IMG/VR virus record: IMGVR_UViG_3300048670_001593
Span: 1-64,000 of that record
Source of the DNA: a virus
Taxonomy: Duplodnaviria; Caudoviricetes
Strand: one strand, 5' to 3'
DNA: 64,000 nucleotides
Part shown: piece after piece, positions 1-64,000 of the stretch
How the letters are laid out: each line of letters begins with the position of its first letter
How positions within the stretch are numbered: the stretch's first letter is position 1
Notes under the pieces: generated by a model
What the model saw: only the letters and a program-made list of their open reading frames with translations
Database searches by the model: none
Told to the model about the DNA's origin: nothing
Made by a program: the position numbers and the translations under genes

Positions 1-2
1 CT

Positions 3-1013
3 CCACCCCCGCCACCTCCTCCACCTCCTCCACCCCCGCCAGCAGCCGCATATCAATTAAGCAACACTGTGGCATCGGTCAACGAAGGTGGAGTGGTGAT
101 GTTTACATTGGTGGCTCAAAATGTCTCTGATGGAACGCGAGTGCCTTATACCATATCAGGCTCTGGAATCACCTCTAATGATTTCGATTCTATGCAAGTA
201 AATGGATCCAGCATATCCACAGCCTTGACTGGCAATTTCATTATTCAGAATGGTGTTTCTACTCTGAGAGTGGTGGTTGCCGCTGATCGCGCCACAGAAG
301 GAGCAGAAACATTTACAGTAAGTTTGGATAATGGTCAGAGTGCCGTCAGCGTGACTGTCAATGACACATCAAATGAATCTCCCAAAGTATATGGGTCACC
401 TGGGACATATACCTTTACCGTACCTGCATATACTACATCTTTGCAAGTGGAAGTCTGGGGTGGCGGTGGCGCTGGTGGAAAGGTGGGACCAAATACTGGT
501 GGTGCCAATGGTACCAATGGTGGTGCATCATCTGCATTTGGAATAACTGCAGGTGGGGGCACAGGGGGCACTGGCGGCGTTGCATATAGAACGGTATACC
601 CAAGCGGTGCTGGTGGAACGGCAACTGGAGGAAATCAAGTCAATACCTCAGGTACGACCCCACCAAATCCAACTTCAGCGAGCTTCACACCTCCAGGGGG
701 CACTGCACCGTATGGTGGACTGGGGGGGCCAGGAGCGACCGGCGTAAATTGGAGAAATGGATTATACGGAGTATTCTCCGGCGGACCGGGGCAGGCCCCT
801 GGTGGCGGTGGTGGTGGGTCAGTATCCGATAATGGAAGAGGATGGTGGAACTATGGCGGTGCTGGTGGCAGTGGAGCGTATGGTAAATCAGTTTTTGCAG
901 TGGGTGCTCTCACTCCAGGCGCCACTCAGACCATCACAGTTGGGGCCGGGGGAGTGTTGGCGGATTGGGGCGCAACTGGCGGCAATGGCAGAGTAATAAT
1001 TACCTGGTCTTAG
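3..1013 (+). CDS. 5'-truncated Gly-rich tail fibre/adhesin-like protein with poly-Pro linker and Calx-beta-like domain
   Basis: The frame is open from the window edge (13 Pro codons at 3-41, then AAAYQLSNT), so the track start at 69 is internal. 'SVNEGG..FT..TEGAETFTVSLD' resembles Calx-beta/Ig-like repeats. The C-terminal 'PGTYTFTVP..VEVWGGGGAG..GNGRVIITW' is typical of Gly-rich phage tail proteins. Confidence 0.6.
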   Translation, partial: PPPPPPPPPPPPPAAAYQLSNTVASVNEGGVVMFTLVAQNVSDGTRVPYTISGSGITSNDFDSMQVNGSSISTALTGNFIIQNGVSTLRVVVAADRATEGAETFTVSLDNGQSAVSVTVNDTSNESPKVYGSPGTYTFTVPAYTTSLQVEVWGGGGAGGKVGPNTGGANGTNGGASSAFGITAGGGTGGTGGVAYRTVYPSGAGGTATGGNQVNTSGTTPPNPTSASFTPPGGTAPYGGLGGPGATGVNWRNGLYGVFSGGPGQAPGGGGGGSVSDNGRGWWNYGGAGGSGAYGKSVFAVGALTPGATQTITVGAGGVLADWGATGGNGRVIITWS

Positions 1014-1078
1014 AAATGGGTTTACTTGATCACATCAACCATCTTGTCATCAGCTTGATGTTGTTGCCATCAGAGAAT

Positions 1079-1086
1079 TATAAGTA
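1079..1086 (+). promoter_or_regulatory. possible T4-type late promoter variant (TATAAGTA)
   Basis: One mismatch to TATAAATA, about 20 nt upstream of the 1108 start. Confidence 0.4.
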
Positions 1087-1107
1087 ATTTACAAACTGGA
1101 AAATTCA

Positions 1108-1920
1108 ATGAAAAAACTGCTGTTTATTCTTTCAATCTTATTATCAACACCAGTGTGGGCCTGGAATCAGACTCCGCCCAGACCTCTGGATGCCTGCCGG
1201 ACAGATGCGCCCTACGGTTTTCCACAGGGACGCCAGGGTTACGCCGAATGCCGACTGGCCTATGCCACGCTGAATGACACTCAGGCCAAATTGCCTGTCT
1301 GGACTGTATACACACTGACCCCCACCGAGGCCCTGGGGTGCTTGCCCAGAACCAACGCATTTGTGGCAGATGCCAGTATCCCCCGAGGTCAGCGAGCAGA
1401 GCCCGGCGATTACACCGGCACTGGCTACGATCGAGGCCACGTGGCCCCCGACGGCGATATGAGTTTTGATCCACAGGTGGAATATGAAAGTTTTCTGATG
1501 ACCAATATGATGCCACAACTGGGCGGATTGAATCGTGGCATCTGGAAATTGTTGGAAACCACCATTCGTGGCTGGGTGGTGCAGCGCCAACAGAGTTACA
1601 CTATCTATGCTGGTCCCATATACGGTGCTGGCGATCCCACCATCGGTGCCAATCGTGTGACAGTGCCACACGCATTTTATAAAATTGTCATCAACACGGC
1701 CACCGGAGAAACCCTGGGCTGGGTGTTTCCTCAGGCTGGTAATCTGGGCAATGATCTGACCCGATTCCGCGCACCCATCAGCAACATACAACAGCAGACC
1801 GGTCTGCGTTTTGGTTTTCCTGGCAATGTCAGAGAAATACCACCCGGCACAGAATGGCCTGTGGACTTTGGCCAGCTGACCAATGCCAAACGATCCCGCT
1901 GCGGTCGCACCAGTGAATAA
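1108..1920 (+). CDS. secreted DNA/RNA non-specific endonuclease (NucA/EndA family)
   Basis: Signal peptide MKKLLFILSILLSTPVWA; DRGH active-site motif; 'TNMMPQ..LNRGIW'; 'VPHAFYKIV'. Confidence 0.9.
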   Translation: MKKLLFILSILLSTPVWAWNQTPPRPLDACRTDAPYGFPQGRQGYAECRLAYATLNDTQAKLPVWTVYTLTPTEALGCLPRTNAFVADASIPRGQRAEPGDYTGTGYDRGHVAPDGDMSFDPQVEYESFLMTNMMPQLGGLNRGIWKLLETTIRGWVVQRQQSYTIYAGPIYGAGDPTIGANRVTVPHAFYKIVINTATGETLGWVFPQAGNLGNDLTRFRAPISNIQQQTGLRFGFPGNVREIPPGTEWPVDFGQLTNAKRSRCGRTSE

Positions 1921-1923
1921 TTG

Positions 1924-1952
1924 TTGACAACGCCGGCGATTTCCAGTATAAT
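1924..1952 (+). promoter_or_regulatory. sigma70 promoter
   Basis: Perfect TTGACA-17-TATAAT. Confidence 0.85.
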
Positions 1953-1958
1953 GGCTGT

Positions 1959-2495
1959 ATGAAAATACTAGAAATTGCCCAACCCAAAGCCACCGCCCAG
2001 AGCACCATCTATGTGGATATGGATGGAGTTCTAGTGGATCTGTTCAACCACGTGGGAGAAATTCACGACGTCGATCACTACAATGATATGACCAAATCTC
2101 AGTGGGACGAGTTTTTCCAGTCCACCAATGCCTATGAGTTGTTCAGAGATTTACCAGCATTTGCCACTGCCAACGCACTGCTAAAAATTGTTCAACAATA
2201 TGCCGGTGGTTATACCATTCTCAGCAGTCCCCTGAACTTTGACCGGGCCGGCAGTATTCAGGGCAAACAGGAATGGCTAACCAATCACATCACTGTGCCG
2301 GCAGATGCCTGGGTGTTTGAACACGACAAATACAAGTATGCCACCAACAATGGCGTTCCCAACATTCTGATCGACGATTGGGGCGTCAATATTGAAAAAT
2401 GGCGAGCTGCCGGAGGCATTGGCATCAAGTTTCAGAGTGACGAAGACACGCTGAACGTTCTGAAACATCAGCTGGATCTGGCCTACCAGAAGTAA
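1959..2495 (+). CDS. HAD-family 5'(3')-deoxyribonucleotidase (NT5C-like)
   Basis: DMDGVLVD motif I, LSSP motif II, 'ILIDDW' motif IV. Confidence 0.85.
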   Translation: MKILEIAQPKATAQSTIYVDMDGVLVDLFNHVGEIHDVDHYNDMTKSQWDEFFQSTNAYELFRDLPAFATANALLKIVQQYAGGYTILSSPLNFDRAGSIQGKQEWLTNHITVPADAWVFEHDKYKYATNNGVPNILIDDWGVNIEKWRAAGGIGIKFQSDEDTLNVLKHQLDLAYQK

Positions 2496-2507
2496 CCCCG
2501 CATAGTG

Positions 2508-2515
2508 TATAAATA
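2508..2515 (+). promoter_or_regulatory. T4-type late promoter TATAAATA
   Basis: Exact consensus, flanked by an 8-bp inverted repeat (catagtgt 2501-2508 / acactatg 2515-2522). Confidence 0.7.
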
Positions 2516-2563
2516 CACTATGAATTCTGATATCCCCACAATTGTCTCTGGTGTTCTGGAAAA

Positions 2564-3259
2564 ATGAGAACACAAGACCTATTCCGACAAAACATAGCCT
2601 ATCACGACCAGCTGAATCCTGATGTCTGGTCAGGCCATCAGATCAGAACAGAAGTCAGATATCGCCTGCTGCAGATAGCTCAGGTGTTTATGGAATATCT
2701 GGAAGTGCCGGACTTTAAATTGCTGGATGTTGTGCTCAGAGGCAGCCTGGCCAATTACAATTACACCCCATACAGTGACTTTGATCTGCACCTGATCACC
2801 AATTACGCAGATTTAAATTGTGACATTGCCGAAGCATTCTATCGTGCCAAAAAGACCCTGTGGAACAGTGAGCACGACATTCTGATACGTGGCCACGAAG
2901 TTGAAGTCTATGTGGAAGATGTTCAGGCGCAGGCCATCAGTGAAGGCACCTACAGTCTACTGGACGATCAGTGGCTGCGTCGGCCTACCCACCGACCACC
3001 TCGCATACGCAGTCGAGCAGTGGTGGCCAAGGCACAGGATCTCATGAGACAAATTGATCAGGAAATTGCCGATGGTAATGTGTCAGATCTGGAAAGACTT
3101 CAGTTAAAAATTAAAAATATGCGTAAAAGTGGTCTGACACGAGGCGGGGAATTCAGCACTGAAAATCTGGCATTTAAAATACTACGCAACCAGGGCTACA
3201 TTGACCGTCTGTATCAGGCACAAGCCCAAGCTCAGGATCAGAATCTCAGTCTGCCATGA
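2564..3259 (+). CDS. Pol-beta-superfamily nucleotidyltransferase
   Basis: GS..(x)..SDFDLH (hG[GS]x9-13DhD) motif plus a third acidic strand 'HEVEVYVED'. Confidence 0.75.
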   Translation: MRTQDLFRQNIAYHDQLNPDVWSGHQIRTEVRYRLLQIAQVFMEYLEVPDFKLLDVVLRGSLANYNYTPYSDFDLHLITNYADLNCDIAEAFYRAKKTLWNSEHDILIRGHEVEVYVEDVQAQAISEGTYSLLDDQWLRRPTHRPPRIRSRAVVAKAQDLMRQIDQEIADGNVSDLERLQLKIKNMRKSGLTRGGEFSTENLAFKILRNQGYIDRLYQAQAQAQDQNLSLP

Positions 3260-3328
3260 GTATTGACAGGAACCACCCATCTCAAATGACAACTCCGGAA
3301 CTTATCACTGAAAGAGAGAACAATTGAC

Positions 3329-4228
3329 ATGCGCATCTGGGAATTTTTAATCGAGCAGACACTCACAGAAGGCGCCACAGACATATTGTATCACTACGCA
3401 CCTGTGGGAGCTGCCCTGGAGATTCTGAAGTCTGGTGAGTTTGGATTCAGTCTGCTCAAAGGTGCTGATCGCAAAAACATGCCAGAAGGTTATGATTTTT
3501 TCTTCAGCACCACCCGCAGTCGTGTGGGCGATTATCACAGAACCACCGGCAACATTGCGGTGATGTTTGTGCTGGATGGTCGGGCCATAGCGCAGCGTTA
3601 TCGAGTGGTGCCTGTGGACTACTGGGAACAGACCTGGTTGGACACCCACGGTCACCGCACCCGAGAAAGCGAAGACCGCATACTCAGTCGCGAGCCCACC
3701 ATGAGCATTGGCTATGCCAGAGAAATACACATCTTGGTACAAGATTACCATAACGAAAATCACACCCCCGCACGTATCCGAACCTTGATCGATCTGGCCA
3801 ACCAACGAGGTATCCCACACTGGACTTATCTCAACCCCACTGCCTGGAGACTACAAGATCGTCGCCGTGCTCTGACGCCCGAACACGAACAGGCATATTT
3901 CCAGGGTCAACTACCACCAGAAAAGGACTACACTGGCACACAGTGGGAACCCACCGACTATGTCAGACCCTGGATAGAACTACTGGACTTTGATACTGAT
4001 CAGCGCAGTCAACTGGGCAACCGAGCACAGTATCTGTTGCGTCAATTGAACTATGGAACCCATCGAGGCGATGATCATGGTCTGTCATCAGATCTGAGCA
4101 ATTCCGGCAAACCCGGCAGCACAGGGCGTGAAAGTGTGGTCAGACTGGTGAAGTTTATGCGTGCCCGGGGCATGAGTATTCCAGACTTTGTGGAATATCT
4201 GCGCCAGAAATGGGAAAGATCAACTTAA
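3329..4228 (+). CDS. putative ADP-ribosyltransferase-fold protein with internal-protein-like N-terminus
   Basis: LYHY ... FFSTTRS ... ESEDRI fits the H/R-S-ExE ART layout; the N-terminus is MRIWEFLIE..LTE. Confidence 0.5.
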   Translation: MRIWEFLIEQTLTEGATDILYHYAPVGAALEILKSGEFGFSLLKGADRKNMPEGYDFFFSTTRSRVGDYHRTTGNIAVMFVLDGRAIAQRYRVVPVDYWEQTWLDTHGHRTRESEDRILSREPTMSIGYAREIHILVQDYHNENHTPARIRTLIDLANQRGIPHWTYLNPTAWRLQDRRRALTPEHEQAYFQGQLPPEKDYTGTQWEPTDYVRPWIELLDFDTDQRSQLGNRAQYLLRQLNYGTHRGDDHGLSSDLSNSGKPGSTGRESVVRLVKFMRARGMSIPDFVEYLRQKWERST

Positions 4229-4242
4229 CAAGGGGAAACATA

Positions 4243-4647
4243 ATGTTTAGCAAGAAAATAATTTGTTTGACGTTGGTTATGAGCTCGGTATTAACTTCGC
4301 TCTCAGCCACTGCTGCAGATGCACCGCCATACACAGTGACAGACGGCTATAAGGTGGATGCTGCTACCATGACAGGTTTCAGAGTCTGGCGCGAAGCCAA
4401 CTGTGCAGCTTGCCACGGGGCAGATCAACAGGGGCAAGTGGGCCCCAGTCTGATTGACAGTCTTAAGGTTCTAAGCAAGGCAGAATTTGTTAATACTGTG
4501 ACCAATGGTAGGTTGGCTCAGGGCATGCCTGCTTGGAACACCAATAAGCGAGTCATGGACAACATAGACAGTCTGTATGCTTATCTCAAAGGTCGTAGCG
4601 ACGGTGCCATAACCCGCACCAAACCCGAATTAATGCAACAACAGTAG
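4243..4647 (+). CDS. periplasmic cytochrome c, XoxG-like (partner of XoxF)
   Basis: RBS AGGGGA at 4231 supports the ATG at 4243. Signal peptide, CAACH haem motif, Met ligand in 'GMPAW'. 'YKVDAATM.GFR.W..' and 'LYAYLKGRSDG' resemble, from memory, the cytochrome encoded beside xoxF5 in Burkholderiales. Confidence 0.8.
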   Translation: MFSKKIICLTLVMSSVLTSLSATAADAPPYTVTDGYKVDAATMTGFRVWREANCAACHGADQQGQVGPSLIDSLKVLSKAEFVNTVTNGRLAQGMPAWNTNKRVMDNIDSLYAYLKGRSDGAITRTKPELMQQQ

Positions 4648-4664
4648 AAATTCAGGACAGGACT

Positions 4665-4707
4665 ATTGCTGCTACACTATTGATCTTGATGTAAGTGTAG
4701 CAGCAAT
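4665..4707. terminator. probable bidirectional terminator hairpin
   Basis: Perfect 14-bp inverted repeat attgctgctacact / agtgtagcagcaat between convergent genes. Confidence 0.7.
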
Positions 4708-4714
4708 TTCTATA

Positions 4715-5176
4715 CTAAGTTTTTTGTTTTTTGCTGGCAGCTACTGCCCAGTTACCGCGCAGGGCAAAATACAATCCACCGGCCCATAAACTGAAATGCA
4801 GATAATCAGTCAGAATAAAGTTGATCAAACTTTGGGGTTTAATCACAGTCCAGATCACTCCAGTGGCAATACAACACATGACAATGCCACTGAACCGAGT
4901 AACCATATCTCCCAGCACAGCCAATATGTGAATGTCTCGGATACGAGGTATGGTAGCCAACCCACCCACCAGTAGCCCGATGCCAGCTGCCAGTTCCCCG
5001 TAGCTGACAAACCACCACACCAGAGGCGGTAGGCCAAATGCTGCGCCCATGGCAGGGTTAAAGGGCATTTTAGACAATGCCTGACCTATAAACACCAGAG
5101 ACAATGGTATTCTAAGCAGAAGATGACTCAAACCCAGATCTGGCAATCGATGCCAATAATTTTCTAGTTTGGACAT
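4715..5176 (-). CDS. DoxX-family membrane protein
   Basis: Four hydrophobic segments; 'LLLRIPLS.VF....SK' and 'ELAAGIGLLVG' pattern. Confidence 0.7.
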   Translation of the reverse strand: MSKLENYWHRLPDLGLSHLLLRIPLSLVFIGQALSKMPFNPAMGAAFGLPPLVWWFVSYGELAAGIGLLVGGLATIPRIRDIHILAVLGDMVTRFSGIVMCCIATGVIWTVIKPQSLINFILTDYLHFSLWAGGLYFALRGNWAVAASKKQKT

Positions 5177-5183
5177 GATGATT

Positions 5184-5483
5184 TTACTTTAATGTGGCAA
5201 TATAAGCAGCTAGGTTGGCCATGTCTGCAGTGGAAAGTTGACCAGCTTGGGCCCACATCAGGGCGCTTTGTGGTCCACGTTGCTCTTTATTCTTGTAAGC
5301 TGTAAGCTTCTGCACAATCGCTTCAGGCTTTTGGCCCTGCAATTTGGGTCCTATCATGCCCTGTCCCTGTGCACCGTGACAGGCAGCACACACCGCAAAC
5401 TTGGTTTTTCCAGCAGCAACGTCTGCAGCCTGACCGAATACAGGTAGACCACACAATACCGCAGTTAGAATCATTTTTTTCAT
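5184..5483 (-). CDS. single-domain class I cytochrome c (c553/c4-like)
   Basis: RBS CAGGAG supports the ATG at 5483. Signal peptide, 'GKTKFAVCAACHG', 'GPKLQGQ', Met ligand in 'LMWAQA'. Confidence 0.9.
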   Translation of the reverse strand: MKKMILTAVLCGLPVFGQAADVAAGKTKFAVCAACHGAQGQGMIGPKLQGQKPEAIVQKLTAYKNKEQRGPQSALMWAQAGQLSTADMANLAAYIATLK

Positions 5484-5496
5484 GGAAAGGCTCCTG

Positions 5497-5652
5497 TTAA
5501 AATATAACATATTTAGTGGCAGCCACTGTGACAACAATAAAAATTGTCGCGAGGCTCAACGCTGCACCTGCCAGTGGCAGTATAAAATACAGATGGCTTG
5601 GGTGGAAATTATTGACCGGTAGCCAACGATTGGGCAATGTCTGTGATTTCAT
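5497..5652 (-). CDS. 51-aa membrane protein (not in ORF track)
   Basis: MKSQTLPNRWLPVNNFHPSHLYFILPLAGAALSLATIFIVVTVAATKYVIF. RBS AAGGA upstream; its TAA abuts the RBS of the cytochrome c gene. Confidence 0.6.
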   Translation of the reverse strand: MKSQTLPNRWLPVNNFHPSHLYFILPLAGAALSLATIFIVVTVAATKYVIF

Positions 5653-5676
5653 AATAGTCCTTGAATGGTTATTGAT

Positions 5677-5715
5677 AAAAAAATAAAGATAGGCTGGAAA
5701 TACTCCAGCCTATCT
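5677..5715 (-). terminator. Rho-independent terminator of xoxF
   Basis: 12-bp stem agataggctgga / tccagcctatct with a 5-nt loop, followed on the minus strand by TTATTTTTTT. Confidence 0.8.
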
Positions 5716-5741
5716 GACTACATTACATCAACTGCTGTTGC

Positions 5742-7553
5742 TTAATTGCTCAGTGCAAACACCATCAGGGTGCCACCCAGATCGCCGTACCGGGCGAGTT
5801 CCTTGTAGCCACCCACAGCGCCCAGACCGTCGCTGTCCTTCTCCAGGCCAGCAGCCATGCCGATACCGGCCCAGCCACCGATGCCGGTCAGAACGCCGAC
5901 GTACTGCTTGCCTTGGAATTCCCAGCTGTGAACGTTACCGATCACGCCCGACGGGAGCTTCGGCGAGGTCCAGACAACCTTACCAGCCTTGATGTCAACA
6001 GCCTTCAGACGGGCGTCCAGCGTGCCGTAGAAAGCCAGACCCGAAGCGGTGGTCAGAGCGCCCGACCAAACCGAGAACTTCTCGGGGATCGACCAAACGA
6101 TCTTGCCCTTGATCGGATCCCAACCGATGAAGTTGCCCATACCGCCGTGGCTGTTCGGAGCCGGGAACATGGCCAGGGTTGCGCCAACGTACGGTTGACC
6201 AGCGGTGTACTCGACACGGAACGGCTCGTAGTCCATACACACGTGGTTGGTCGGGACCAGGAACAGACCCGAGATGGGATCGTAAGCCGCCGGCTGTTGA
6301 TCCTTGGTACCCAGAGCTGCTGGGCAGATGCCCTTGGAGTTGACGTCTTCACCGTTCTGGTGGGTCGAGTACTTGGCTACCACTTGCGGGCGACCAGTCT
6401 TCATGTCCACGTGGGTGGCCCAGTTCACGGCCGGATCGAACTTCTCAGCAACCAGCAGTTCGCCGGTCTTGCGATCCAGGGTGTAGCCGAAGCCGTTACG
6501 GTCGAAGTGAGCCAGCATCTTGCGCTCTTTGCCGTTCTTGTCCTTGCCTTCGAACAGCGGCACTTCGTTGATGCCGTCAAAGTCCCACTCGTCGTGCGGG
6601 GTCATTTGGTAGACCCAGTTGACCTTACCGCTGTCAACGTCACGCGACCACAGGCTCATCGACCACTTGTTGTCGCCCGGGCGTTGCTTCGGGTTCCAGG
6701 TCGACGGGTTGCCGTTGCCGTAGAACATTGCGTTCAGTTCCGGATCGTACGAGTACCAGCCCCAGGTGGTGCCGCCGCCGATCTTCCACTGATCGCCCTG
6801 CCAGGTCTTCAGCGAGCTGTCCTTGCCCACCGGGGCCATCCGGCCGTCGGTCCAGGTCATGGTGGTGTTGGGGTCCATCAGCATGTCGCTGTCCGGACCC
6901 ATGGAGTAACCCTTCCATGCCAGCTTGCCGTCCTTGAGATTGTAGGCAGCAACCCAACCGCGAACGCCGAATTCACCACCGGAGATACCGGTGAAGACCT
7001 TGTCCTTGAAGACGTGGGGGGCGTTGGTGTTGGTTTGGCCCAACTTGGGATCGCCGTTCTTGACTGACCAGACGCGCTTACCGGTCTTGGCATCCAGAGC
7101 CACCAGGGTGGTGTCAGCCTGTTGCAACAGGACCTTGCCGTCGCCGTAGGCCAGGCCACGGTTAACGGTGTCACAGCACATGACCGGAATCACGCTGGGG
7201 TCTTGCTTGGGCTCGTACTTCCACTTGATGGTTTGGTCAGCCAGGTTGATGGCGAAAACCTTGTTCGGGAAAGCCGAGTGAACGTACAGGGTGTCGCCAA
7301 TGACCAGCGGGCCGCCTTCGTGGCCGCGCAGAACGCCTGTGGAGAACGTCCAAGCCACTTGCAGCCGGTTCACGTTGCTCTTGTTGATCTGGGTCAACCG
7401 AGTGTGGCGGGTGTTCGAGAAATCGTGGGCGGGAGCTGCCCAGTTACCCGGAACATCCATGAGCTTGGCCAGATCTGCATTGGCCAGGCTGGCTGTGGGT
7501 GCTGCCATTGCTGCTGCTACTGCAATACTGCTAAACAATTTCTTCAATAACAT
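5742..7553 (-). CDS. xoxF: lanthanide-dependent PQQ methanol dehydrogenase, XoxF (probably clade 5, Burkholderiales-like)
   Basis: Signal peptide; vicinal 'MCCDTVNRG' disulfide; metal ligands E (GGEFG) and N (GNP); 'EWDFDG' with the extra Ln-binding Asp (MxaF has WDYAG); full-length 603 aa; RBS AAGGAG. Confidence 0.95.
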
Positions 7554-7651
7554 TTACATCTCCTTGTGATGATAAAGTGCCGGTTGTCAGTGTGACCACA
7601 CTGGCCGCGGACCACAAGTTATTTGTACAGGGTTTGTCCTATACAAAATTA

Positions 7652-7679
7652 ATTATATACAGTCTAAATGATAGGTCAA
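7652..7679 (-). promoter_or_regulatory. sigma70 promoter for xoxF
   Basis: Minus strand TTGACC-16-TATAAT, about 100 nt upstream of the xoxF ATG. Confidence 0.6.
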
Positions 7680-7777
7680 GAAATTTTTTCAGATTTTTTA
7701 CAAAAAAACTCACACATAGGCCAACCTTGCCAGGCACAGTGAGTCAGACTAAATATACTATATTCTGAGTGAACATC

Positions 7778-9445
7778 ATGCGAGCACGACAATTTATCCC
7801 AAAAACCCCCATCTTAGAACAGCAACTGGATGAGATCAACATGAGTCCTGGAGCACTCAAACAGTTTGCTCAGACTCATCCCCTGGCACAGCAGATCACA
7901 GCTGGCTTTGAACTGGAACTGTGTTTTACTGACATCGGTCGACCCCAGGGCTATGGCGGCATAGAAGATGAGAGAATCAACAGATACTGGGATCTGGAAA
8001 CCATTCAGGATTTGTTTAGTGAATATACCAGTCGTCGTGACCGTGGTTATAGTCGTATGGAAGAGGATTACCAGACGGCCTATTTTGAAAAGGTCGCAGA
8101 TAATGTTGATCCCGACGAGGTAGAAAGGCTGGCCAGAGCTAAAGCCCGAGACGACATTGATTCTGACACAGTGGACGAACGTGTGCAGGCAGTGTTGGCT
8201 GACAACCCCGACGCTGATGAGGATGAGGTCAGAAAACAAGTCATAGAAGAAATAGTGGATGCCAACTGGTCAGATCATGAATACGAAGCCCACGAAGAAG
8301 CGGAAGAAGACGTCCGCAATGAGTTGGACTACGATTTTGGCGAGTGGCTCTGGGCCAATCACAATTATCTGAGCGATGTGGCGGCCGAGTATGATCTGGG
8401 AGTGCCGTTTGAAGATGAAGATTCATATGATGATACGCCCTATGATACTGATCAGATGGAGGACGCAGCACGTCGCCTCAGACAGTATACCGACATGCGG
8501 GTCAGAGTCAGCTCCAGTTACCACAGCGTGCAGCGCCTGCCGGGTCTGATAATCATTGAACCCGATGGTAGCATTGAACCCGATGACAGTGATGAGGCTG
8601 CTGCTGAAATCATTACTCCACCACTGCCACTGGCAGAAACCCTGGAGTTGTTTGCCAAAGTTCGAGACTGGGCTGAAGAATACGGCGGCTATACCAACAG
8701 CAGCACCGGACTACACTTCAACATCAGCAGCCCCGACATGAGTCAGTTTGACTATGTCAAAATGGTGTTGCTGCTGGGAGACCAGCATCTGTTGGGTTTG
8801 TTTGATCGTGAATACAACAGCTATTGTAAAAGTGCCATCGGCAAAATCATATCAGAGATGCGACGCCAACACTACCAGGGAGAGGGCCAAATGGATCGAG
8901 TGCTGGCTGAACGTGTGATGGAAGTGTTGAAATCTCACACCTATCGTCTGGCACAGGAATTCATCCAAGATGCCATCAAGAGCTGGGGCAATACATTCAC
9001 CACAGACAAATACACCAGTCTGAACTGGAAGGGCGATTACATGGAAGTCCGTGCTCTGGGTGGTCCCAAGATCATGACCGATCCCCAGCTGACTCTGAAT
9101 GCCATCTATCGTGTGATCAGAGTCTGGGCCAGTGCCGTGGATCCCAAACTGGATCGTGAAGAATATCTGAAAAAACTCTATGCCATGACACAGCGTGGTG
9201 TGGAAAACACTCAAGTGGGCAACAAGATATCAGTGAGTCAGATAATTTCACGTTACATGACCGGAGACCGCAGCAATCTGGACCTGCTGGTGGCCGAACT
9301 TCGCAAGCAGATCGCACAGAGCGCACAACAACGTGATCTGGCCAAAGTGCGTGGCCAACACAAACCTCTGCTGCCCGAACCCAACCCACAGATGAATCTG
9401 GATCTTCGTGATCGTCCTGGCCCTGTCGCCAATCAGGAGACCTGA
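7778..9445 (+). CDS. putative amidoligase (COOH-NH2 ligase type 2) with acidic insert
   Basis: GFELE, PDGSI, EIITPPL and TNSSTGLHFNIS motifs. N-terminus MRARQF..ILE; TAAATA at 7750. Confidence 0.75.
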   Translation: MRARQFIPKTPILEQQLDEINMSPGALKQFAQTHPLAQQITAGFELELCFTDIGRPQGYGGIEDERINRYWDLETIQDLFSEYTSRRDRGYSRMEEDYQTAYFEKVADNVDPDEVERLARAKARDDIDSDTVDERVQAVLADNPDADEDEVRKQVIEEIVDANWSDHEYEAHEEAEEDVRNELDYDFGEWLWANHNYLSDVAAEYDLGVPFEDEDSYDDTPYDTDQMEDAARRLRQYTDMRVRVSSSYHSVQRLPGLIIIEPDGSIEPDDSDEAAAEIITPPLPLAETLELFAKVRDWAEEYGGYTNSSTGLHFNISSPDMSQFDYVKMVLLLGDQHLLGLFDREYNSYCKSAIGKIISEMRRQHYQGEGQMDRVLAERVMEVLKSHTYRLAQEFIQDAIKSWGNTFTTDKYTSLNWKGDYMEVRALGGPKIMTDPQLTLNAIYRVIRVWASAVDPKLDREEYLKKLYAMTQRGVENTQVGNKISVSQIISRYMTGDRSNLDLLVAELRKQIAQSAQQRDLAKVRGQHKPLLPEPNPQMNLDLRDRPGPVANQET

Positions 9446-9448
9446 TCC

Positions 9449-9985
9449 TTGAGAGCCCGTGACCTATTGGAAAAGTGGAGCAAAAAATACAAGAGCTCAA
9501 TTGACTGCAGTCACCCCCAGGGTTTCAGCCAGCGTGCTCATTGTCAGGGACGCAAAAAGCACAACGAAGATGTTGATGCCGGCACACAGCCCACACTCAT
9601 GGATGCTCTCAGAGACTTCTTTCCTGTGGCCATGCAGCATCTGGATCTGGACCATCTGCCCAGAATCACCTTTGTCCAGGACGTCGCAGGCCATCGCGCC
9701 CCCACCTTTGGCAAGTTTATGAATGCTGAAAACACCATCTTTGTGGACATTGAGAATCGTCATCCCAATGACATCCTGCGCACTCTGGCACACGAACTTG
9801 TGCACTATCGTCAACAGTTAGATGGCCAACTTGATGACCGCAGCGGAGAAACTGGCAGTCCTATAGAAAATGAGGCCAATGCCACTGCTGGCGTAATCAT
9901 GAGAGAATTTAATAAAAAATATCCTGAATATCTAGACATGCAACCAGTTGTCTTGGGTGAAAAAAACAACATTGACAAAATATGA
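9449..9985 (+). CDS. zincin-like metallopeptidase (HExxH) preceded by a small Cys/His module
   Basis: TTG start with AGGAG upstream; 'TLAHELVHYRQ ... ENEANA'; N-terminus MRARDLLE. Confidence 0.7.
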   Translation: MRARDLLEKWSKKYKSSIDCSHPQGFSQRAHCQGRKKHNEDVDAGTQPTLMDALRDFFPVAMQHLDLDHLPRITFVQDVAGHRAPTFGKFMNAENTIFVDIENRHPNDILRTLAHELVHYRQQLDGQLDDRSGETGSPIENEANATAGVIMREFNKKYPEYLDMQPVVLGEKNNIDKI

Positions 9986-12432
9986 GAGCCAAAGACTTTA
10001 TCAACGAGAAACGAAAGCGTAAGAAGAGTCGTCGAACTCCCACACTTTACTACGGCTATCCCTGGGGATACTGGGGTGGTAGCGGAGACAGCAGTGACGG
10101 TGGCGGGGGCGATGGTGGCGGTGCTGCAGAAAACATAGCCCCAATGGGCCCAGCGTTGCCCATGCCCAGTCAGTATCCTCGTAAAACACCACAGTGGCCC
10201 AGTCCAGAAGAACGCCGTAAGAAAAAGGTATCAGAAGCAGGTGAAACTACCCCAGCCCAGCAGTGGATCAGTAAAATTTATGATGAATTTCACGAACATC
10301 CATTCAATCCCCGATACCGAGTCATGACCTGGGGGTCAGGTGACGATCAGCAACTGGCCATATTTGAACTGGCGCCAGTGTTTGGTAAACCCACCACGGT
10401 GGACATCAAATGGTTTCAAGCATATCCACAGCGTCAGGGCATTGGCACCAGAGCCATGCAACAGTTACAACAACTGGCACTGGAACATGGCATCACACTC
10501 ACCATATATCCCTGGAACCGTGGCGAAGTCAGTCAGAGTAAATTGACCAAAATCTATCGTGGCATGGGATTCCGTCCCACAGTTCGGGGTGCCAAAGACA
10601 TGTCATGGCAACCACAACAACAAAGTGTGGCGGAAGGCGTTCCCCAACCTGGTAAATCATCTGGCAAACCAATATCTTGGATTGATCCTACCAAAGTTGT
10701 AACAAAATATCTAACCTTACCAGAAATATTAAAAACAGTATCAGGAATTCCATACTATACCGATGTTGTAAAAGATAGAGATAGTAAAGATTTTTCCTGG
10801 GGGGTCACAAAAAAAGTTTTAGAATATGCGAGAGAATTAATCATACGCCCTGATGCCTATAAAAACTGGCCTCCCATAATAGTCTTAGATGGCGAACTAC
10901 AAGACGGCGCACATCGTATATCCACGATATACTTGATGCAACAACGAGTTCAGCCAAATAATCCAATTTGGAAAACTGCTAAATTAAAGGTAGAATTTGG
11001 ATCAGCAAATAATGTAAAGCAAAGTGTGGCGGAAGGTCAGTTAAATGAATCGCTATCATCAATGGTTGCGCAAGATCAGGCCGAGCGTGACGAATATAAA
11101 CAATTTGTAAAATCACAGGCTGGAGGTGATTGGTCAAAAGGCGCTAAACTATACGCGCAACTTAAAAAAAGACCCAGTGATGATATATTTGGTGATAAAC
11201 AAAGATTAAATCAATTTATGAAAATAAAATTTGATTTCGATAAGTTTACTGATGACGATTGGAACAATTATTGGTTGTTGGCACAACATTGCGATATGAA
11301 TCGCAATTTCCAAAAACAAGCACTGTCGATTATTAAAAAATATCAAGGTCCAGATAGCTCACACTACAAGTATCTGTATGATAGAATTAGTTGCGCCATT
11401 ACCGGCACACAAAAATATGGAACGCAATCCCTGTGTGATAAAGACCATCAAGAGCTGTCAGAAACATTTGACCAACCCTATCCTTTGACCTGGGAACACA
11501 GTGAATACGGTGATATGGATGCCCTGGCCACTCTGGACGATGGCACCCATCTGACTGTGATGTTCAGTAAACAAGACGATGATAGTTGGGGAGTGTCCTT
11601 TTACAGAAACGACAGTCAGCGCACCACAGGCCTGGGAGATGCTCACAGAGTGTTTGCCACAGTGTTGGCTGCCATTGCCGAGTTTGTCAAAAAACAACAA
11701 CCGCGGGCATTAACCTTTTCGGCTGTCAAAGTTGAAGAAGACGACGACAGTATACAAGACCAACTCAGTAGGATCAAACTCTATGACCGATTGGTGCAGC
11801 GATACGCACAATCTGTTGGTTATGGTGTCACCAGAGTGGACAAAACTCACTTGGTGGCTTATAAATTGACCCGATTGAAACAAGAGCTGTCTGAACAGCA
11901 ACACCAAGATTACATGGCGGGACATTGTCACGTCATGGCAATAGCATTAAAGTTATTACATCCCGATTGGCGAATCCGAGCGCACATAGGGTGGGACGAT
12001 GACGAAGCTGAAGATCATGAGTATCGAGTTGATCATGTGTATATCGTCGCTCCTGATGGATCAGCATACGACTGTCGTGGCAGGTTTGACAACGAGGACC
12101 AGTTAGTGGGTCCCGACACCACGGGAGGCATTGACACACAGTATGTGGACCTGGAAGTCACAGACATCAAACAGTTGATCTCACGTGGCGAATTAAAACA
12201 GTTTACCAAACAGGATATAGTTCATGCTACGAAATTTGCCAAACAGATCGTAAACGAAAACTTTGCAGATGGTCGTAATCCACAAGACAAAGGTGACAGC
12301 AAACGATACGGTGTTCCCACCCGAGCCAGTGTCAGCACATTACGCAAAGTGGCCAAACAAGGTGGACGTAAAGGTCAACTGGCACACTGGATGGCCAATA
12401 TGAAAGCAGGTAGGGCCAAGGCAAAGAAATGA
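9982..12432 (+). CDS. 816-aa multi-domain polyprotein: GNAT, ParB-like, DUF6624-like, unknown, papain-like, small basic module
   Basis: 'QRQGIGTRAM' (GNAT acetyl-CoA motif); 'PPIIVLDG..DGAHR' (ParB); 'DQAER..WLLAQH.D..YLYDR..QKYGTQ' (DUF6624-like); 'GHCHVMA..DHV..YD' (Cys-His-Asp). Junctions are VSE, VAE, VAE/LNE, LSE, LSE, VNE. Confidence 0.75.
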   Translation: MRAKDFINEKRKRKKSRRTPTLYYGYPWGYWGGSGDSSDGGGGDGGGAAENIAPMGPALPMPSQYPRKTPQWPSPEERRKKKVSEAGETTPAQQWISKIYDEFHEHPFNPRYRVMTWGSGDDQQLAIFELAPVFGKPTTVDIKWFQAYPQRQGIGTRAMQQLQQLALEHGITLTIYPWNRGEVSQSKLTKIYRGMGFRPTVRGAKDMSWQPQQQSVAEGVPQPGKSSGKPISWIDPTKVVTKYLTLPEILKTVSGIPYYTDVVKDRDSKDFSWGVTKKVLEYARELIIRPDAYKNWPPIIVLDGELQDGAHRISTIYLMQQRVQPNNPIWKTAKLKVEFGSANNVKQSVAEGQLNESLSSMVAQDQAERDEYKQFVKSQAGGDWSKGAKLYAQLKKRPSDDIFGDKQRLNQFMKIKFDFDKFTDDDWNNYWLLAQHCDMNRNFQKQALSIIKKYQGPDSSHYKYLYDRISCAITGTQKYGTQSLCDKDHQELSETFDQPYPLTWEHSEYGDMDALATLDDGTHLTVMFSKQDDDSWGVSFYRNDSQRTTGLGDAHRVFATVLAAIAEFVKKQQPRALTFSAVKVEEDDDSIQDQLSRIKLYDRLVQRYAQSVGYGVTRVDKTHLVAYKLTRLKQELSEQQHQDYMAGHCHVMAIALKLLHPDWRIRAHIGWDDDEAEDHEYRVDHVYIVAPDGSAYDCRGRFDNEDQLVGPDTTGGIDTQYVDLEVTDIKQLISRGELKQFTKQDIVHATKFAKQIVNENFADGRNPQDKGDSKRYGVPTRASVSTLRKVAKQGGRKGQLAHWMANMKAGRAKAKK
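10621..10637 (+). repeat. 17-bp direct repeat, copy 1 (caaagtgtggcggaagg; encodes QSVAEG)
   Basis: Identical to 11020-11036. Confidence 0.9.
11020..11036 (+). repeat. 17-bp direct repeat, copy 2
   Basis: Identical to 10621-10637; the two copies bracket the ParB-like module. Confidence 0.9.
11449..11463 (+). repeat. 15-bp direct repeat, copy 1 (caagagctgtcagaa; encodes QELSE)
   Basis: 14/15 identical to 11881-11895. Confidence 0.85.
11881..11895 (+). repeat. 15-bp direct repeat, copy 2 (caagagctgtctgaa)
   Basis: The two copies bracket the module at 11464-11880. Confidence 0.85.
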
Positions 12433-13265
12433 GAGCCAGAGAATTTGTCAGAGAAAGTGGTCGACGTCTGGCCAGCCAGGGAATAGAAGTTTCCCGAGTC
12501 TACCCAGAAGATTTTAAAAAGGCCAAAGCTGCTCTGGACCCCCTGCTAAAGCAAGCAGGCATCACAGCCGGGTGGACAGCCGGTGGAGCAGGCAGTTTCG
12601 ATCCCGAACATCCCTACGGTGGTGGTGGTCGTGCCAGCAGTGGTGATATTGATATTATGATTGATCCTGATGATCTCCAAGCAGCCTTTCCTGTGGATCT
12701 GGAGCAGTATAATCAGGCAACCCAGGCCCTGGGCGCCCGAGCATTTGCCAATGTCATGGCCAGTCCCGAAAGACAGGAAAAATTGGCACTGACCGCCAGC
12801 AAGTGGGCCCTGGCACAATACATGACAAAAAATGGTTATCCCACCGACCCCGGCACGCTGACAGTGGAGTATGGTGCTGATGGTAAGATCTTTAGTGTGG
12901 ATTTGATATTACGCCCCCGGACAGCCTGGGAATTACACGCTCATGACTTCAGTCAGGATCCCGAAATGCGCGGTGGTCAATTGTTCACTGACGTCTACCC
13001 CACACTGGTGCGACTGGCCAGAAAAACCACTCAGATTGATCCCAGAACTGGTGAAGAAAAAGGCAGTCTGCAATACAGTCCTGACCGAGGGCTGGTGGAC
13101 CGAGCCACTGGTCAAGTGGTGGCCATCAATAAAAATGACATCGCAAAAATTCTACTGGGGCCCAAGGCCACTGCCCGAGACCTCAGCAGCATTTCTGGCA
13201 TTCGTCGAGCACTCAGTCAGGATCCCGAAAAGTTGGCCCAGGTTTTTCCTGACAGCACAAATTGA
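12429..13265 (+). CDS. Pol-beta-like nucleotidyltransferase
   Basis: 'GGAGS ... SSGDIDIMID' and a later 'SVDL' strand; N-terminus MRAREFVRE. Confidence 0.6.
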   Translation: MRAREFVRESGRRLASQGIEVSRVYPEDFKKAKAALDPLLKQAGITAGWTAGGAGSFDPEHPYGGGGRASSGDIDIMIDPDDLQAAFPVDLEQYNQATQALGARAFANVMASPERQEKLALTASKWALAQYMTKNGYPTDPGTLTVEYGADGKIFSVDLILRPRTAWELHAHDFSQDPEMRGGQLFTDVYPTLVRLARKTTQIDPRTGEEKGSLQYSPDRGLVDRATGQVVAINKNDIAKILLGPKATARDLSSISGIRRALSQDPEKLAQVFPDSTN

Positions 13266-13271
13266 TAAATA
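13265..13271 (+). promoter_or_regulatory. probable late promoter core ATAAATA
   Basis: Lies inside a 7-bp inverted repeat (aattgat-aaat-atcaatt), immediately before the 13278 start. Confidence 0.5.
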
Positions 13272-13277
13272 TCAATT

Positions 13278-15125
13278 ATGCTATTACAAGAACTCTTTGC
13301 GCCCAATAAAACTCCACTGAACGAAGGCATTGACCATCCCGAAGATCTGATCATCAGTCAGGGCGCTCAGGGCGCCCAACGTGCTGTGTCAGCCATTGCC
13401 AGGCTGGGTCAGGGTGCCAAAACTGTGAGCATCAAATGGGATGGTTTCCCAGCAGTGGTGTTTGGTCGAGACACTGGTGGTGAGTTGGTGTTCATGGACA
13501 AACACATGTATGACAAAGTTGCCAAGGGTCGTCTGGAATTCACAACCATCCGAGATTATGATCAGGCCCGTGGTGCTGATCGTTCGGATCTGTGGGAAAA
13601 AGAAAGTGTGCTCCGAGCTGCACTGGAGAGAATTGTGCCAGCAGTTAAAAATCAATACTGGATGGGTGATCTGATGTGGTCCGGCACTCCAGCCACATCT
13701 GATGGATTTTTCGTATTCAAACCCAACACTGTGGAATATCGAGTCAGCATTGTGGGGGATCTGGGCCAGGACATTTCACGCAGCGTGGGTGGAATCGCTG
13801 TGCATACATTTATACCCGAACTGGGTGCGGCCGATGAACCTCTGACAGGGCTGAAAGGTCTTAAAACTCAGGCGGGCATCACCTTCCTGACCGGAGAAAT
13901 GCGAGAGCAGCCCAAAATTCTGGTCAATGCAAACTTTCTGGCCCGCACACAGGGCATTATTGATCAACACCGCCGAGCAGTGGATAAATTCATTGCCGAT
14001 CTCACTGAGATGCGCGGCAAGAGCATCCTGACTGCCATGGGACCGTTCATCACCAGTATGTTGGCGGAGGATGACATTGCCACAGACATTGTGCCCAGAT
14101 TCCTGGAGTTTTTAAAATCCCGTCTGAACCCAGCAGCACAGCAAAAATTCCTGGGCTCAAACAACGACGGCTGGTTATACCAGGCCGATGGCGGAGCACC
14201 GGGTTTGCTGGGTATCTGGAGCATGTGGGCTGCTGTCACGGATCTGAAATTGCATGTCAAAGAACAGATTGACACACAAATGCAGGGTAGTGAGGTGGTG
14301 GCTGTGATTGACGGCGAGCCCAGACACGAAGGCTATGTGTTCGGTGGCGGGGAAAGCAAACTCAAACTGGTGGACCGATTGGGATTCAGTCGCGCCAACT
14401 TTGCCAAACACCGAGTGCCAGATGAAGAGATTGCTCGAAAGAAGGACATGCCAGTGGCAGTGTTCTGTTTCGGTCGTATGAACCCACCCACGCTGGGTCA
14501 CAGATTGGTCATGGCCAAAACTGTGGAACTGGGCGGAGACAATGCCCACATCTTCCTGAGCAACACACAAAACACCGATACCGATCCCCTGGCACCTGCT
14601 GTCAAAGCAGCATTTATTAGAAAAATATATCCCGAACTGGGCCAACACATTGTCGACGAACCTGTGGCCACGCCCATACAAGCAGCCAACTGGTTGTATG
14701 CCCGGGGGTTCAGAAACATGACATTCGTGGCCGGCAGTGACCGATTGGGTTCGGGCGCCGGCAGTATAGAAAAACTGCTGAACAGTTGGAACAGTGGCAT
14801 AGTTCGCACCGCTGATAATATATTTGGGCCTGAAGGTCGTGAACACGTGGTGCTGAATTTTGTCAGCAGTGGATCACGTGATCCTGATGCCACCGACATC
14901 AGTGGTATCAGTGGAACACTGGCTCGCCGATTTGCTGCCGCTGGTGACGAAAAAGCCTTTGAGCGGGCAACCGGAGTAGGAAGCAATATCCAGGTGCAGG
15001 GCCAGACACTGTATCAGGCCACACGTCAGGGCCAGGGGATCGCAGATCGATCTGCGGAACCACAGGTGCAGGAATCAGTTGACTGGCTACGAAAAATAAC
15101 TCAGTGGTCACATAATATTAAATAG
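13278..15125 (+). CDS. fusion of an ATP-dependent ligase-like domain (DUF6267-like) and a HIGH-family cytidylyltransferase-like domain
   Basis: 'HPEDL..SIKWDG' (KxDG) ... 'LKLVDR'; then 'FGRMNPPTLGH' and 'FVAGSDR'; N-terminus MLLQELF..LNE. Confidence 0.7.
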   Translation: MLLQELFAPNKTPLNEGIDHPEDLIISQGAQGAQRAVSAIARLGQGAKTVSIKWDGFPAVVFGRDTGGELVFMDKHMYDKVAKGRLEFTTIRDYDQARGADRSDLWEKESVLRAALERIVPAVKNQYWMGDLMWSGTPATSDGFFVFKPNTVEYRVSIVGDLGQDISRSVGGIAVHTFIPELGAADEPLTGLKGLKTQAGITFLTGEMREQPKILVNANFLARTQGIIDQHRRAVDKFIADLTEMRGKSILTAMGPFITSMLAEDDIATDIVPRFLEFLKSRLNPAAQQKFLGSNNDGWLYQADGGAPGLLGIWSMWAAVTDLKLHVKEQIDTQMQGSEVVAVIDGEPRHEGYVFGGGESKLKLVDRLGFSRANFAKHRVPDEEIARKKDMPVAVFCFGRMNPPTLGHRLVMAKTVELGGDNAHIFLSNTQNTDTDPLAPAVKAAFIRKIYPELGQHIVDEPVATPIQAANWLYARGFRNMTFVAGSDRLGSGAGSIEKLLNSWNSGIVRTADNIFGPEGREHVVLNFVSSGSRDPDATDISGISGTLARRFAAAGDEKAFERATGVGSNIQVQGQTLYQATRQGQGIADRSAEPQVQESVDWLRKITQWSHNIK

Positions 15126-15151
15126 TTGAATAGTTTAAAAGTTAAAAATCA

Positions 15152-16258
15152 ATGAATCAAGTTCCCAGTTGCAGTGCAATCGATACCGGGTTTTTTATCA
15201 CCACCAGTGGCGGAGTAAAAACCTGCTGCAGTGGACAATATGACTTGGGCAGTATACGGACTCAATCAACTGTTGAAATTTTCAATAGTAAAAAATACAT
15301 TGACGTTAGAAATGCATTGGTCAACAATCAGCCCACTGAATATTGTAAACAATGCGATCATCAGGAATCCATTGCTCTGGGGTCCAGCCAAAAAACAATT
15401 TTCAATCAGAGTTTGCCCAGTGTCGGACAGCGAAAAATTAAACAAATTGACATCAGATGGAGCAATTTGTGCAATCTAGCTTGCAGATACTGCAATCCCT
15501 ACGACAGTAGTGAATGGGCCAAGTTGCAATCAATTCCCATCGAATCTCTGAATAGATCTTATATTCAGAGTGTATTCGACACAGTGTCAGAAAATTTGGA
15601 TTCACTTGAAGAAGTCTACTTGTTGGGTGGCGAACCCCTGTTACAAAAACACAACGAAACACTACTTGATCTAATAAGCGGTAAACAAAAAATTTCAGTT
15701 GTGACCAATCTCAGTGTTAATCTTGAAAAAAACAACGTATACCAGAAACTTAAAAAATTTCAAAATATTTCCTGGAGCCTGAGTTTTGAAAATGTTGGTG
15801 ACAAATTCGAATATGTCAGACACGGGGCCAATTGGCAAAAATTTCTCAACAATATCCAGATTCTTAAAGATGATTTTGGCACTGGTAAAATTGATTTTCA
15901 CCCAGTTTACAGCGTTTGGAGTGCGGTTGCATTAGACGAATTTTATGATTTCGCACACACTATTGGCGACTTTAAAATAACCTGGCAACTATGCAATGAT
16001 GAGGTCCAGTCTGGTTATGATATTTTTACTCATAATGAAAAAATAAAATCTGAAGCCATCAGACAGATTGAAAAAACTAATGTGGGATCATCTGCAAATT
16101 TCTTTAGTAAAGTCAAAGACAAACTCCAGACTTCTGAAGGTGTACCTCAGCAGAATCAAAAATTTTTAAATTGGATTGCTGAATCAGAGACACTATTGTC
16201 TCCTAACAAAACGTTTGCCGAGCTCTGGCCCAATTTATACCGATTACTGTCGGAATAA
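15152..16258 (+). CDS. radical SAM protein with N-terminal SPASM/twitch domain
   Basis: CNLACRYC; N-terminal C..CC..CxxC; GGEP; AT-rich. Confidence 0.85.
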   Translation: MNQVPSCSAIDTGFFITTSGGVKTCCSGQYDLGSIRTQSTVEIFNSKKYIDVRNALVNNQPTEYCKQCDHQESIALGSSQKTIFNQSLPSVGQRKIKQIDIRWSNLCNLACRYCNPYDSSEWAKLQSIPIESLNRSYIQSVFDTVSENLDSLEEVYLLGGEPLLQKHNETLLDLISGKQKISVVTNLSVNLEKNNVYQKLKKFQNISWSLSFENVGDKFEYVRHGANWQKFLNNIQILKDDFGTGKIDFHPVYSVWSAVALDEFYDFAHTIGDFKITWQLCNDEVQSGYDIFTHNEKIKSEAIRQIEKTNVGSSANFFSKVKDKLQTSEGVPQQNQKFLNWIAESETLLSPNKTFAELWPNLYRLLSE

Positions 16259-16271
16259 GGAATTGAAAAAA

Positions 16272-17717
16272 ATGAACAAAAAGTCATGGCCCATTGCATC
16301 CGACACCAGCTGCTATTTAAAATGGTCCTGGAGCACCATCTATCTGAATCGTGGCACCACTGCCAGCTGTCACAGAACAGTGCACAATCATTTCACAGCT
16401 GAAAATTTTGACGAATTTCATAATCTTCCAAAAAAATTAGATGATCGTCGCAGAATGTTGGCTGGGGGCTGGCCCGAAGAATCAGAAACCACCAAATGGG
16501 GCATCAATGGTTGCACCTATTGCAAGCACATAGAAGATCTGGGAGGGGTCAGTGATCGTCAAGTGCAATTAAGAAATCTAAGTTCGGTTTTTCAAAATCA
16601 CACCAATGTGCTGCCCCCGGAACTATTGGAAGACCCCAATGCTGTGTCAGTTACTCCCACCATTGTGGAAGTCTACTTTAACAATGTCTGTAACATGGCA
16701 TGTTTGTATTGTGGGCCACACTTTAGCACCATGTGGGAAGAAGAAAATCGCAGATTCAATGCTCAGGAAGACGGTATCCTGGCCAATCCCATGTGGCAGA
16801 GAGATAGGGAACGATATGATGCCATGCGAGATAAACTGTTTGCTTGGTTACGCGAACATGGTCACAAAATCTGGAATTTTGGCATGCTGGGGGGAGAACC
16901 ATTCTTCCAGAAAGAATTCGACATGGTGCTGGATCACTGGGAAAACTACCCCAATCCCGATCTGACTCTGACCATTGTGACCAATCTCAAGGTGGAACAT
17001 GGTAGATTTGTCAGGTATATTGACAGATTAAAACACATGGTGGAGACTGGTAAAATCAAATCCCTGAATATCAGTGCCAGTCTGGACTGCTGGGGACCAC
17101 AGGCAGAATATCTACGCTGGGGGTTAAATCTGGATGAATGGTCAAAGAATTTTGCTTATATGGTTCCCCAGGAATGGATTACCCTGAATGTCAACATTAC
17201 CATTACCCCGTTGAGTATAAAAACATTGCCGGATTTCTTGGAAAAGATCAATGCCTGGGATCAGGATCGATTAATAAACATTGTTGCAAAAAATTTAAAG
17301 TTGCCATACGAAAAGCTATCGCAACATCGAGATCGAATTTTGCAAATGATAGACCAAAATAAAATTCCCCAGGCTGATATCGACAAACATATTTGTATAA
17401 GTTTTATGCATGTGTTGGAACCCACTCAAATGAACCCCCTGTGGTTTGGGCAAGGTGTATTTACACAAGACATGCAACAAGTAGTAGACTTGATGCCTGT
17501 ATTGACTGAATATCAGAGAAATTATAAAACTTACATGCAAGGCATCGCCAATAGCATAGAAAAAACGCCTCGGGATCCTAAAAAGATATTGATGTTAGAA
17601 ACATATGTAAATGAGATGGATCGCAGAAGAGGAACCAATTGGAGAGATCTGTTTCCCTGGCTAATCGACCAGTTTGATCAGGCCAGAAATGAACTTGAGT
17701 ATCAAAATGAACAATAA
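16272..17717 (+). CDS. radical SAM protein with N-terminal SPASM/twitch-like domain
   Basis: CNMACLYC; GGEP; SLDCWG. The ATG at 16272 avoids overlap with the upstream gene. Confidence 0.85.
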   Translation: MNKKSWPIASDTSCYLKWSWSTIYLNRGTTASCHRTVHNHFTAENFDEFHNLPKKLDDRRRMLAGGWPEESETTKWGINGCTYCKHIEDLGGVSDRQVQLRNLSSVFQNHTNVLPPELLEDPNAVSVTPTIVEVYFNNVCNMACLYCGPHFSTMWEEENRRFNAQEDGILANPMWQRDRERYDAMRDKLFAWLREHGHKIWNFGMLGGEPFFQKEFDMVLDHWENYPNPDLTLTIVTNLKVEHGRFVRYIDRLKHMVETGKIKSLNISASLDCWGPQAEYLRWGLNLDEWSKNFAYMVPQEWITLNVNITITPLSIKTLPDFLEKINAWDQDRLINIVAKNLKLPYEKLSQHRDRILQMIDQNKIPQADIDKHICISFMHVLEPTQMNPLWFGQGVFTQDMQQVVDLMPVLTEYQRNYKTYMQGIANSIEKTPRDPKKILMLETYVNEMDRRRGTNWRDLFPWLIDQFDQARNELEYQNEQ

Positions 17718-17789
17718 TTTATATTATCTAGATCAACTTGACGCTGTAATCATTAATAGTGTAGACTTTAATTTTCAAGGAGTATATCT

Positions 17790-18047
17790 ATGTCACAGAT
17801 GTTTTCGGCCGAACAGAAGGCCAAACTCACTCAACTAGTCAATGAAGGCATTGCAGTATTAACCGAAATCGAAGACCTTACAGGTGGGTTGAATGACACC
17901 ATCAAGGCCGTGGCCGAAGAACTGGAAGTTAAACCAGCTATCCTTAAAAAAGCCATCAAGATTGCACAAAAATCCAAGTTCACCGAAACCAACCAGGATC
18001 ACGAAACACTGCAAGACATTCTGGAAACTGTGGGCAGAACCGTGTGA
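17790..18047 (+). CDS. small helical protein, possibly a T4 DsbA-like dsDNA-binding protein
   Basis: RBS AAGGAG; 'IEDL...L.D.IK.VAEEL.VKP.IL.KAIK' pattern; TTGACG-18-TAGACT upstream. Confidence 0.45.
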   Translation: MSQMFSAEQKAKLTQLVNEGIAVLTEIEDLTGGLNDTIKAVAEELEVKPAILKKAIKIAQKSKFTETNQDHETLQDILETVGRTV

Positions 18048-18334
18048 TTGACTGGCAAAAAACTTTAGAATTTCTTCAGGCAGATTGGAAAAGCAATCCG
18101 TTAAGATTGGCATTGGAAACCGTTAACTGGGCACTTAATCTTGCAATTGCTCTGATTTTTGCCATAACAATACCTGATGTCCCACTGCTGATTGTCTATC
18201 CCATTTTCTTTGCGGCATTAAGCATCAGCATCTATTCTGCCATCAGTAGAGGAAGTTTTGGTTTATTGATCACCAGTATTACTCTTTATATAATTGACAT
18301 CATTGGGTTTATCAGGCTATTATATAACAGTTGA
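18044..18334 (+). CDS. small membrane protein
   Basis: Three hydrophobic segments; coupled to the upstream gene (GTGA overlap). Confidence 0.65.
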   Translation: MIDWQKTLEFLQADWKSNPLRLALETVNWALNLAIALIFAITIPDVPLLIVYPIFFAALSISIYSAISRGSFGLLITSITLYIIDIIGFIRLLYNS

Positions 18335-18397
18335 GTGTCGCTCACTACACGAGCATGTAGAAAGGTGGGCCAGCCATAAATGGTCAGAGAGGAAATA

Positions 18398-21058
18398 ATG
18401 AGTTATGTCGACGCACTTTTTGACCGCGCCAAAGATCAAATCCACGTGGTTGAAAGAATTGATGGTCTTCGCATCTATCAGGAATACCCTGCCAATTACG
18501 TGCTCTATTACGATGACCCACGTGGCAAACACCGGACCATCTACGATACCCCAGTCAGCAGATTCAGCACCAGGGTAGGTAAAGAGTTTCATAAAGAATT
18601 AAAAATCAACTCAGGCAAACGCATCTGGGAATCAGACATCAATCCTGTGTTCCGTTGTCTGGAAGAAAATTATCTGGGTAAAACTGCTCCCCGACTACAA
18701 ACAGCATTTTTCGATATTGAAGTGGATTTTGATCCTGTCAGGGGCTTTAGTCCACCAGAAGATCCTTTCAATCCAGTAACAGCAATTACCATTTATTTTG
18801 ATTGGCTGGACAAGATTGTGACTCTGGCCACACCACCCAAAAGTCTGAGTTGGGAGACTGCAGAAGAAATTGCCAGAAAATATGACAATTGCTTCCTGTT
18901 TGATCGTGAAGAAGATCTATTGGACACCTTCCTGAATCTGATCGACGATGCAGACATATTGAGTGGCTGGAACTCCGAAGGCTTCGATATTCCCTACATG
19001 GTCATGCGTACCAAACGTGTGCTCAGCAAAGACGATTGTCGACGATTTTGTTTATGGGGACAAATGCCCAAGGAACGCACATTTGAACGATTTGGGGCCA
19101 GTCAATTGACCTTTGATCTGATTGGGCGTGTGCACCTGGACTACATGCAACTCTATCGCAAGTACACCTATGAAGAGCGCCACAGTTATAGTCTGGACGC
19201 CATTGGTGAATATGAGCTGGAAGAGCGTAAAACTCAGTATGAAGGCACTCTGGACCAGTTGTATAATCGAGACTTTGAAAAGTTTATCGAATATAACCGC
19301 CAGGACACCATGCTGTTGGCCAAATTGGATAAAAAGCTAAGATTCCTGGACCTGGCCAATGAACTGGCACACGACAACACTGTGCTACTGCAAACCACCA
19401 TGGGTGCTGTGGCAGTTACTGAACAGGCTATTATCAACGAAGCACATCAACTAGGGCTAGTGGTGCCCAATCGAACTGGTCGAGAAGATCAGGGCGACAC
19501 TCAGGCCGCCGGAGCCTATGTGGCTTATCCCAAACAGGGCATGCATGATTATGTGGGAGCCATAGACATCAACTCACTGTACCCCAGTGCCATTCGTGCG
19601 CTGAACATGGGTCCCGAAACCATTGTGGGTCAGTTACGGCCCACCATGACTGATCATTACATCAATCAGAAAATTGCCAATGGCAGTAGTTTTGCTGATG
19701 CCTGGGAAGGCATATTTGGTAGTCTGGAATACACCGCTGTGATGAACATGGAACCCGGCACTGAGCTCACCATTGACTGGGAAAACGGCACCAGCGATGT
19801 GCTCAGTGCTGCTGACGTCTGGCGATTGGTTTTCGACAGCAATCAGCCCTGGATCCTCAGTGCCAATGGCACCATATTCAGTAACGAACGCAAGGGCATT
19901 GTGCCCGGCCTGCTGGAACGCTGGTACGCAGAACGTAAGGAAATGCAGGCCAAGAAAAAAGAGGCAACCGAACCCGAAGACATCGCATTCTGGGACAAGC
20001 GTCAGTTGGTTAAGAAAATTAATCTAAACTCATTATATGGCGCTATTTTGAATCCCGGATGTCGATTCTTTGACCATCGCATTGGTCAGAGCACCACACT
20101 GACCGGCAGAGTGATTGCCCGACACATGGATGCATACATCAACGAATGCATCATGGGCAGTTATGATCATACTGGCCATGCAATCATATACGGTGACACC
20201 GATTCGTGCTATTTCAGTGTCTGGCCGGCCATTCGAGACGATGTTGCTGCAGGTCGCATGGAATGGAACAAAGATCTTGCAGTGGCACTGTATGATAACA
20301 TCGCCGATCAGGTCAATGACAGTTTTCCTGCATTTTGTGAACGTGCATTCCATACTCCCCGCCGGCAAGGCGAACTGATCCGGGGAGGCCGAGAACTGGT
20401 GGCCATCAAGGGCTTGTTTATCAAGAAGAAACGCTATGCAGTGCTGATCTATGATCTGGAAGGCAAGCGTCTGGATACTCACAGCAAACCCGGCAAACTC
20501 AAAGCCATGGGCCTGGATCTGAAACGTTCAGACACGCCCAAGGTTGTGCAGGACTTCCTGAGTGATGTTCTGCTGGATGTTCTGACTGGCGCCACCAGAG
20601 ACAGTATTATTGAAAAGGTCCGTGAATTTAAACTGGCGTTCACTGAGAGACCAGCCTGGGAAAAAGGCACGCCCAAACGTGTAAATAATCTGACCAAATA
20701 TACCCGAGAAGAAGAACGACTGGGCAAAGCCAATATGCCGGGCCACGTTCGTGCAGCCATGAATTGGAATAATTTGCGCAGAATGCATGGTGATAACTAC
20801 AGTATGAGCATTGTGGATGGCATGAAGACCATTGTGTGTAAACTAAAAGACAATCCCCTGGGGTATACCAGCGTGGGTTACCCCACAGATGAAACACATA
20901 TACCACAGTGGTTTAAGGATTTGCCATTTGATGACGGTGAGATGGAAACCACCATCGTGGACCAAAAGGTGGAAAACCTGTTGGGTGTGTTGGATTGGAA
21001 GATTTCGGAAAACACACAAATCAAAACCACTTTTGATGATTTTTTTAGCTTTGAATAA
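18398..21058 (+). CDS. polB: family B DNA polymerase (T4 gp43-like), single uninterrupted gene
   Basis: ExoI FFDIE, ExoII GWNSEGFD, ExoIII YNRQD, DINSLYP, KINLNSLYG, YGDTDS; RBS GAGG before the ATG at 18398. Confidence 0.97.
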   Translation: MSYVDALFDRAKDQIHVVERIDGLRIYQEYPANYVLYYDDPRGKHRTIYDTPVSRFSTRVGKEFHKELKINSGKRIWESDINPVFRCLEENYLGKTAPRLQTAFFDIEVDFDPVRGFSPPEDPFNPVTAITIYFDWLDKIVTLATPPKSLSWETAEEIARKYDNCFLFDREEDLLDTFLNLIDDADILSGWNSEGFDIPYMVMRTKRVLSKDDCRRFCLWGQMPKERTFERFGASQLTFDLIGRVHLDYMQLYRKYTYEERHSYSLDAIGEYELEERKTQYEGTLDQLYNRDFEKFIEYNRQDTMLLAKLDKKLRFLDLANELAHDNTVLLQTTMGAVAVTEQAIINEAHQLGLVVPNRTGREDQGDTQAAGAYVAYPKQGMHDYVGAIDINSLYPSAIRALNMGPETIVGQLRPTMTDHYINQKIANGSSFADAWEGIFGSLEYTAVMNMEPGTELTIDWENGTSDVLSAADVWRLVFDSNQPWILSANGTIFSNERKGIVPGLLERWYAERKEMQAKKKEATEPEDIAFWDKRQLVKKINLNSLYGAILNPGCRFFDHRIGQSTTLTGRVIARHMDAYINECIMGSYDHTGHAIIYGDTDSCYFSVWPAIRDDVAAGRMEWNKDLAVALYDNIADQVNDSFPAFCERAFHTPRRQGELIRGGRELVAIKGLFIKKKRYAVLIYDLEGKRLDTHSKPGKLKAMGLDLKRSDTPKVVQDFLSDVLLDVLTGATRDSIIEKVREFKLAFTERPAWEKGTPKRVNNLTKYTREEERLGKANMPGHVRAAMNWNNLRRMHGDNYSMSIVDGMKTIVCKLKDNPLGYTSVGYPTDETHIPQWFKDLPFDDGEMETTIVDQKVENLLGVLDWKISENTQIKTTFDDFFSFE

Positions 21059-21060
21059 CC

Positions 21061-23139
21061 ATGAAGAAAAAAATAGAACTAGTCAACGTAACTGATCTGG
21101 AATCCATGTCCAGGACCCCATTGACCACATCTGATGTGGTTTTTGATCACATGGATCGTTTTACTCGACATCGGATGACGTTTGACAAAGATCTGGGGCT
21201 CCGAGGCAAATACTGTTATCACCCTTTTAATACAGTGACCATTGACAGCCGGGGCGACTGTTATGTATGCGTCTGCCAGGCCTGGTTGCCCATTAGTGTG
21301 GGGAACATTCTGGAATTCGACAGTCTGACAGCAATCGTGCAGAGTGCCCGAGCCAGAGAAATACAAGCCAGCATTATTGACGGCACCTACAAATACTGTG
21401 ACCACAAAACCTGCCATCTGATTACCAGCAATAATCTGGAAGGACGTATTGATCACAGACCTGACACCATAAATTGGATTGTATTTGCCATTGACGATAG
21501 TTGTAACCTGACTTGTCCCAGTTGCAGAACAGACATGATTTTCTATAATCGAGGCGAAGATTTTGATCGACGCATGCGAATCAGCGATCACCTGGTAAAA
21601 CTGATTCAGGAGCACGACCATTTCTTAAAATTTACTCTGAGCGGTGATGGAGATCCGTTTGCCAGTCACGTATACCGCAACATGTTGGAAAAACTGGATC
21701 TCAGCAAGCGTGGGACCACTGAAATTGAAATCGTAACCAATGGCATCCTGGCCAAGGACCATTGGCACCGGATGACTGGCATTCATAAAAATGTCATGAG
21801 ATTCAAGATTAGTTTTGATGCTGGTAGCCCAGAGGTTTACTCACTAACACGCAGGGGCGGTAACTGGAACAAGTTAATTGAAAGTTCAGAACACATCATC
21901 AAGTGGAAGCAAAAAAATTATGCAGACATGGAACTTGTGGCAAATTTTGTAGTACAAACCACAAATTTTCGTGACATGCACCGATTTGTAAAGCTGACCC
22001 AGGATCTGGGATTTGATGAAATCTCCTTCCAGAAAGTCACTGATTGGGGCAAATGGTACGATAACGGCATCAACCGATTTGTAGAACATGCTGTATGGAT
22101 GCCTGATCATGAAAATTATCAGGAATTGGTGGAAATCATCAATGATCCCATCATGACCGATAGGAAAATTAATTTAACCAATCTTTCACATCTGAGAAAA
22201 ACGGTATTGTCTTTGTCGGAATTGGTGGATTTAAAAAACTCAGTCAATACCAAACTCAATACCAATAATTTGACATCAGAAACAGACAGTTATAAAACTC
22301 AGTTTGAAGCCATTAAAAATATTTCATCTGTTTACGAAAAAAACTTGAAGGCAATGTCTGACATTGCCGACGAAATCAATGTTAACTTAAAATTTTTAGA
22401 TAACGAAATAGAAAATCTCAACACTAAAATTGATCAGGAAATTGATTCCATAACCGCCAACTATCATCAGAGAGGGTATAAAGTAAATGGGCATTTTGCT
22501 ACCAATCGAACCAATCCAGAAACCGAAAGAGGATCAAGAAAATTACCAATGCTGGAGGAAACTCGCCAGGAAATCATTGCCCTAATTCAAAAGTATTCAG
22601 ACTGGAAATATCCGGGTCTGGAAATTGGCCCCGGCGACGGTATCTGGACCGAATACCTGGTGGCAAATGAACCATTGTATCTGGTAGACATACATAATGA
22701 GTTTTTACAGTCCACTACATCAAAATTCAATCCGGTCTATCAGAATCGATTGAGACTATATACAACCAGCGAAACTGATCTAAGTATGCTTCCACAAAAT
22801 CAATTTGGTTTTGTGTTTTCATGGAATGTGTTCAATTATCTGACCACGGATCTAATAGATCAGTATCTGAAAGAAATTTTCAGTGTTTTGAGGCCCGGCG
22901 GAGTTTGCATGTTTAGCTATAATAATGCTGAACGCGTGCACTGTGCAAAGTATGTAGAACAGGGGTACATGAGTTATATGCCCAAAAAACTGTTAACCAA
23001 ATTAATACATCAACACGGGTTCGAAATAATTGGTCTGGAAGATAGGAATGAATACATCGCCTGGGTCGAAATACGTAAACCTGGCGTTCTGAACACCATC
23101 AAAGCCCACCCTGTTCTGGGTGAAGTTATCCAAAAATAA
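21061..23139 (+). CDS. radical SAM / coiled-coil / class I SAM-dependent methyltransferase fusion
   Basis: CNLTCPSC; heptad-rich linker; 'GLEIGPGDG' and 'LRPGG' methyltransferase motifs. Confidence 0.8.
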   Translation: MKKKIELVNVTDLESMSRTPLTTSDVVFDHMDRFTRHRMTFDKDLGLRGKYCYHPFNTVTIDSRGDCYVCVCQAWLPISVGNILEFDSLTAIVQSARAREIQASIIDGTYKYCDHKTCHLITSNNLEGRIDHRPDTINWIVFAIDDSCNLTCPSCRTDMIFYNRGEDFDRRMRISDHLVKLIQEHDHFLKFTLSGDGDPFASHVYRNMLEKLDLSKRGTTEIEIVTNGILAKDHWHRMTGIHKNVMRFKISFDAGSPEVYSLTRRGGNWNKLIESSEHIIKWKQKNYADMELVANFVVQTTNFRDMHRFVKLTQDLGFDEISFQKVTDWGKWYDNGINRFVEHAVWMPDHENYQELVEIINDPIMTDRKINLTNLSHLRKTVLSLSELVDLKNSVNTKLNTNNLTSETDSYKTQFEAIKNISSVYEKNLKAMSDIADEINVNLKFLDNEIENLNTKIDQEIDSITANYHQRGYKVNGHFATNRTNPETERGSRKLPMLEETRQEIIALIQKYSDWKYPGLEIGPGDGIWTEYLVANEPLYLVDIHNEFLQSTTSKFNPVYQNRLRLYTTSETDLSMLPQNQFGFVFSWNVFNYLTTDLIDQYLKEIFSVLRPGGVCMFSYNNAERVHCAKYVEQGYMSYMPKKLLTKLIHQHGFEIIGLEDRNEYIAWVEIRKPGVLNTIKAHPVLGEVIQK

Positions 23140-23198
23140 TTTCAATCAGTTGATTTTTCTAAATAAACCGTATATGCTATTACAAATAGGAGAATATT

Positions 23199-23933
23199 AT
23201 GCGTGATTATCTGTTGGACATTGTCAAGAACACTTATGGCCTGGGCATCATTAATCTGATCAAAGTTACTGGCTCTGAATCAGAGACCAAAATCGAAGCC
23301 ATTGCCGAAGACAGGTCAGTTATCCTGCAGGGCAAGATCAATAATCCTGTGCCGGAATTCATTGGCACGTTTGGTATGCCTAATCTGGGCAAGCTCAACA
23401 CCATCCTTAACATTCCAGAATACAAAGAAGATGCCAAAATTACACTGAGCACACAGGTGCGAAATGATGAAATCGTGCCGGTGGGGCTGGACTTTGAAAA
23501 CTCCAGCAAGGATTTTAATAATAACTATCGCTTTATGAATCAGGAATTGATCACTGAAAAGGTCAAGAGTGTCATTAGCCGCAAAACCATCAACTGGGCA
23601 GTGGAATTTCAACCCACTGCTGCCAACATCCAGCGTCTGAAGTTCCAGGCCAGTGCCAACTCAGAAGAGTCCACTTTCACTGCCAAGACTGAGGGCACAG
23701 ATCTCAAGTTTTATTTTGGAGATCACAGTAGTCATGCCGGTAATTTTGTGTTTCAGAACAACATTAGCGGAAAACTTACCAAGACCTGGAGTTGGCCTGT
23801 GGCAGCAGTAATTTCAATTCTGAACCTGGCTGGAGACAAGACCTTCCAATTTAGTGATGACGGGGTGGCGCAAATCACTGTGGACACCGGACTGGCAACC
23901 TACAATTACCTGCTGCCAGCACAAAGCAAGTAA
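23199..23933 (+). CDS. probable sliding clamp (gp45-like)
   Basis: 244 aa, beta-rich, two genes downstream of polB. Call rests on size, context and recollection, not a diagnostic motif. Confidence 0.5.
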   Translation: MRDYLLDIVKNTYGLGIINLIKVTGSESETKIEAIAEDRSVILQGKINNPVPEFIGTFGMPNLGKLNTILNIPEYKEDAKITLSTQVRNDEIVPVGLDFENSSKDFNNNYRFMNQELITEKVKSVISRKTINWAVEFQPTAANIQRLKFQASANSEESTFTAKTEGTDLKFYFGDHSSHAGNFVFQNNISGKLTKTWSWPVAAVISILNLAGDKTFQFSDDGVAQITVDTGLATYNYLLPAQSK

Positions 23934-23937
23934 AATG

Positions 23938-23961
23938 ACCATACGACCTTGGTCGTATGGT
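23938..23961. other. perfect 11-bp inverted repeat (hairpin; possible terminator)
   Basis: accatacgacc-tt-ggtcgtatggt, followed by TAAATA (23970) and the RBS of the TGT-like gene. Confidence 0.7.
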
Positions 23962-23988
23962 AGACATTCTAAATAAAGAGGAAATAAG

Positions 23989-25620
23989 TTGACCTTTGAT
24001 CGCGATAACTTAACCGCAAAACAAAAGGATTATGCTATATTTTTGCCTGCTCTGAGCGGCTTCTATGCTACATATGTGGGCAAGCAGCGTCACGATTCCA
24101 ATTTTGTACCGCAGAGCCGTATACCAGCGGATTTTGAAAATGGCATCGAAGGACTCAACTGGCTCAATCCTGACCAGGCGTATTTTCCCTATAAATGGGC
24201 ACTGTATAGTGCAGGACACGCTGATCTGGACATCAATAGAGACAGCCCCAAAGAGGACATGATACGCAATCGAGATCGTTCCACAAGTTTTGTGGTGGGA
24301 GATTCCGGTGGATTTCAGATTGGCAAGGGGGTCTGGGAAGCCGACTGGAAGGACATCAACTGCCCGCGAGCACAACGCAAGCGAGAGCAGGTGTTGTCCT
24401 GGATGGACGCCTACATGGATCGAGGCATGGTACTGGACATTCCAGCCTGGACCTGTGATTATCCTCCAGGACGTCAGGCATCGGGAGTCAACAGTTATGC
24501 CGATGCAGTGACCAGTACCTACATCAATAACGACTACTTCATGCGCAATCGCAATGGTAACTGCAAGTTCCTGAACGTACTGCAGGGGCAAACTCATGCA
24601 CAGTCTGACGACTGGTATGACCGCATGAAGAAGTACTGCGACCCCCGGCAATACGAAACTCCGTTTGAAGGCTGGGCCATGGGCGGTCAGAACAAATGTG
24701 ACGTGCATCTGACTCTGCGCAGACTGGTGGCACTGAAATTTGACGGTCTTTTGGAGCGTGGACAACACGACTGGTTGCACGTGTTGGGTACCAGCAAGTT
24801 GGAATGGGCTTGCCTGATGACAGACATCCAACGTGCAATTCGACAGCACCACAATGAAAACTTTACCATCAGTTTTGACTGTGCCAGTCCATTCCTGGCC
24901 ACAGCCAACGGTCAGGTATACATGAGAACTGAGGTGGAAGATCGCCGCAAGTGGGTATATCGCATGATGGCCAGCGCGGACGATAAAAAATATGCAGTGG
25001 ATCAGCGCCGTTATGGAGACGCAGTGGTGGCTGATAAAATTTTTGAGACCTTTACTGAAAGCCCAGTGAGTGAACGTCTAAAAATCAGTGATGTCTGCAT
25101 CTACAAGGATGGCATCAGAAAAACTGATCAGGAGTTGCAGGGAGAAAAGTTCAACTTCCAGAATCCCGATCACTATCACGTGGTCCCAGATCTCAATAAG
25201 ATTGGAAAAATCGGCCGAACCAGTTGGGACAGCTTTAGTTATGCTCTGCAAATGGGTCACAATGTCTGGAGTCATATCAATGCTGTTCAGGAAGCCAATC
25301 GTCGTTACGATTCGGGCATCGTTCCCCGAATGCTGGTCAGAGAAAAGTTCGATCGCATCACATTCCGTCAGGTAGTGGATGAGATTTTTTCCACCAGCGA
25401 TCGAGTTCGTGCTGAAGCACTGGTTGACGAGCACAGTAAATTCTGGATGGACATTCCTGGTTCCAATGGCACCACCGGCAAGAAAACCATAAATTCCATA
25501 ACCGCTTACCAGAGTTTGTTTGAGGAAGTGGGTGCACCTGCTGAAACCTGCGTGGACTTTCATCGTGATGACAGCGGCATCGATGAAGGTAAACTTGACG
25601 ATCTGGAAATGTCCATTTGA
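23989..25620 (+). CDS. tRNA-guanine transglycosylase-fold protein; probable DNA deazaguanine transglycosylase (DpdA-like)
   Basis: DSGGFQ, LDIP, VLQG, AMGG, HVLG, SFDCASP and C-terminal HN: the full TGT catalytic set. Confidence 0.75.
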   Translation: MTFDRDNLTAKQKDYAIFLPALSGFYATYVGKQRHDSNFVPQSRIPADFENGIEGLNWLNPDQAYFPYKWALYSAGHADLDINRDSPKEDMIRNRDRSTSFVVGDSGGFQIGKGVWEADWKDINCPRAQRKREQVLSWMDAYMDRGMVLDIPAWTCDYPPGRQASGVNSYADAVTSTYINNDYFMRNRNGNCKFLNVLQGQTHAQSDDWYDRMKKYCDPRQYETPFEGWAMGGQNKCDVHLTLRRLVALKFDGLLERGQHDWLHVLGTSKLEWACLMTDIQRAIRQHHNENFTISFDCASPFLATANGQVYMRTEVEDRRKWVYRMMASADDKKYAVDQRRYGDAVVADKIFETFTESPVSERLKISDVCIYKDGIRKTDQELQGEKFNFQNPDHYHVVPDLNKIGKIGRTSWDSFSYALQMGHNVWSHINAVQEANRRYDSGIVPRMLVREKFDRITFRQVVDEIFSTSDRVRAEALVDEHSKFWMDIPGSNGTTGKKTINSITAYQSLFEEVGAPAETCVDFHRDDSGIDEGKLDDLEMSI

Positions 25621-25665
25621 CATCTGGGAAAATTTCAATTATTATAAAACTCAACAGGAGGAAAT

Positions 25666-26256
25666 ATGAAAACTGCGCCGCTGATAAAAATTACTAAAAT
25701 CAAAGCAAATCTTGTAGGAAAACAAGTTCCCACAACTCACAATGGTGCTGCCGGTAGATATATTGAAGATTTGATGATGGAACAGGGATTTAAGATAAAT
25801 CAAGGTGCTGGGCCAGATCTAGACTTTGGACCAGGAAACCAGATTGAAATGAAAAGTCGAGATGAAGACGCAACTAGCCCACACACTGTGTGTAATGTTT
25901 CATTTCAGGAAATTCTGAATTCTTCATATGAAAATTCGCCTGTCTATAAAAAAATCCAGAAGCAATTTAGAGTTAAGATTAAAGATGAAGTGATTGTCAG
26001 CCAACAGACCTATGATCTTAGTTCAGATTGGATACAAGATTTAATCAAGGATGCCTGGACAGCCTGTCAGAAAAATGCAATTGCAGGACTAACAACTAAA
26101 TGCACAATTCCAGGAACCCAATTTGGTTATATTGAAATTATACACAATGAGCAGACCAATAGTACAATTTACAGATTCAGACTATCTAACGGCGCAATGA
26201 AAAAAATTGAAAGTATTAGTAATTCCACTGTTAATGATCTTTTTGATTTGGTGTAA
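25666..26256 (+). CDS. putative PD-(D/E)xK restriction-like endonuclease
   Basis: 'GRYIED ... GPDL ... IEMKSRD'; AT-rich; own RBS AGGAGG. Confidence 0.55.
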   Translation: MKTAPLIKITKIKANLVGKQVPTTHNGAAGRYIEDLMMEQGFKINQGAGPDLDFGPGNQIEMKSRDEDATSPHTVCNVSFQEILNSSYENSPVYKKIQKQFRVKIKDEVIVSQQTYDLSSDWIQDLIKDAWTACQKNAIAGLTTKCTIPGTQFGYIEIIHNEQTNSTIYRFRLSNGAMKKIESISNSTVNDLFDLV

Positions 26257-26258
26257 CA

Positions 26259-26702
26259 ATGACTCTAAACGAACGCGAAACTATTGAACGTCGAAAAGAT
26301 GCTGCAGAACGTAAAATTTTTGTGCAGTTTCAAAAAGAAGGCATACATTGTTATCCTGCAGCAGCTACCGACCCTCAACTAAACACCGGAGACACCTATG
26401 ATGTATCGTTCCTTGCTAGTCCTCATCGCCACATTTTCCATTTCAGGGTGTCAATCAGTGTGTGGCACAACGACAGGGACATCGAGTTCATCCAATTCAA
26501 ACGCTGGCTCGAATCGCTGTATAGTGGCCAGATTCTAGAGCTCAATTATCGTAGTTGTGAAATGATGGCAGACGATTTGTATCTACAAATTGCCTTAAAG
26601 TATCCCGATCGCGATGTTCACATCGAAGTCAGTGAAGATGGCGAGAATGGGTGTTCAATTGAGTACAATCGTACTCGTCCTTATCAATCTGTTGTAGTTT
26701 AA
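26259..26702 (+). CDS. QueD-paralogous T-fold protein, DpdL-like
   Basis: LASPHRHIF = LxxxHRHxF; 'IEF..FK', 'SCE' and 'VSEDGENG' T-fold pattern. Confidence 0.65.
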   Translation: MTLNERETIERRKDAAERKIFVQFQKEGIHCYPAAATDPQLNTGDTYDVSFLASPHRHIFHFRVSISVWHNDRDIEFIQFKRWLESLYSGQILELNYRSCEMMADDLYLQIALKYPDRDVHIEVSEDGENGCSIEYNRTRPYQSVVV

Positions 26703-26715
26703 AGGAGTTGTAACT

Positions 26716-26907
26716 GTGTCAAAGCTCAGTAAGTTTATCAAGGTTTCAGACAATTTCACCATCAATCGTTATGACAATGGCTTTATGTTGGAAGTTTACG
26801 GTTGTGACAGCAATGATGACTGGCACACTGCCAAGATTATCTGCACAACTGAAGCAGAATTGCTGGCACTAATCCAGCAAGTTAACTCAATCAATCTTGA
26901 TGCATAA
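26716..26907 (+). CDS. hypothetical protein
   Basis: RBS AAGGAG, GTG start, fills the operon gap. Confidence 0.6.
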   Translation: MSKLSKFIKVSDNFTINRYDNGFMLEVYGCDSNDDWHTAKIICTTEAELLALIQQVNSINLDA

Positions 26908-26919
26908 GGAGTTCTAAAA

Positions 26920-27141
26920 ATGTCTAATCCCGTGTGGCTCAACAAGTACCTGACCATGAAGCCCGAAGTTCGTCAAATTTTTAACGATCTGGAAGCCTGG
27001 CTCAACTATTGCCGTTTTAATCTCATCAAGTATGATCCGGCTGATCTATACAAGAGCCCAGAATATCGTGCCTGGCAAGAGAAACGCCAGCGCAAGCAAC
27101 AACAGCGACAAAATCGTGAGTATCGCCCCCGCACCAACTAA
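26920..27141 (+). CDS. hypothetical protein with Q/R-rich tail
   Basis: RBS AAGGAG. Confidence 0.65.
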   Translation: MSNPVWLNKYLTMKPEVRQIFNDLEAWLNYCRFNLIKYDPADLYKSPEYRAWQEKRQRKQQQRQNREYRPRTN

Positions 27142-27155
27142 CCATAGGAAAAATC

Positions 27156-27917
27156 ATGGATAGAATTGTCATCGTTACCGGAGGATTTGATCCTGTACAT
27201 TCCGGTCACATTTCTTATCTGAGTCATGCCAAACAACTGGGTGATTATCTGGTGGTGGGTCTGAATTCCGACGACTGGTTGACTCGCAAAAAAGGTCGCC
27301 CGTTCATGCCCTGGGATGAGCGCATGGTTGTTCTGGGAAACCTGCACATGGTGGACGAAGTCATTGATTTTGACGACACTGACGGCACTGCTTGTGATGC
27401 TATTCGTCGAGTTCAAGCCAGGTATCCTGACAGCCATGTGATTTTTGCCAATGGTGGTGACCGTACTTCTAAAAATATTCCAGAAATGGTATTTGATGAT
27501 GTGGAATTTGTATTTGGTGTTGGTGGTACAAACAAGGCAAATTCAAGTTCCTGGATTTTAGAAGAATGGAAAGCCCCCCGGACACCCAGGCCCTGGGGCT
27601 ACTATCGTGTGCTGCATGAAGATGGCAACCAGGTCAAACTCAAAGAACTCACTGTGGAACCAGGTCAGCGACTGAGTATGCAACGCCACCAGGATCGTGC
27701 CGAGCACTGGTTTGTGTCACAGGGCACAGCAACAGTGTATACTGTGAATCCACGCACCACAGACGTGGAACTCACTGGTGTATATCAGCAGTTTGATCAT
27801 GTTCACATCCCACGCACTGAGTGGCATCAGTTGTGCAATGAGCAAGATGCACCGCTTAAAATTATTGAAATTCAATATGGCGAGCGGTGTGTGGAAGAGG
27901 ACATTGAACGCGTATGA
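27156..27917 (+). CDS. HIGH-family cytidylyltransferase (RfaE/TagD-like) fused to a cupin (mannose-6-P isomerase type II C-terminal-like)
   Basis: 'GGFDPVHSGH', 'GLNSD', 'NGGDR'; 'RPWG.Y ... LSMQRH..RAEHW'. Confidence 0.85.
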   Translation: MDRIVIVTGGFDPVHSGHISYLSHAKQLGDYLVVGLNSDDWLTRKKGRPFMPWDERMVVLGNLHMVDEVIDFDDTDGTACDAIRRVQARYPDSHVIFANGGDRTSKNIPEMVFDDVEFVFGVGGTNKANSSSWILEEWKAPRTPRPWGYYRVLHEDGNQVKLKELTVEPGQRLSMQRHQDRAEHWFVSQGTATVYTVNPRTTDVELTGVYQQFDHVHIPRTEWHQLCNEQDAPLKIIEIQYGERCVEEDIERV

Positions 27918-28987
27918 AGACCATCTGGATTGTTCCCATCGAGCCCATTGATCAGCGATATACTGCACAGTGGTACACCAACATTCCTGAGATCTTGAAA
28001 TCTCGTATTGATGCACTTGGGCTAGACGCCCACGAAATCAGAATCGTAGACGGAGTTCAACCCCAGTCTGGCACCACCACAGGTGCCTTTTTGGATTTTG
28101 CGGTTACTAACATCTACAAGGCCAGCCAGGCTCAGCGTATTTCAGAAGCATTTAGTTCAGGAGCGGTCAAGTCTGGAGATGTGTTCCTGGTCACAGATGC
28201 CTGGAATTTTGTCATCACCCCCATCAAATACATGAGCGACTTGCTGAATATTCCAGTGGAAATTCATGGTATCTGGCATGCCGGGGCATATGATCCCACA
28301 GACATTCTGGGGTATCAGATGCAGAAGCCCTGGCCCTGGCATGCTGAGCAAAGTTGGTTTCATGCCTGTGATTACAATTACTACGCCACTGAGTTCCATC
28401 GTTCAATGTTCTTGACGAATCTCAACATTGATTCCAAAGTTTACGGGCACAAGGCTATTCGCAGCGGACAGCCACATGACCCCTTGATTGCTGAAATTTC
28501 AGTGAACTTTGACAATGCTGAGCGCAACGGTGCAGTCATGTGGCCACATCGTTATAACAGCGACAAGCAACCAGACATTGCTGAAGATCTGGCTCAGCTG
28601 ATGCCGGTGACCATTACTCAGAAAATGTCACTGAACAAGAGTCAGTATTATCAGACCATGGCCCAGCACAGTGTAATTTTTAGTTGCGCTCTACATGAAA
28701 ACCTGGGAATCAGTGTCATGGAAGCGGTGCTCAGTGGGGTCATCCCAGTGTTGCCCGACAGATGTAGTTATGCTGAAATGTATTTGCCAGACTTCCTGTA
28801 TCCCAGTGAATGGACTGCGAACTGGGAGAAATATCAGCAGCATCGAACTGAATTGGTGGCGTTTATTCAGGAACGAATTCAGAATCGAGAACAGTATCTG
28901 CCAGCACTGCGTGAACAACGAGAAATTCTAGTCAGAGACTATCTCAATGCCACAGTTATGATTGATAAAATTCTAAAAAATCAATGA
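27914..28987 (+). CDS. GT-B fold (GT4-like) glycosyltransferase
   Basis: 'HENLGISVMEAVLSGVIPV' (Ex7E) motif; 'WPHR...DKQ'. Confidence 0.75.
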   Translation: MKTIWIVPIEPIDQRYTAQWYTNIPEILKSRIDALGLDAHEIRIVDGVQPQSGTTTGAFLDFAVTNIYKASQAQRISEAFSSGAVKSGDVFLVTDAWNFVITPIKYMSDLLNIPVEIHGIWHAGAYDPTDILGYQMQKPWPWHAEQSWFHACDYNYYATEFHRSMFLTNLNIDSKVYGHKAIRSGQPHDPLIAEISVNFDNAERNGAVMWPHRYNSDKQPDIAEDLAQLMPVTITQKMSLNKSQYYQTMAQHSVIFSCALHENLGISVMEAVLSGVIPVLPDRCSYAEMYLPDFLYPSEWTANWEKYQQHRTELVAFIQERIQNREQYLPALREQREILVRDYLNATVMIDKILKNQ

Positions 28988-29835
28988 GTTATTTTAATTT
29001 ATTAGATCAAATACATAACAATCTTTCATCTCCGAAAAGATCATGGTATTATGAATCGTTAACCAACAAAGACACTCTGTTGATCACAGCGGGAGATAGC
29101 TGGACCTGGGGTGATAGTCTTCTTGACATTGATGTCGAAGCTGGTAAGTATGACCATCCCGACAGAGTCAACAAAATATATGGTGCATTGCTGGCAAAAA
29201 AACTAGATGCTGATTTTATTAATCTTGCCAAATGCGGTGGTGCGAATATAGAGTTCTGTGATTGGGTAAAAACTCTTTTACCAATAGTCAAGACAAAATA
29301 TAAAAAAATTATTGTAGCAATTAGTCTGACTGAGAACTGCCGAGAATCATATGGGGATAGAATCTGGGTCCCTGAAGAACAACCCAGTCTTGAAGAATAT
29401 TTGTGTGAATACGAAAAAAATATGTTTGAAAATCTTGCTCTGACCTGCAAGCAACATAGTTCAGTTCACTTTGTAATTTCTAGAAACTTTACCTACAGCT
29501 TTGATAGTAATATTTTGCTACTTAAAAATTACTTAACTGAAAAGATTTGGGTTGATTGTTTAGCTGAATATCAAAACAATCAAAATTATCCCACAGATGT
29601 CAGGTTCCTTTCTGACATTGCACTAGTACCATTGCACAAACTACTCAAAGAAATTAAACTTTATAACAAGTATAAATTTCAATTTATGAGTTTATATGCC
29701 AGCAGTGAATTGGCAATCTCATGGTTAGAAAAAAGCAAGTTAAATTACAAAAAAGCCACAAAACATCCAAACGAACTCGGGCATGAGATTTGGGCAGATT
29801 ATCTGTACAATATAATTGTTGCCCGTTTACATTGA
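28984..29835 (+). CDS. SGNH/GDSL-like hydrolase
   Basis: GDSWTWG ... G.N ... HPNELGH; AT-rich. Confidence 0.65.
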   Translation: MSYFNLLDQIHNNLSSPKRSWYYESLTNKDTLLITAGDSWTWGDSLLDIDVEAGKYDHPDRVNKIYGALLAKKLDADFINLAKCGGANIEFCDWVKTLLPIVKTKYKKIIVAISLTENCRESYGDRIWVPEEQPSLEEYLCEYEKNMFENLALTCKQHSSVHFVISRNFTYSFDSNILLLKNYLTEKIWVDCLAEYQNNQNYPTDVRFLSDIALVPLHKLLKEIKLYNKYKFQFMSLYASSELAISWLEKSKLNYKKATKHPNELGHEIWADYLYNIIVARLH

Positions 29836-29860
29836 CTTAATATTATGATACTTTTATAAT
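29832..29860 (+). promoter_or_regulatory. sigma70 promoter
   Basis: TTGACT-17-TATAAT. Confidence 0.7.
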
Positions 29861-29937
29861 AAACTTAAAGAAAACAGCCACAAGATTAAAAATGAAGAAA
29901 CCCCAGCTGACCAATCCACCACCCAACAAATAAGGCA

Positions 29938-30525
29938 ATGAGTAATCCCTTCGATACAATTTCAGAATTTGAGCAGGCACTGGCAGAGTATACTGGTGCC
30001 CCGTATGCCATCGCAACTGATTGTTGCACTCATGCACTGGAACTGTGTCTGCGCTATCAGAAGCCTGAATTTGTGCATTTTACTGCGTTCACCTATCTGA
30101 GTGTGCCCATGACCATGCACAAACTGGGCATTGGGTTCAGTTATCTGGATGAAACCTGGCTGGGGGAATATCAGATACACGGCACCACCGTCTGGGATAG
30201 TGCCAGACGACTGGAATCCGGCATGTATCGACCTGGTCAGATGCAATGTCTGAGTTTTGGTCGTGACAAGCCCCTGGAAATTGGTCGTGGTGGTGCCATA
30301 TTATTAGACGACCCCCTGGCTTATGAAATCATGCGCAGGCAGAGATACGATGGCAGAATGCTGGAAATCACCCCCTGGGAAAATCAGAGAATATTCCATG
30401 TTGGTTATCATTATCGAATGAACCCCGAAGAAGCACGGATAGGTCTGGAAAAACTCCAGTCATTTGAACCCAACACCAGAATTAAAAAATATCCAGATCT
30501 GCGAAAAATTATTATTAGCAGTTAA
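29938..30525 (+). CDS. short DegT/DnrJ/EryC1/StrS-like PLP aminotransferase
   Basis: 'FEQALAEY.GAPYAIATDCCT.AL', 'DSAR', 'SFGRDKPL..G.GG', 'GYHYRM'; only 195 aa. Confidence 0.7.
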   Translation: MSNPFDTISEFEQALAEYTGAPYAIATDCCTHALELCLRYQKPEFVHFTAFTYLSVPMTMHKLGIGFSYLDETWLGEYQIHGTTVWDSARRLESGMYRPGQMQCLSFGRDKPLEIGRGGAILLDDPLAYEIMRRQRYDGRMLEITPWENQRIFHVGYHYRMNPEEARIGLEKLQSFEPNTRIKKYPDLRKIIISS

Positions 30526-30827
30526 TGAAAAAGCTAAATATGTTGAGTATTCCGACTGTAGGAAAATTCAGATTGTCAATTAAAACGTTAGTCGGAAGAA
30601 TTTTTCGCTTGAAAAAATGCACAATTTGGTAAGTGTCTCTAATGTGATTCCCATAACATTTTTGTAACCACTGTCAAAGCATATAGATTTTGATGGAGCA
30701 TTTTTAGATTTTAACTATATTTTGGAAAACACACCTTAGAGCAACTAATTATTAGATTAGTGCTGCACAGCAAGAGTAAGTAGATAAAAGAGATAACAGA
30801 TAAAGTTAAAAAAAATCTAAAATAAAA

Positions 30828-31736
30828 ATGCCAACTAATAATATAAAACCTCCTCTTGTATTTGGTGGTGCTGGTGCCATAATCGATCCCGAAATAAAAC
30901 AACAAATACATGATATCATTTGTAGTGCACCAAGTCAGGATTGGTTGGACGATTTGTCAATACATAAAATTTTTCTTGATCAGTATACCAAATGGATACT
31001 AGGTACTAGAAAAAATGTTATTCGAGGATTGGATCAGTATACGGTTAAAGCCTTTAGTCAAGGCACCACTGAATCCTTTGACAAATTTTATCTCAAACAT
31101 CATCGTCGCAGATTTAGATGTTTTCGAGGTGAATACATGTATCATACAGCCACTTGGAAAAATATTTTTTCAATGCAATGGAAACACATCGAAGACGACC
31201 CCATAGACAAAAATGATGCGGTTGTTATTAGTTTACCATTCAGCGATACCGGAGATTGCCACAATGATATGAAGCGTGTGCTTGAGCAGTGCTGTGAGCT
31301 TGATGTCCCCGTACTAATTGATTGTGCGTTTTTTGGAATATGTCAGAACCTAGAATTTGACTTTACTTGGCCTTGTATTACAGATATCACATTTAGTTTG
31401 AGTAAAACCTTGCCAGTTGCCCATGCCAGAATTGGCATGAGAGTGAGCCGGGTTGATGACGATGACAGTTTATTGGTTCATCAAAAAATTGGCTATATCA
31501 ATAGATTGGCGTGTGGGCTAGGTATAGAACTATTGAATCGATGGGGTCCGGACTACAACTGTGAAAAATGGACAAATGTACAACATCAGTTTTGTAAACG
31601 GTTAAATATAATGCCCAGCAAGAGTGTGGTATTTGGATTGGGTGGAGATGACTTCAGTAAATACAATCGAGGCGGTGCTACCAATCGCCTGTGTTTTTCA
31701 AAGTATCTATATTCCGGAACCCTGCCCCATGATTGA
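30828..31736 (+). CDS. PLP-dependent fold-type I enzyme
   Basis: 'VLIDCAF', 'FSLSKTL....RIG'. Confidence 0.65.
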   Translation: MPTNNIKPPLVFGGAGAIIDPEIKQQIHDIICSAPSQDWLDDLSIHKIFLDQYTKWILGTRKNVIRGLDQYTVKAFSQGTTESFDKFYLKHHRRRFRCFRGEYMYHTATWKNIFSMQWKHIEDDPIDKNDAVVISLPFSDTGDCHNDMKRVLEQCCELDVPVLIDCAFFGICQNLEFDFTWPCITDITFSLSKTLPVAHARIGMRVSRVDDDDSLLVHQKIGYINRLACGLGIELLNRWGPDYNCEKWTNVQHQFCKRLNIMPSKSVVFGLGGDDFSKYNRGGATNRLCFSKYLYSGTLPHD

Positions 31737-32457
31737 CATTGATTTAATAACTAGTAAGTACGATCCAAAAAACTATGCCATAGATTACAGTCACGGCACA
31801 CCTGTGCCTTGGTTGACGTTTGATGACTTCTTGCCTCAAGAACTACTACAAAGTGTACAAGAAGAAATAGAAACTGTGCCAGAACACCTTTGGAGTAAGT
31901 TTACTCGCAATGGTAGTTTCATGCGTGAATGCAATAATCTTAAATTTTCTCCACGCATAAGAGAATTGGTATTAAATCTCAACAGCAGTGAGTTTCTAAA
32001 TTGGCTGGAAAATATCACAGGACTTAAAAAAATCATAGCTGATCCACATTTGATTGGTGCTGGACTTATGCGTTGTGGATCAGGCGACAGTCTCAAGCTA
32101 CACACAGACTTTAATTGGAACGAACAATTGGGCCTCAATCGATGTCTTAGCCTGATTCTTTATATTGGAAAAACATGGCAATCTGAATGGGGCGGTGGAT
32201 TGGAATTTTGGGACTTCGAAAGAAAAAATCGATTACATACTATTGAACCCAAGCCCAATCGGCTGTTGGTCTGGAACTATCATGAACACCTGGTTCACGG
32301 TCATCCTACTCCATTGTCTTGTCCTAATAATGTTAGTCGAGACGGTATTAGACTGTTTTATTTTACTAGTAATGCCACTCCACTATCTCCGCCACATCGT
32401 AGTTTGTATTGGTTTGATAATGAAGTGGGTGCGTATGATCGAAAGGAAAATCAATGA
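31729..32457 (+). CDS. 2OG-Fe(II) oxygenase
   Basis: HTD ... 'WGGGLEF' ... HG ... R; the ATG at 31729 overlaps the upstream stop. Confidence 0.85.
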   Translation: MIDIDLITSKYDPKNYAIDYSHGTPVPWLTFDDFLPQELLQSVQEEIETVPEHLWSKFTRNGSFMRECNNLKFSPRIRELVLNLNSSEFLNWLENITGLKKIIADPHLIGAGLMRCGSGDSLKLHTDFNWNEQLGLNRCLSLILYIGKTWQSEWGGGLEFWDFERKNRLHTIEPKPNRLLVWNYHEHLVHGHPTPLSCPNNVSRDGIRLFYFTSNATPLSPPHRSLYWFDNEVGAYDRKENQ

Positions 32458-33122
32458 AGCTTTGGGTATTTGGGCACAGTTTGTGCTTGCCATTTGGGTT
32501 AGATAATAATGCACAAGGGTGGGGCGATTTGCTTGCTCAAGATCTTGGTGCTGAATTAAACAATCTTGCACGACCCGGTGTAGATAATTTTTACATCTAT
32601 TATAGCTATCAACAGGTTCTTAAAGATATTGACAAGGAAGACTATGTAGTAATCGGGTGGAGTCATTATAGCCGTAAATTGTTTGTGGTTGATAATGATA
32701 ATCCTGACCACATGAATGTTGTTGAAAAAAGTTTAACTTATGATACTCCACACGCTCAATTTATGCGTAACGGCAATGCAGTAACTGGCGACTCAACAAA
32801 ATGGTTAACTATGCGCCCACAGAATCGCGGAGTACCGTTTTATGATATATGGTATCAAAATTATTATAGTGAACTTGAGCAAAAGGTTAATTTTCAAAGC
32901 TATTTGGATAGTGTCAAACTTACATGTCCAGGGCAATACTTGCCATTTTATTTTAGCAACGAAACAGTGTCAGGCGTAGATATTGATACAAGGCATGCTG
33001 GATGTGTAACAGAATTTATTATTGAAAATAACTTATCAATATCTAAAAAAGATTTTCATTTCAGTCATGACGGTCATAGAATCTGGGCAAATTATCTAAA
33101 AAATTATTTGACATTATCCTAA
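32454..33122 (+). CDS. SGNH/GDSL-like hydrolase
   Basis: FGHS ... PG.DN ... DFHFSHDGH. Confidence 0.55.
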   Translation: MKLWVFGHSLCLPFGLDNNAQGWGDLLAQDLGAELNNLARPGVDNFYIYYSYQQVLKDIDKEDYVVIGWSHYSRKLFVVDNDNPDHMNVVEKSLTYDTPHAQFMRNGNAVTGDSTKWLTMRPQNRGVPFYDIWYQNYYSELEQKVNFQSYLDSVKLTCPGQYLPFYFSNETVSGVDIDTRHAGCVTEFIIENNLSISKKDFHFSHDGHRIWANYLKNYLTLS

Positions 33123-33136
33123 ATAATTGTTATACT
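33108..33136 (+). promoter_or_regulatory. sigma70 promoter with internal TAAATA
   Basis: TTGACA-17-TATACT. Confidence 0.7.
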
Positions 33137-33183
33137 AGTAGCAAGACTGGTTATCCACGACCGTAATAACTCGGAGAAATTGA

Positions 33184-33996
33184 ATGCCTAACTATGCTTC
33201 ACCTGAAGAACAAAAAATAGAAAATCTTAGATCAAACAAACTGGTACAAGAAGCACCCTATCATCCCGGCTACGAAGATGCAGTGGTTGGCGACAAAGGC
33301 TATGAAGAGGCCAATCTGGCAGATGCTATTCGCTTCCGAATGCAACGTGACCGGAAACGTTTTTGGGCTGGCGACAACATCAGCGACTATTTGCATGACG
33401 GTGATAAAGAAATCTTAATCAACGAAGCTACAGAAGCATTTGAACGAGTATTAGACACTTTGCTGATCGATCGTGAAACAGATCCTAACTCAAGGGGCAC
33501 AGCACGTCGTCTCGCTAAAATGTATTTTAATGAAATTATGGGAGGTCGATATGATCCTGCTCCATGCGCCACGGCCTTCCCCAACGACAGTCAGGAACGC
33601 TACGAGGGCATGCTGGTGGTGCGCAGTGAACTGCGTAGTATGTGCAGTCACCATCATCAGCCAGTCAGCGGTGTGGCCTACATTGGTATCATTGCCGCAC
33701 AAAAGTTGATTGGTCTCAGCAAGTACACGCGGATTGCCCAGTGGTGCGCCCGTCGTGGCACTCTGCAGGAAGAACTCTGCAATGATATTGCCCGAGAGAT
33801 CCAGAAAGCCACTGGCAGCGAAAACGTTGCTGTTTACATACAGGCCACACATGGCTGCTGTGAAAACAGGGGGATAATGGCACACAGCAGTCTGACACAG
33901 ACCACAGTGCTCAAAGGCTCATTTTACAGTGATCCCGGCACCAAGAAAGAATTTTTTGATAACATCAAGTTGCAACAAGAGTTTGCTCCCAGGTAA
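33184..33996 (+). CDS. folE: GTP cyclohydrolase I
   Basis: 'SMCSHH', 'GLSKYTR', 'LQEEL', 'HGCCENRG'. Confidence 0.95.
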   Translation: MPNYASPEEQKIENLRSNKLVQEAPYHPGYEDAVVGDKGYEEANLADAIRFRMQRDRKRFWAGDNISDYLHDGDKEILINEATEAFERVLDTLLIDRETDPNSRGTARRLAKMYFNEIMGGRYDPAPCATAFPNDSQERYEGMLVVRSELRSMCSHHHQPVSGVAYIGIIAAQKLIGLSKYTRIAQWCARRGTLQEELCNDIAREIQKATGSENVAVYIQATHGCCENRGIMAHSSLTQTTVLKGSFYSDPGTKKEFFDNIKLQQEFAPR

Positions 33997-33999
33997 GCC

Positions 34000-34028
34000 T
34001 TGACAACCGGCGTAAATAGTGTTACTAT
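34000..34028 (+). promoter_or_regulatory. sigma70 promoter
   Basis: TTGACA-17-TACTAT. Confidence 0.65.
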
Positions 34029-34058
34029 TTGACTGTCGTTAACAACTCTGGAGCAAAT

Positions 34059-36086
34059 ATGAAGTTCACTAAAATTGTAGCTGCACTGATGGCAGCTGGT
34101 GTCGTTGCCAGTGCTGCGCAGGCCGAAACGCTAAATTTAACTCCCTATAACACTGCAGAATACACTGCCAACACCATCAGTGTGGGCAAGGCCGACGATG
34201 ACTTTCTCCGAGCCATTAACGCCAACGCAGCCTGGGCCCGTGGATATACTGGTCGGGGAGTGCTGGCTCTGGTCATGGACACTGGCATCAATGCCAACCA
34301 CAGTGAGTTTATTGGCCGTATTGCCTACAATCGAGACTTCATCAATAGCAAGAACGGTACCAGGGACGTCTCAGGCCATGGTACCAATATTGCTGGACTG
34401 ATTGCAGCCAACTGGGACGGCGTGGGCATGGCTGGTGTGGCACCCGATGCCAAATTGGCCATTGCCAAAATCTCAGACGGAGTTGGCGTTAACATGACCC
34501 AAGCACGATATGCCATGCAGTGGGCAGACGGACTTGGTGCAGTGGTGGGCAACCTCAGCACCAACATGGCCTATGAGACGTCCTTCCTGAAGAATTTTGT
34601 CAAATTGTCGGACGGTCGATACTATAACACTGATTCCCGTTACCTGGGTCGTTACTATGGCGGCGAAGATCCTGGCATGTGGGCCAAGTATCTGGGCAAG
34701 GACATGATTCTTGTGAATTCTGCTGGCAATAGCAACTTACCATATCCGCAACTGCCTGGCACTTTGGCCAAGGCAGTGGATGCCAAGGGCAACCTGGTGC
34801 TGGGTGGTCGAATGATTATTGTGGGTGCCTGGAATCTGCAAACCAATGCTGTGTCTGGTTACAGCAACCGTGCTGGTGACATCTGCATGACTGTGCAGAA
34901 TGGCGCATGTCAGGACAAATATCGAATCAGCGATTTTTATATCCTGGCCCCGGGCAATGACTTTGGTCCTGACAAGGCCACCAATGGCTATAAGTTGTTC
35001 ACCGGTACCAGTCAGGCCGCAGGTGTGGTCACTGGCGCAGTGGCGGTCATCAGTCAGATGTGGCCCAACATGCGGGGCGAAAACATTGTTAAACTGCTGA
35101 TGGTCACGGCCAATAAGGATCTACCCAACTATAATGTCAATGTCATGGGCCAGGGCCTGTTGGATCTGGAAAAAGCCACTCGACCCTATGGTGTGGTGGG
35201 AATCCCCACCACTGGGCGTACCAAATCTGCGGTTAGTGGTGTTGTCACCAGTGCAGGCTTGAGTTCCATTAACAGTAAACTCAGCAGCGTCATGGTCACT
35301 GACAGTTTTGATCGTGACTTCTATGTGGATCTGAGCCGGACCACACAGAAACCACTGGACACCTTCAACCCAGTGGCTCGCCTGGACTTTTACCAGGACT
35401 ACAATCCCTTCAATCGTCTGAATGCATTTACTTTTAGTCGTCAGGCTGTTGCTGGCAATACCACTGTCAAGTTGAGTGCCAACGATCAGTTGGGTACTGC
35501 CATGCTGAGCATGAACAACACCTGGGTATCCCAAGCTGGATATGCTCTGGGGTTTACTGGTGGCATGCTGAACGAGCGGGGTGCCTGGGCAGGCAACAAC
35601 ATTGGCGGCAGTTTGGGCAATGTGGACAACAGTTACACAACATTTATTGGCGCCAATGCCAGTTACGGTCTAAATAATACCGACAGCGTGTTTGGTCATG
35701 TGTATGTGGCTGCAACTCAGGCAGCACTCAATCGTGGGCTGGTGAGTGACATCAGCACCACCTACAGTTACAGTTGGAGTTTGGGGTTGGATCACACCCA
35801 AGATCAGCACAGTGTGGGCGCAGTTGTAAGTCAACCAGTAACTGTGGTCAACGGCAGCATGGAACTGGCAATTCCCAAAGGTTATGATGCCAACGGCAAC
35901 ATCCGCTGGGACCGCAGCACAGTCAGTGCAGTCAGTGGCACACAAGAGTATGACCTGGGTGTATACTATAAGTTCAAGTCTGATGATGTTCGCGTGACCA
36001 TGTATGCAGAACATCAGATCAACTACTTGAATCAGGCCGGTGCCAACCGGAATGTCCTGGGGCTGGGCGTTTCGATGCAGTTTTAA
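34059..36086 (+). CDS. secreted S8 (subtilisin-like) serine peptidase with probable C-terminal outer-membrane beta-barrel
   Basis: Signal peptide ending AQA; DTG, HGT, SAGN and GTSQAA catalytic motifs; C-terminal ~300 aa of amphipathic strands ending in Phe (LGVSMQF). Confidence 0.8.
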   Translation: MKFTKIVAALMAAGVVASAAQAETLNLTPYNTAEYTANTISVGKADDDFLRAINANAAWARGYTGRGVLALVMDTGINANHSEFIGRIAYNRDFINSKNGTRDVSGHGTNIAGLIAANWDGVGMAGVAPDAKLAIAKISDGVGVNMTQARYAMQWADGLGAVVGNLSTNMAYETSFLKNFVKLSDGRYYNTDSRYLGRYYGGEDPGMWAKYLGKDMILVNSAGNSNLPYPQLPGTLAKAVDAKGNLVLGGRMIIVGAWNLQTNAVSGYSNRAGDICMTVQNGACQDKYRISDFYILAPGNDFGPDKATNGYKLFTGTSQAAGVVTGAVAVISQMWPNMRGENIVKLLMVTANKDLPNYNVNVMGQGLLDLEKATRPYGVVGIPTTGRTKSAVSGVVTSAGLSSINSKLSSVMVTDSFDRDFYVDLSRTTQKPLDTFNPVARLDFYQDYNPFNRLNAFTFSRQAVAGNTTVKLSANDQLGTAMLSMNNTWVSQAGYALGFTGGMLNERGAWAGNNIGGSLGNVDNSYTTFIGANASYGLNNTDSVFGHVYVAATQAALNRGLVSDISTTYSYSWSLGLDHTQDQHSVGAVVSQPVTVVNGSMELAIPKGYDANGNIRWDRSTVSAVSGTQEYDLGVYYKFKSDDVRVTMYAEHQINYLNQAGANRNVLGLGVSMQF

Positions 36087-36108
36087 AATCCTGACTTGGG
36101 AGAAGTCA

Positions 36109-36642
36109 ATGAACAAAGAATATTACAATTTTGATGACGTAAAAAAGCTGACCCAGGAAATTCTACGGCAGATCTCACTGGACGACTGGCGGCCAGATTA
36201 TATCGTGGGCATTACCCGAGGCGGAGCCGTGCCTGCAGTGTTGCTGAGTCAGTATCTGAAAGTTCCCATGAACGCACTCAAGGTTAGTTTGCGGGATCAT
36301 GCAGCTACAGAAAGCAACTGTTGGATGGCTGAAGATGCATTTGGATATGAATATAACGATGCGCCGGCATCAGGTAATAGCAAAAAGAATATACTGATTG
36401 TGGATGATATCAACGACAGTGGTGCAACGTTCAATTGGATCGTTGCAGACTGGCAAGCCAATTGTTTGCCCGATGATCCGCAATGGTCAGATGTCTGGAA
36501 CAACAATGTGCGATTTGCAGTATTGGTGGACAACCTCAGCAGCAATTTCCAGGGCGTAGTTCGTTATGCTGGTGCAGAAATCAACAAGGCCGAGGCAGAT
36601 GTCTGGATCAATTTTCCCTGGGAAGATTGGTGGCGCACCTAA
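36109..36642 (+). CDS. type I phosphoribosyltransferase (Gpt-like)
   Basis: 'VGITRGG', PRPP loop 'LIVDDINDSGAT', 'FPWE'. Confidence 0.9.
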   Translation: MNKEYYNFDDVKKLTQEILRQISLDDWRPDYIVGITRGGAVPAVLLSQYLKVPMNALKVSLRDHAATESNCWMAEDAFGYEYNDAPASGNSKKNILIVDDINDSGATFNWIVADWQANCLPDDPQWSDVWNNNVRFAVLVDNLSSNFQGVVRYAGAEINKAEADVWINFPWEDWWRT

Positions 36643-36884
36643 TGGAATATCATATCAAAACTGACTTCAACTGGTGGCTAAAATGGTTGGCCTGTTGCGT
36701 GACATTGATTGCCGCAGGGTTGACCAGTGCTGGGTTAGACCCGTATAATGTTTATTTGCTAAACTTAGGCGCTACACTATATCTGATATGGAGTATTCGC
36801 ATAAAAGAATGGAGCCTGGTGGTCATTAACGCTGGGCTAATCGCCATTTATTGTGCAGGCACATTGTACAGAATCTTGAACTAA
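36642..36884 (+). CDS. small membrane protein (three TM segments, half-PnuC-like)
   Basis: TAATG coupling with the PRTase; hydrophobic segments. Confidence 0.6.
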   Translation: MEYHIKTDFNWWLKWLACCVTLIAAGLTSAGLDPYNVYLLNLGATLYLIWSIRIKEWSLVVINAGLIAIYCAGTLYRILN

Positions 36885-36910
36885 ATCTGAGGCGAAGCGA
36901 TCGTAATCAA

Positions 36911-37759
36911 ATGAAACTAAAAGTAAGTGAAATATTTTATAGTGCACAAGGTGAGGGGCGCTTTGTTGGCGTTCCCAGTGTGTTTTTAAGAACTTTTGGC
37001 TGTAATTTTACCTGTGGCGGATTTGGTATGCCGGCGGGTAGTTGCAGCACCGAACGCAATGATGTTCGAGTAGAACTATACGAAAGGTATGAAGATCTAC
37101 CACTGGTCAATACAGGTTGCGACAGTTATGCCAGTTGGGACCCCAGGTTCAAGCATCTGAGCCCAACCCTGGATGTCGATGAAGTGGTCAATCGCATGGT
37201 TGATCTGACCCCGCAAAAACGCTGGATATGCAGCAATGGCAACGACGTCCATCTGGTGATCACAGGTGGTGAGCCCTTGCTGGGCTGGCAACGTGCCTAT
37301 ACTGAATTGCTGGAACATCACAAGATGTTGGACCTTTGGAATCTGACATTTGAAACCAATGGCACACAAGAGTTGCACGACGATTTTAGAGAAACTCTCA
37401 TGGCCTGGCAACGGGAAGGCCCAGAAGTGACCTTCAGTGTCAGTGCCAAACTCAGTGCCAGTGGAGAAACACGTGAAGCTGCAATCCGACCCGAAATCGT
37501 CAAGAGTTATCAGGAGGTGGGACACACTTATCTAAAATTCGTCGTGGCTACTCCTGAAGACTTTGCAGAAGTTGATGATGTGGTGGAAGAGTATCTGGAT
37601 CATGGATTCCAGGGTTCCGTATACGTCATGCCCGTGGGTGGTGTAATTGAGGTGTATCATGCCAACATGACCGCGGTGGCAGATGAGGCCATGCGTCGAG
37701 GTTATTATTTTAGTCCAAGATTGCACACCACATTGTGGGGTAATGCCTGGGGCAAGTAA
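36911..37759 (+). CDS. queE: 7-carboxy-7-deazaguanine synthase (radical SAM)
   Basis: 'EIFYSAQGEG', 'VFLRTFGC', 'CDS', 'ITGGEP', 'FETNG', 'SPRLH..LW'. Confidence 0.85.
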   Translation: MKLKVSEIFYSAQGEGRFVGVPSVFLRTFGCNFTCGGFGMPAGSCSTERNDVRVELYERYEDLPLVNTGCDSYASWDPRFKHLSPTLDVDEVVNRMVDLTPQKRWICSNGNDVHLVITGGEPLLGWQRAYTELLEHHKMLDLWNLTFETNGTQELHDDFRETLMAWQREGPEVTFSVSAKLSASGETREAAIRPEIVKSYQEVGHTYLKFVVATPEDFAEVDDVVEEYLDHGFQGSVYVMPVGGVIEVYHANMTAVADEAMRRGYYFSPRLHTTLWGNAWGK

Positions 37760-37780
37760 GATTTAATATTAAAGGAAAAT

Positions 37781-38884
37781 ATGAGTTATTTGTTTACATC
37801 GGAATCAGTAAGTGAAGGGCATCCAGACAAGGTGGCAGATGCCATCAGTGACACTGTGGTGGACTATTTTATGGAACGGCAGGATAAGTCACAACGCTGC
37901 GCTTGTGAGACCATGGTCACCACCAATCGCGTGATCATTGCTGGAGAATACAAAGGCGATTTTGATGCCGGTGTAGTAGAACACAGAATTCGCGAATGTG
38001 TCAGAGGGATTGGCTATGAACAATCGGGATTTGATTGGTCCAAGTTGGAATTTACCAACCTCATGCACGGGCAGAGCGCAGACATTGCCCTGGGCACAGA
38101 CACATTTGGTGCCGGCGATCAGGGGCTGATGTTTGGTTATGCCTGCCGAGAGACTGCAGAGTTCATGCCGGCTGCCATCTATTACAGTCACAAAATTGTA
38201 GAGAAACTGGCAGAACTGCGTAAAAGTTCTGCTGAATACGCCTGGTTGGGCCCAGATGCCAAGGCACAAGTAACCCTGGAGTATGAATCGGTGTCAGGAT
38301 TGGATGTGCCACAGCACGCCACCAAAATTGTATGTTCCACACAGCATGCCGACACCGTGGATATTCAGACAGTCCGAGCACGAGTTCAAGAGGTCATTCA
38401 ACAACTCATGCCAAATCTGATTGATACCAACACTGAGTTTCTGATCAACCCCACTGGTAGATTTGTCATTGGTGGCCCCGATGGAGACTGTGGTGTCACT
38501 GGACGCAAGATCATTGTGGACACTTACGGTGGATATGCTCCACACGGTGGTGGTGCATTTAGTGGCAAGGACCCCACCAAGGTGGATCGCTCAGCAGCAT
38601 ACATGATGCGTTATATTGCCAAAAATATTGTGGCATCAGGTCAGGCCGACTGGGCCACTTGTCAGATTAGCTATGCCATTGGTGTGGCAGAACCCATGAG
38701 TTTTTACATTGAAAGCAATGGAGACAGCCAAGGCCTGACGCAATGGATCCGGGCCAACGTTGACTTGACTCCAGCCGGCATTATTGATCGATTTGACTTG
38801 TTTCGACCTATCTATCACAACACCGTAAATTACGGGCATTTTGGCAAAAAAGACTTGCCCTGGGAACAGATTAATTTATTCTGA
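37781..38884 (+). CDS. metK: S-adenosylmethionine synthetase
   Basis: 'SESVSEGHPDK', 'GAGDQG', 'GGGAFSGKDPTKVDRS'. Confidence 0.97.
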   Translation: MSYLFTSESVSEGHPDKVADAISDTVVDYFMERQDKSQRCACETMVTTNRVIIAGEYKGDFDAGVVEHRIRECVRGIGYEQSGFDWSKLEFTNLMHGQSADIALGTDTFGAGDQGLMFGYACRETAEFMPAAIYYSHKIVEKLAELRKSSAEYAWLGPDAKAQVTLEYESVSGLDVPQHATKIVCSTQHADTVDIQTVRARVQEVIQQLMPNLIDTNTEFLINPTGRFVIGGPDGDCGVTGRKIIVDTYGGYAPHGGGAFSGKDPTKVDRSAAYMMRYIAKNIVASGQADWATCQISYAIGVAEPMSFYIESNGDSQGLTQWIRANVDLTPAGIIDRFDLFRPIYHNTVNYGHFGKKDLPWEQINLF

Positions 38885-38893
38885 GGATCTGAT

Positions 38894-39334
38894 ATGATTG
38901 ACAACAGTGATGCGCCAAGAAGTATGTCGGCAGACTTGTTTAAGACTAAAAAAGTCGATGCTGATCCCAAAGCCAAATCCCCACGCCGACCCAGGGAAAA
39001 AAAATCCGAGAAACAGACTGTCAAAAATGAAAATATTTCTGCCAAGGATCGGGCATCGGCTGCAGGAGAGCCATACATTGTTATCCTCAGTATTGATGTC
39101 GATGCCAATGATCCTGGTCAAGGTGCATTTGAGTTGGATTGGAATGACATCTTTGTGGCCAGACTGATCAAGGCCGGATATCAGGGCAAGACTGATCAGG
39201 ACATTGTGGACAATTGGTTCCGCACTGTTTGTAGAAATGTCCTGATGGAGACTTACGAACAAGAGATGGCTGACCCCGAAAAGCGATCCAGCAATCGACG
39301 TAATTTGGGCAACGGCAGGACTGAGATTTCATGA
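38894..39334 (+). CDS. hypothetical phage protein
   Basis: Clean ORF in operon context, RBS GAGGA. Confidence 0.7.
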   Translation: MIDNSDAPRSMSADLFKTKKVDADPKAKSPRRPREKKSEKQTVKNENISAKDRASAAGEPYIVILSIDVDANDPGQGAFELDWNDIFVARLIKAGYQGKTDQDIVDNWFRTVCRNVLMETYEQEMADPEKRSSNRRNLGNGRTEIS

Positions 39335-39996
39335 TACTGTATGTCAATGGCGACAGTCATTCCTACGGCACAGATGCCGGAGGCCCTGATTTTTGTTACG
39401 GAAAAATATTGGCCCATCGATTGGGTGCAACATTCCATTTAGATGCAACTCCTGCGGCAAGTAATACCAAAATCATACGAACCACCAGGGAATATCTGAA
39501 AACACATCGACCCGACGCAATGATTATTGGCTGGAGCACCTGGGAAAGAACCGAGTATTTGTATGACAATGAGTATTATCAATTCACCGGCGGAAATGGT
39601 AATCGACCACACTGGCCCGACGAAGTCAAAGAACAATATAAAAAATTTGTTATTAATGCATCCAACGATTTCCATAACAATGAGTATCTGGCACATGAAG
39701 AAATATGGAATTTCTATAATGAAATAAAAAATTATAATATTCCCTTTGTCTTTTTCAATTGCTATGCAAATTTTAAACATGTAGTTGCATATGGAAAACC
39801 CCAATTTGAATGGGGCAGTGAATATATCAATCCATATGATGAAAATTTCACCTACTATTTTTGGTTGAAAAATCAGGGGTATCAGCCCAGTAATCCCAAA
39901 TTTGACCACTATGGTGCCGATGGTCAGGCATCCTGGGCAGATTTTTTGTTTCCATATTTGACAGCACAGATAGAATCCAGTAAAATTAACAAATGA
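39331..39996 (+). CDS. SGNH/GDSL-like hydrolase
   Basis: NGDSHSYG ... ASN ... DHYGADG; AT-rich. Confidence 0.6.
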   Translation: MILYVNGDSHSYGTDAGGPDFCYGKILAHRLGATFHLDATPAASNTKIIRTTREYLKTHRPDAMIIGWSTWERTEYLYDNEYYQFTGGNGNRPHWPDEVKEQYKKFVINASNDFHNNEYLAHEEIWNFYNEIKNYNIPFVFFNCYANFKHVVAYGKPQFEWGSEYINPYDENFTYYFWLKNQGYQPSNPKFDHYGADGQASWADFLFPYLTAQIESSKINK

Positions 39997-41003
39997 GATA
40001 CCTACTTGTAGACACTGCCAACACTTTCTTCCGTGCCCGACATTCAGCACATCGCCAGAGTGACACCTGGGATAAGCTGGGGTTCGCTGTGCATATGACT
40101 CTGGCCAGCATCAATAAAAGCTGGAGAGACCAGCGAGCCGATCATGTGGTGTTCTGTCTGGAGGGACGTAGTTGGCGCAAGGACTATTACGAACCCTACA
40201 AGAAGAATCGAGCAGTGGCCAGAGCCGCCCTGACTGAGTCCGAGGCCGAGGAGGATCGACTGTTCTGGGAGACATTTGATGCACTTAAGACTTTTATCCA
40301 GGAAAAAACGAATTGCACTGTACTACAGCATCCGTCGCTGGAAGCAGATGATCTCATTGCTGGCTTCATCGCCAGTCATCCAGCAGATCATCATACTATT
40401 ATCAGTAGCGATACTGACTACTATCAGTTACTGGCGGAAAATGTAAATCAGTACAACGGCATCACTGATGAACTGCATACCCTGGAAGGCATCTTTGATA
40501 AGCGTGGCCGTCTGGTGATTGACAAAAAGACCAATGAACCCAAAAAAATCCCCGATCCCAAATTTATTTTGTTTGAAAAGTGCATGCGGGGTGATGCCAC
40601 CGACAACATCTTTAGTGCATACCCCGGGGTCAGAACCCGTGGCACCAAGAACAAGGTGGGGTTGGAAGAAGCCTATGCCGACCGAGACCGTCAGGGCTAT
40701 GCCTGGAACAACCTGATGTTGCAACGCTGGACTGACCACAATGGACAGGAACACCGTGTGCTGGATGATTACGAACGCAATCGTACCCTGGTGGATTTGA
40801 CTGCGCAGCCCGATCATGTCAAAGTTATGATTGCAGAAACCATTGCCCAGGCCAGTCTGACCAAGAATACACCCATGGTGGGGGCACAGTTTTTGAAATT
40901 TTGTGGTCGTTACGATCTGGTTAAACTCAGTGAAAATGCCAGCAGTTTTGCAGAATGGCTGGGCGCAAGTTATCCAGATTCGGCAATCAAACAGTCAGCA
41001 TAA
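39993..41003 (+). CDS. rnh: 5'-3' exonuclease / T4 RNase H-like (FEN1 family)
   Basis: 'LVDTAN', 'EGRSWRK..Y..YK.NR', 'LEADD', 'SSDTD', 'GDATDNI'. Confidence 0.9.
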   Translation: MRYLLVDTANTFFRARHSAHRQSDTWDKLGFAVHMTLASINKSWRDQRADHVVFCLEGRSWRKDYYEPYKKNRAVARAALTESEAEEDRLFWETFDALKTFIQEKTNCTVLQHPSLEADDLIAGFIASHPADHHTIISSDTDYYQLLAENVNQYNGITDELHTLEGIFDKRGRLVIDKKTNEPKKIPDPKFILFEKCMRGDATDNIFSAYPGVRTRGTKNKVGLEEAYADRDRQGYAWNNLMLQRWTDHNGQEHRVLDDYERNRTLVDLTAQPDHVKVMIAETIAQASLTKNTPMVGAQFLKFCGRYDLVKLSENASSFAEWLGASYPDSAIKQSA

Positions 41004-41013
41004 AGGAAAAGTC

Positions 41014-41499
41014 ATGGCAAAATTCTACTCAACAAAAACTTACGGAAACGACCGTGGTTTATCATGCTGTTTTAGACAATGGCGCGCCACCCATAGCCAC
41101 TGCTCAACACTACATGGATACTCAATCGGTATTAAGCTGATATTTGAATGTGACACGCTAGACGACAAAAACTGGTGTATGGACTTTGGCGGTCTTAAAG
41201 AATTCAAAGCCTGGGCAGATCATATGTTTGATCACACTCTAGTAATTGCAGAAGACGATCCCTATCTGGATACATTCCAAAAGCTGAACGCTATTACTGG
41301 CGGGTTCGAAGACAGCGGACTGTGCAATCTACGCATTGTACCAGGAGTAGGCTGTGAAATGTTTGCTAAGATGTGCTACGATAAAATGGCTGAACTATTG
41401 TCATCTGGAGGCATGCGTTATCCCATCAACCCCACAGTAAGAGTCAAATCAGTTGAAGTATTTGAACACGGTGCCAACTCGGCCACTTACGAAGGATAA
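41014..41499 (+). CDS. queD: 6-carboxy-5,6,7,8-tetrahydropterin synthase
   Basis: 'CSTLHGY', 'MDFG', 'FDH', 'GCE', 'VEVFE'; RBS AAGGA. Confidence 0.9.
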   Translation: MAKFYSTKTYGNDRGLSCCFRQWRATHSHCSTLHGYSIGIKLIFECDTLDDKNWCMDFGGLKEFKAWADHMFDHTLVIAEDDPYLDTFQKLNAITGGFEDSGLCNLRIVPGVGCEMFAKMCYDKMAELLSSGGMRYPINPTVRVKSVEVFEHGANSATYEG

Positions 41500-41502
41500 T
41501 CA

Positions 41503-41991
41503 ATGACTCTGCTAGCCAAACCTGTGGTCAAAAACAAATGCTGGGTGGTTGAAAAAGACGGTGAAAAATACGGGTCAATTCTGGCCAACGACTACGAGGT
41601 TGTGCTGGTGCATGGCAACCAGCGGGAGCGTTTTTCCAACCTAAAAATGCTGAAAGATCGGTACAATATCGTCCTGGATTCTGCCTCCCCTGCCAAAATC
41701 AATAACACAACCACTTCAGATGTATACGGATACCCTTGTCAGGGTCGGGCACGAAACATACTCTGGGAAGTTCAAAAAAAGTTGCCGCTCTACACCAAAG
41801 ATACAAAATCAAAAAGTTTCTTCTGTGCTGGATACTATATAGTGAAACTAAACAACATCTGGGAAGGGGCATTCTGTCCCAAACTGATTACTCTAAATCG
41901 CTATCCTTTTCAGGGTCCATTTAAGACTACAGAACAGATGCAGGCAGCACTGGCACAACAACACGAGGCAGATCATGGAATCTCAGTTTAG
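41503..41991 (+). CDS. hypothetical phage protein
   Basis: Clean ORF with RBS. Confidence 0.7.
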   Translation: MTLLAKPVVKNKCWVVEKDGEKYGSILANDYEVVLVHGNQRERFSNLKMLKDRYNIVLDSASPAKINNTTTSDVYGYPCQGRARNILWEVQKKLPLYTKDTKSKSFFCAGYYIVKLNNIWEGAFCPKLITLNRYPFQGPFKTTEQMQAALAQQHEADHGISV

Positions 41992-42196
41992 TTTACACAT
42001 CAAGGCATTCAACAATCGCATCAAGGTCATGAATCAGACCAATGCCAGAGATCTGACCCTGACCAAACTTGAAGCTCAAAATTTGCAAGCAGATATTTTT
42101 GAACTTCTGACACAGATTGCTGAGCTTACTAAAATTCAGGAACAGAAACAAGACGAAGCCACGGTGAATGTGGACTTCGATGGTGGGGAATTTTAA
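41975..42196 (+). CDS. small coiled-coil hypothetical protein
   Basis: RBS GAGG; overlaps the upstream gene. Confidence 0.65.
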   Translation: MESQFSLHIKAFNNRIKVMNQTNARDLTLTKLEAQNLQADIFELLTQIAELTKIQEQKQDEATVNVDFDGGEF

Positions 42197-42260
42197 TACG
42201 CGTAGTTAATTGGTTCTCAAGCATAAATAATGTGTAACAATAAGAAAGAAATTACACATT

Positions 42261-42548
42261 ATGTCCAGACCCAAGCCCACGGTATTGATTGAGCACGTAA
42301 ACAAAACCAACTACAAGAGCGATCAGATTCTGAGTAGTGAAGGCATCTGGGCCGTATTCTACGACAATCAACCCATCAATCTCAAAACACAGAATATTCT
42401 GGTTTCCTATCCAGGCCCCAAGTACAAGAAAACCAGTTTCAGTAATCCTGGCCACGCCATCAACCTTGCCAAGAAGCTCAACACATTGTTTAAAACTGAC
42501 AAGTTTACTGTGGTGCTGCTCCGACAAGGCGATCAAATTTTCCCCTGA
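42261..42548 (+). CDS. hypothetical phage protein
   Basis: Preceded by CATAAATA at 42222. Confidence 0.7.
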   Translation: MSRPKPTVLIEHVNKTNYKSDQILSSEGIWAVFYDNQPINLKTQNILVSYPGPKYKKTSFSNPGHAINLAKKLNTLFKTDKFTVVLLRQGDQIFP

Positions 42549-42550
42549 CC

Positions 42551-42943
42551 ATGTCACGTGATGCCAGTTGTCCTCAGAACATTTGGCAGGCACGATTTCA
42601 GGAATATCATCTGAATCCTTTCATATCTGACCAAAAAACTCTTTCGTATCAGCGACTGGACCGACCCGAAAACTGGTGGTATAATCCACTAAACCCCCAG
42701 AGCCTCAGACTCACTGCTGTGGCATACAATGTCATAAGAAAATCTCCAGATATAAAATCTTATAAATTCAAATTGGATCAGATGATATTACCAAAAACTC
42801 TGCTACAATTGGAACGACATTTTACAGGACCGTATTTTATTATTTCGCCCCTTGCCATAGTGTTGTTTGGCGAAACCGAAGTCATGATGCTGGCTCTACA
42901 CGGCAACAATCTACAGCAGTATCTGGATAATTTAAGCAGTTAA
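42551..42943 (+). CDS. hypothetical protein
   Basis: ORF in operon context. Confidence 0.6.
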   Translation: MSRDASCPQNIWQARFQEYHLNPFISDQKTLSYQRLDRPENWWYNPLNPQSLRLTAVAYNVIRKSPDIKSYKFKLDQMILPKTLLQLERHFTGPYFIISPLAIVLFGETEVMMLALHGNNLQQYLDNLSS

Positions 42944-42961
42944 CCGATCAAGGAGAATCAG

Positions 42962-43072
42962 ATGTTTATTGAATACGTACTCTGTTATGCAGAAAGTTTT
43001 ACTCTGGGAGCAGCATTTGGTGGAGCAGTGGTCTGGTATCTGCACCATCTGAAATCTCAGGGAAAAATCTAG
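42962..43072 (+). CDS. 36-aa membrane peptide (not in ORF track)
   Basis: RBS AAGGAG; MFIEYVLCYAESFTLGAAFGGAVVWYLHHLKSQGKI. Confidence 0.55.
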   Translation: MFIEYVLCYAESFTLGAAFGGAVVWYLHHLKSQGKI

Positions 43073-43101
43073 TTGACACATCTAAACAATGATTTTATAA
43101 T
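43073..43101 (+). promoter_or_regulatory. sigma70 promoter
   Basis: Perfect TTGACA-17-TATAAT. Confidence 0.85.
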
Positions 43102-43177
43102 TACAGAATATTAGCGCAACTAAAAAATTCAGCAAATCCATCCGCCATTGACTCTGCAACAATCAAGGAGCACTTCC

Positions 43178-43717
43178 ATGACAAAAGCAACAAAACCGGA
43201 TTATTTGAAAACTACCCGATATGGTGTCAATCCAATGATACCCCACAAGGATGCCCGCCCCAGATGCGGTGTTTCTGGTTGCAATAGGCCTCGGGCAATC
43301 CAGCAAACCTGTGTGGATGGTCGACCAAGGTATCGCCACGTTTGCGATGCTCACCACAGCCAACGAACTGCATCCAAATACGGTTACGAAAGAATTTCTC
43401 AAATCACTGCTAGCCGTCTGGGCATTAGTGAAACCCAATACAGAAATAGGAGTCATCCTAGTCGCAAATATCGAAAGCCCTATTGCGAAAACGTAGATGG
43501 TCGGTTGGGGTTCGTCTGTACCACAACTATACCCAAAACTCTGCCCAATGGCAAGGTTTTTGATGGATGGTTGGATGTGGACCACATTGATGGAAACCCA
43601 AACAATAACAATGTAGAAAATTTTCAAACTCTATGCAGTTGTTGCCATGCTTACAAAACTCTGGTTAATGGTGACAGCAAAACTCCCGGCCGTAAATTTT
43701 ATCGTATTACCAGATAA
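43178..43717 (+). CDS. HNH endonuclease
   Basis: 'LDVDHIDG....N..EN.QTLC..CH..KT'; RBS AAGGAG before the ATG at 43178. Confidence 0.85.
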   Translation: MTKATKPDYLKTTRYGVNPMIPHKDARPRCGVSGCNRPRAIQQTCVDGRPRYRHVCDAHHSQRTASKYGYERISQITASRLGISETQYRNRSHPSRKYRKPYCENVDGRLGFVCTTTIPKTLPNGKVFDGWLDVDHIDGNPNNNNVENFQTLCSCCHAYKTLVNGDSKTPGRKFYRITR

Positions 43718-43778
43718 TTTTGGTTGGCGGCAATAATCGAAGATCATAGAACAGCGTCTGACAATACTAAAACAACAC

Positions 43779-43970
43779 ATGAGAACACTGGCCAAATTGA
43801 ATGACCGATTGGTGGAAATCCTGGCGGTGAGAGATCGCGTGGAGTTTTCTGACGAGTCAGGTTGGATCCTGATCACCACCGACATTGGTCAGGACCCCCG
43901 ACGGCAGATGAACTTCCGGTGGGTTCCTGCCAGCACTCGATTTGAGTGGGTGCGAGAGTCGGCATTCTGA
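43779..43970 (+). CDS. hypothetical protein
   Basis: 63-aa ORF ending just before the next promoter. Confidence 0.55.
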   Translation: MRTLAKLNDRLVEILAVRDRVEFSDESGWILITTDIGQDPRRQMNFRWVPASTRFEWVRESAF

Positions 43971-43972
43971 GC

Positions 43973-44001
43973 TTGACAACAGGGAAGTTTGATGCTAGAC
44001 T
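43973..44001 (+). promoter_or_regulatory. sigma70 promoter (no CDS directly downstream)
   Basis: TTGACA-17-TAGACT. Confidence 0.7.
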
Positions 44002-44009
44002 ACAGACTT

Positions 44010-44129
44010 AGTTAGACACATCGCTGACGCCCCAGAGAAGGATTCCGGAGTCCTGTATCGACCAATAACTAAGCCAGCAGATGGGTTCGCTGGATGCGAT
44101 GTGTCTAACTATTCCATCTACGCTGCTGG
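44010..44129 (+). ncRNA. candidate structured ncRNA
   Basis: Perfect 15-bp closing stem 44010-44024 / 44096-44110, internal hairpins, and loop-to-3' complementarity 44074-44084 / 44114-44129; starts about 8 nt after a -10 box. Confidence 0.5.
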
Positions 44130-44162
44130 AACTGTGCGCAACCTACTGCTGAGCTAGCGAGG

Positions 44163-44191
44163 TTGACAGGACTGGATCAGGCTGCTATACT
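44163..44191 (+). promoter_or_regulatory. sigma70 promoter
   Basis: TTGACA-17-TATACT. Confidence 0.8.
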
Positions 44192-44220
44192 AGCACGACA
44201 CTAACAGCAAGGAGCACTCC

Positions 44221-44310
44221 GTGAACAACATCGCTTTCTTTGTAGTCTGTGCTGTGGTTGGTTATACTCTGCACGATATGTATATTGTCCTGGGCAAGTT
44301 TTTTCACTAA
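44221..44310 (+). CDS. 29-aa hydrophobic peptide (not in ORF track)
   Basis: RBS AAGGAG, GTG start; its TAA overlaps the next RBS. Confidence 0.5.
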   Translation: MNNIAFFVVCAVVGYTLHDMYIVLGKFFH

Positions 44311-44320
44311 GGAGACCACC

Positions 44321-44521
44321 GTGGCCTACACTGTTTTCCAACACAATCCCCAATACGGCCCGCGTCAGGGTCTGGAAGGTCCCTTCAATTACCCCAATGG
44401 TCGAGTTCTTTACTACGATGCTCAAGCTGGAGAATACTGGGACCCCCGCACTGACTTCTATGTGTCTCAGGAAGAAGTCAGCTGGTTGAAACAAAGCATC
44501 TTTGATGTGGTTCGGGCTTGA
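44321..44521 (+). CDS. hypothetical protein
   Basis: RBS AAGGAG then GTG at 44321 (MAYTVFQH...). Confidence 0.65.
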   Translation: MAYTVFQHNPQYGPRQGLEGPFNYPNGRVLYYDAQAGEYWDPRTDFYVSQEEVSWLKQSIFDVVRA

Positions 44522-44546
44522 CATTCCTGCCTAAAGATCGTATAAT
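44518..44546 (+). promoter_or_regulatory. sigma70 promoter
   Basis: Perfect TTGACA-17-TATAAT. Confidence 0.85.
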
Positions 44547-44578
44547 GGCCATACAGTGAACGTAACGAGGAGCACACA

Positions 44579-44812
44579 ATGACTGAATGGGAAAAGAACT
44601 GTTACGGTATGTCCGAAGCAGATATCCGCAAAGAATACATGAACAGCATCACTGCCAAGTTCTCCGGACTTGAAATGGTTGCAATGGGTGTGCTGAGTGA
44701 TGCACAAGAACTGCTGGAAATGGATAGCAAAGAAGCCGCCCGCAAGCAGATGAACATTGCCAAGTTCATCCTGAGCGAAATGATGGAAGCTCGTCAACCA
44801 TCAGCAGCCTGA
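44579..44812 (+). CDS. hypothetical helical protein
   Basis: RBS GAGGAG. Confidence 0.7.
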   Translation: MTEWEKNCYGMSEADIRKEYMNSITAKFSGLEMVAMGVLSDAQELLEMDSKEAARKQMNIAKFILSEMMEARQPSAA

Positions 44813-44819
44813 TCGGGCA

Positions 44820-44848
44820 TTGACAATCACCATTGGTTACTGTATACT
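44820..44848 (+). promoter_or_regulatory. sigma70 promoter
   Basis: TTGACA-17-TATACT. Confidence 0.8.
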
Positions 44849-44896
44849 TGTATCTGTAGTAGTTAATTACACCCAACTTGTGCAAGGAGCCACACC

Positions 44897-45994
44897 ATGA
44901 GCCTGACTGAAACCCGTACCGTTACTAGTGAAGAAGCCCGAGAAAGCGTGATGCAGTGTTTTAAGCGTCAGCGTCCGGTGTTCCTGTGGGGCCCCCCGGG
45001 CATTGGCAAGAGCGAGCTGGTGGCTGGCATTGCTGAAGAGATGGGCGGCCTGATGATTGACCTGCGACTGGGTCAGATGGATCCCACTGACCTGCGAGGC
45101 ATTCCTTTTTATAACAAAGACAAAGGTGTCATGGACTGGGCACCGCCCATTGACCTACCGGACGAAGAACTGGCCAGTCAGTATCCCATTGTGGTGCTGT
45201 TCCTGGACGAAATGAACTCGGCTCCGCCCAGTGTTCAGGCTGCTGCATACCAGTTGGTGCTGAACCGTCGCATTGGCCGTTATGTCATGCCCAAGAACGT
45301 AGTGATTGTGGCTGCTGGCAACCGTGAAGGCGACCGTGGTGTTACTTATCGCCAGCCGGCCCCCCTGGCCAATCGCTTTGTGCATCTGGAGATGCGCGTG
45401 GACTTTGACTCCTGGCAGCGTTGGGCAGTCCGGAACAACATTCACAAGGATGTGGTGGGCTACATCAGCTTTGCCAAGCAGGACCTGTTTGACCACGACC
45501 CCAAGAGTGCCAGCCGCAGTTTTGCTACTCCGCGCAGCTGGACCTTTGTCAGCGACCTGCTGGCAGACAACCTGCCCAGTAACATCGAGACCGACCTGGT
45601 GGCAGGCACTGTGGGCGATGGCCTGGCTGTGAAGTTCATGGCACACCGCAAGGTGTCGGCACAGATGCCCAACCCCACTGACATCCTGAACGGCAAGGTC
45701 CGAGAACTCAAGGTCAAGGAAGTCAGTGCCATGTATAGTCTGGTCACCAGTATGTGCTACGAGCTCAAGGACATCCATGCCAAGAACAAGGAAGTGGGCA
45801 AAACCGACGACTGGCACGCCAAGGTCGACAACTTCTTCCAGTTCATGATGGATAACTTCACCACTGAGCTGACGGTCATGGGCGCTCGTACTGCACTGAC
45901 GGTGTACAACCTGCCGTTTGTTCCGGGCAAGCTCAAGACGTTTGATGAATTCCACAAGCGTTATGGCAAGTATATTGTGGCGGCTGTTTCTTGA
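44897..45994 (+). CDS. MoxR-like AAA+ ATPase
   Basis: Walker A GPPGIGKS, Walker B LFLDE, 'AAGNR', 'LANRF', 'TPRSW'. Confidence 0.9.
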   Translation: MSLTETRTVTSEEARESVMQCFKRQRPVFLWGPPGIGKSELVAGIAEEMGGLMIDLRLGQMDPTDLRGIPFYNKDKGVMDWAPPIDLPDEELASQYPIVVLFLDEMNSAPPSVQAAAYQLVLNRRIGRYVMPKNVVIVAAGNREGDRGVTYRQPAPLANRFVHLEMRVDFDSWQRWAVRNNIHKDVVGYISFAKQDLFDHDPKSASRSFATPRSWTFVSDLLADNLPSNIETDLVAGTVGDGLAVKFMAHRKVSAQMPNPTDILNGKVRELKVKEVSAMYSLVTSMCYELKDIHAKNKEVGKTDDWHAKVDNFFQFMMDNFTTELTVMGARTALTVYNLPFVPGKLKTFDEFHKRYGKYIVAAVS

Positions 45995-46323
45995 TCAATC
46001 GCATCTGTCAGGTGCGGAAATTGGATAGGCGGTTTTCCGCCTATCCTTGTTTTCCTTATATGTTGGAATTCAAGCTGGATCTGCGCCTTTCTCCCCATCC
46101 TCGTAGCTCAGTGTCCAAGGACAGTTTCCTCAGCATCCGAGAGTACCTGTGGGAAAATTACGGAGCCAGTAAAGAAATCCGATTCTGGTTGGAAGATCAC
46201 CGCAAATCTGTGACAGACCGCCAGTGCCACAGCCCAGACTGGTGCTGGGACACCGAGCACCACCAATGCAGAATTTATCTGAGCGAGGTGGCGCTGAGTT
46301 ATTGCAGTCTCAGGTGGGCTTGA
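45991..46323 (+). CDS. hypothetical protein (C-terminal Y/F-x-L-R/K-W family)
   Basis: Ends ALSYCSLRWA. Confidence 0.6.
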   Translation: MINRICQVRKLDRRFSAYPCFPYMLEFKLDLRLSPHPRSSVSKDSFLSIREYLWENYGASKEIRFWLEDHRKSVTDRQCHSPDWCWDTEHHQCRIYLSEVALSYCSLRWA

Positions 46324-46482
46324 CAGAACACCCAACCCATAAATATAATGCCACTGTGCGCTAAATTTACAGTAAGTATCTGATGATACAAAAACACATA
46401 CTTTTGATCGATGTTAGACTAGGTAAGGAGGGAATGTGAAGAGAATGGTTGTGTTTTCTAATTAAACGGACAAATAAAAACT

Positions 46483-47481
46483 ATGAAATTATTTATTTTT
46501 GGGGAGACAATAACTAGTAGGTTGAGTGATTCGATTATTAAGGATTACCCGGATGCAATGTTAATAACAGAAGATAACTATGAAACTAAATTTAACATAG
46601 GGTATTCAGGGATAGAGGAATTCTATGACAAGACAAAATTTTTAAAATTGCTATTCTCAGTCAAAGAAATTTTTTATATTTCTGACAACAATGCAACTGG
46701 AGATTTCGATTATCGTAACCCAACAATGAATATGCGAGGTCTGACAGAATATTTTCTACTAATAGTTAAAGAAGAAGGAATAAAAATTAATAATTTTATT
46801 CCACTTGGTACACAGAATGTCATAGAAGATCTTAATGTAATGTTGAGCTTAATTGATTATCGAAAACCAGACAATGGCCCACAACTTTGGTGTGTTGGAT
46901 GTAGTGTAACAGTAGGATATGGTGTTGACCAAACTCAAAGATATAGTAATTTAATTTCTAAAAAACTTAATTTGCCGTTAAACTTATTGGCCCACCACGG
47001 TTCTAGTATACCTTGGGCATCAGATCAGATTCTACGTAGTGATATCAGAAATAATGATCTGGTTATTTGGGGGATTACTACTAAAAATAGAATAAATTAT
47101 TTCCATAATGGAGAAATAATCCATTTACATCCTCTAACGATAAATCATCCAAGCAGAAGAAGTTTGTCAGATGTATCAAAGCATTTGTTAACTGATGAAG
47201 ATTTTCTGTCTTACACAAATCTAACCAGTATTGATCGTGTAGTAAAGTTTTGTAAGAAAATAGGTGCTAAACTATTGCTGGTGGGAATAATGCCTACAGA
47301 TTCCGATTTTCTTTTTTTAAGAAAATTCCAGGAATACTATCATTACCCTTACCCAACACAGAAATTTAAAGATCTTGGCTATGATGGTGGCCACCCAGGA
47401 CCATTACAACATCAAGAATATGCCGAAAAGATATTAAGTTTGCTAGAAAAAAGAAAATTTATAACCCAACCCAAATTGTAA
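46483..47481 (+). CDS. SGNH/GDSL-like hydrolase with N-terminal extension
   Basis: VGCSVTVG ... GSSI ... DGGHPG; very AT-rich (12/60 GC on the line starting 46621). Confidence 0.6.
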   Translation: MKLFIFGETITSRLSDSIIKDYPDAMLITEDNYETKFNIGYSGIEEFYDKTKFLKLLFSVKEIFYISDNNATGDFDYRNPTMNMRGLTEYFLLIVKEEGIKINNFIPLGTQNVIEDLNVMLSLIDYRKPDNGPQLWCVGCSVTVGYGVDQTQRYSNLISKKLNLPLNLLAHHGSSIPWASDQILRSDIRNNDLVIWGITTKNRINYFHNGEIIHLHPLTINHPSRRSLSDVSKHLLTDEDFLSYTNLTSIDRVVKFCKKIGAKLLLVGIMPTDSDFLFLRKFQEYYHYPYPTQKFKDLGYDGGHPGPLQHQEYAEKILSLLEKRKFITQPKL

Positions 47482-47567
47482 TTGTTTTAGCCCGCCTGTT
47501 GTTTTTTTAAAACGAAACAACTAGTATCTTTTAAATTAATGGTCAAAAAATTAGTTAAGAGTTGATA

Positions 47568-47596
47568 TTGACTTTTGGTCAGTGTTATGGTATAAT
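47568..47596 (+). promoter_or_regulatory. sigma70 promoter
   Basis: TTGACT-17-TATAAT. Confidence 0.75.
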
Positions 47597-47622
47597 ACCC
47601 AAACTAACACTAAGGAGTTGTT

Positions 47623-48891
47623 ATGAGTACTGCTACTACCACCCAGAACCAAGAACACAAGAGTCTGGTGGGTATCAAAACTGATCCCCGAATTGATGCA
47701 CAATCCCGAGAAAAATTGATCAGCGCACGGATTGCACTGTTGCTCAAGGCACCGTTTTTCGGTAATCTGGCCACTCGCCTAAAATTAATTAACGCTGACG
47801 AGTGGTGTGGCACTGCTGCCACCGACGGTCGAAATTTTTACTACAACAGTGAATTTATCGGTGGCCTGCCGCAGCGGCAGATTGAATTCCTGTTTGGTCA
47901 CGAAGTCCTGCATGTGGTCTACGATCACATGGCACGACGCGAAGATCGTGATCCCATGCTCAGCAACGTGGCTGCTGACTATTGTGTCAACGCCGACTTG
48001 CTGGAACAGAAGATTGGCGAAAAGATTCCCGTGGGACTATACAATACCAAGTATGTGGGCTGGAGTTACGAACAGGTCTACGACGATCTCTACGAAAATG
48101 CTGAAAAGATTGATCTGGGTGAGCTGGGCAAGATGATCCTGGACATGCATCTGGACGGTGAAGATGGCGAGGGTGATGGCGACAGTCAGGGAGAGGGTCA
48201 GGGTTCCGGACGTCCCAGATTGTCTGACGAAGAACGCAAGCAGATCCGTGACGAAATCAAAGAAGCCATGATCAGTGCTGCGCAGACCGCAGGTGCTGGC
48301 AATGTTCCTGCTGGTGTGCGCCGCATGATCAAGAATCTGACCAGTCCGCAACTCAGTTGGCGTGAGCTGCTGCCGCAGCAGGTTCAGAGTGTCATCAAGT
48401 ATGACTACACCTGGAATCGTTCCAGCCGAAAAGGCTGGCACACTGAAGCAGTGATGCCTGGCAGCAACTACGATCAGGACATCGATATTTGTGTCAGTAT
48501 CGATGCGTCTGGCAGCATGACTGACGAAATGCTCAAAGACATTGTCAGCGAAATCAAGGGCATCATGGACAGTTTTCAGAACTTCCGTCTGCATCTCTGG
48601 AGCTTTGACACTCAGGTCTACAATGCTCAGGTGTTTACTCCGGACAATCTGGAAGACATTCTGGAATACGATCTGCAGGGTGGTGGTGGCACCACATTTG
48701 AATGCAATTGGGAATACATGCTGGAGCATGACATTCAGCCCAAGTTCTTTGTGATGTTCACTGACGGGTATCCCAATAGCAGCTGGGGTGATGAGAACTA
48801 CTGCGACACCATGTTTGTGATTCATGGCAGCACCAGTATTCAGGCACCGTTTGGCATCACCACCTATTATGAACTGGGCAAGAAGCAGTAA
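47623..48891 (+). CDS. metallopeptidase-like (HExxH) + VWA domain protein (DUF2201-like), MoxR partner
   Basis: 'TAATDG', 'HEVLH', MIDAS 'DASGSM', 'GGGGT', 'FTDG'. Confidence 0.85.
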   Translation: MSTATTTQNQEHKSLVGIKTDPRIDAQSREKLISARIALLLKAPFFGNLATRLKLINADEWCGTAATDGRNFYYNSEFIGGLPQRQIEFLFGHEVLHVVYDHMARREDRDPMLSNVAADYCVNADLLEQKIGEKIPVGLYNTKYVGWSYEQVYDDLYENAEKIDLGELGKMILDMHLDGEDGEGDGDSQGEGQGSGRPRLSDEERKQIRDEIKEAMISAAQTAGAGNVPAGVRRMIKNLTSPQLSWRELLPQQVQSVIKYDYTWNRSSRKGWHTEAVMPGSNYDQDIDICVSIDASGSMTDEMLKDIVSEIKGIMDSFQNFRLHLWSFDTQVYNAQVFTPDNLEDILEYDLQGGGGTTFECNWEYMLEHDIQPKFFVMFTDGYPNSSWGDENYCDTMFVIHGSTSIQAPFGITTYYELGKKQ

Positions 48892-48905
48892 ACGGAGGCA
48901 TTAAA

Positions 48906-49181
48906 ATGATCAATCTAAAATGTAATCTTCGCAATCCCTGGTGGAAAGATGAATTTCTTCCCCAAGTATCCCATTGGGGTGTCGCACCCTGGCCCAACAT
49001 GTGCTGGGAACTGGAAGTCCACAAAACTTCTGACATTATTGATCTGGATCTGGCAATCACCTGGCGACAAAGTCACGCCGGAGTTTATCTTAGTCTGGGC
49101 CTGCTGGGACATGCAGTGAGTTTTTCTGTGTATGATTGCAGACACTGGGACTCAGATCTGGGAACCTGGCAGGAGTTCTGA
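48906..49181 (+). CDS. hypothetical protein
   Basis: RBS GGAGG. Confidence 0.65.
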   Translation: MINLKCNLRNPWWKDEFLPQVSHWGVAPWPNMCWELEVHKTSDIIDLDLAITWRQSHAGVYLSLGLLGHAVSFSVYDCRHWDSDLGTWQEF

Positions 49182-49184
49182 ACG

Positions 49185-49415
49185 ATGAACGAACGATTGG
49201 CTCAACTTAAAACCGCTGCCGAAAATGTCACTGTTCGTAGCCCCGAACAGTTTGCTGAAGTATTTGGCAGGCTCATGCTGAATGATCTGGTTAAGACTCT
49301 GGAAGATATTGAGAACAACGAATTTGGTGAAGTTAAATGGAACATGGACACTCATCTGGGCTGGCAAATAGCTCTGACAGAAGTCAAAACCAAATTGCAG
49401 AAATACTTCAAATAA
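49185..49415 (+). CDS. hypothetical protein
   Basis: RBS AGGAG. Confidence 0.6.
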   Translation: MNERLAQLKTAAENVTVRSPEQFAEVFGRLMLNDLVKTLEDIENNEFGEVKWNMDTHLGWQIALTEVKTKLQKYFK

Positions 49416-49422
49416 CTTCACG

Positions 49423-49635
49423 ATGAGCACTGCCGAACAGACCAAATATCCCTATTCCGTACCCACTGCATATTCATTATCAGTAGACGCCTATGTCTGG
49501 CTCAAGAACAATGGTATCGAACACCGGATTGAATATCAGATTGACCCCGCCACCGAAGTAGATGAAGTTCTGCATTCAGTTGTGCATTTCGCCAGACAGC
49601 AGGATGCCACCTGGTTTGCGTTGAAATGGTCATGA
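49423..49635 (+). CDS. hypothetical protein (C-terminal F-x-L-K-W family)
   Basis: Ends DATWFALKWS. Confidence 0.65.
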   Translation: MSTAEQTKYPYSVPTAYSLSVDAYVWLKNNGIEHRIEYQIDPATEVDEVLHSVVHFARQQDATWFALKWS

Positions 49636-49859
49636 ACACCGACATACTGGCCGATTGGAAAAACTCCAGATTTGTGTTGGCGGACCCTGCATTGGGCGAC
49701 GCTGAATTTACCATGGTTCTGACTGACCTGGAATTCTGGATTGGCAACTATGAAGAGTTAACCAACTGGTGTCTGGCACATGGCGGCGACGTTCATGGCA
49801 TGACCGTGGACTTTGCTGACGAAAAAACTTTGAGTTTGTTTGTATTGAGGTGGTCATGA
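49632..49859 (+). CDS. hypothetical protein (C-terminal F-x-L-R-W family)
   Basis: ATGA coupling; ends LSLFVLRWS. Confidence 0.65.
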   Translation: MNTDILADWKNSRFVLADPALGDAEFTMVLTDLEFWIGNYEELTNWCLAHGGDVHGMTVDFADEKTLSLFVLRWS

Positions 49860-49972
49860 ATTTTTTTCACGAAGAACGTCTGGGCAAATTGTTGATTAGT
49901 GCCACAATTCTGTTGCTGTCTGGTCACGTGATCTGGGCGCTGGTCAGATACCTGATTGAGTGTGAGTGCTGA
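49856..49972 (+). CDS. 38-aa membrane peptide (not in ORF track)
   Basis: ATGA coupling; one hydrophobic segment. Confidence 0.45.
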   Translation: MNFFHEERLGKLLISATILLLSGHVIWALVRYLIECEC

Positions 49973-49985
49973 GAGTAAATAACAA

Positions 49986-50276
49986 ATGTTAAAAAACGGC
50001 CAACCCAATCCCCTAAATGTGCACAATCTCAGACAGTTGGATTGGTGCCCACCACATTTTACCAGCGTGATCATTGACAACACCATTCCACAAAAAACCC
50101 TGAGTGACTGGTTATACGAAAATTTATCTGGCAGATTCTATCTGGGCCCCATTGATGTAGATGCCACTGGAGAAAATGCAAAAAAATTTGCTGTCCGAAA
50201 AACTCAGATTGCATTTGAAATTCCCAACGAGGCCAGTTATTTCGGTCTGTTTTTGCCCAATCTATTAAAAAACTGA
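49986..50276 (+). CDS. hypothetical protein
   Basis: Ends FEIPNEASYFGLFL, similar to the small-protein family. Confidence 0.65.
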   Translation: MLKNGQPNPLNVHNLRQLDWCPPHFTSVIIDNTIPQKTLSDWLYENLSGRFYLGPIDVDATGENAKKFAVRKTQIAFEIPNEASYFGLFLPNLLKN

Positions 50277-50355
50277 CATTTAATTAAAAATTTTTCAACC
50301 ATTATAATAGTTGTTAAATAAATTTATACGTCACAATTTATCAAGGAGACTTACG

Positions 50356-50682
50356 ATGACTATCGAATCTAATGAAGTTGGCAACAGCCCAGAAGTTCAA
50401 ACAACCGATACCCCACCACAAAATCTGAATCAGGCATTGACTCTGAATGACCTGATCCTGATGGGCAACATTATTCAAGTGACCACCCAACGCGGTGCAT
50501 TCAAGGCTGAAGAAATGGCCACCATTGGTGAACTATACAACAAGCTGGTCAAATTCCTGGAAGGCGCTGGCGCTGTGACCAGAACAGAAGCTGCACCAGA
50601 ACCAGAGACCGAAGCAACTGCTGAACAAGCACCAGCCGAAGAAGTGGTCGCTGAAGCAGCACCCACCGACACCGAGAACTAA
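50356..50682 (+). CDS. hypothetical acidic protein
   Basis: RBS AAGGAG before the ATG at 50356. Confidence 0.7.
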   Translation: MTIESNEVGNSPEVQTTDTPPQNLNQALTLNDLILMGNIIQVTTQRGAFKAEEMATIGELYNKLVKFLEGAGAVTRTEAAPEPETEATAEQAPAEEVVAEAAPTDTEN

Positions 50683-50683
50683 A

Positions 50684-51400
50684 ATGATCAAACATATCGG
50701 AAGGCACGGTGAAAGAAAGATCGTGGTGGTCTTCAACACAGTGCCCAGTGAAGATCACATGGCATTGGTGGCCTATAGTGATAGTCTGCCATCCATGATG
50801 CACGACGAAGTCATGAAGGTCCTGGAAAGCCCTGCTGGTCAGACTGCCAAGGACCTGGCCGAAGCTCTGCACAGAAACATCATGCCAGACGGCACCAATA
50901 CTCTGACTGGCCTGCACACTGGTGGGTATCTGAAAAAGGTGCAGACCAAGCAGATCATCCTGACTCCCAATGCCAAGACCACGGTGAGACTGGATGAATT
51001 AAATAAGATTCTGGCTGAGATGGCACAGGGTCAAGAGGCGGTCAAACGCATGGCTGATATTGACGCCGGGCGCGGGTTTGCTGATCCCTCCAAGAACTCT
51101 GCCAGTACCACCAGCAGAGACGTGGGCGATCCTGTGATCGCTGAGAAGCCTGCTGCAGCAACCACATCTGGAGTATTGACAGACGCTGACTTGGCTAAAA
51201 TCAATCTGGATCAGGCCCGGCAACTGGAAGCACAAGCCAAATCATTGCGAGCTGAAGCTCAGAGACTCAGAGCAGAAGCCCAGCAATTTATGCCAGCCAA
51301 ACCAGCACCCGCAGTTAAGAAAACTGTGACTAAGAAGGCACCGGCAGCAGCCACAAAGAAAGTGTCCAATGTCAGAGCAACCAAAAAAACCACGGCGTAA
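50684..51400 (+). CDS. hypothetical protein with coiled coil and K/A/P-rich tail
   Basis: Clean ORF; basic low-complexity C-terminus. Confidence 0.7.
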   Translation: MIKHIGRHGERKIVVVFNTVPSEDHMALVAYSDSLPSMMHDEVMKVLESPAGQTAKDLAEALHRNIMPDGTNTLTGLHTGGYLKKVQTKQIILTPNAKTTVRLDELNKILAEMAQGQEAVKRMADIDAGRGFADPSKNSASTTSRDVGDPVIAEKPAAATTSGVLTDADLAKINLDQARQLEAQAKSLRAEAQRLRAEAQQFMPAKPAPAVKKTVTKKAPAAATKKVSNVRATKKTTA

Positions 51401-51710
51401 AAAGGCAAAAAAACTCGTCTTAAACAAAAGAAAGAGTTGGCAAGAAATTGTTAATAGCGTTGAAAAGAATGAAATTCCCGTCAGCATACTTCAACAGATT
51501 TCAGTTGAATTAGTTGACGGGACTGAAGTTACCATCAATGTCAAAGAACTTATCCTGGAAGGTTACGATCCTCACGATATCCAAAATTTGCTGGATGAAA
51601 AATTTACTCAACTGGACGAATACATTCAGAATGTGGATTTTTTCGTGGATATCGATGCTGTGGTGGACACCGTTCAACCCGAGACTGACCGAGTATTAAA
51701 GAATCTATGA
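51369..51710 (+). CDS. hypothetical protein
   Basis: ORF coupled to DHFR (ATGA). Confidence 0.65.
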   Translation: MSEQPKKPRRKKAKKLVLNKRKSWQEIVNSVEKNEIPVSILQQISVELVDGTEVTINVKELILEGYDPHDIQNLLDEKFTQLDEYIQNVDFFVDIDAVVDTVQPETDRVLKNL

Positions 51711-52222
51711 TCGCAGCAATTTTAGCAGCCACACCCACAGGTGGTATTGGTTTCAATGGTACCTTGCCCTGGCCCAAAAACTCTGAAGATCTGAAATGGT
51801 TCAAACACCACACTGAAAATCAGATTGTCATCATGGGCCGCAATACCTGGGAAGATCCTGCAATGCCAAAACCCTTGCCCAACAGAATCAATTATTTGGT
51901 CAGTTCTGTCCTGCCAGAGACCAAATATCGTGGGTTAATCAAATGGATTCCTGGAAATCCTGTGGAAAATATTCTGAAAATAAGTCAGGAGCATCCTGAC
52001 AAAACAGTGTTCATAATTGGTGGCCAACAATTGTTTGAGTCATGTGAGCCCATCATTGAACGAATCTATTTTACCAGAATCAAAAACAACTATCGAACTG
52101 ACGTCAGGCTTAATTTATCTAATTGGATGTCTGAATTTCAATGCAGATCAGTCCGACCTGCCACTGATTGCACCTACGAAGTCTGGGAAAGAATCAAGCC
52201 CAACTCCCAGACATCAGACTGA
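51707..52222 (+). CDS. folA: dihydrofolate reductase
   Basis: 'GIG..G.LPW...EDLKWFK', 'VIMGRNTW', 'PLPNR.N', 'FIIGG'. Confidence 0.95.
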   Translation: MIAAILAATPTGGIGFNGTLPWPKNSEDLKWFKHHTENQIVIMGRNTWEDPAMPKPLPNRINYLVSSVLPETKYRGLIKWIPGNPVENILKISQEHPDKTVFIIGGQQLFESCEPIIERIYFTRIKNNYRTDVRLNLSNWMSEFQCRSVRPATDCTYEVWERIKPNSQTSD

Positions 52223-52242
52223 AAATCCTGTATAATTATTAA

Positions 52243-53073
52243 ATGAAAACTTATCTGGACGCGCTCCAACATGTGCTAACACACGGGGAAGCACGAGATG
52301 ACCGCACTGGTGTTGGCACCATTGGTACATTTGGTCTACAAATGCGTTACGACCTCCGACAGGGGTTTCCAGCAGTAACTACCAAAAAATTGGCTTTCCG
52401 AAGCTGTGCGGCTGAGTTGCTGTGGTTTCTGGAAGGCAGCAATGATGAGCGTCGACTGGCAGAGATCACCCACGGCACCAGAGAAGGTGTCGCCACCATC
52501 TGGACTCCCAACTCCCTGGCGCCTTACTGGCGACCCCGAGCCAAATTCACCGGAGACGTGGGACGCATCTACGGTGTGCAGTGGAGAGATTTTGGTGGTG
52601 TGGATCAAATTGCAGAATTGATTCAGGGCATCAAACAGGATCCTCTGAGCCGCAGGCACATATTGACAGCCTGGAATCCCCCCGAGATTGACGACATGGC
52701 CCTGCCTCCCTGCCATGTCATGGCCCAGTTCTATGTCACTCGAGACTGGAGACTCAGTTGTCAATTATATCAGCGCAGTTCTGACATGTTCTTGGGCGCT
52801 CCATTTAATATTGCCAGTTACAGTCTGTTGACTCATATGATTGCACAGGTGTGTGATCTGGGAGTGGGAGAGTTCATACACTGCATAGGCGATGCGCACA
52901 TTTATACCAACCACCTGAATCAGGTTCAGGAGCAACTGTCCAGATCTCCCCTACCACTACCCAAATTGTATCTGAACCCTGGCATCAATGACATATTCCA
53001 ATTTACACTAGAAGACATCAGTCTGGAGAACTATGAACACCATGGACCAATTGTCGCAGCAATGGCAGTCTAA
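52243..53073 (+). CDS. thyA: thymidylate synthase
   Basis: 'YGVQWR', 'MALPPCH', 'QRSSDMFLGAPFNIASY', 'DAHIY'. Confidence 0.97.
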   Translation: MKTYLDALQHVLTHGEARDDRTGVGTIGTFGLQMRYDLRQGFPAVTTKKLAFRSCAAELLWFLEGSNDERRLAEITHGTREGVATIWTPNSLAPYWRPRAKFTGDVGRIYGVQWRDFGGVDQIAELIQGIKQDPLSRRHILTAWNPPEIDDMALPPCHVMAQFYVTRDWRLSCQLYQRSSDMFLGAPFNIASYSLLTHMIAQVCDLGVGEFIHCIGDAHIYTNHLNQVQEQLSRSPLPLPKLYLNPGINDIFQFTLEDISLENYEHHGPIVAAMAV

Positions 53074-53335
53074 CGAAACCCATCACAGACGTCGTGTGAT
53101 ATTCTACACTGCCAAACTGCATTTTGAAGAAACCCTGAAGATGAACACCAATCAATTATTCTGGGAAGCAGCTAGACATTTTAAAGACACCAGAGAATAT
53201 GCCTGGGTGGAAGACAATGCGGTGGCCTTGCAATGGGCCGAAGACAGCAATGTGCTGGCCTGGCACAAGCAGGTGGTGTTTTACGGTGATCTTACAGAAA
53301 GACAATACATTGACTATGCTCTGAGATTTCTGTAA
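53033..53335 (+). CDS. hypothetical protein
   Basis: Ends YIDYALRF; start uncertain. Confidence 0.55.
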   Translation: MNTMDQLSQQWQSNETHHRRRVIFYTAKLHFEETLKMNTNQLFWEAARHFKDTREYAWVEDNAVALQWAEDSNVLAWHKQVVFYGDLTERQYIDYALRFL

Positions 53336-53346
53336 TATATACTATT

Positions 53347-53508
53347 ATGAAAAAATATACTGTGGAACTCATTGAAGATGGCGAAGATCTGGTGTTGCCA
53401 TTACCAGAAGAAATTATGACAGAACTGGGTTGGAACATGGATGATGTTCTTATCTGGACTGACAATAAAAATGGCACCTGGTCGCTGACTAAAAAGGCAG
53501 AAGAATGA
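53347..53508 (+). CDS. small AbrB/SpoVT-like protein (not in ORF track)
   Basis: MKKYTVELIEDGEDLVLPLPEEIMTELGWNMDDVLIW...; coupled to the next gene. Confidence 0.55.
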   Translation: MKKYTVELIEDGEDLVLPLPEEIMTELGWNMDDVLIWTDNKNGTWSLTKKAEE

Positions 53509-54164
53509 AAGTTTACTTGAGCAAATATCGCGATCACTGGATTAGCCCCTACACCATCTGTGAACATGTTTGCTGGTGGCGTGAAATCGACTATGATGAG
53601 CCCTGGGTAAAAACTGCAAACAGAATTCTGGAGCCTGTGTGTGAAGTTCTACGAAAGATTCTGGACTGGGCACACCCTGAGATTCGCTATGTAAAAATTG
53701 ATCGCTGGGACACCTGGAACATGGACAGCGCACTGACTCCCATTATCCTGCCCATGCTCAAGCAACTGCAATCAACCAAGCAGGGATCACCCTGGGTGGC
53801 AGATGAAGACGTGCCAGAACATCTGCGTTCAAGTGCAGCACCTCCCAAAGCCGACGAATGGGACACTGACGAACTGTGGCATGATCGCTGGACCTGGGTG
53901 CTGGAGCAGATGATCTGGAGTTTTGAACAACTCAACTCAGATTGGGAAGCACAGTTTCATTCTGGTGAACACGACTTCTATTGGGAAAAGACTGGAGAAA
54001 CTTCATTTAATTCCATTACCAATAAAATGGAAGGCATTAGTGAAATGAAACATGGTCCCAATCATACTGCCCGATTTGATGCAGAAGGTTATCGCACCCA
54101 CAGTGATCGAATTGATCTGGGCCTGCGTTTATTCGGTAAATATTTCCGAGCATTGTGGAACTAA
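53505..54164 (+). CDS. Trp-rich hypothetical phage protein
   Basis: 219-aa ORF, ATGA coupling. Confidence 0.7.
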   Translation: MKVYLSKYRDHWISPYTICEHVCWWREIDYDEPWVKTANRILEPVCEVLRKILDWAHPEIRYVKIDRWDTWNMDSALTPIILPMLKQLQSTKQGSPWVADEDVPEHLRSSAAPPKADEWDTDELWHDRWTWVLEQMIWSFEQLNSDWEAQFHSGEHDFYWEKTGETSFNSITNKMEGISEMKHGPNHTARFDAEGYRTHSDRIDLGLRLFGKYFRALWN

Positions 54165-54427
54165 TGAAAATTCTTGTGCATACTGTTAACATAGGTGATG
54201 TTGAAGATCCTGAAATTTACGCTGCGGAACCCCTGTATAACTGGGAACACACAGAGCAAGGACAATGGTTGCAGGCAAACAGTTATCAAGAGATGTGTTA
54301 TACAATAAAAGATGATCCCAGAATCTGGGGGCATCGGGTCTATGTCTGGGCGTGGTTAAAAAATCAAGAATTGACTTATTATACATTACGATGGGGCGAT
54401 ACCCTATCGCATAATACAACAGGGTAA
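54164..54427 (+). CDS. hypothetical protein (C-terminal Y-x-L-R-W family)
   Basis: TAATG coupling; 'LTYYTLRWG'. Confidence 0.65.
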   Translation: MKILVHTVNIGDVEDPEIYAAEPLYNWEHTEQGQWLQANSYQEMCYTIKDDPRIWGHRVYVWAWLKNQELTYYTLRWGDTLSHNTTG

Positions 54428-54432
54428 AGACC

Positions 54433-54591
54433 ATGAGTAAACTTACAGATTTAATGAAGTCAGCATTGGATAAAAAACAATCAAGTGATCACGGCACAAC
54501 TAAGGTAAACAAAAACACCAAGGGAAAGGTCTCCGGCAGCCAGGTCAGCATCAACAAACCAGCAAAGAAATCTGCAGGTCGAGGTCGATGA
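54433..54591 (+). CDS. 52-aa basic protein (not in ORF track)
   Basis: K-rich; ATGA overlap with the epimerase gene. Confidence 0.55.
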   Translation: MSKLTDLMKSALDKKQSSDHGTTKVNKNTKGKVSGSQVSINKPAKKSAGRGR

Positions 54592-55550
54592 AGTTTCTGG
54601 TGACCGGTGGAGCCGGTTTCATTGGTCACAATGTTGTCCGGATACTGGAATCTCAACAACACCAATGCGTGATTGTTGACAATCAGACCGACTACGGCAT
54701 ATTAAATGCTCGGGAATTGGCATACTTGTCTGAACATCGACTGAGCCAGGTCGCTGCCAGACACTGTAATGTAGATATCCGAGACTGTGTGGCTATTCAG
54801 CATCTGATGGCAGATTTTAAACCAGATGTTGTCATACACCTGGCCAGTTTTCCCAGACAGAAAGCTGCAGAAAAAAATCCTCGAATAGCCAGTGAGGTCA
54901 TGATCGCTGGGCTAACCAATCTGTTGGAAAGTGCCCGACACCACAACGTAAAAAAGTTTGTGTATATCAGTAGTTCCATGGTCTACGGTGACTTTGCTTC
55001 AGGAACCCATGAACTGGCGCTTTGTCAGCCTCAGGGCAGTTACGGTATATTGAAACTCGCAGGCGAGTGGCTGGTACAGGATTACCATCGCCTGGGTTTT
55101 TTCGACCACACCATTGTCAGACCCAGTGCAGTTTATGGAGAATGGGACGTGGAAGATCGAGTCATAAGTAAGTTTATAACTCGTGCGCTGCGTGGTGAGC
55201 CCATCACAGTTCACGGGGCCAGTGAAGTCCTGGATTTTACTCATGTGTCTGACACCGCACAGGGCATAACACTGGCAGCCACCAGTGATCGGAGTAGTGG
55301 TAAAATCTATAACATCACCAGATCAGCTGATCAGGAATCCACATTGCTTGATGCAGCAAAATTGATTGTAGACATCGCAGGTCAGGGTGAAATTGTAGTG
55401 GCAGATCGTGATGCCAGGTTCCCACGTCGAGGACATCTGGATATCACCCAGGCCCGAGCTGATCTAGGGTACGATCCCAAAGTTGATATTACAGAAGGTT
55501 TTACCAGATATTATGAGTGGTATAAAGAAAATCCCCTTCTTTGGTCTTGA
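54588..55550 (+). CDS. NAD-dependent nucleotide-sugar epimerase/dehydratase (extended SDR)
   Basis: TGGAGFIG, 'SSSMVYG', YGILK, 'RPSAVYG', 'DFTHVSD'. Confidence 0.92.
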   Translation: MKFLVTGGAGFIGHNVVRILESQQHQCVIVDNQTDYGILNARELAYLSEHRLSQVAARHCNVDIRDCVAIQHLMADFKPDVVIHLASFPRQKAAEKNPRIASEVMIAGLTNLLESARHHNVKKFVYISSSMVYGDFASGTHELALCQPQGSYGILKLAGEWLVQDYHRLGFFDHTIVRPSAVYGEWDVEDRVISKFITRALRGEPITVHGASEVLDFTHVSDTAQGITLAATSDRSSGKIYNITRSADQESTLLDAAKLIVDIAGQGEIVVADRDARFPRRGHLDITQARADLGYDPKVDITEGFTRYYEWYKENPLLWS

Positions 55551-56637
55551 CAGACAATACGCACTGCTGCGTGACGAAATATTAGCCGTCACCGATGAAG
55601 TCTATCGAACCGGACAAGTTCTGGATGGTGAATACACACGAAAATTTGAACAAGCCATGGCCATCAGAACCCAGCGACAGTTTGCAGTGGCTGTCAATAG
55701 TTGCACGCAGGCACTGATATTTGCTCTGAGATCAGTGGATCAAATCAGATCTGACCGCATACTGATCCCCACACAGAGTTTTGTAGCCACACTGAATTCA
55801 GTCATGGAAGCAGGACTAGAGCCGGTGTTCTGCGACGTCAACCCCATAACTGGGTTGATTGACCTCAGTCGAATCATGGTCAACTATAATGAAATCAATG
55901 CCATCATGTATGTGAACTTGTTTGGCAACATTGTGGACTACGATAAACTCCGGACCTATCAGGAGATTTTTGCTGACAACGGTGTTCATATAATTGAAGA
56001 TGCCGCACAGAGTTTGGGTGCCAGTTATTCGGGAATACCCAGTGGTAAACTGGGCGATGTCAGTTGTCTGAGTTTTGATCCCACAAAAAATTTGCCAGCC
56101 TATGGCAGTGGTGGCATGGTACTGACTGACGATGTTGGCGTATTTGAAAACTGCCTGAGTCTCCGAGACAATGGCAAATATCATGATCACACTGTGTCAG
56201 GTACCAACAGTAAAATCAGCGAGGCCGACGCCGCTCAGCTGCTGGTTAAATTGCAATATTTTGATGGCTGGCAGGCCCGACGCAGGGAAATTGCTGAGTA
56301 TTATTCAGATCAACTCACAGGATATGTGACTGTGCCGCCCATAGATGCCAGAGTTGAGCCAGCCTGGCACAAATTTGTCATACATTCCGCACATCGTACC
56401 AGAATCAGAAAGTCTCTGGAAAATGCTGGTATCGAGACCAGGGTTCACTACAGTCGACCACTCAATCTCAACAGTATTGGATTTGCCTATGATCGGGGAC
56501 TGTTGGCCACAGAAGGTGCTGAAGAATTTGGACGCACCTGTCTGAGCCTGCCCATCTACCCTGAGCTCACTGATGTGGAAGTGGAGACAGTGGTGGATCA
56601 GGTCAGACTGAGTGTTGACTCAGCCAGAAATTCCTGA
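55513..56637 (+). CDS. DegT/DnrJ/EryC1/StrS aminotransferase
   Basis: 'VNSCTQAL', 'IEDAAQS', 'SFDPTKNL...GSGG', 'LSLPIYP'. Confidence 0.92.
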   Translation: MSGIKKIPFFGLDRQYALLRDEILAVTDEVYRTGQVLDGEYTRKFEQAMAIRTQRQFAVAVNSCTQALIFALRSVDQIRSDRILIPTQSFVATLNSVMEAGLEPVFCDVNPITGLIDLSRIMVNYNEINAIMYVNLFGNIVDYDKLRTYQEIFADNGVHIIEDAAQSLGASYSGIPSGKLGDVSCLSFDPTKNLPAYGSGGMVLTDDVGVFENCLSLRDNGKYHDHTVSGTNSKISEADAAQLLVKLQYFDGWQARRREIAEYYSDQLTGYVTVPPIDARVEPAWHKFVIHSAHRTRIRKSLENAGIETRVHYSRPLNLNSIGFAYDRGLLATEGAEEFGRTCLSLPIYPELTDVEVETVVDQVRLSVDSARNS

Positions 56638-59428
56638 GCCAGGCCCACTCAAAAGTCTTGAGTAGTTGCTGGTAGTCGCCGGCCACGGTGTCATAATACT
56701 TGACCGCATCTGCTGCACCCTGCAAGCTCCATTCAGCGTGCTGGCCCTGGGCTTCTGACAACCAGAGGTTCAGTCTATAGCGACTTTCGATGCTGTCGGT
56801 TTTCTCCACGTGATCCCGGAGTTTAACAACTTCTCTGAATGCAGTGCGCCAGGTCAGCTCGGGAGTGGTGTTGTAATGTGCCACTGCACTCAACACCGGC
56901 ACCACTGCATGAGGTTTACTCAGAGTAAAGTCCAGGCCCGGTGCATCTGTCTCCAACACCAGTTGTCGATTGTAGGCAATGATGCCCATGTGACCGTATT
57001 CCAGACCATTGACTGGGTTGCGACTGTGGAAGATATAGTGCTTGGCTTCCTGTAACCGGTCGGGTTGCCAACTCCAGTCAAAGTCATCGACCACTTCTAA
57101 TTTGGCAAACACTGTGAAGAACCAGGCAGTGTCGCTGAGTTCAGCTGCGGCTCGATAGGCATTGGCACGCCCATCGACGTTCTGAACACGTTTGATGGGT
57201 CTACCCGCAGTGTTACACAAATGCTCATACCAGCGTTCTGCGTCGGGTTCACCATTGCTGATGTAGATGATATCCAGATCGGGTTCTTTTATGGTCCGTT
57301 GCTTGTCGATATAGGGATAATCATAGGCTTGTGTATTAATATGAATTTTCACGTCTCTGGGAGCCAAAATCACGCTGTTTCCACGCGAAAAAGTGTGAAT
57401 TTTACGGTCTTTGGCATACCAAATTGCAGGTTCGTATACTAGTGCATGATCTTGAACGAACTCATGATTGGGCACGAACCAGGTGTAGGGATGTTCAAAA
57501 TTATGCAGTTTGAGCACATCAACTGCTGAGTCAGTGGTATAGCGAACCACCGGTATGGGTAATCTGGGAACTGTCTGTTCTGAACAGTAGTTCACCGTGT
57601 CAAACCAGTCCAGCAACTCCAGTTGTTCCATTTGTTTGCGAAAACTCGGCACGTGTATATAAAATGTGTCTCCACGAATTTGTTTACCACTGGGGAATAC
57701 GTGCATCATTTCACGTTGCCAGGGTTCAGGTTGCCAACTGAAATCAAATCTGGTATAGTCGCACAGGCTGCTGATGACCCAGACATACTCAGTGGTCACA
57801 GTGGCCATGATACGACGCAGAGTTTCCAGATAACTGTCAACAAATCTGGTGCTCCGGATGTCGGGGTATTTCTGACTGAGTTGTTGATACTGATCAGTGG
57901 CGTTGCCGTGACTGACCCAATAGATGTCATGCAGGTCATCGGGTATCATGACTGGCTGATCTCGGACAAAATTCAGATTGGGAAATTGTTCAATGCTTTG
58001 AGCCCACTGAGTATGTCGTTCGAATTCGTAGCGATTGATTAAGAAAGTGTCTGACCATTTCTGCCATTGTGACCCAAACACATGAGTCATATAACTTTGC
58101 CAGGGCTGGGCATGCCAGGTGAAATCGAAATCGTCGTAGACGTTTTCGCTGCTGATGACCCAGAATTTACTGGTTTCGCTCCTGGTCAGACAACGTCGAA
58201 TAGTGTCCATGATGCTGTTGGCATATCTGACCCTGTGTATGCCAGGATAACGCTCTTGTAGGCGCTCATAGCGCGTCTTGGAACTGGCATTGTTTTTATC
58301 AATAAAAAATATATCCAAAACTTCCAACACTGGCTTATCGTGTTGTTGGGGCGTGGGAACGGGACCTGCAAATTTAATTTCAGTTGCACCCGGCACTGTG
58401 TAGGTGAGCCCAACAGTCTGCTGGAATTCAGTACCAAAGTGATAGATGTAGGGAGGGTCTTGAGGATGGGGGACCCAACTGAAATCTACCTGATTGGCAT
58501 TGACTTCTTCTGGTACTGACCAATGCGTTGGATCTGGTAATGTTTTGGCCACCAAAACATCCAGATATTTTTCCTGTGTTGCGCCGGGTGTGTGATATTC
58601 GGGGCCACCCACTGCATTCCATACAGTGGGAAATTTATAAACGTAGGGCTCTTCTGCAGGATGTGGTGCCCAGCTGAAATCAAAACTGGTTCGATCAACA
58701 TTTGCTGGCACCACCCAGTTATCCATGCTGCTCAGTGTTTTAGCCTGAAAGTCTTCCAGAAACTTAATATCAGTGGCACCAGGCACACGATATTCGGGAC
58801 CACCAATTCGGTCCCATCCCCATTTGACTGGAAATTGATAGATCAATGGTGGATCTGTGGGATCGGGACACCAGGAGTAATCAATGCTGTCAGGGTCAAT
58901 ATTATCAGGAATGTACCAATAATCTTTATTGCCCTGTGTCTCTGCAATTATGATATCAATATATTTGTGTTCAGTCGCGCCCGGCACTCGAAATTCCACA
59001 CCACCGACATTTTGCCAACCCCATTTTACTGGAAAATGATAGACATATGGTGGATCCAAGGGATTGGGATGCCAAGAACAAGCCACGCTGGCACTATCGA
59101 TATGGTCAGGCATGTACCAGTTTTCTAATGATTCCTGTCTTGATACAATTGCATCATCTCTGAAATGCCAATTCCGGGTTTTTACCGTGTGTTTATTGGC
59201 AAGATAGGTGCCACCACATGTCTGCCACTGACTGGGCCAGACGTGAACAAACTCACTTTGCCAGGGTACCGGGCGTTGATCAAAATCAAATTCACCGTAA
59301 TCGTTGTTGCCATCAATAAACCAAAAGAATTTGGTCCGACTGAGCGCAGCAGCAGCGTCTAAATCTCGAGCCGGTTGCTCAAATGGAAAAAGTCCGGGTT
59401 TGGGTCCTTGATAAAATACATCAAACAT
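56603..59428 (-). CDS. 941-aa protein with ~65-aa tandem repeats and degenerate GT-A-like modules
   Basis: Four repeats 'W.VP..ID....D.SW.P.P.DPP..Y.FP..W...GG.EY..PGAT..K'; four 'FD(F/W).W.P.PWQ...HVF'-type segments. Confidence 0.6.
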   Translation of the reverse strand: MFDVFYQGPKPGLFPFEQPARDLDAAAALSRTKFFWFIDGNNDYGEFDFDQRPVPWQSEFVHVWPSQWQTCGGTYLANKHTVKTRNWHFRDDAIVSRQESLENWYMPDHIDSASVACSWHPNPLDPPYVYHFPVKWGWQNVGGVEFRVPGATEHKYIDIIIAETQGNKDYWYIPDNIDPDSIDYSWCPDPTDPPLIYQFPVKWGWDRIGGPEYRVPGATDIKFLEDFQAKTLSSMDNWVVPANVDRTSFDFSWAPHPAEEPYVYKFPTVWNAVGGPEYHTPGATQEKYLDVLVAKTLPDPTHWSVPEEVNANQVDFSWVPHPQDPPYIYHFGTEFQQTVGLTYTVPGATEIKFAGPVPTPQQHDKPVLEVLDIFFIDKNNASSKTRYERLQERYPGIHRVRYANSIMDTIRRCLTRSETSKFWVISSENVYDDFDFTWHAQPWQSYMTHVFGSQWQKWSDTFLINRYEFERHTQWAQSIEQFPNLNFVRDQPVMIPDDLHDIYWVSHGNATDQYQQLSQKYPDIRSTRFVDSYLETLRRIMATVTTEYVWVISSLCDYTRFDFSWQPEPWQREMMHVFPSGKQIRGDTFYIHVPSFRKQMEQLELLDWFDTVNYCSEQTVPRLPIPVVRYTTDSAVDVLKLHNFEHPYTWFVPNHEFVQDHALVYEPAIWYAKDRKIHTFSRGNSVILAPRDVKIHINTQAYDYPYIDKQRTIKEPDLDIIYISNGEPDAERWYEHLCNTAGRPIKRVQNVDGRANAYRAAAELSDTAWFFTVFAKLEVVDDFDWSWQPDRLQEAKHYIFHSRNPVNGLEYGHMGIIAYNRQLVLETDAPGLDFTLSKPHAVVPVLSAVAHYNTTPELTWRTAFREVVKLRDHVEKTDSIESRYRLNLWLSEAQGQHAEWSLQGAADAVKYYDTVAGDYQQLLKTFEWAWLRNFWLSQHSV

Positions 59429-59930
59429 GGATTTTTTCTACTTTAATCCCGCAGCGTTTTAGAAATTCAATGCCAGACGAGCATCGATAATCCACTGTAT
59501 AGTAGACTGCAACGACGCCACTCTGATAAATTAATTTGGCACAGTCAATACAGGGACTATGAGTGATAAACATGCTGGCGCCAGCACCGCTTTCGCTGGA
59601 ACGAGCTAATTTTGAAACTGCATTTGATTCAGCGTGGAGTACTTCGGGTCTGGTTTTTAACCGCCTGAGATAACTGCCACCATCCTCGTCTTCGTGCCAC
59701 TCCCAACCCTCTTCTAGAAATTTGTAAACCTGACTTGGGTCGTCCCATTCTATTTTTTTCTCCCAGAATTCGCAATTGTTGTCCCAACCGGCCGGCATGC
59801 CATTGTAGCCGATGCTGATAATTCTGTCATCTTTGACTACTAATGCGCCAACTTTAAGCCTTCTGGCTGTACTACATTCAGCATAGATATGCGCAGCTCG
59901 CATATGTGCCTGTATGTGTTTATTCTTCAT
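59421..59930 (-). CDS. dCMP deaminase
   Basis: 'KVGA..VKD.RIIS.GYNG', HAE, PCIDC. The ATG at 59930 (MKNKH) fits the family length. Confidence 0.92.
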   Translation of the reverse strand: MKNKHIQAHMRAAHIYAECSTARRLKVGALVVKDDRIISIGYNGMPAGWDNNCEFWEKKIEWDDPSQVYKFLEEGWEWHEDEDGGSYLRRLKTRPEVLHAESNAVSKLARSSESGAGASMFITHSPCIDCAKLIYQSGVVAVYYTVDYRCSSGIEFLKRCGIKVEKIHV

Positions 59931-60396
59931 CCGTGACTTCCATCCAGGTATAATCACCCAACCATTTGATCTGACAGATATAGTTGTATTCCTCTGGGGC
60001 ACCGCAACTCCAGCCGGTGGGCCCCTGGTGACACAATCTAGTATACTGTTTTTTTGTATCATACACAAGCCAGTATTTCTGCCCGTGGTAGGTCCGAAAT
60101 TCATAATGAGCCTGATGAACCATGTCGGTGATATCCAGACGACGTTTAAGATCAGCTGCTTGTTTTTGTAACACTGATACCAAATCCATGATGCGGTTGT
60201 ACTCCTGCATGCCATGCATTCTGGCAGCATTGACCATGACATCTTTCTGTTTGGTCACAGGAACTAAATCAAATGCAGGCCCGCCCACATCGGTAGGGTA
60301 TGGTGTAATATTTCTGTTGAAAAATTCCACCAGAGAGTTACCTACGTTGGCATCATAACTTTCTCTGCCCTTGGCACGATTGGATTTTTTAGACAT
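59920..60396 (-). CDS. hypothetical protein (DUF2452-like)
   Basis: 'PYPTDVGGPAFDLVPV' pattern recalled for DUF2452. Confidence 0.6.
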   Translation of the reverse strand: MSKKSNRAKGRESYDANVGNSLVEFFNRNITPYPTDVGGPAFDLVPVTKQKDVMVNAARMHGMQEYNRIMDLVSVLQKQAADLKRRLDITDMVHQAHYEFRTYHGQKYWLVYDTKKQYTRLCHQGPTGWSCGAPEEYNYICQIKWLGDYTWMEVTDEE

Positions 60397-60824
60397 TAGG
60401 AACCGTCAGCGGAAATAAGCTGTTCTGCAATATATTCGGCCCAAAATTCTGAATTTTGCACAGATACCTGAATATTAAACTGACTGGGAGACTCAAACAG
60501 CTGATTGGTATCAGCAAATCTACTCTCTGTTATAGTATCCATCCAGATCACATAGTCAGCCGCAAATTCATCACGCAACTGCTGTGTGGGTGCTACAAAA
60601 TCACATATAACGAATTCTGATTCAGAAGTATCAGCCAGACTTTTCATGCGGGCTGCCTGCCTGAGACGACCAGCGTCAGTAAAGTCCCAATCGTCTGCCT
60701 GCTGTCTGATCTGATCAGCATTATACCAGTCTGCAGTTCGACCCAATTCAACAAATTTATTTTGTAATGCTTGTGCCAGGGTAGTCTTGCCACTGCCCGG
60801 CAATCCCATGATCAATATTTTCAT
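60396..60824 (-). CDS. adenylylsulfate kinase-like P-loop kinase
   Basis: GLPGSGKTT, 'NADQIR', 'ICDFVAP', 'LFESP'. Confidence 0.75.
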   Translation of the reverse strand: MKILIMGLPGSGKTTLAQALQNKFVELGRTADWYNADQIRQQADDWDFTDAGRLRQAARMKSLADTSESEFVICDFVAPTQQLRDEFAADYVIWMDTITESRFADTNQLFESPSQFNIQVSVQNSEFWAEYIAEQLISADGS

Positions 60825-62293
60825 GACATAACCTTTACATTATACAACTGCTCAAACCTGTCGGCATCTGCACGGTCATCCACCATGGGCTCACCTCGTA
60901 TGTTCAGACTGGTATTCAATAACATGGGACAACCAGTCTGCGCATACCAGGATTCCAACAGTTGTCTGATGCCGCTGCCACAATTTTCAGACACTGTCTG
61001 CACTCGACTGGTACCATCCACATGTATTATAGCAGGAAATTGCTCAGGATGCCGACATTTGGCTATTACCTGCATGTATGGGCTAGTGGCAAAACCCATT
61101 GGCATTTCAAAATAGTCGTTGGCGTGCTCTTGTAAAATCACCGGGGCAAATGGTCTGAACTTCTGCCGACGTTTGATTTCGTTAACTCTGTCTTTGATTT
61201 CAGAACCACGCGGGTCTGCCAACAGACTTCGATTACCCAGAGCTCTGGGCCCAAATTCTGCTCGACCACTAGCCACGCCCACAATCTGACGGGTCAATAG
61301 CTCATTTATCAGACCATCAACAGGGTATGGACCAGGAATTTCTGTGCCCAGATAGGGATGTTGCCAGTTGATTCGTCCGCCGTACGCCAATGCTGCTGCA
61401 CCCAGACTGCTGCCGCAATCACCAGGGTTGGGCATGATCCAGATGTTGTCGAAATATTGACCTAACCCTGCGTTTGCTGAACAGTTCAGAGCAACCCCGC
61501 CCATGTAAACCAGATTTGTGCTCCATTTGAAGTCCCTGGCTCGAGACATCACACTGGCCAGACAAGTTTCCAGAGTCTGCTGGGCACTGGCTGCAATATC
61601 AAAGTCACTCATGTCTGGTCGATAATCATCAGCACCAGTATGAAGATTCCGTCGAAATTCCAACGTGTCCGAATTCTGAACGAAATCCGCTAGCATGCTG
61701 GGATCAGCAGTTCCATAGGCCGCCATGCCCATGAGAATGTATTCTTCGTCCAATGGCTTTAATCCTGCACGTTGAGTCATGGCCGAATAGAACAGCCCCA
61801 GACTGTGTGGATATTTCTGACCCCAGAGTTTGTTATATCGGGCTTGACCATCGACGTATTCTGCAGCCCAGATGGTTATGGTATCCCATTCACCAATGGC
61901 ATCAATCACCACCACTGTGGCCCGATCGAATGGGCTGGTCTGAAATCCCGCAGCAGCGTGACTCAAATGATGCTGATAAGTCCTGACAGGGACTGAGATT
62001 TTGAATCCCAACTGGTCTGTTATGATTTTTTTGGTACTTAGTTTGCCCCATTCGATGCCTTGCCCGCTGTATAGTTGTCGCAGTTGTTTCAGCCAGGGAT
62101 TTTCATAGTAGGCAATTGTGCCTATGGGCCCATGTGCCAACGCAGCCTCTGCTATGTCCTGACAGAGGTCGGCATCGTTTTTTTGTTTGCTGTATCTTTC
62201 ACTGTGTGCTGCAAATAGTATGTCACCGGTGCTGCCATCAACTACTGCAGCACCTGCATCATGAAATCCAGCCGAGATTCCTAATATGTTCAT
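60821..62293 (-). CDS. carbamoyltransferase (NodU/CmcH/TobZ family)
   Basis: 'HHLSHAA', 'GGVALNC', 'EFGPRALGNRS', 'RPFAP', 'HVDGTSRVQTV', 'LNTSLN'. Confidence 0.95.
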   Translation of the reverse strand: MNILGISAGFHDAGAAVVDGSTGDILFAAHSERYSKQKNDADLCQDIAEAALAHGPIGTIAYYENPWLKQLRQLYSGQGIEWGKLSTKKIITDQLGFKISVPVRTYQHHLSHAAAGFQTSPFDRATVVVIDAIGEWDTITIWAAEYVDGQARYNKLWGQKYPHSLGLFYSAMTQRAGLKPLDEEYILMGMAAYGTADPSMLADFVQNSDTLEFRRNLHTGADDYRPDMSDFDIAASAQQTLETCLASVMSRARDFKWSTNLVYMGGVALNCSANAGLGQYFDNIWIMPNPGDCGSSLGAAALAYGGRINWQHPYLGTEIPGPYPVDGLINELLTRQIVGVASGRAEFGPRALGNRSLLADPRGSEIKDRVNEIKRRQKFRPFAPVILQEHANDYFEMPMGFATSPYMQVIAKCRHPEQFPAIIHVDGTSRVQTVSENCGSGIRQLLESWYAQTGCPMLLNTSLNIRGEPMVDDRADADRFEQLYNVKVMS

Positions 62294-62924
62294 ATACCTT
62301 ATCAGCCACTAACTCATGGCCCTTGTCTAAGAAATGCCCATTTGGCCCTTTGGGACACTTGGCAGCATCAGTCCATTCCACCATGCCACTGTGATCAAAC
62401 CCAATAAAACAGTCTTTATCAATTTCTTCAAAATATTTTTGCCAGAAAAACGTTGGACGTCGTCGATAATATTCATTTTCCAGCACATTCATCATAATGT
62501 ATTTTATGTTTTTGTATTTTAAAAAATTCTGCAGCAGAATAACCTGCTCCAGATATCTGACATGATAATACTGTCGGTTGTGATACTGATTAAAATATTT
62601 CACCAGGCCCTGGCGCCAGACTGATCCGTCCTGTTGAAATAAATTTCCGCTGTACCCGGGCCAGACACTATAATGTCCAACGTCATCCGCAAACTCCTGT
62701 CGACCCAACATGCTCCAGCCAATGACTACCAAGTCAATTTGATCAGACCGAGTTAGGAGGTATTCCAGAAGCCTACGAATTATGCTATCATTGCTGCTGG
62801 CCGGTTCACCAAGATTTATTACTGCATAGCCGAGCTTTTCGCCCAGTCGATTGGGCCAGGACTTATTTAAATCAGGTAGTTCTTCCCCGTAGGTAAAACT
62901 ATCACCAATGGCCAATAATTTCAT
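62259..62924 (-). CDS. SGNH/GDSL-like hydrolase
   Basis: IGDSFTYG ... SSN ... GHFLDKGH. Confidence 0.65.
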   Translation of the reverse strand: MKLLAIGDSFTYGEELPDLNKSWPNRLGEKLGYAVINLGEPASSNDSIIRRLLEYLLTRSDQIDLVVIGWSMLGRQEFADDVGHYSVWPGYSGNLFQQDGSVWRQGLVKYFNQYHNRQYYHVRYLEQVILLQNFLKYKNIKYIMMNVLENEYYRRRPTFFWQKYFEEIDKDCFIGFDHSGMVEWTDAAKCPKGPNGHFLDKGHELVADKVYEHIRNLGWIS

Positions 62925-63022
62925 TTGTAAATAAATGGATCTCGTTTACGAAGTTCTTTTAGTCTTTTTCTGTAACGAATTTCCAACATAACACGATCAT
63001 AAATTTTTCGTAACCAATTCAT
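62921..63022 (-). CDS. 33-aa basic peptide ending DPFIYK (not in ORF track)
   Basis: MNWLRKIYDRVMLEIRYRKRLKELRKRDPFIYK; ATGA coupling to the next gene. Confidence 0.6.
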   Translation of the reverse strand: MNWLRKIYDRVMLEIRYRKRLKELRKRDPFIYK

Positions 63023-63818
63023 TGAATTTCTCCTGGATTAATTTGACGGCATCTGCATGTGCTGCCTCAAGCGGGTGTGTGGTGCCCATGGGGTATTTAT
63101 TTTCTGTCGCCCAGTGGAAAAATCCTTTGGGTTCCTGAGTCAGACTAACCGACGTTGCTGGAAAGAAAAACCAACGATCCCAGTCAATCAGTTGATATAA
63201 ATCAGATAGCCAGGAATCCTGAGTCCTAATATAATTTTCATGTTGATAAAATGTATTACCGGCTGTCAGGAAAATGTAGGGAATCCCATTCAGTTTTAGA
63301 TAGTCCTGCATGAAAATAAATTCCCTAAAACTGGAATACATTTCATAATATTCACTGTCGCCCACATGCTTGTAAAATACTGATGCGAAATCCGCAACCC
63401 CAGTGCTTCTGGCAGTTAATATATTTTCCAACTGCTGATATTCGATACCTGAATTGGGAGTAAAATAACTATCAGAAATTTTCTTTAAGTCTGATTCAAT
63501 GGTCCAGGGGTTTATGCTATACCAGGGACTATTTCGTTGACGTGTCTGATAATTAAATCTAAATTCGTATCTGGAAACAAAACTCCACATTATTAATACA
63601 GCGAATTTCTTTCCCTGCTGTTGTAGTTCCTGACATTTCCTCAGAGTCATTCTGGAAATGGCCGAATTGGCATTGCCTGGAAAGGCAGTTGATACATAAT
63701 CCAGCCCAGCCAGTCTGGCCAGTTGGGCAGGGAACGTCTGCCCACTGGGAGATTGATCGTTTTGATCAGATAACTCTGACCCAAAGATCAGACTATCACC
63801 CCCGGCTACTAAAATCAT
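62997..63818 (-). CDS. SGNH/GDSL-like hydrolase
   Basis: GGDSLIFG ... PGNAN ... THPLEAAH. Confidence 0.65.
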   Translation of the reverse strand: MILVAGGDSLIFGSELSDQNDQSPSGQTFPAQLARLAGLDYVSTAFPGNANSAISRMTLRKCQELQQQGKKFAVLIMWSFVSRYEFRFNYQTRQRNSPWYSINPWTIESDLKKISDSYFTPNSGIEYQQLENILTARSTGVADFASVFYKHVGDSEYYEMYSSFREFIFMQDYLKLNGIPYIFLTAGNTFYQHENYIRTQDSWLSDLYQLIDWDRWFFFPATSVSLTQEPKGFFHWATENKYPMGTTHPLEAAHADAVKLIQEKFNELVTKNL

Positions 63819-64000
63819 ATCCTGCCTTCATTGAATCAATCTGTTGCTGTTGATAATCATCATCTGACCAGCAATAGTCAAATTTACCATATGTTCCAAT
63901 GACTTCTATTTGATAGATATCCAGATATTTTCCCAATATTTTTCTAATTTCTATTGGATTGTCGGTACCAAAGCTTCTGATCAAATCAACCCGCCCAATG
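63796..64000 (-). CDS. 3' end of a CDS running off the window
   Basis: The frame is open to the right edge (..IGRVDLIRSFG..). Confidence 0.6.
   Translation of the reverse strand, partial: IGRVDLIRSFGTDNPIEIRKILGKYLDIYQIEVIGTYGKFDYCWSDDDYQQQQIDSMKAGYDFSSRG

Follow-up and report, generated by a model that had tools for sequence, protein, structure and literature searches.

A XoxF5-type methanol dehydrogenase gene grouped with cytochrome c genes in a mosaic cassette of a lake-water phage

The cyanophage genes psbA and psbD are host-derived energy-metabolism genes that have been kept in phages, with recombination between phage and host. In classical methanol oxidation, a small class I cytochrome is needed after cytochrome cL/XoxG; in M. 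extorquens, electrons pass from cL to cH and then to the oxidase. The dehydrogenases of the XoxF5 type also take formaldehyde and ethanol in vitro. In bacteria, xoxF-xoxG(-xoxJ) clusters occur in Burkholderiales and in M. extorquens AM1 (structures 6oc5 for XoxF1 and 6onq for XoxG). Among phages, a methanol dehydrogenase gene was described in 2020 as an auxiliary metabolic gene (AMG) of T4-like phages from Lake Baikal with predicted Methylophilaceae hosts (Coutinho et al., PMC7678222), in keeping with the remark, in a first-pass annotation of the DNA studied here, that there were isolated reports of viral genes of this kind. The words xoxF, cytochrome and lanthanide do not occur in the Baikal text (PMC7678222), and therefore neither a clade nor an electron acceptor is reported there. 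Dedicated electron-acceptor wiring for a methanol dehydrogenase, encoded by a phage, appears to be undescribed.

The window analysed here is a stretch of 64,000 nucleotides, positions 1 to 64,000 of IMGVR_UViG_3300048670_001593, a 78.7-kb phage fragment from lake water in IMG/VR with a CheckV completeness of 22%; the source is a large freshwater phage, probably a jumbo phage. The record encodes a DNA polymerase (phrog_262, 642 bits) and thymidylate synthase, together with a deoxyribonucleotidase, a nuclease and an exonuclease, and it has tail-fibre-like PHROG matches. The segment from 4243 to 7553 contains xoxF, a xoxG-type gene, a gene for a c552/c554-like cytochrome, a DoxX gene and a small ORF of 51 codons. 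Like the Baikal phages, this phage is from freshwater, carries a gene for a PQQ methanol dehydrogenase whose proposed role is to enhance methylotrophy of the host, and has cytidylyltransferase-type accessory genes (PMC7678222). The differences are as follows. The GC content is 46% here and 35% in the Baikal phages, for which Methylophilaceae hosts are predicted; pqqA is reported there (PMC7678222), and here pqqC and pqqD were sought and are absent from the record. The present dehydrogenase is of the XoxF5 type and from another betaproteobacterial lineage, it is accompanied by a XoxG-type cytochrome, a second cytochrome and DoxX, and its insertion can be documented against a relative that lacks it.

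That relative is L007 (IMGVR_UViG_3300023179_007111), a closely related phage contig from another sample. By blastn, L007 826–3943 matches window 1105–4222 at 96.8% and L007 4758–6959 matches window 7735–9936 at 94.8%. Nucleotide homology stops at 4222 on the left side, and exactly 4222–7735 is missing from a contig that is otherwise 95–97% identical; where the phage studied here has 3.5 kb, L007 has 0.8 kb of other sequence. The comparison shows that about 0.8 kb of backbone gave way to the cassette and that a phage gene lost its C-terminal 240 codons in the exchange. The shortened gene (3329–4228, plus strand) encodes 299 residues, and its L007 orthologue (L007 3050–4666) encodes 538. This truncation of the left neighbour had not been remarked on in the first-pass annotation. 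To the right lies an amidoligase-like phage gene (7769–9445, plus strand; Pfam Amidoligase_2), which is 96% identical in L007 at the amino acid level and is also present in L006.

The left junction was recovered in five contigs from other samples, L095, L096, L097, L098 and one from JGI 3300050338, in which phage genes lead into xoxG, doxX, the cytochrome gene, the 51-codon ORF and the 3′ end of xoxF at 97–99.6% identity to the window. The right junction was recovered in one contig, L006, which links the amidoligase gene to xoxF. The cassette-bearing backbones, found in at least five other samples, differ by 3–7% and vary in local arrangement; in L097 and L098, for example, two additional genes lie between xoxG and the trio of c554-like cytochrome, DoxX and 51-residue protein. 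The trio itself is joined to the xoxF 3′ end at 99.3–99.6% identity in L095, L097 and L098, that is, in every variant contig reaching that far. Because L007 lacks exactly 4222–7735 and both junctions recur in contigs of other samples, we regard the cassette as carried by the phage and not as a product of chimeric assembly. The earlier placement of the module among phage genes thus holds, with phage genes on either side, and the chimeric assembly that had been named as one possible refutation finds a counter in the reproduced junctions and the cassette-free relative.

The xoxF gene (5742–7553, minus strand) is intact and encodes a PQQ methanol dehydrogenase of 603 residues, to which TIGR03075 gives 699.7 bits (cut-off 480). 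Its closest solved structures are the XoxF5 enzymes 6dam (942 bits) and 6oc5 (909 bits), at 72–75% identity; XoxF2 and MxaF follow at 570–635 bits and PedH/ExaA at about 290–330 bits. Residues C126-C127, E194, N282, D324, D326 (in the WDFDG motif) and R352 are present and invariant across an alignment of 12 XoxF sequences, the ligands being the same as in the bacterial enzymes. The N-terminus, judged by eye, resembles a Sec signal ending SLA/NA. In a maximum-likelihood tree, the phage protein is nested in an uncultured betaproteobacterial XoxF clade with support of 100/99, apart from MxaF, which has a DYA motif, and from ExaF-like paralogues. The full-length exported enzyme with vicinal cysteines, E/N/D ligands and WDFDG that had been read from the sequence is therefore there as located, and the tree proposed as a check places it inside XoxF. 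On this sequence evidence, the phage XoxF is assigned to the rare-earth-dependent methanol dehydrogenases of the XoxF5 type. Its dN/dS against the nearest bacterial gene is 0.14.

Upstream of xoxF is a leader (7554–7735, minus strand; GC 0.385) that is found only on the phage copy, is also present in L006, and has no homology to the region upstream of the bacterial xoxF. It contains a sigma-70-like promoter, TTGACC-16-TATAAT (7679–7652, minus strand; −35 at 7679–7674, −10 at 7657–7652), matching at 11 of 12 positions in a promoter scan, and a ribosome-binding site, AAGGAGA, read at 7565–7559. Right behind the xoxF stop codon is an intrinsic terminator with a T-run (5677–5715, or more narrowly 5687–5715, minus strand; −22.9 kcal/mol, z −4.9), whose stem has 13 pairs by consensus scan, 12 of them paired in the RNA fold. 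A perfect 14-bp hairpin (about 4665–4708), conserved in L095–L098, lies between the convergent xoxG and doxX; it folds at −26 and −25.4 kcal/mol on the two strands (z −4.2 and −6.1), a stability reached by 0 of 200 shuffles, and looks like a bidirectional terminator. The promoter, ribosome-binding site and two terminators attributed to the module are thus all in place. Since a strong terminator follows xoxF and xoxG is on the opposite strand, the four cassette genes do not form one operon.

The XoxG-type gene (4243–4647, plus strand) encodes a monohaem cytochrome c of 134 residues with a signal peptide, a CAACH haem motif and GMPAW. Its top PDB match is XoxG 6onq (E 2e-14) and it scores 51.9 bits with Pfam Cytochrome_CBB3; with the NCBIfam models of methanol-related cytochromes it is below the curated cut-offs (74 against 161.75 bits for TIGR03874, 21 against 147.8 bits for TIGR03872). 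In 62 of 80 genomes of bacterial species, a homologue of 50–71% identity directly follows xoxF, at a distance of at most 600 nt, which together with the top structure match agrees with the XoxG type first assigned to it. The phage protein has the short Burkholderiales form (about 130–140 residues), unlike the 196-residue form of AM1. The arrangement also departs from the bacterial adjacency, in that 1.1 kb with three other genes separates the phage xoxF from xoxG, which is encoded on the other strand. We predict that this cytochrome is the acceptor for the phage XoxF.

The second cytochrome (5184–5483, minus strand) has 99 residues and belongs to the soluble class I cytochromes c, with a c552/c554-type sequence that includes a signal peptide, CAACH and the conserved LMW methionine; its true start is probably ATG 5483, in place of TTG 5537 in the ORF list. 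Its top PDB matches are cytochrome c554 2zzs (E 9e-22) and c552 1cno (E 3e-17). Next to it is the gene for a DoxX-family integral membrane protein of 153 residues (4715–5176, minus strand), which at 23.1 bits is slightly under the Pfam DoxX cut-off of 23.6; many homologues at 70–83% identity bear PF07681, and by protein-atlas features it scores 0.96 to clusters made up wholly (100%) of DoxX proteins, some of which are also 100% viral. The two exported CxxCH cytochromes and the DoxX gene of the original description are accordingly recognized, DoxX through these homologues. The small membrane ORF (5497–5652, minus strand; 51 residues, one hydrophobic helix) is in the ORF list and was passed over in the first-pass annotation. 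A family search with it gave no match; it is annotated as a gene in L097 and L098, and the region is identical in L095, L097 and L098.

In IMG/VR, 48 phage contigs carry the DoxX gene, and on 18 of them the cytochrome gene adjoins it, directly upstream, with the same order and orientation and with amino acid identities of 57–74% for the cytochrome and 47–80% for DoxX. Within 8 kb, neither xoxF nor xoxG occurs on any of the 48 contigs. The neighbours elsewhere are a COQ7-like protein, a 145-residue protein, AhpC or CoxB/CtaD, and on a phage-like contig of 287 kb the pair is directly next to cytochrome c oxidase subunits II and I. Here the COQ7-like gene is missing and the gene for the 51-residue peptide is upstream instead. 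We take the pair to be an older phage module. Since it occurs without xoxF, only co-location connects it with methanol oxidation; its fusion to xoxF and xoxG is the module's first explicit tie to a defined electron donor.

The GC3 of xoxF is 0.775, against 0.50 for the phage-like xoxG, 0.42–0.50 for xoxG, c554 and doxX together, and 0.40–0.56 for phage genes. The gene is 95.5% identical in nucleotides to an uncultured betaproteobacterial xoxF, over 7505–5751 only. The mismatches are clustered, with 20 in one 100-nt window (reached in 0 of 20,000 permutations, P < 5e-5), and stretches of 350–480 nt have only one or two differences. These patterns suggest that xoxF is a recent, host-like arrival that appears to be still exchanging with the bacterial gene, although part of the mosaic identity could come from phage and host reads of the gene having been merged into one consensus at assembly. 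The un-ameliorated composition points to a recent arrival, which could be transient. In the lineages with the closest xoxF, the order is xoxF-xoxJ-propeller, and a xoxG of the present kind was not found up to 10 kb to either side; the phage xoxG reaches no more than 71% identity with Burkholderiales genes. The phage xoxF and xoxG come from different donors, unlike those of the bacterial clusters, and comparison of the genes shows the cassette to be a mosaic of three sources: a resident phage cytochrome c/DoxX pair, a Burkholderiales-type xoxG and a betaproteobacterial xoxF. Of the wired-up module first described, the grouping of the genes stands; a single imported operon does not, given the GC3 of xoxF, the phage-like composition of the others and the occurrence of the pair without xoxF. 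The betaproteobacterial, Burkholderiales-like connection is borne out by the nearest relatives of both xoxF and xoxG. The uncultured betaproteobacterium carrying the near-identical xoxF is likely the host, but its putative donor contig has a GC content of 0.64 against 0.46 for the phage, so that donor and host need not be one organism.

We think that the genes probably make up a genuine auxiliary metabolic cassette, by which methanol electrons would pass to the XoxG-type cytochrome, probably to the second cytochrome, and into host respiration. Every functional step is drawn from homology and family knowledge. The phage xoxF would be transcribed from its host-type sigma-70 promoter, and the enzyme would be exported by Sec to the host periplasm, loaded with host-made PQQ and a light lanthanide imported by the host, and oxidize methanol to formaldehyde. 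Electrons would move from XoxF to the phage XoxG-type cytochrome, then probably to the small c552/c554-type cytochrome, and on to the host terminal oxidase, adding proton-motive force while the phage replicates. DoxX, which makes up a conserved phage gene pair with the small cytochrome, is probably its membrane-side partner. If functional, the cassette would equip the phage to feed methanol electrons into host respiration. As to cofactor supply, xoxJ, pqqC and pqqD were sought in the 78.7-kb record and none was found, in agreement with the first-pass annotation, which saw no xoxJ or pqq genes in the window; the best matches of the radical SAM genes are to another family than PqqE. Because the record is about 22% of the estimated genome, these absences are weak evidence.

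The cassette might instead be two unrelated neighbours, with xoxF and xoxG as a methanol AMG and the c554-like cytochrome, DoxX and 51-residue protein as a separate redox module, serving for example a quinone, peroxide stress or an oxidase, that receives no electrons from XoxG. This is a real though lesser possibility. The pair has other partners elsewhere, neither xoxF nor xoxG lies within 8 kb on the 48 DoxX contigs, a terminator stands between xoxF and the trio, two extra genes part xoxG from it in L097 and L098, and the pair may be a neighbour merely because the locus is hypervariable. Yet the trio stays joined to the xoxF 3′ end in the variant contigs, a small class I cytochrome is what follows cL/XoxG in the classical pathway, and L007 is without the entire block, beyond xoxF alone. 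It is rather unlikely that the purpose is carbon and nucleotide supply or detoxification in place of energy, with XoxF raising the flux of formaldehyde and formate to C1-folate and purine and thymidylate synthesis, or oxidizing other alcohols and aldehydes. The in vitro substrate range of XoxF5 and the thymidylate synthase and nucleotide-metabolism genes of the phage fit such a role, which was proposed for the T4-like Methylophilaceae phages (Coutinho et al. 2020, PMC7678222). However, the phage carries electron acceptors and not genes to assimilate formaldehyde, the surroundings of the cassette showed no genes of H4MPT, H4F or RuMP routes, and the two purposes are compatible.

A third reading, that xoxF is a transient passenger acquired from the host by a recent recombination, illegitimate or homologous, and of no benefit to the phage, seems improbable. 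The host-like composition and high identity of xoxF, its absence from the close relative L007 and the truncated phage gene speak for it. On the other hand, xoxF is intact with a low dN/dS, has a phage-specific promoter, ribosome-binding site and signal-peptide N-terminus as well as a terminator, recurs on diverged backbones in different arrangements, and has a cognate acceptor from another lineage alongside. The chance that phage and bacterial reads were misassembled is very small. The near-identical stretches are shared with a co-occurring bacterial gene, and L006 passes from phage-like to bacterial sequence inside such a stretch, so chimeric joins do happen around xoxF; but phage sequence flanks the cassette on both sides, both junctions recur in independent assemblies, the bacterial homology is confined to the mature coding region, and xoxG, the cytochrome and DoxX differ from the neighbours of the bacterial xoxF.

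Under the favoured reading of an energy-supplying cassette, it is tempting to propose that the phage energizes its host much as psbA may do in cyanophages. In both cases, a host-like core energy gene is carried by a phage, its proposed role is to sustain energy supply during infection, and a mosaic identity pattern suggests repeated exchange with the host allele. XoxF differs in being a periplasmic, cofactor- and metal-dependent dehydrogenase and not a membrane photosystem subunit, and in needing host PQQ and lanthanide, and only part of the phage population carries the cassette.

The xoxF gene (5742–7553, minus strand), delineated by ORF calling and family searches, encodes a PQQ dehydrogenase of 603 residues. 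The protein scores 699.7 bits against TIGR03075 (cut-off 480) over residues 20–560, as a full-length member of the PQQ methanol/ethanol dehydrogenase family, and its alignments with PDB entries span residues 9–603. The closest solved structures are those of XoxF5 enzymes, 6dam at 942 bits and 6oc5 at 909 bits. XoxF2 and MxaF structures score lower, at 570–635 bits (4mae, 634; MxaF, 584–631), and the PedH/ExaA structures score about 290–330 bits (PedH, 321–328). XoxF enzymes carry an extra Asp two residues past the catalytic Asp, so that D-x-D marks XoxF and D-x-A marks MxaF. The phage protein has D-x-D, and the MxaF-type paralogues in our tree have DYA. The vicinal C126-C127, E194, N282, D324-F-D326 and R352 are all present in the phage protein and do not vary across 12 diverse XoxF sequences. 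The maximum-likelihood tree was built with bacterial paralogues from four named genomes and has no XoxF1, XoxF3 or labelled XoxF4 references. In it, the phage protein lies in the D-x-D group of XoxF5 type, apart from the D-Y-A (MxaF) and ExaF-like rows, and inside a clade of XoxF proteins from uncultured betaproteobacterial MAGs (support 100/99). The ligands, the structure scores and the tree placement thus bear out the first-pass annotation, which had read the gene as XoxF rather than MxaF. We assign the dehydrogenase to XoxF of the XoxF5 type and predict lanthanide-dependent activity. Compared with the nearest bacterial xoxF, the phage gene has a dN/dS of 0.14; it is under purifying selection.

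The XoxG-type cytochrome c gene occupies 4243–4647 on the plus strand. The listed ORF starts at 4210, and the RBS belongs to the ATG at 4243, from which a protein of 134 residues is read. Its sequence has a signal-like N-terminus, a CAACH motif and a GMPAW motif, and the mature protein has the two haem Cys residues and no further Cys. The top PDB match is XoxG 6onq (E 2e-14). In 62 of 80 species loci, mostly Burkholderiales, a homologue with 50–71% identity is encoded on the xoxF strand, within 600 nt on the downstream side of that gene. Since the protein is below both NCBIfam cut-offs (TIGR03872 MoxG, 21.4 of 147.8 bits; TIGR03874 four-Cys, 74 of 161.75 bits), we file it as XoxG-type, a short Burkholderiales form that belongs to neither NCBIfam equivalog. 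It has the predicted features of an exported monohaem XoxG homologue of the kind encoded beside xoxF in bacteria.

Three further ORFs, all on the minus strand, lie between xoxG and xoxF. ORF calling and family searches gave a DoxX-like membrane protein of 153 residues (4715–5176) and a small cytochrome c of 99 residues, read from the ATG at 5483 (5184–5483); ORF calling gave a 51-residue ORF with a single hydrophobic helix (5497–5652). The DoxX-like protein scores 23.1 bits against Pfam DoxX (PF07681; gathering score 23.6). Many homologues 70–83% identical to it are annotated PF07681, and by protein-atlas features it scores 0.96 against clusters in which 100% of the members are DoxX.

The expression signals are as follows. 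A promoter-like site, TTGACC-16-TATAAT, precedes xoxF at 7679–7652, the xoxF RBS is AAGGAGA, and a strong intrinsic terminator lies directly 3′ of the gene. The convergent xoxG and doxX genes are separated by a perfect 14-bp hairpin. The promoter, RBS and two terminators were found as previously described. Neither a 28-nt nor a 31-nt string taken from the phage-specific leader of xoxF had an exact match among metagenome contigs, a result that is not informative. A 63-residue ORF with a GTG start (7577–7768, plus strand) lies opposite the xoxF leader, across the promoter of that gene. The ORF matches no family, is conserved only in the contig L006 described below, and is probably not a gene.

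The cassette has phage genes on both sides, on a contig classed as viral. Among the PHROG matches is a DNA polymerase (642 bits). Others, immediately to the left of the cassette, are to a nuclease, to a deoxyribonucleotidase and to phrog_36119; those elsewhere in the record include an exonuclease, a tail-fibre-like protein and a thymidylate synthase. CheckV gives the 78.7-kb IMG/VR record, of which the window is the first 64 kb, a completeness of 22%, which suggests that the whole phage genome measures about 350 kb. A cassette-free relative from another metagenome, L007 (IMGVR_UViG_3300023179_007111), shares both flanks. L007 is collinear with window positions 1105–4222 (96.8% identity) and 7735–9936 (94.8%), and between the collinear blocks it has 0.8 kb versus 3.5 kb in the window. 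The gene to the left of the cassette encodes 538 residues in L007 (3050–4666) versus 299 residues in the window (3329–4228), where it ends at the point where homology ends. Thus, the cassette replaced the C-terminal 240 codons of this gene and the adjoining spacer, and the C-terminal half of the product is dispensable in the window genotype. The gene has no family assignment, and it is mostly deleted in L095 and L096, contigs from other samples that carry cassette parts.

The left junction recurs in five further samples, represented by contigs L095, L096, L097, L098 and one contig of JGI 3300050338, for which the evidence is a gene list only. In these, the same phage genes are joined to xoxG, doxX, the 99-residue cytochrome gene, the 51-residue ORF and the 3′ end of xoxF. 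These contigs are 97–99.6% identical to the window there, and the local arrangement varies among contigs. The right junction is found in yet another sample, on L006, where an amidoligase gene and the phage-specific leader are joined to xoxF. These sequence comparisons, with a cassette-free relative and with both junctions in other samples, rule out that the arrangement arose by chimeric assembly, and the module is embedded among phage genes, as the first reading of this DNA had held.

Two of these contigs and L006 have peculiarities of their own. In L097 (5776–7763) and L098 (517–2504), genes of 103 and 558 codons lie between xoxG and doxX. The product of the longer gene matches DNA_pol3_alpha and, more weakly, DNA_pol3_finger. 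The window segment 4588–4671 is found on both sides of the insert, which suggests a mobile or homing insertion at the xoxG/doxX hairpin. L006 (JGI 3300013014, 4 kb) is phage sequence over its first ~1.7 kb, comprising the amidoligase gene, the leader and the 5′ part of xoxF, and turns to a bacterial xoxF-xoxJ locus within a run over which the phage and bacterial sequences do not differ. L006 may be either a natural phage–host recombinant or a local assembly chimera. The switch is a warning about fine structure inside xoxF.

The cassette genes differ in their histories. The nearest bacterial xoxF, on contigs L002–L005, is 95.5% identical to the phage gene at the nucleotide level, and only over 7505–5751, the mature coding region. 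The bacterial gene is accompanied by xoxJ (TIGR03871), a MoxR/VWA cluster and a gene for a beta-propeller protein; the phage has none of the three. Over its first 16 codons, the phage gene is similar to the signal-peptide region of a different bacterial lineage, represented by contig L099. The 79 mismatches between the phage and bacterial genes are strongly clustered: 20 of them fall in one 100-nt window, a density reached in none of 20,000 permutations, and stretches of 350–480 nt contain only one or two differences. The composition of xoxF (GC 0.60, GC3 0.775) is set against a GC3 of 0.40–0.56 for phage genes; xoxG, the small cytochrome gene and doxX are phage-like, with a GC3 of 0.42–0.50. 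Homologues of xoxG are at most 71% identical to the phage copy, and the lineages with the xoxF genes nearest to that of the phage yielded none. From composition, identities and separate distributions, we infer that the cassette is a resident phage pair, cytochrome c and DoxX, to which an older xoxG and a recent or continually refreshed xoxF are joined. The first-pass annotation had presented a wired-up module. Its genes, context and largely its reading stand; the idea of one imported operon gives way to a mosaic, half of it a pre-existing phage module. The top GTDB representative xoxF (TMED100) is only 80% identical to the phage gene, and the AcrB marker from the donor contig is 53–58% identical to those of the four genomes tried. 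The probable host can be assigned only to an uncultured betaproteobacterium/Burkholderiales, and no finer.

The resident pair is widespread. DoxX-like genes with 47–80% identity are present on 48 IMG/VR contigs (L122–L169), the largest of 317 kb, and a cytochrome c of 98–99 residues is encoded directly upstream of DoxX in 18 of the 48. In the paired cytochromes the signal peptide is conserved, as are the CxxCH and TAYKNK..LMW motifs. Frequent neighbours of phage DoxX are an uncharacterised protein of 145 residues, at 17 loci, and a small COQ7-like protein, at 10. Within 8 kb of DoxX, no xoxF, xoxG or cox gene occurs on any of the 48 contigs, and we found no published description of the phage pair.

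A stretch of a 287-kb contig (L118, 5231–8779; JGI 3300045434 Ga0492735_0000003; also L119) presents a different setting. It is a phage-looking run with all genes on one strand: a class II aldolase, a phrog_14168 nuclease, many ORFans and phrog_3577, together with a cytochrome c (112 residues), a COQ7-like protein (103 residues) and a DoxX adjoining CoxB/CtaD, followed by SHMT. The cytochrome c oxidase genes match subunit II CoxB (TIGR02866, 193 bits) and subunit I CtaD (TIGR02891, 678 bits); the subunit I sequence had no match in IMG/VR. If this putative phage contig is truly viral, it carries the core genes of a haem-copper oxidase. The position of the pair beside CoxB/CtaD points to a possible role for DoxX at the membrane end of an electron chain.

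In XoxF systems, electrons pass from XoxF to XoxG/cL, then to a second cytochrome c and to an oxidase, and cbb3 and aa3 oxidases typically receive electrons from cytochromes of the c552/c554 type. The cassette genes are intact, their products have export-signal-like N-termini and the haem and metal ligands, and the cassette recurs in several samples. By analogy with known XoxF systems, the phage XoxF would be exported, matured with host PQQ and lanthanide, and oxidise methanol. Electrons would then pass to the phage XoxG-type cytochrome and plausibly on to the small phage cytochrome, of c552/c554 type, and the outcome would be extra proton-motive force during infection. The main doubt about this path concerns its second step: the cassette might instead be two modules, with the cytochrome c/DoxX pair not taking electrons from XoxG, which we consider less likely than not. 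A transfer through all three phage proteins is our working reading of the cassette. Beyond it, a broader proposal, which we offer as a possibility and would not yet call probable, is that large freshwater phages carry a plug-in periplasmic electron-transport toolkit. Cytochrome c and DoxX would be its core, to which lineages add either a donor (XoxF and XoxG, from two bacterial lineages) or a sink (the aa3-type oxidase subunits I and II of the 287-kb contig), rebuilding parts of the host respiratory chain end to end. Ongoing phage–host recombination would keep xoxF matched to the host, as with cyanophage psbA.

In lakes, soils and the ocean, methanol ranks as a major source of carbon and energy, and no enzyme that oxidises it is more widespread than XoxF. 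If a phage brings this enzyme together with dedicated acceptors, infection could directly raise lanthanide-dependent methanol respiration, and the view of phage energy genes, so far centred on photosynthesis, would widen to take in chemotrophic respiration in the periplasm. The phage XoxF would be a natural lanthanoenzyme reliant on the metal and PQQ supply of the infected cell. The predicted electron path, from XoxF through XoxG to the small cytochrome, all of them phage-encoded, lends itself to a concrete and cheap biochemical test. As a metagenomic AMG, the cassette is unusually well controlled, with a near-identical cassette-free relative and several population variants, and it is the first case in which the widespread, undescribed cytochrome c/DoxX module of phages is tied to a defined electron donor.

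The gene alone had been thought possibly not new, and a viral methanol dehydrogenase was indeed published in 2020: Coutinho et al. (2020, PMC7678222) described methanol dehydrogenase genes in T4-like phages of Lake Baikal, with Methylophilaceae as predicted hosts, and termed this the first viral report. The words xoxF, cytochrome and lanthanide are absent from their text, whereas the phage described here has xoxF and cytochromes. Our full-text literature searches found no phage xoxG and no phage cytochromes wired to methanol dehydrogenase. Among isolated phages (INPHARED), megablast and tblastn returned no relevant xoxF, the sole matches being glucose-dehydrogenase genes in contaminated records. 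Peptide patterns from the single protein and from an alignment found no close xoxF in IMG/VR. A degenerate DNA pattern for HDEWD[YF]DG retrieved five IMG/VR contigs with XoxF-like genes (52–61% identity; GC 0.39–0.40), and none of the five has a cytochrome gene adjoining xoxF; one cytochrome c gene is 5 kb away in G005. The two neighbourhoods inspected, in contigs G001 (29000–41000, L116) and G005 (46000–62000, L115), have XoxF-like genes with a DYD motif. Their neighbours are CsgG/curlin, FecR, a molybdopterin oxidoreductase like formate dehydrogenase alpha, porins, PstS, a peroxiredoxin and a CHASE2 cyclase. Since these neighbourhoods look bacterial, we do not count the five contigs as secure viral xoxF; G001 and G005 may be misclassified contigs of streamlined methylotrophs. 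The present phage may therefore be among the better-supported cases of phage xoxF.

For cofactor and accessory genes, the search covered the 78.7-kb record, about 22% of the genome. PqqC and PqqD were not found there, and xoxJ and COX1 are absent from it, which extends to the whole record, for xoxJ, pqqC and pqqD, the earlier remark that xoxJ and pqq genes are missing from the window. The record does contain nine genes that match NF033640 (twitch-domain radical SAM) at 190–400 bits. No PqqE model is among the matches listed for them, the best being the twitch-type NF033640 itself, and none is PqqE-like. Seven of the nine form an unbroken array; the genes lie at window positions 15152–17717 and at record positions 64922–73972 (L117, 922–9972).

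Follow-up and report, generated by a model that had tools for sequence, protein, structure and literature searches.

The first weapons that a phage uses against host defences are the proteins it injects, and the renewal of this arsenal is poorly understood. One route by which such proteins might be exchanged is raised by an open reading frame of 816 aa (9982–12432, + strand) in the window, that is, in the whole stretch of 64,000 nucleotides analysed here (positions 1 to 64,000 of the IMG/VR record IMGVR_UViG_3300048670_001593, Caudoviricetes). The initial annotation, made from the sequence alone, read this frame as a polyprotein with domains joined by protease-site motifs, and proposed that the short DNA repeats encoding these motifs double as recombination handles. 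Our analysis indicates that the frame belongs to a T4-related jumbo phage and probably encodes an effector polyprotein that is targeted to the capsid and predicted to be cut at its module junctions, where close relatives have exchanged, gained, or lost whole modules. The second function assigned to the repeats is supported by breakpoints that fall at them and by conservation at their silent sites; the word "design", which was also used, overstates the case, as most junctions differ in DNA.

The start codon of the frame overlaps the stop codon of the upstream gene (ATGA). The first nine codons encode a capsid-targeting-like leader, MRAKDFINE (9982–10008), which ends in I-N-E and shares its F-I-x-E ending with T4 IPII and IPIII (MRAKDFINE|K in the window versus MKTYQEFIAE|A in both T4 proteins). 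The window protein thus opens as T4-type internal head proteins do, with some 10 leader residues of which the last three are L/I/V-x-E. Leaders of the same kind start six neighbouring genes (e.g., MRAREFVRE and MRIWEFLIE), and many relatives begin similarly (alignment consensus MRAxEFxxE). A basic spacer follows, Gly/Tyr-rich and Pro-rich and ending in KKVSE at junction 1 (10009–10236); homologous spacers occur in relatives, in one complete relative within a polyprotein of 1417 aa. The chain closes with a basic helical peptide of 57 aa plus the stop codon (12259–12432). This peptide is conserved among jumbo phages, with 80–95% identity across dozens of contigs and one copy per complete relative genome, and its AF2 model consists of helices, with confidence falling directly after the junction Glu.

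The proposed division of the polyprotein into six modules agrees with homology to within a few residues: in phmmer comparisons with 150 relatives, the best stretches start or stop at about aa 85–90, 212–220, 349–360, 485–493, 633–640, and 756–765. The family comprises more than 3,000 cluster representatives, 490 of them with E below 1e-30. The same modules also occur as separate leader-bearing genes in the window and as fused polyproteins, which in relatives reach ~2,500 aa. An artefact of gene fusion or gene calling can be rejected, since the frame is intact and thousands of relatives follow the same module grammar.

Four of the modules had been named in the initial annotation, and the names fared differently. 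For the first (10237–10635, ending in QQQSVAE at junction 2), a GNAT acetyltransferase remains a plausible label by sequence. Pfam Acetyltransf_1 matches with E 0.01, which is below the curated cut-off, and the peptide QRQGIG corresponds to the R/Q-x-x-G-x-G motif; GNAT families of Pfam match relatives with E down to 3.6e-6, in matches that are unmapped to this module. The module is found in at least 24 relatives at varying positions. The second (10636–11034, ending in KQSVAE at junction 3) contains an invariant DGAHR and gave zero Pfam matches, both for the window protein and for five short homologues, and zero PDB profile matches. Its Atlas model shows TM scores of 0.50–0.57 to ParB_N and DndB clusters, a weak structural lead that, together with DGAHR, tentatively suggests a ParB/Srx-like domain. 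A mini-linker, GQLNE, then leads into an all-helical module that ends in HQELSE at junction 4 (11035–11463) and recurs in at least 30 relatives. The label DUF6624 was dropped here, as no profile match appeared at E up to 1 for the window protein or 0.05 for the five short homologues; there were also zero matches to any other Pfam family or in the PDB profile search, and the Atlas model resembles helical repeats.

The next module (11464–11895, RTTGLG motif, ending in KQELSE at junction 5), previously listed as unknown, is assigned by sequence to Pfam DUF6934. The profile of this family finds 26 of 65 relatives, with E down to 3e-18, and the window's own copy, weak by itself (E 0.14), aligns with the matching relatives end to end. 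The AF2 model (pLDDT 86.8) has a GNAT fold, for which Foldseek returns many GNAT enzymes. The module before the basic peptide (11896–12258, ending in QIVNE at junction 6) is defined by alignment and an AF2 model, and carries the invariant motifs GHCH, DH, and DCRG. In the model, GHCH opens helix 11–21, and DH and DC lie on strands. These features may point to a papain-like domain, as first proposed. The best structural matches (SseI, Z 4.9; protein-glutaminase, Z 3.8) lie within the noise range, and Foldseek against the PDB gave no usable match, with nothing below E 0.1.

The module ends are VSE, VAE, VAE plus LNE, LSE, LSE, and VNE, the last five as the initial annotation gave them, and all modules of the frame terminate in hydrophobic-x-Glu. 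Of 201 module starts examined in 150 representative distant relatives, 200 have Glu at P1 (background 6%) and 191 have V, L, I, or M at P3 (background 20%), with P2 and P4 variable; among the fetched loci, 69 of 71 junctions show the hydrophobic-x-Glu pattern. The T4 protease gp21 cleaves after L/I-x-E, and positions 8 and 10 of the capsid-targeting sequence (CTS) control processing (PMC9026906). By sequence, the pattern at the junctions is this T4 protease motif. The junctions sit in low-confidence linkers of the predicted models. Hydrophobic-x-Glu also occurs at five further sites inside modules, which means that more than the motif is needed to specify a cut. The P1 and P3 pattern, together with the head genes and capsid propeptide of complete relatives described below, gives strong indirect support: the junctions are probably head-maturation protease sites at which the chain is predicted to be cut.

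At the DNA level, the identical 17-mer CAAAGTGTGGCGGAAGG reported for two junctions is exact at 10621–10637 and 11020–11036. Its 13-nt core occurs in 2 copies in the window versus 0.10 expected, and 0 of 100 shuffles reached 2. A genome-wide count had been suggested initially; over the 78.7-kb record, a third copy of the 17-mer is absent. A chance origin of the 17-mers was rejected by the shuffle test and by a relative with a single copy. Similarly, the 15-mers that encode QELSE at 11449–11463 and 11881–11895 are identical at 14 of 15 positions. Shared junction DNA is not universal, because many junction peptides (SIENE, EELPE, QIVNE, and others) are encoded by different DNA.

A protease of the predicted type is found in the lineage. 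The source of the window belongs to the T4-related jumbo phages: its DNA polymerase shares 62–72% identity with those of complete relatives of 364–400 kb. These complete relatives encode Peptidase_S77, the gp21-family prohead protease (E 1e-24 to 1e-27), and Gp23, the T4-type major capsid protein (E about 1e-98), in the T4 order of head genes (portal, acidic protein, protease, scaffold, capsid). Their capsid propeptide terminates in YLAE|T or YLKE|N, that is, in L-x-E. In total, the S77 protease together with scaffold and capsid genes of T4 type is present in four of five relative records searched, among them the three complete genomes. The 78.7-kb record of the window itself, a 22% complete fragment, yielded none of these genes, a negative that does not extend to the whole phage. 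Cultured phages gave zero blastn matches to 7700–15200, and the sole tblastn match among them was the DUF6934 module, which occurs in KVP40-type T4-like vibriophages behind a CTS-like leader. The T4 late-promoter core TATAAATA is unenriched, with a single copy in the window (2508) versus 1.3 expected.

We compared the window with five close relatives (L091, L004, L003, L005, and L092) that are 95–97% identical in shared DNA. These six loci represent six architectures. The alignment of related loci had been suggested at the outset, with fixed domain order as the outcome that would speak against shuffling. Domain order is instead highly variable, with many combinations among 150 relatives, and in the five close relatives the breakpoints of gain, loss, and replacement fall at the junction repeats, almost all of them within 16 nt of a junction. 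The first 17-mer (10621–10637) is the left edge of a segment that L091 and L004 lack and for which L092 and L005 carry a replacement. L091 retains one 17-mer and misses exactly the ParB-like module; it is also without the Cys/His module, with a breakpoint at 11894. The homology of L003 begins at the second 17-mer (from position 11018). The deletion in L004 has its right edge at the first QELSE-coding repeat (11449–11463), with the crossover inside the 5-codon motif. In L005, a 25-mer containing the 17-mer is located at a different junction, and a breakpoint at 11907 lies, as does that of L091, at the second QELSE-coding repeat (11881–11895). L092 carries a new module flanked by a near-exact junction duplication (23/25). 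Both L004 and L005 contain an extra module of ~115 aa directly after junction 1. What looked like a duplicated stretch in the L091 GNAT region was rejected, as the scaffold carries a run of N there. By these sequence comparisons, the few codons of each junction are also the sites at which modules are gained, lost, and exchanged through recombination in frame.

Codon use at the junctions was compared at 67 GVAE sites in 30 loci. The 12-mer GGTGTGGCGGAA encodes 42% of these sites versus 0.6% expected. GCG accounts for 78% of the Ala codons (background 7%), GTG for 70% of Val (background 28%), GGT for 85% of Gly (background 38%), and CAA for 45 of 46 Gln codons. As a control, the invariant motif NFADG, which lies in the most conserved module, draws on every Ala and Gly codon, and the bias is absent. 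A 14-mer occurs in 3–4 copies in three of five relative records searched, always on the coding strand, and in 0 copies in the other two; the reversed control gave 0–1. By sequence comparison, junction DNA is nearly identical at silent sites across phages and junctions. It is conserved beyond the needs of the peptide, which fits a role at the DNA level.

These observations suggest the following scheme. The leader of nine residues would direct the precursor to the prohead and into its scaffolding core, like the T4 capsid-targeting sequence. A gp21-family (Peptidase_S77) prohead protease would cleave after Glu at every hydrophobic-x-Glu junction and release a GNAT enzyme, the ParB-like, helical, second GNAT-fold (DUF6934), and Cys/His domains, and the basic peptide. 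The released modules would remain with the packaged DNA and enter the host together with it. An extension of this scheme, possible in our judgement but rather improbable, is that the junction core GGTGTGGCGGAAGG is a selected, dedicated recombination signal and the locus an in-frame "effector integron". The signal might act as a hotspot of the Chi type or be recognized by a nuclease or recombinase that the phage encodes, and one short element would be read three ways, as DNA exchange site, as codons, and as protease site. If so, jumbo T4-like phages would trade injected anti-host domains across loci and phages at a high rate.

An alternative explanation would leave the junctions as protease sites only, with shared DNA and breakpoints as by-products of recent copying and selection. 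Any recombination would then move modules, and selection would retain those products that are in frame and have intact domains and cuttable linkers; selection alone would likewise favour breakpoints at domain borders. The variable P2 and P4 and the many differing junction peptides are as expected under protein-level selection, and the window's exact 17-mers could be the footprint of a single recent insertion. Moreover, the insertion point in L092 lies five codons beyond the predicted cleavage site, so crossover is not tied to the motif itself. We nevertheless consider this explanation unlikely: the silent sites of GVAE are strongly biased to one 12-mer at 15 different loci, including the otherwise rare GCG, the modules themselves have diverged to 40–60% protein identity, and the invariant peptide of the most conserved module lacks this bias. 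Several events also bear the direct-repeat signature of homology-guided exchange. The codon bias could alternatively serve RNA or translation, for example as a rare-codon pause for domain folding, with recombination incidental. GCG, rare in these genes (7%) and dominant at the junctions (78%), would agree with a pause, but a pause would not need fixed Gly, Val, and Gln codons too, and it leaves the breakpoints and direct-repeat footprints unexplained; we regard this possibility as highly improbable.

It also seems very unlikely that the product is an uncut "polyvalent protein" delivered whole or, if processed, is cut by the upstream metallopeptidase. Polyvalent proteins with GNAT, ParB-like, and metallopeptidase domains have been described, and autoproteolysis has been proposed for them (PMC5512222). 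The gene directly upstream (9449–9985) does contain an HExxH motif and gives weak peptidase matches; it is separate in the window and fused in frame with the polyprotein in five relatives (L004, L091, L037, L024, and L006). Against this assignment, near-invariant P1 Glu with hydrophobic P3 is the documented gp21-type signature, the junction motif matches the maturation site of the capsid protein in relatives, and junctions are present in many relatives without any peptidase module. The peptidase module has a CTS-like leader and is flanked by the identical junction motif, and therefore looks like cargo rather than the processing enzyme.

The polyprotein that we favour, cut by the head protease and shuffled at its junctions, resembles several known systems in part. 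Like T4 IPI-III and Alt, it has a short N-terminal leader ending in hydrophobic-x-Glu, occurs in a lineage with a gp21-family protease and T4-type head genes, and belongs to loci that are highly variable among relatives and encode basic or enzymatic cargo thought to be injected with DNA. T4 cargo consists of single proteins, each with its own leader, whereas here up to six modules stand behind one leader and relatives carry many more, with internal sites and a conserved basic peptide that always ends the chain. The jumbo phages phiKZ, 201phi2-1, and SPN3US likewise combine diverged gp21 homologues with a large internal protein cargo, and their protease recognizes a motif of three residues, S/A-x-E, and cleaves numerous head proteins behind its Glu. 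Those substrates, however, are paralogues with structural or ejection roles from which propeptides are removed, not shuffled chains of unrelated enzyme modules.

A likeness to polyvalent proteins had been noted initially and is borne out: many unrelated effector-type domains in one polypeptide (six modules here), mosaic relatives, and predicted delivery with DNA. GNAT, ParB-like, peptidase, deaminase, NTase, and Zeta-like domains are common to both. For polyvalent proteins, processing was proposed to occur via embedded metallopeptidases (Iyer et al. 2017, PMC5512222), and that work describes no conserved inter-domain motif or DNA-level junction, whereas all junctions here are T4-protease-type sites with conserved codons. 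The shuffling idea itself has ancestry in published motif-mediated shuffling of T-even phages, namely in PeSL cassettes (PMC2839356, PMC4122927), IP-locus elements (Repoila 1994), and tail-fibre adhesins of T4-type phages (Tetart 1998). As here, related phages exchange modules by recombining at short conserved sequences that have a function of their own. Most of the published elements are intergenic and regulatory and move whole genes, and the adhesin motifs exchange segments within one protein family; at this locus, by contrast, a coding protease-site linker joins unrelated domains in frame. Integron cassette arrays offer an analogy only: they share ordered exchangeable cargo, short conserved junctions, and one upstream expression signal, but here there is neither integrase nor attC, the units are domains in one frame, and the junction is translated. 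In the literature, a prior description of a module system based on sites for both protease and recombination was not found.

It seems that the phage has its injected proteins arranged as a plug-in system. The locus suggests a simple and general route of renewal, in which unrelated domains behind one leader are exchanged in frame at predicted head-protease sites, and one short sequence is apparently selected at both the protein and the DNA level. The combination of leader, hydrophobic-x-Glu junctions, and basic tail also provides a search rule for virion-packaged effectors in uncultured jumbo phages, and the locus offers a natural model of how T4-type capsids could be loaded with several proteins at once. 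Among the modules of the family are many candidates for enzymes of anti-defence or host takeover. The effector repertoire of relatives comprises deaminase, Pol-beta NTase, Zeta toxin, HD, NUDIX, amidoligase, and sigma-70 region 4 domains; DUF6934 is the commonest module and is often found in tandem. In the window, the two middle modules, ParB-like and helical (10636–11463), each have a G+C content of 37%, compared with 47–54% in the others.

The open reading frame at 9982–12432 (+ strand) codes for 816 residues without interruption. Its start ATG overlaps the stop codon of the upstream gene in an ATGA sequence, and the following gene starts in the same manner at 12429. The repeats that the initial annotation had described at the module borders were confirmed: the 17-mer is exact at both sites (10621–10637 and 11020–11036, + strand), and the 15-mers encoding QELSE (11449 and 11881, + strand) are identical at 14 of 15 positions. 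The 13-nt core of the 17-mer occurs twice compared to 0.10 expected occurrences in a shuffle test, none of the shuffled sequences contained two copies, and the entire 78.7 kb record contains no further copy. The G+C content of the two middle modules is 37%, that of the remaining modules 47–54%, and that of the window overall 46%.

To collect relatives of the polyprotein we used phmmer against 1.84 billion cluster representatives. This search returned 3,014 relatives, including 490 with E values below 1e-30, and the starts and stops of the matched stretches coincide with the previously proposed module boundaries. When the query was divided into seven parts and these were mapped onto the 150 top-scoring relatives among the 3,014, the modules proved to combine freely. 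Among these 150, the GNAT module precedes DUF6934 in some proteins and follows it in others, DUF6934 forms tandem arrays of up to four copies, the ParB-like, helical, and Cys/His modules each occur in many contexts, and the basic peptide is nearly always the final module. Since each complete genome contains one copy of the basic peptide, in open frames ranging from 246 to 1,416 residues, this peptide marks one orthologous, highly variable locus. The 57-residue peptide itself (window 12259–12432; relatives' loci L024–L082) is 80–95% identical across dozens of jumbo-phage contigs that differ in their other modules, and far outranks the rest of the locus in conservation. It may be an internal peptide that associates with the DNA.

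Alignment of 201 module starts showed Glu at P1 in 200 cases (background 6%) and V, L, I, or M at P3 in 191 (background 20%), while Gln at P5 (35%), Gly or Ser at P4 (42%), and Ala or Thr at P2 (52%) are less strictly kept. In the fetched loci P1 is Glu at 69 of 71 junctions. Such a pattern, in which one position is invariant, a second is limited to one residue class, and the others are loose, typifies protease recognition sites, and the motif equals L/I-x-E, after which T4 gp21 cuts (PMC9026906). The window protein contains 13 hydrophobic-x-Glu sites, eight of which mark the end of the leader and the junctions, whereas five lie inside modules; in structure models, confidence falls immediately past the junction Glu.

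The window is the initial 64 kb of a 78.7 kb viral record with an estimated completeness of 22%. Its family B DNA polymerase is of T4 type and shares 62–72% identity with the polymerases of complete viral genomes of 364–400 kb, one of which has terminal repeats. These complete relatives code for a gp21-family prohead protease (Peptidase_S77, exceeding the Pfam cut-off) and a Gp23-type major capsid protein (E about 1e-98), with the head genes in T4 order: portal, acidic protein, protease, scaffold, and capsid. Since their capsid propeptides end in YLAE/T or YLKE/N, this lineage retains the T4 cleavage rule.

The polyprotein begins with MRAKDFINE/K, comparable to MKTYQEFIAE/A at the start of both T4 IPII and IPIII. 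Within the ten residues of the T4 capsid-targeting sequence, targeting depends on positions 4 and 7 and processing on positions 8 and 10 (PMC9026906). Six genes near the polyprotein gene open with a leader of the same style. We infer that the leader targets the polyprotein, which would then be cut by the prohead protease and injected with the DNA. In two close relatives (L004 and L091) and several distant ones, genes that stand alone in the window, the upstream HExxH peptidase gene among them, are continuous in frame with the polyprotein, so that gene boundaries and internal junctions interconvert.

Several features of this region may be recorded here. Seven consecutive + strand genes at 2564–15125 share one leader type (MRTQDLF, MRIWEFLIE, MRARQF, MRARDLLE, MRAKDFINE, MRAREFVRE, and MLLQELF). 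Relatives encode the products of these genes, including the Pol-beta-like NTase, the HExxH peptidase, and the amidoligase, as in-frame parts of single polyproteins of ~1,400–2,500 residues. The 615-residue protein at 13278–15125 has a CTS-like start, DUF6267 with a KxDG ligase-type motif, and a cytidylyltransferase-like domain with a TLGH motif. Behind the polyprotein leader, 10009–10150 encodes a basic run followed by a Gly/Tyr/Trp-rich and Gly/Asp-rich stretch; because a homologous stretch sits in the middle of the 1,417-residue polyprotein of a complete relative (G002, locus L037), this part acts like a separate module.

Five close relatives with 95–97% nucleotide identity to the window in shared segments (L091, L004, L092, L005, and L003) all differ in architecture from the window and from one another. 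In line with the recombination handles proposed in the initial annotation, nearly all breakpoints fall at most 16 nt from a junction, in intervals that make up ~9% of the gene. L091 lacks exactly the ParB-like module and retains a single 17-mer (reading QSVAE/GQLNE); its Cys/His module is missing as well, between breakpoints at 11894 and 12256. In L004 GNAT is joined to DUF6934 by a crossover within the five-codon motif, giving QQQSLSE. L092 and L005 carry another module of 62 residues between 10640 and 11455, and the extra module at the last junction of L092 is flanked by a near-exact (23/25) junction duplication. The homology of L003 is confined to 11018 onward, which is the second 17-mer; in L005 a 25-mer holding the 17-mer lies after DUF6934 instead; and L004 and L005 contain an additional module directly after junction 1. 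The GNAT region of L091 looks duplicated (~2830–2930), but this was rejected as an assembly artefact produced by a run of N in the public scaffold.

Conservation at the junctions extends to silent sites. Among 67 non-redundant GVAE junctions from 30 loci, Ala is encoded by GCG in 78% (background 7%), Val by GTG in 70% (28%), Gly by GGT in 85% (38%), and the preceding Gln by CAA in 45 of 46 cases (68%). A single 12-mer, spread over 15 loci, accounts for 42% of GVAE sites compared to 0.6% expected. This codon bias is specific to junctions, since every Ala and Gly codon is found in use at NFADG, an invariant motif in the most conserved module. The main alternative is that junctions are protease sites alone, with the DNA pattern as a by-product. 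This explanation accounts for less of the GVAE bias relative to the NFADG control, and for less of the direct-repeat footprints. In the preferred reading, the junctions would stay identical in DNA because this DNA promotes exchange. At the comparative level, a leader-driven polyprotein with putative protease sites whose codons act as exchange points is well supported.

Polyvalent proteins are known, with embedded metallopeptidases proposed for processing (PMC5512222), T4 capsid targeting and the variability of IP loci are well established, and modular shuffling through short functional elements has been described for T4-type phages (PMC2839356). Our literature search found no account of leader-driven, protease-site-delimited polyproteins with junction codons as exchange points.

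A junction 14-mer (≤1 mismatch) occurs in 3–4 copies in three of five relative records searched and in zero copies in the other two. The copies always lie on the coding strand, some of them outside the polyprotein locus, and the reversed 14-mer gave 0–1 copies. In a complete relative genome, four copies within 750 nt (G001:C1:217386–218131, minus strand), ~67 kb from the basic-peptide locus, suggest a second polyprotein-type gene with the same junction DNA.

The identities of individual modules were revised in part. The segment 11464–11895, initially labeled unknown, is Pfam DUF6934; in structure, its model (pLDDT 86.8) resembles numerous GNAT enzymes, and the module contains an R-x-x-G-x-G loop. 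The Pfam match of the GNAT module in the window is weak (E 0.01); GNAT families match relatives with E values down to 3.6e-6, at positions not mapped to this module. The putative ParB-like module has an invariant DGAHR motif and weak structural leads. In the Cys/His module GHCH, DH, and DCRG are invariant in the alignment, and the Cys is located at a helix start, but the top structural matches, papain-like deamidases and glutaminases, are within the noise range. Profile searches gave no support for DUF6624 similarity. Extra modules in relatives include deaminase, Pol-beta NTase, Zeta toxin, HD, NUDIX, amidoligase, and sigma-70 region 4. DUF6934 proteins also occur in cultured KVP40-type T4-like vibriophages (Vibrio phage KVP40 gene KVP40.0058, L001:3989–4870; phage VH7D, L002:2677–3597), where a leader ending in LCE or LTE directly precedes the module and LCE/AFDRP or LTE/AFDRP joins it to a CTS-like leader or another domain.
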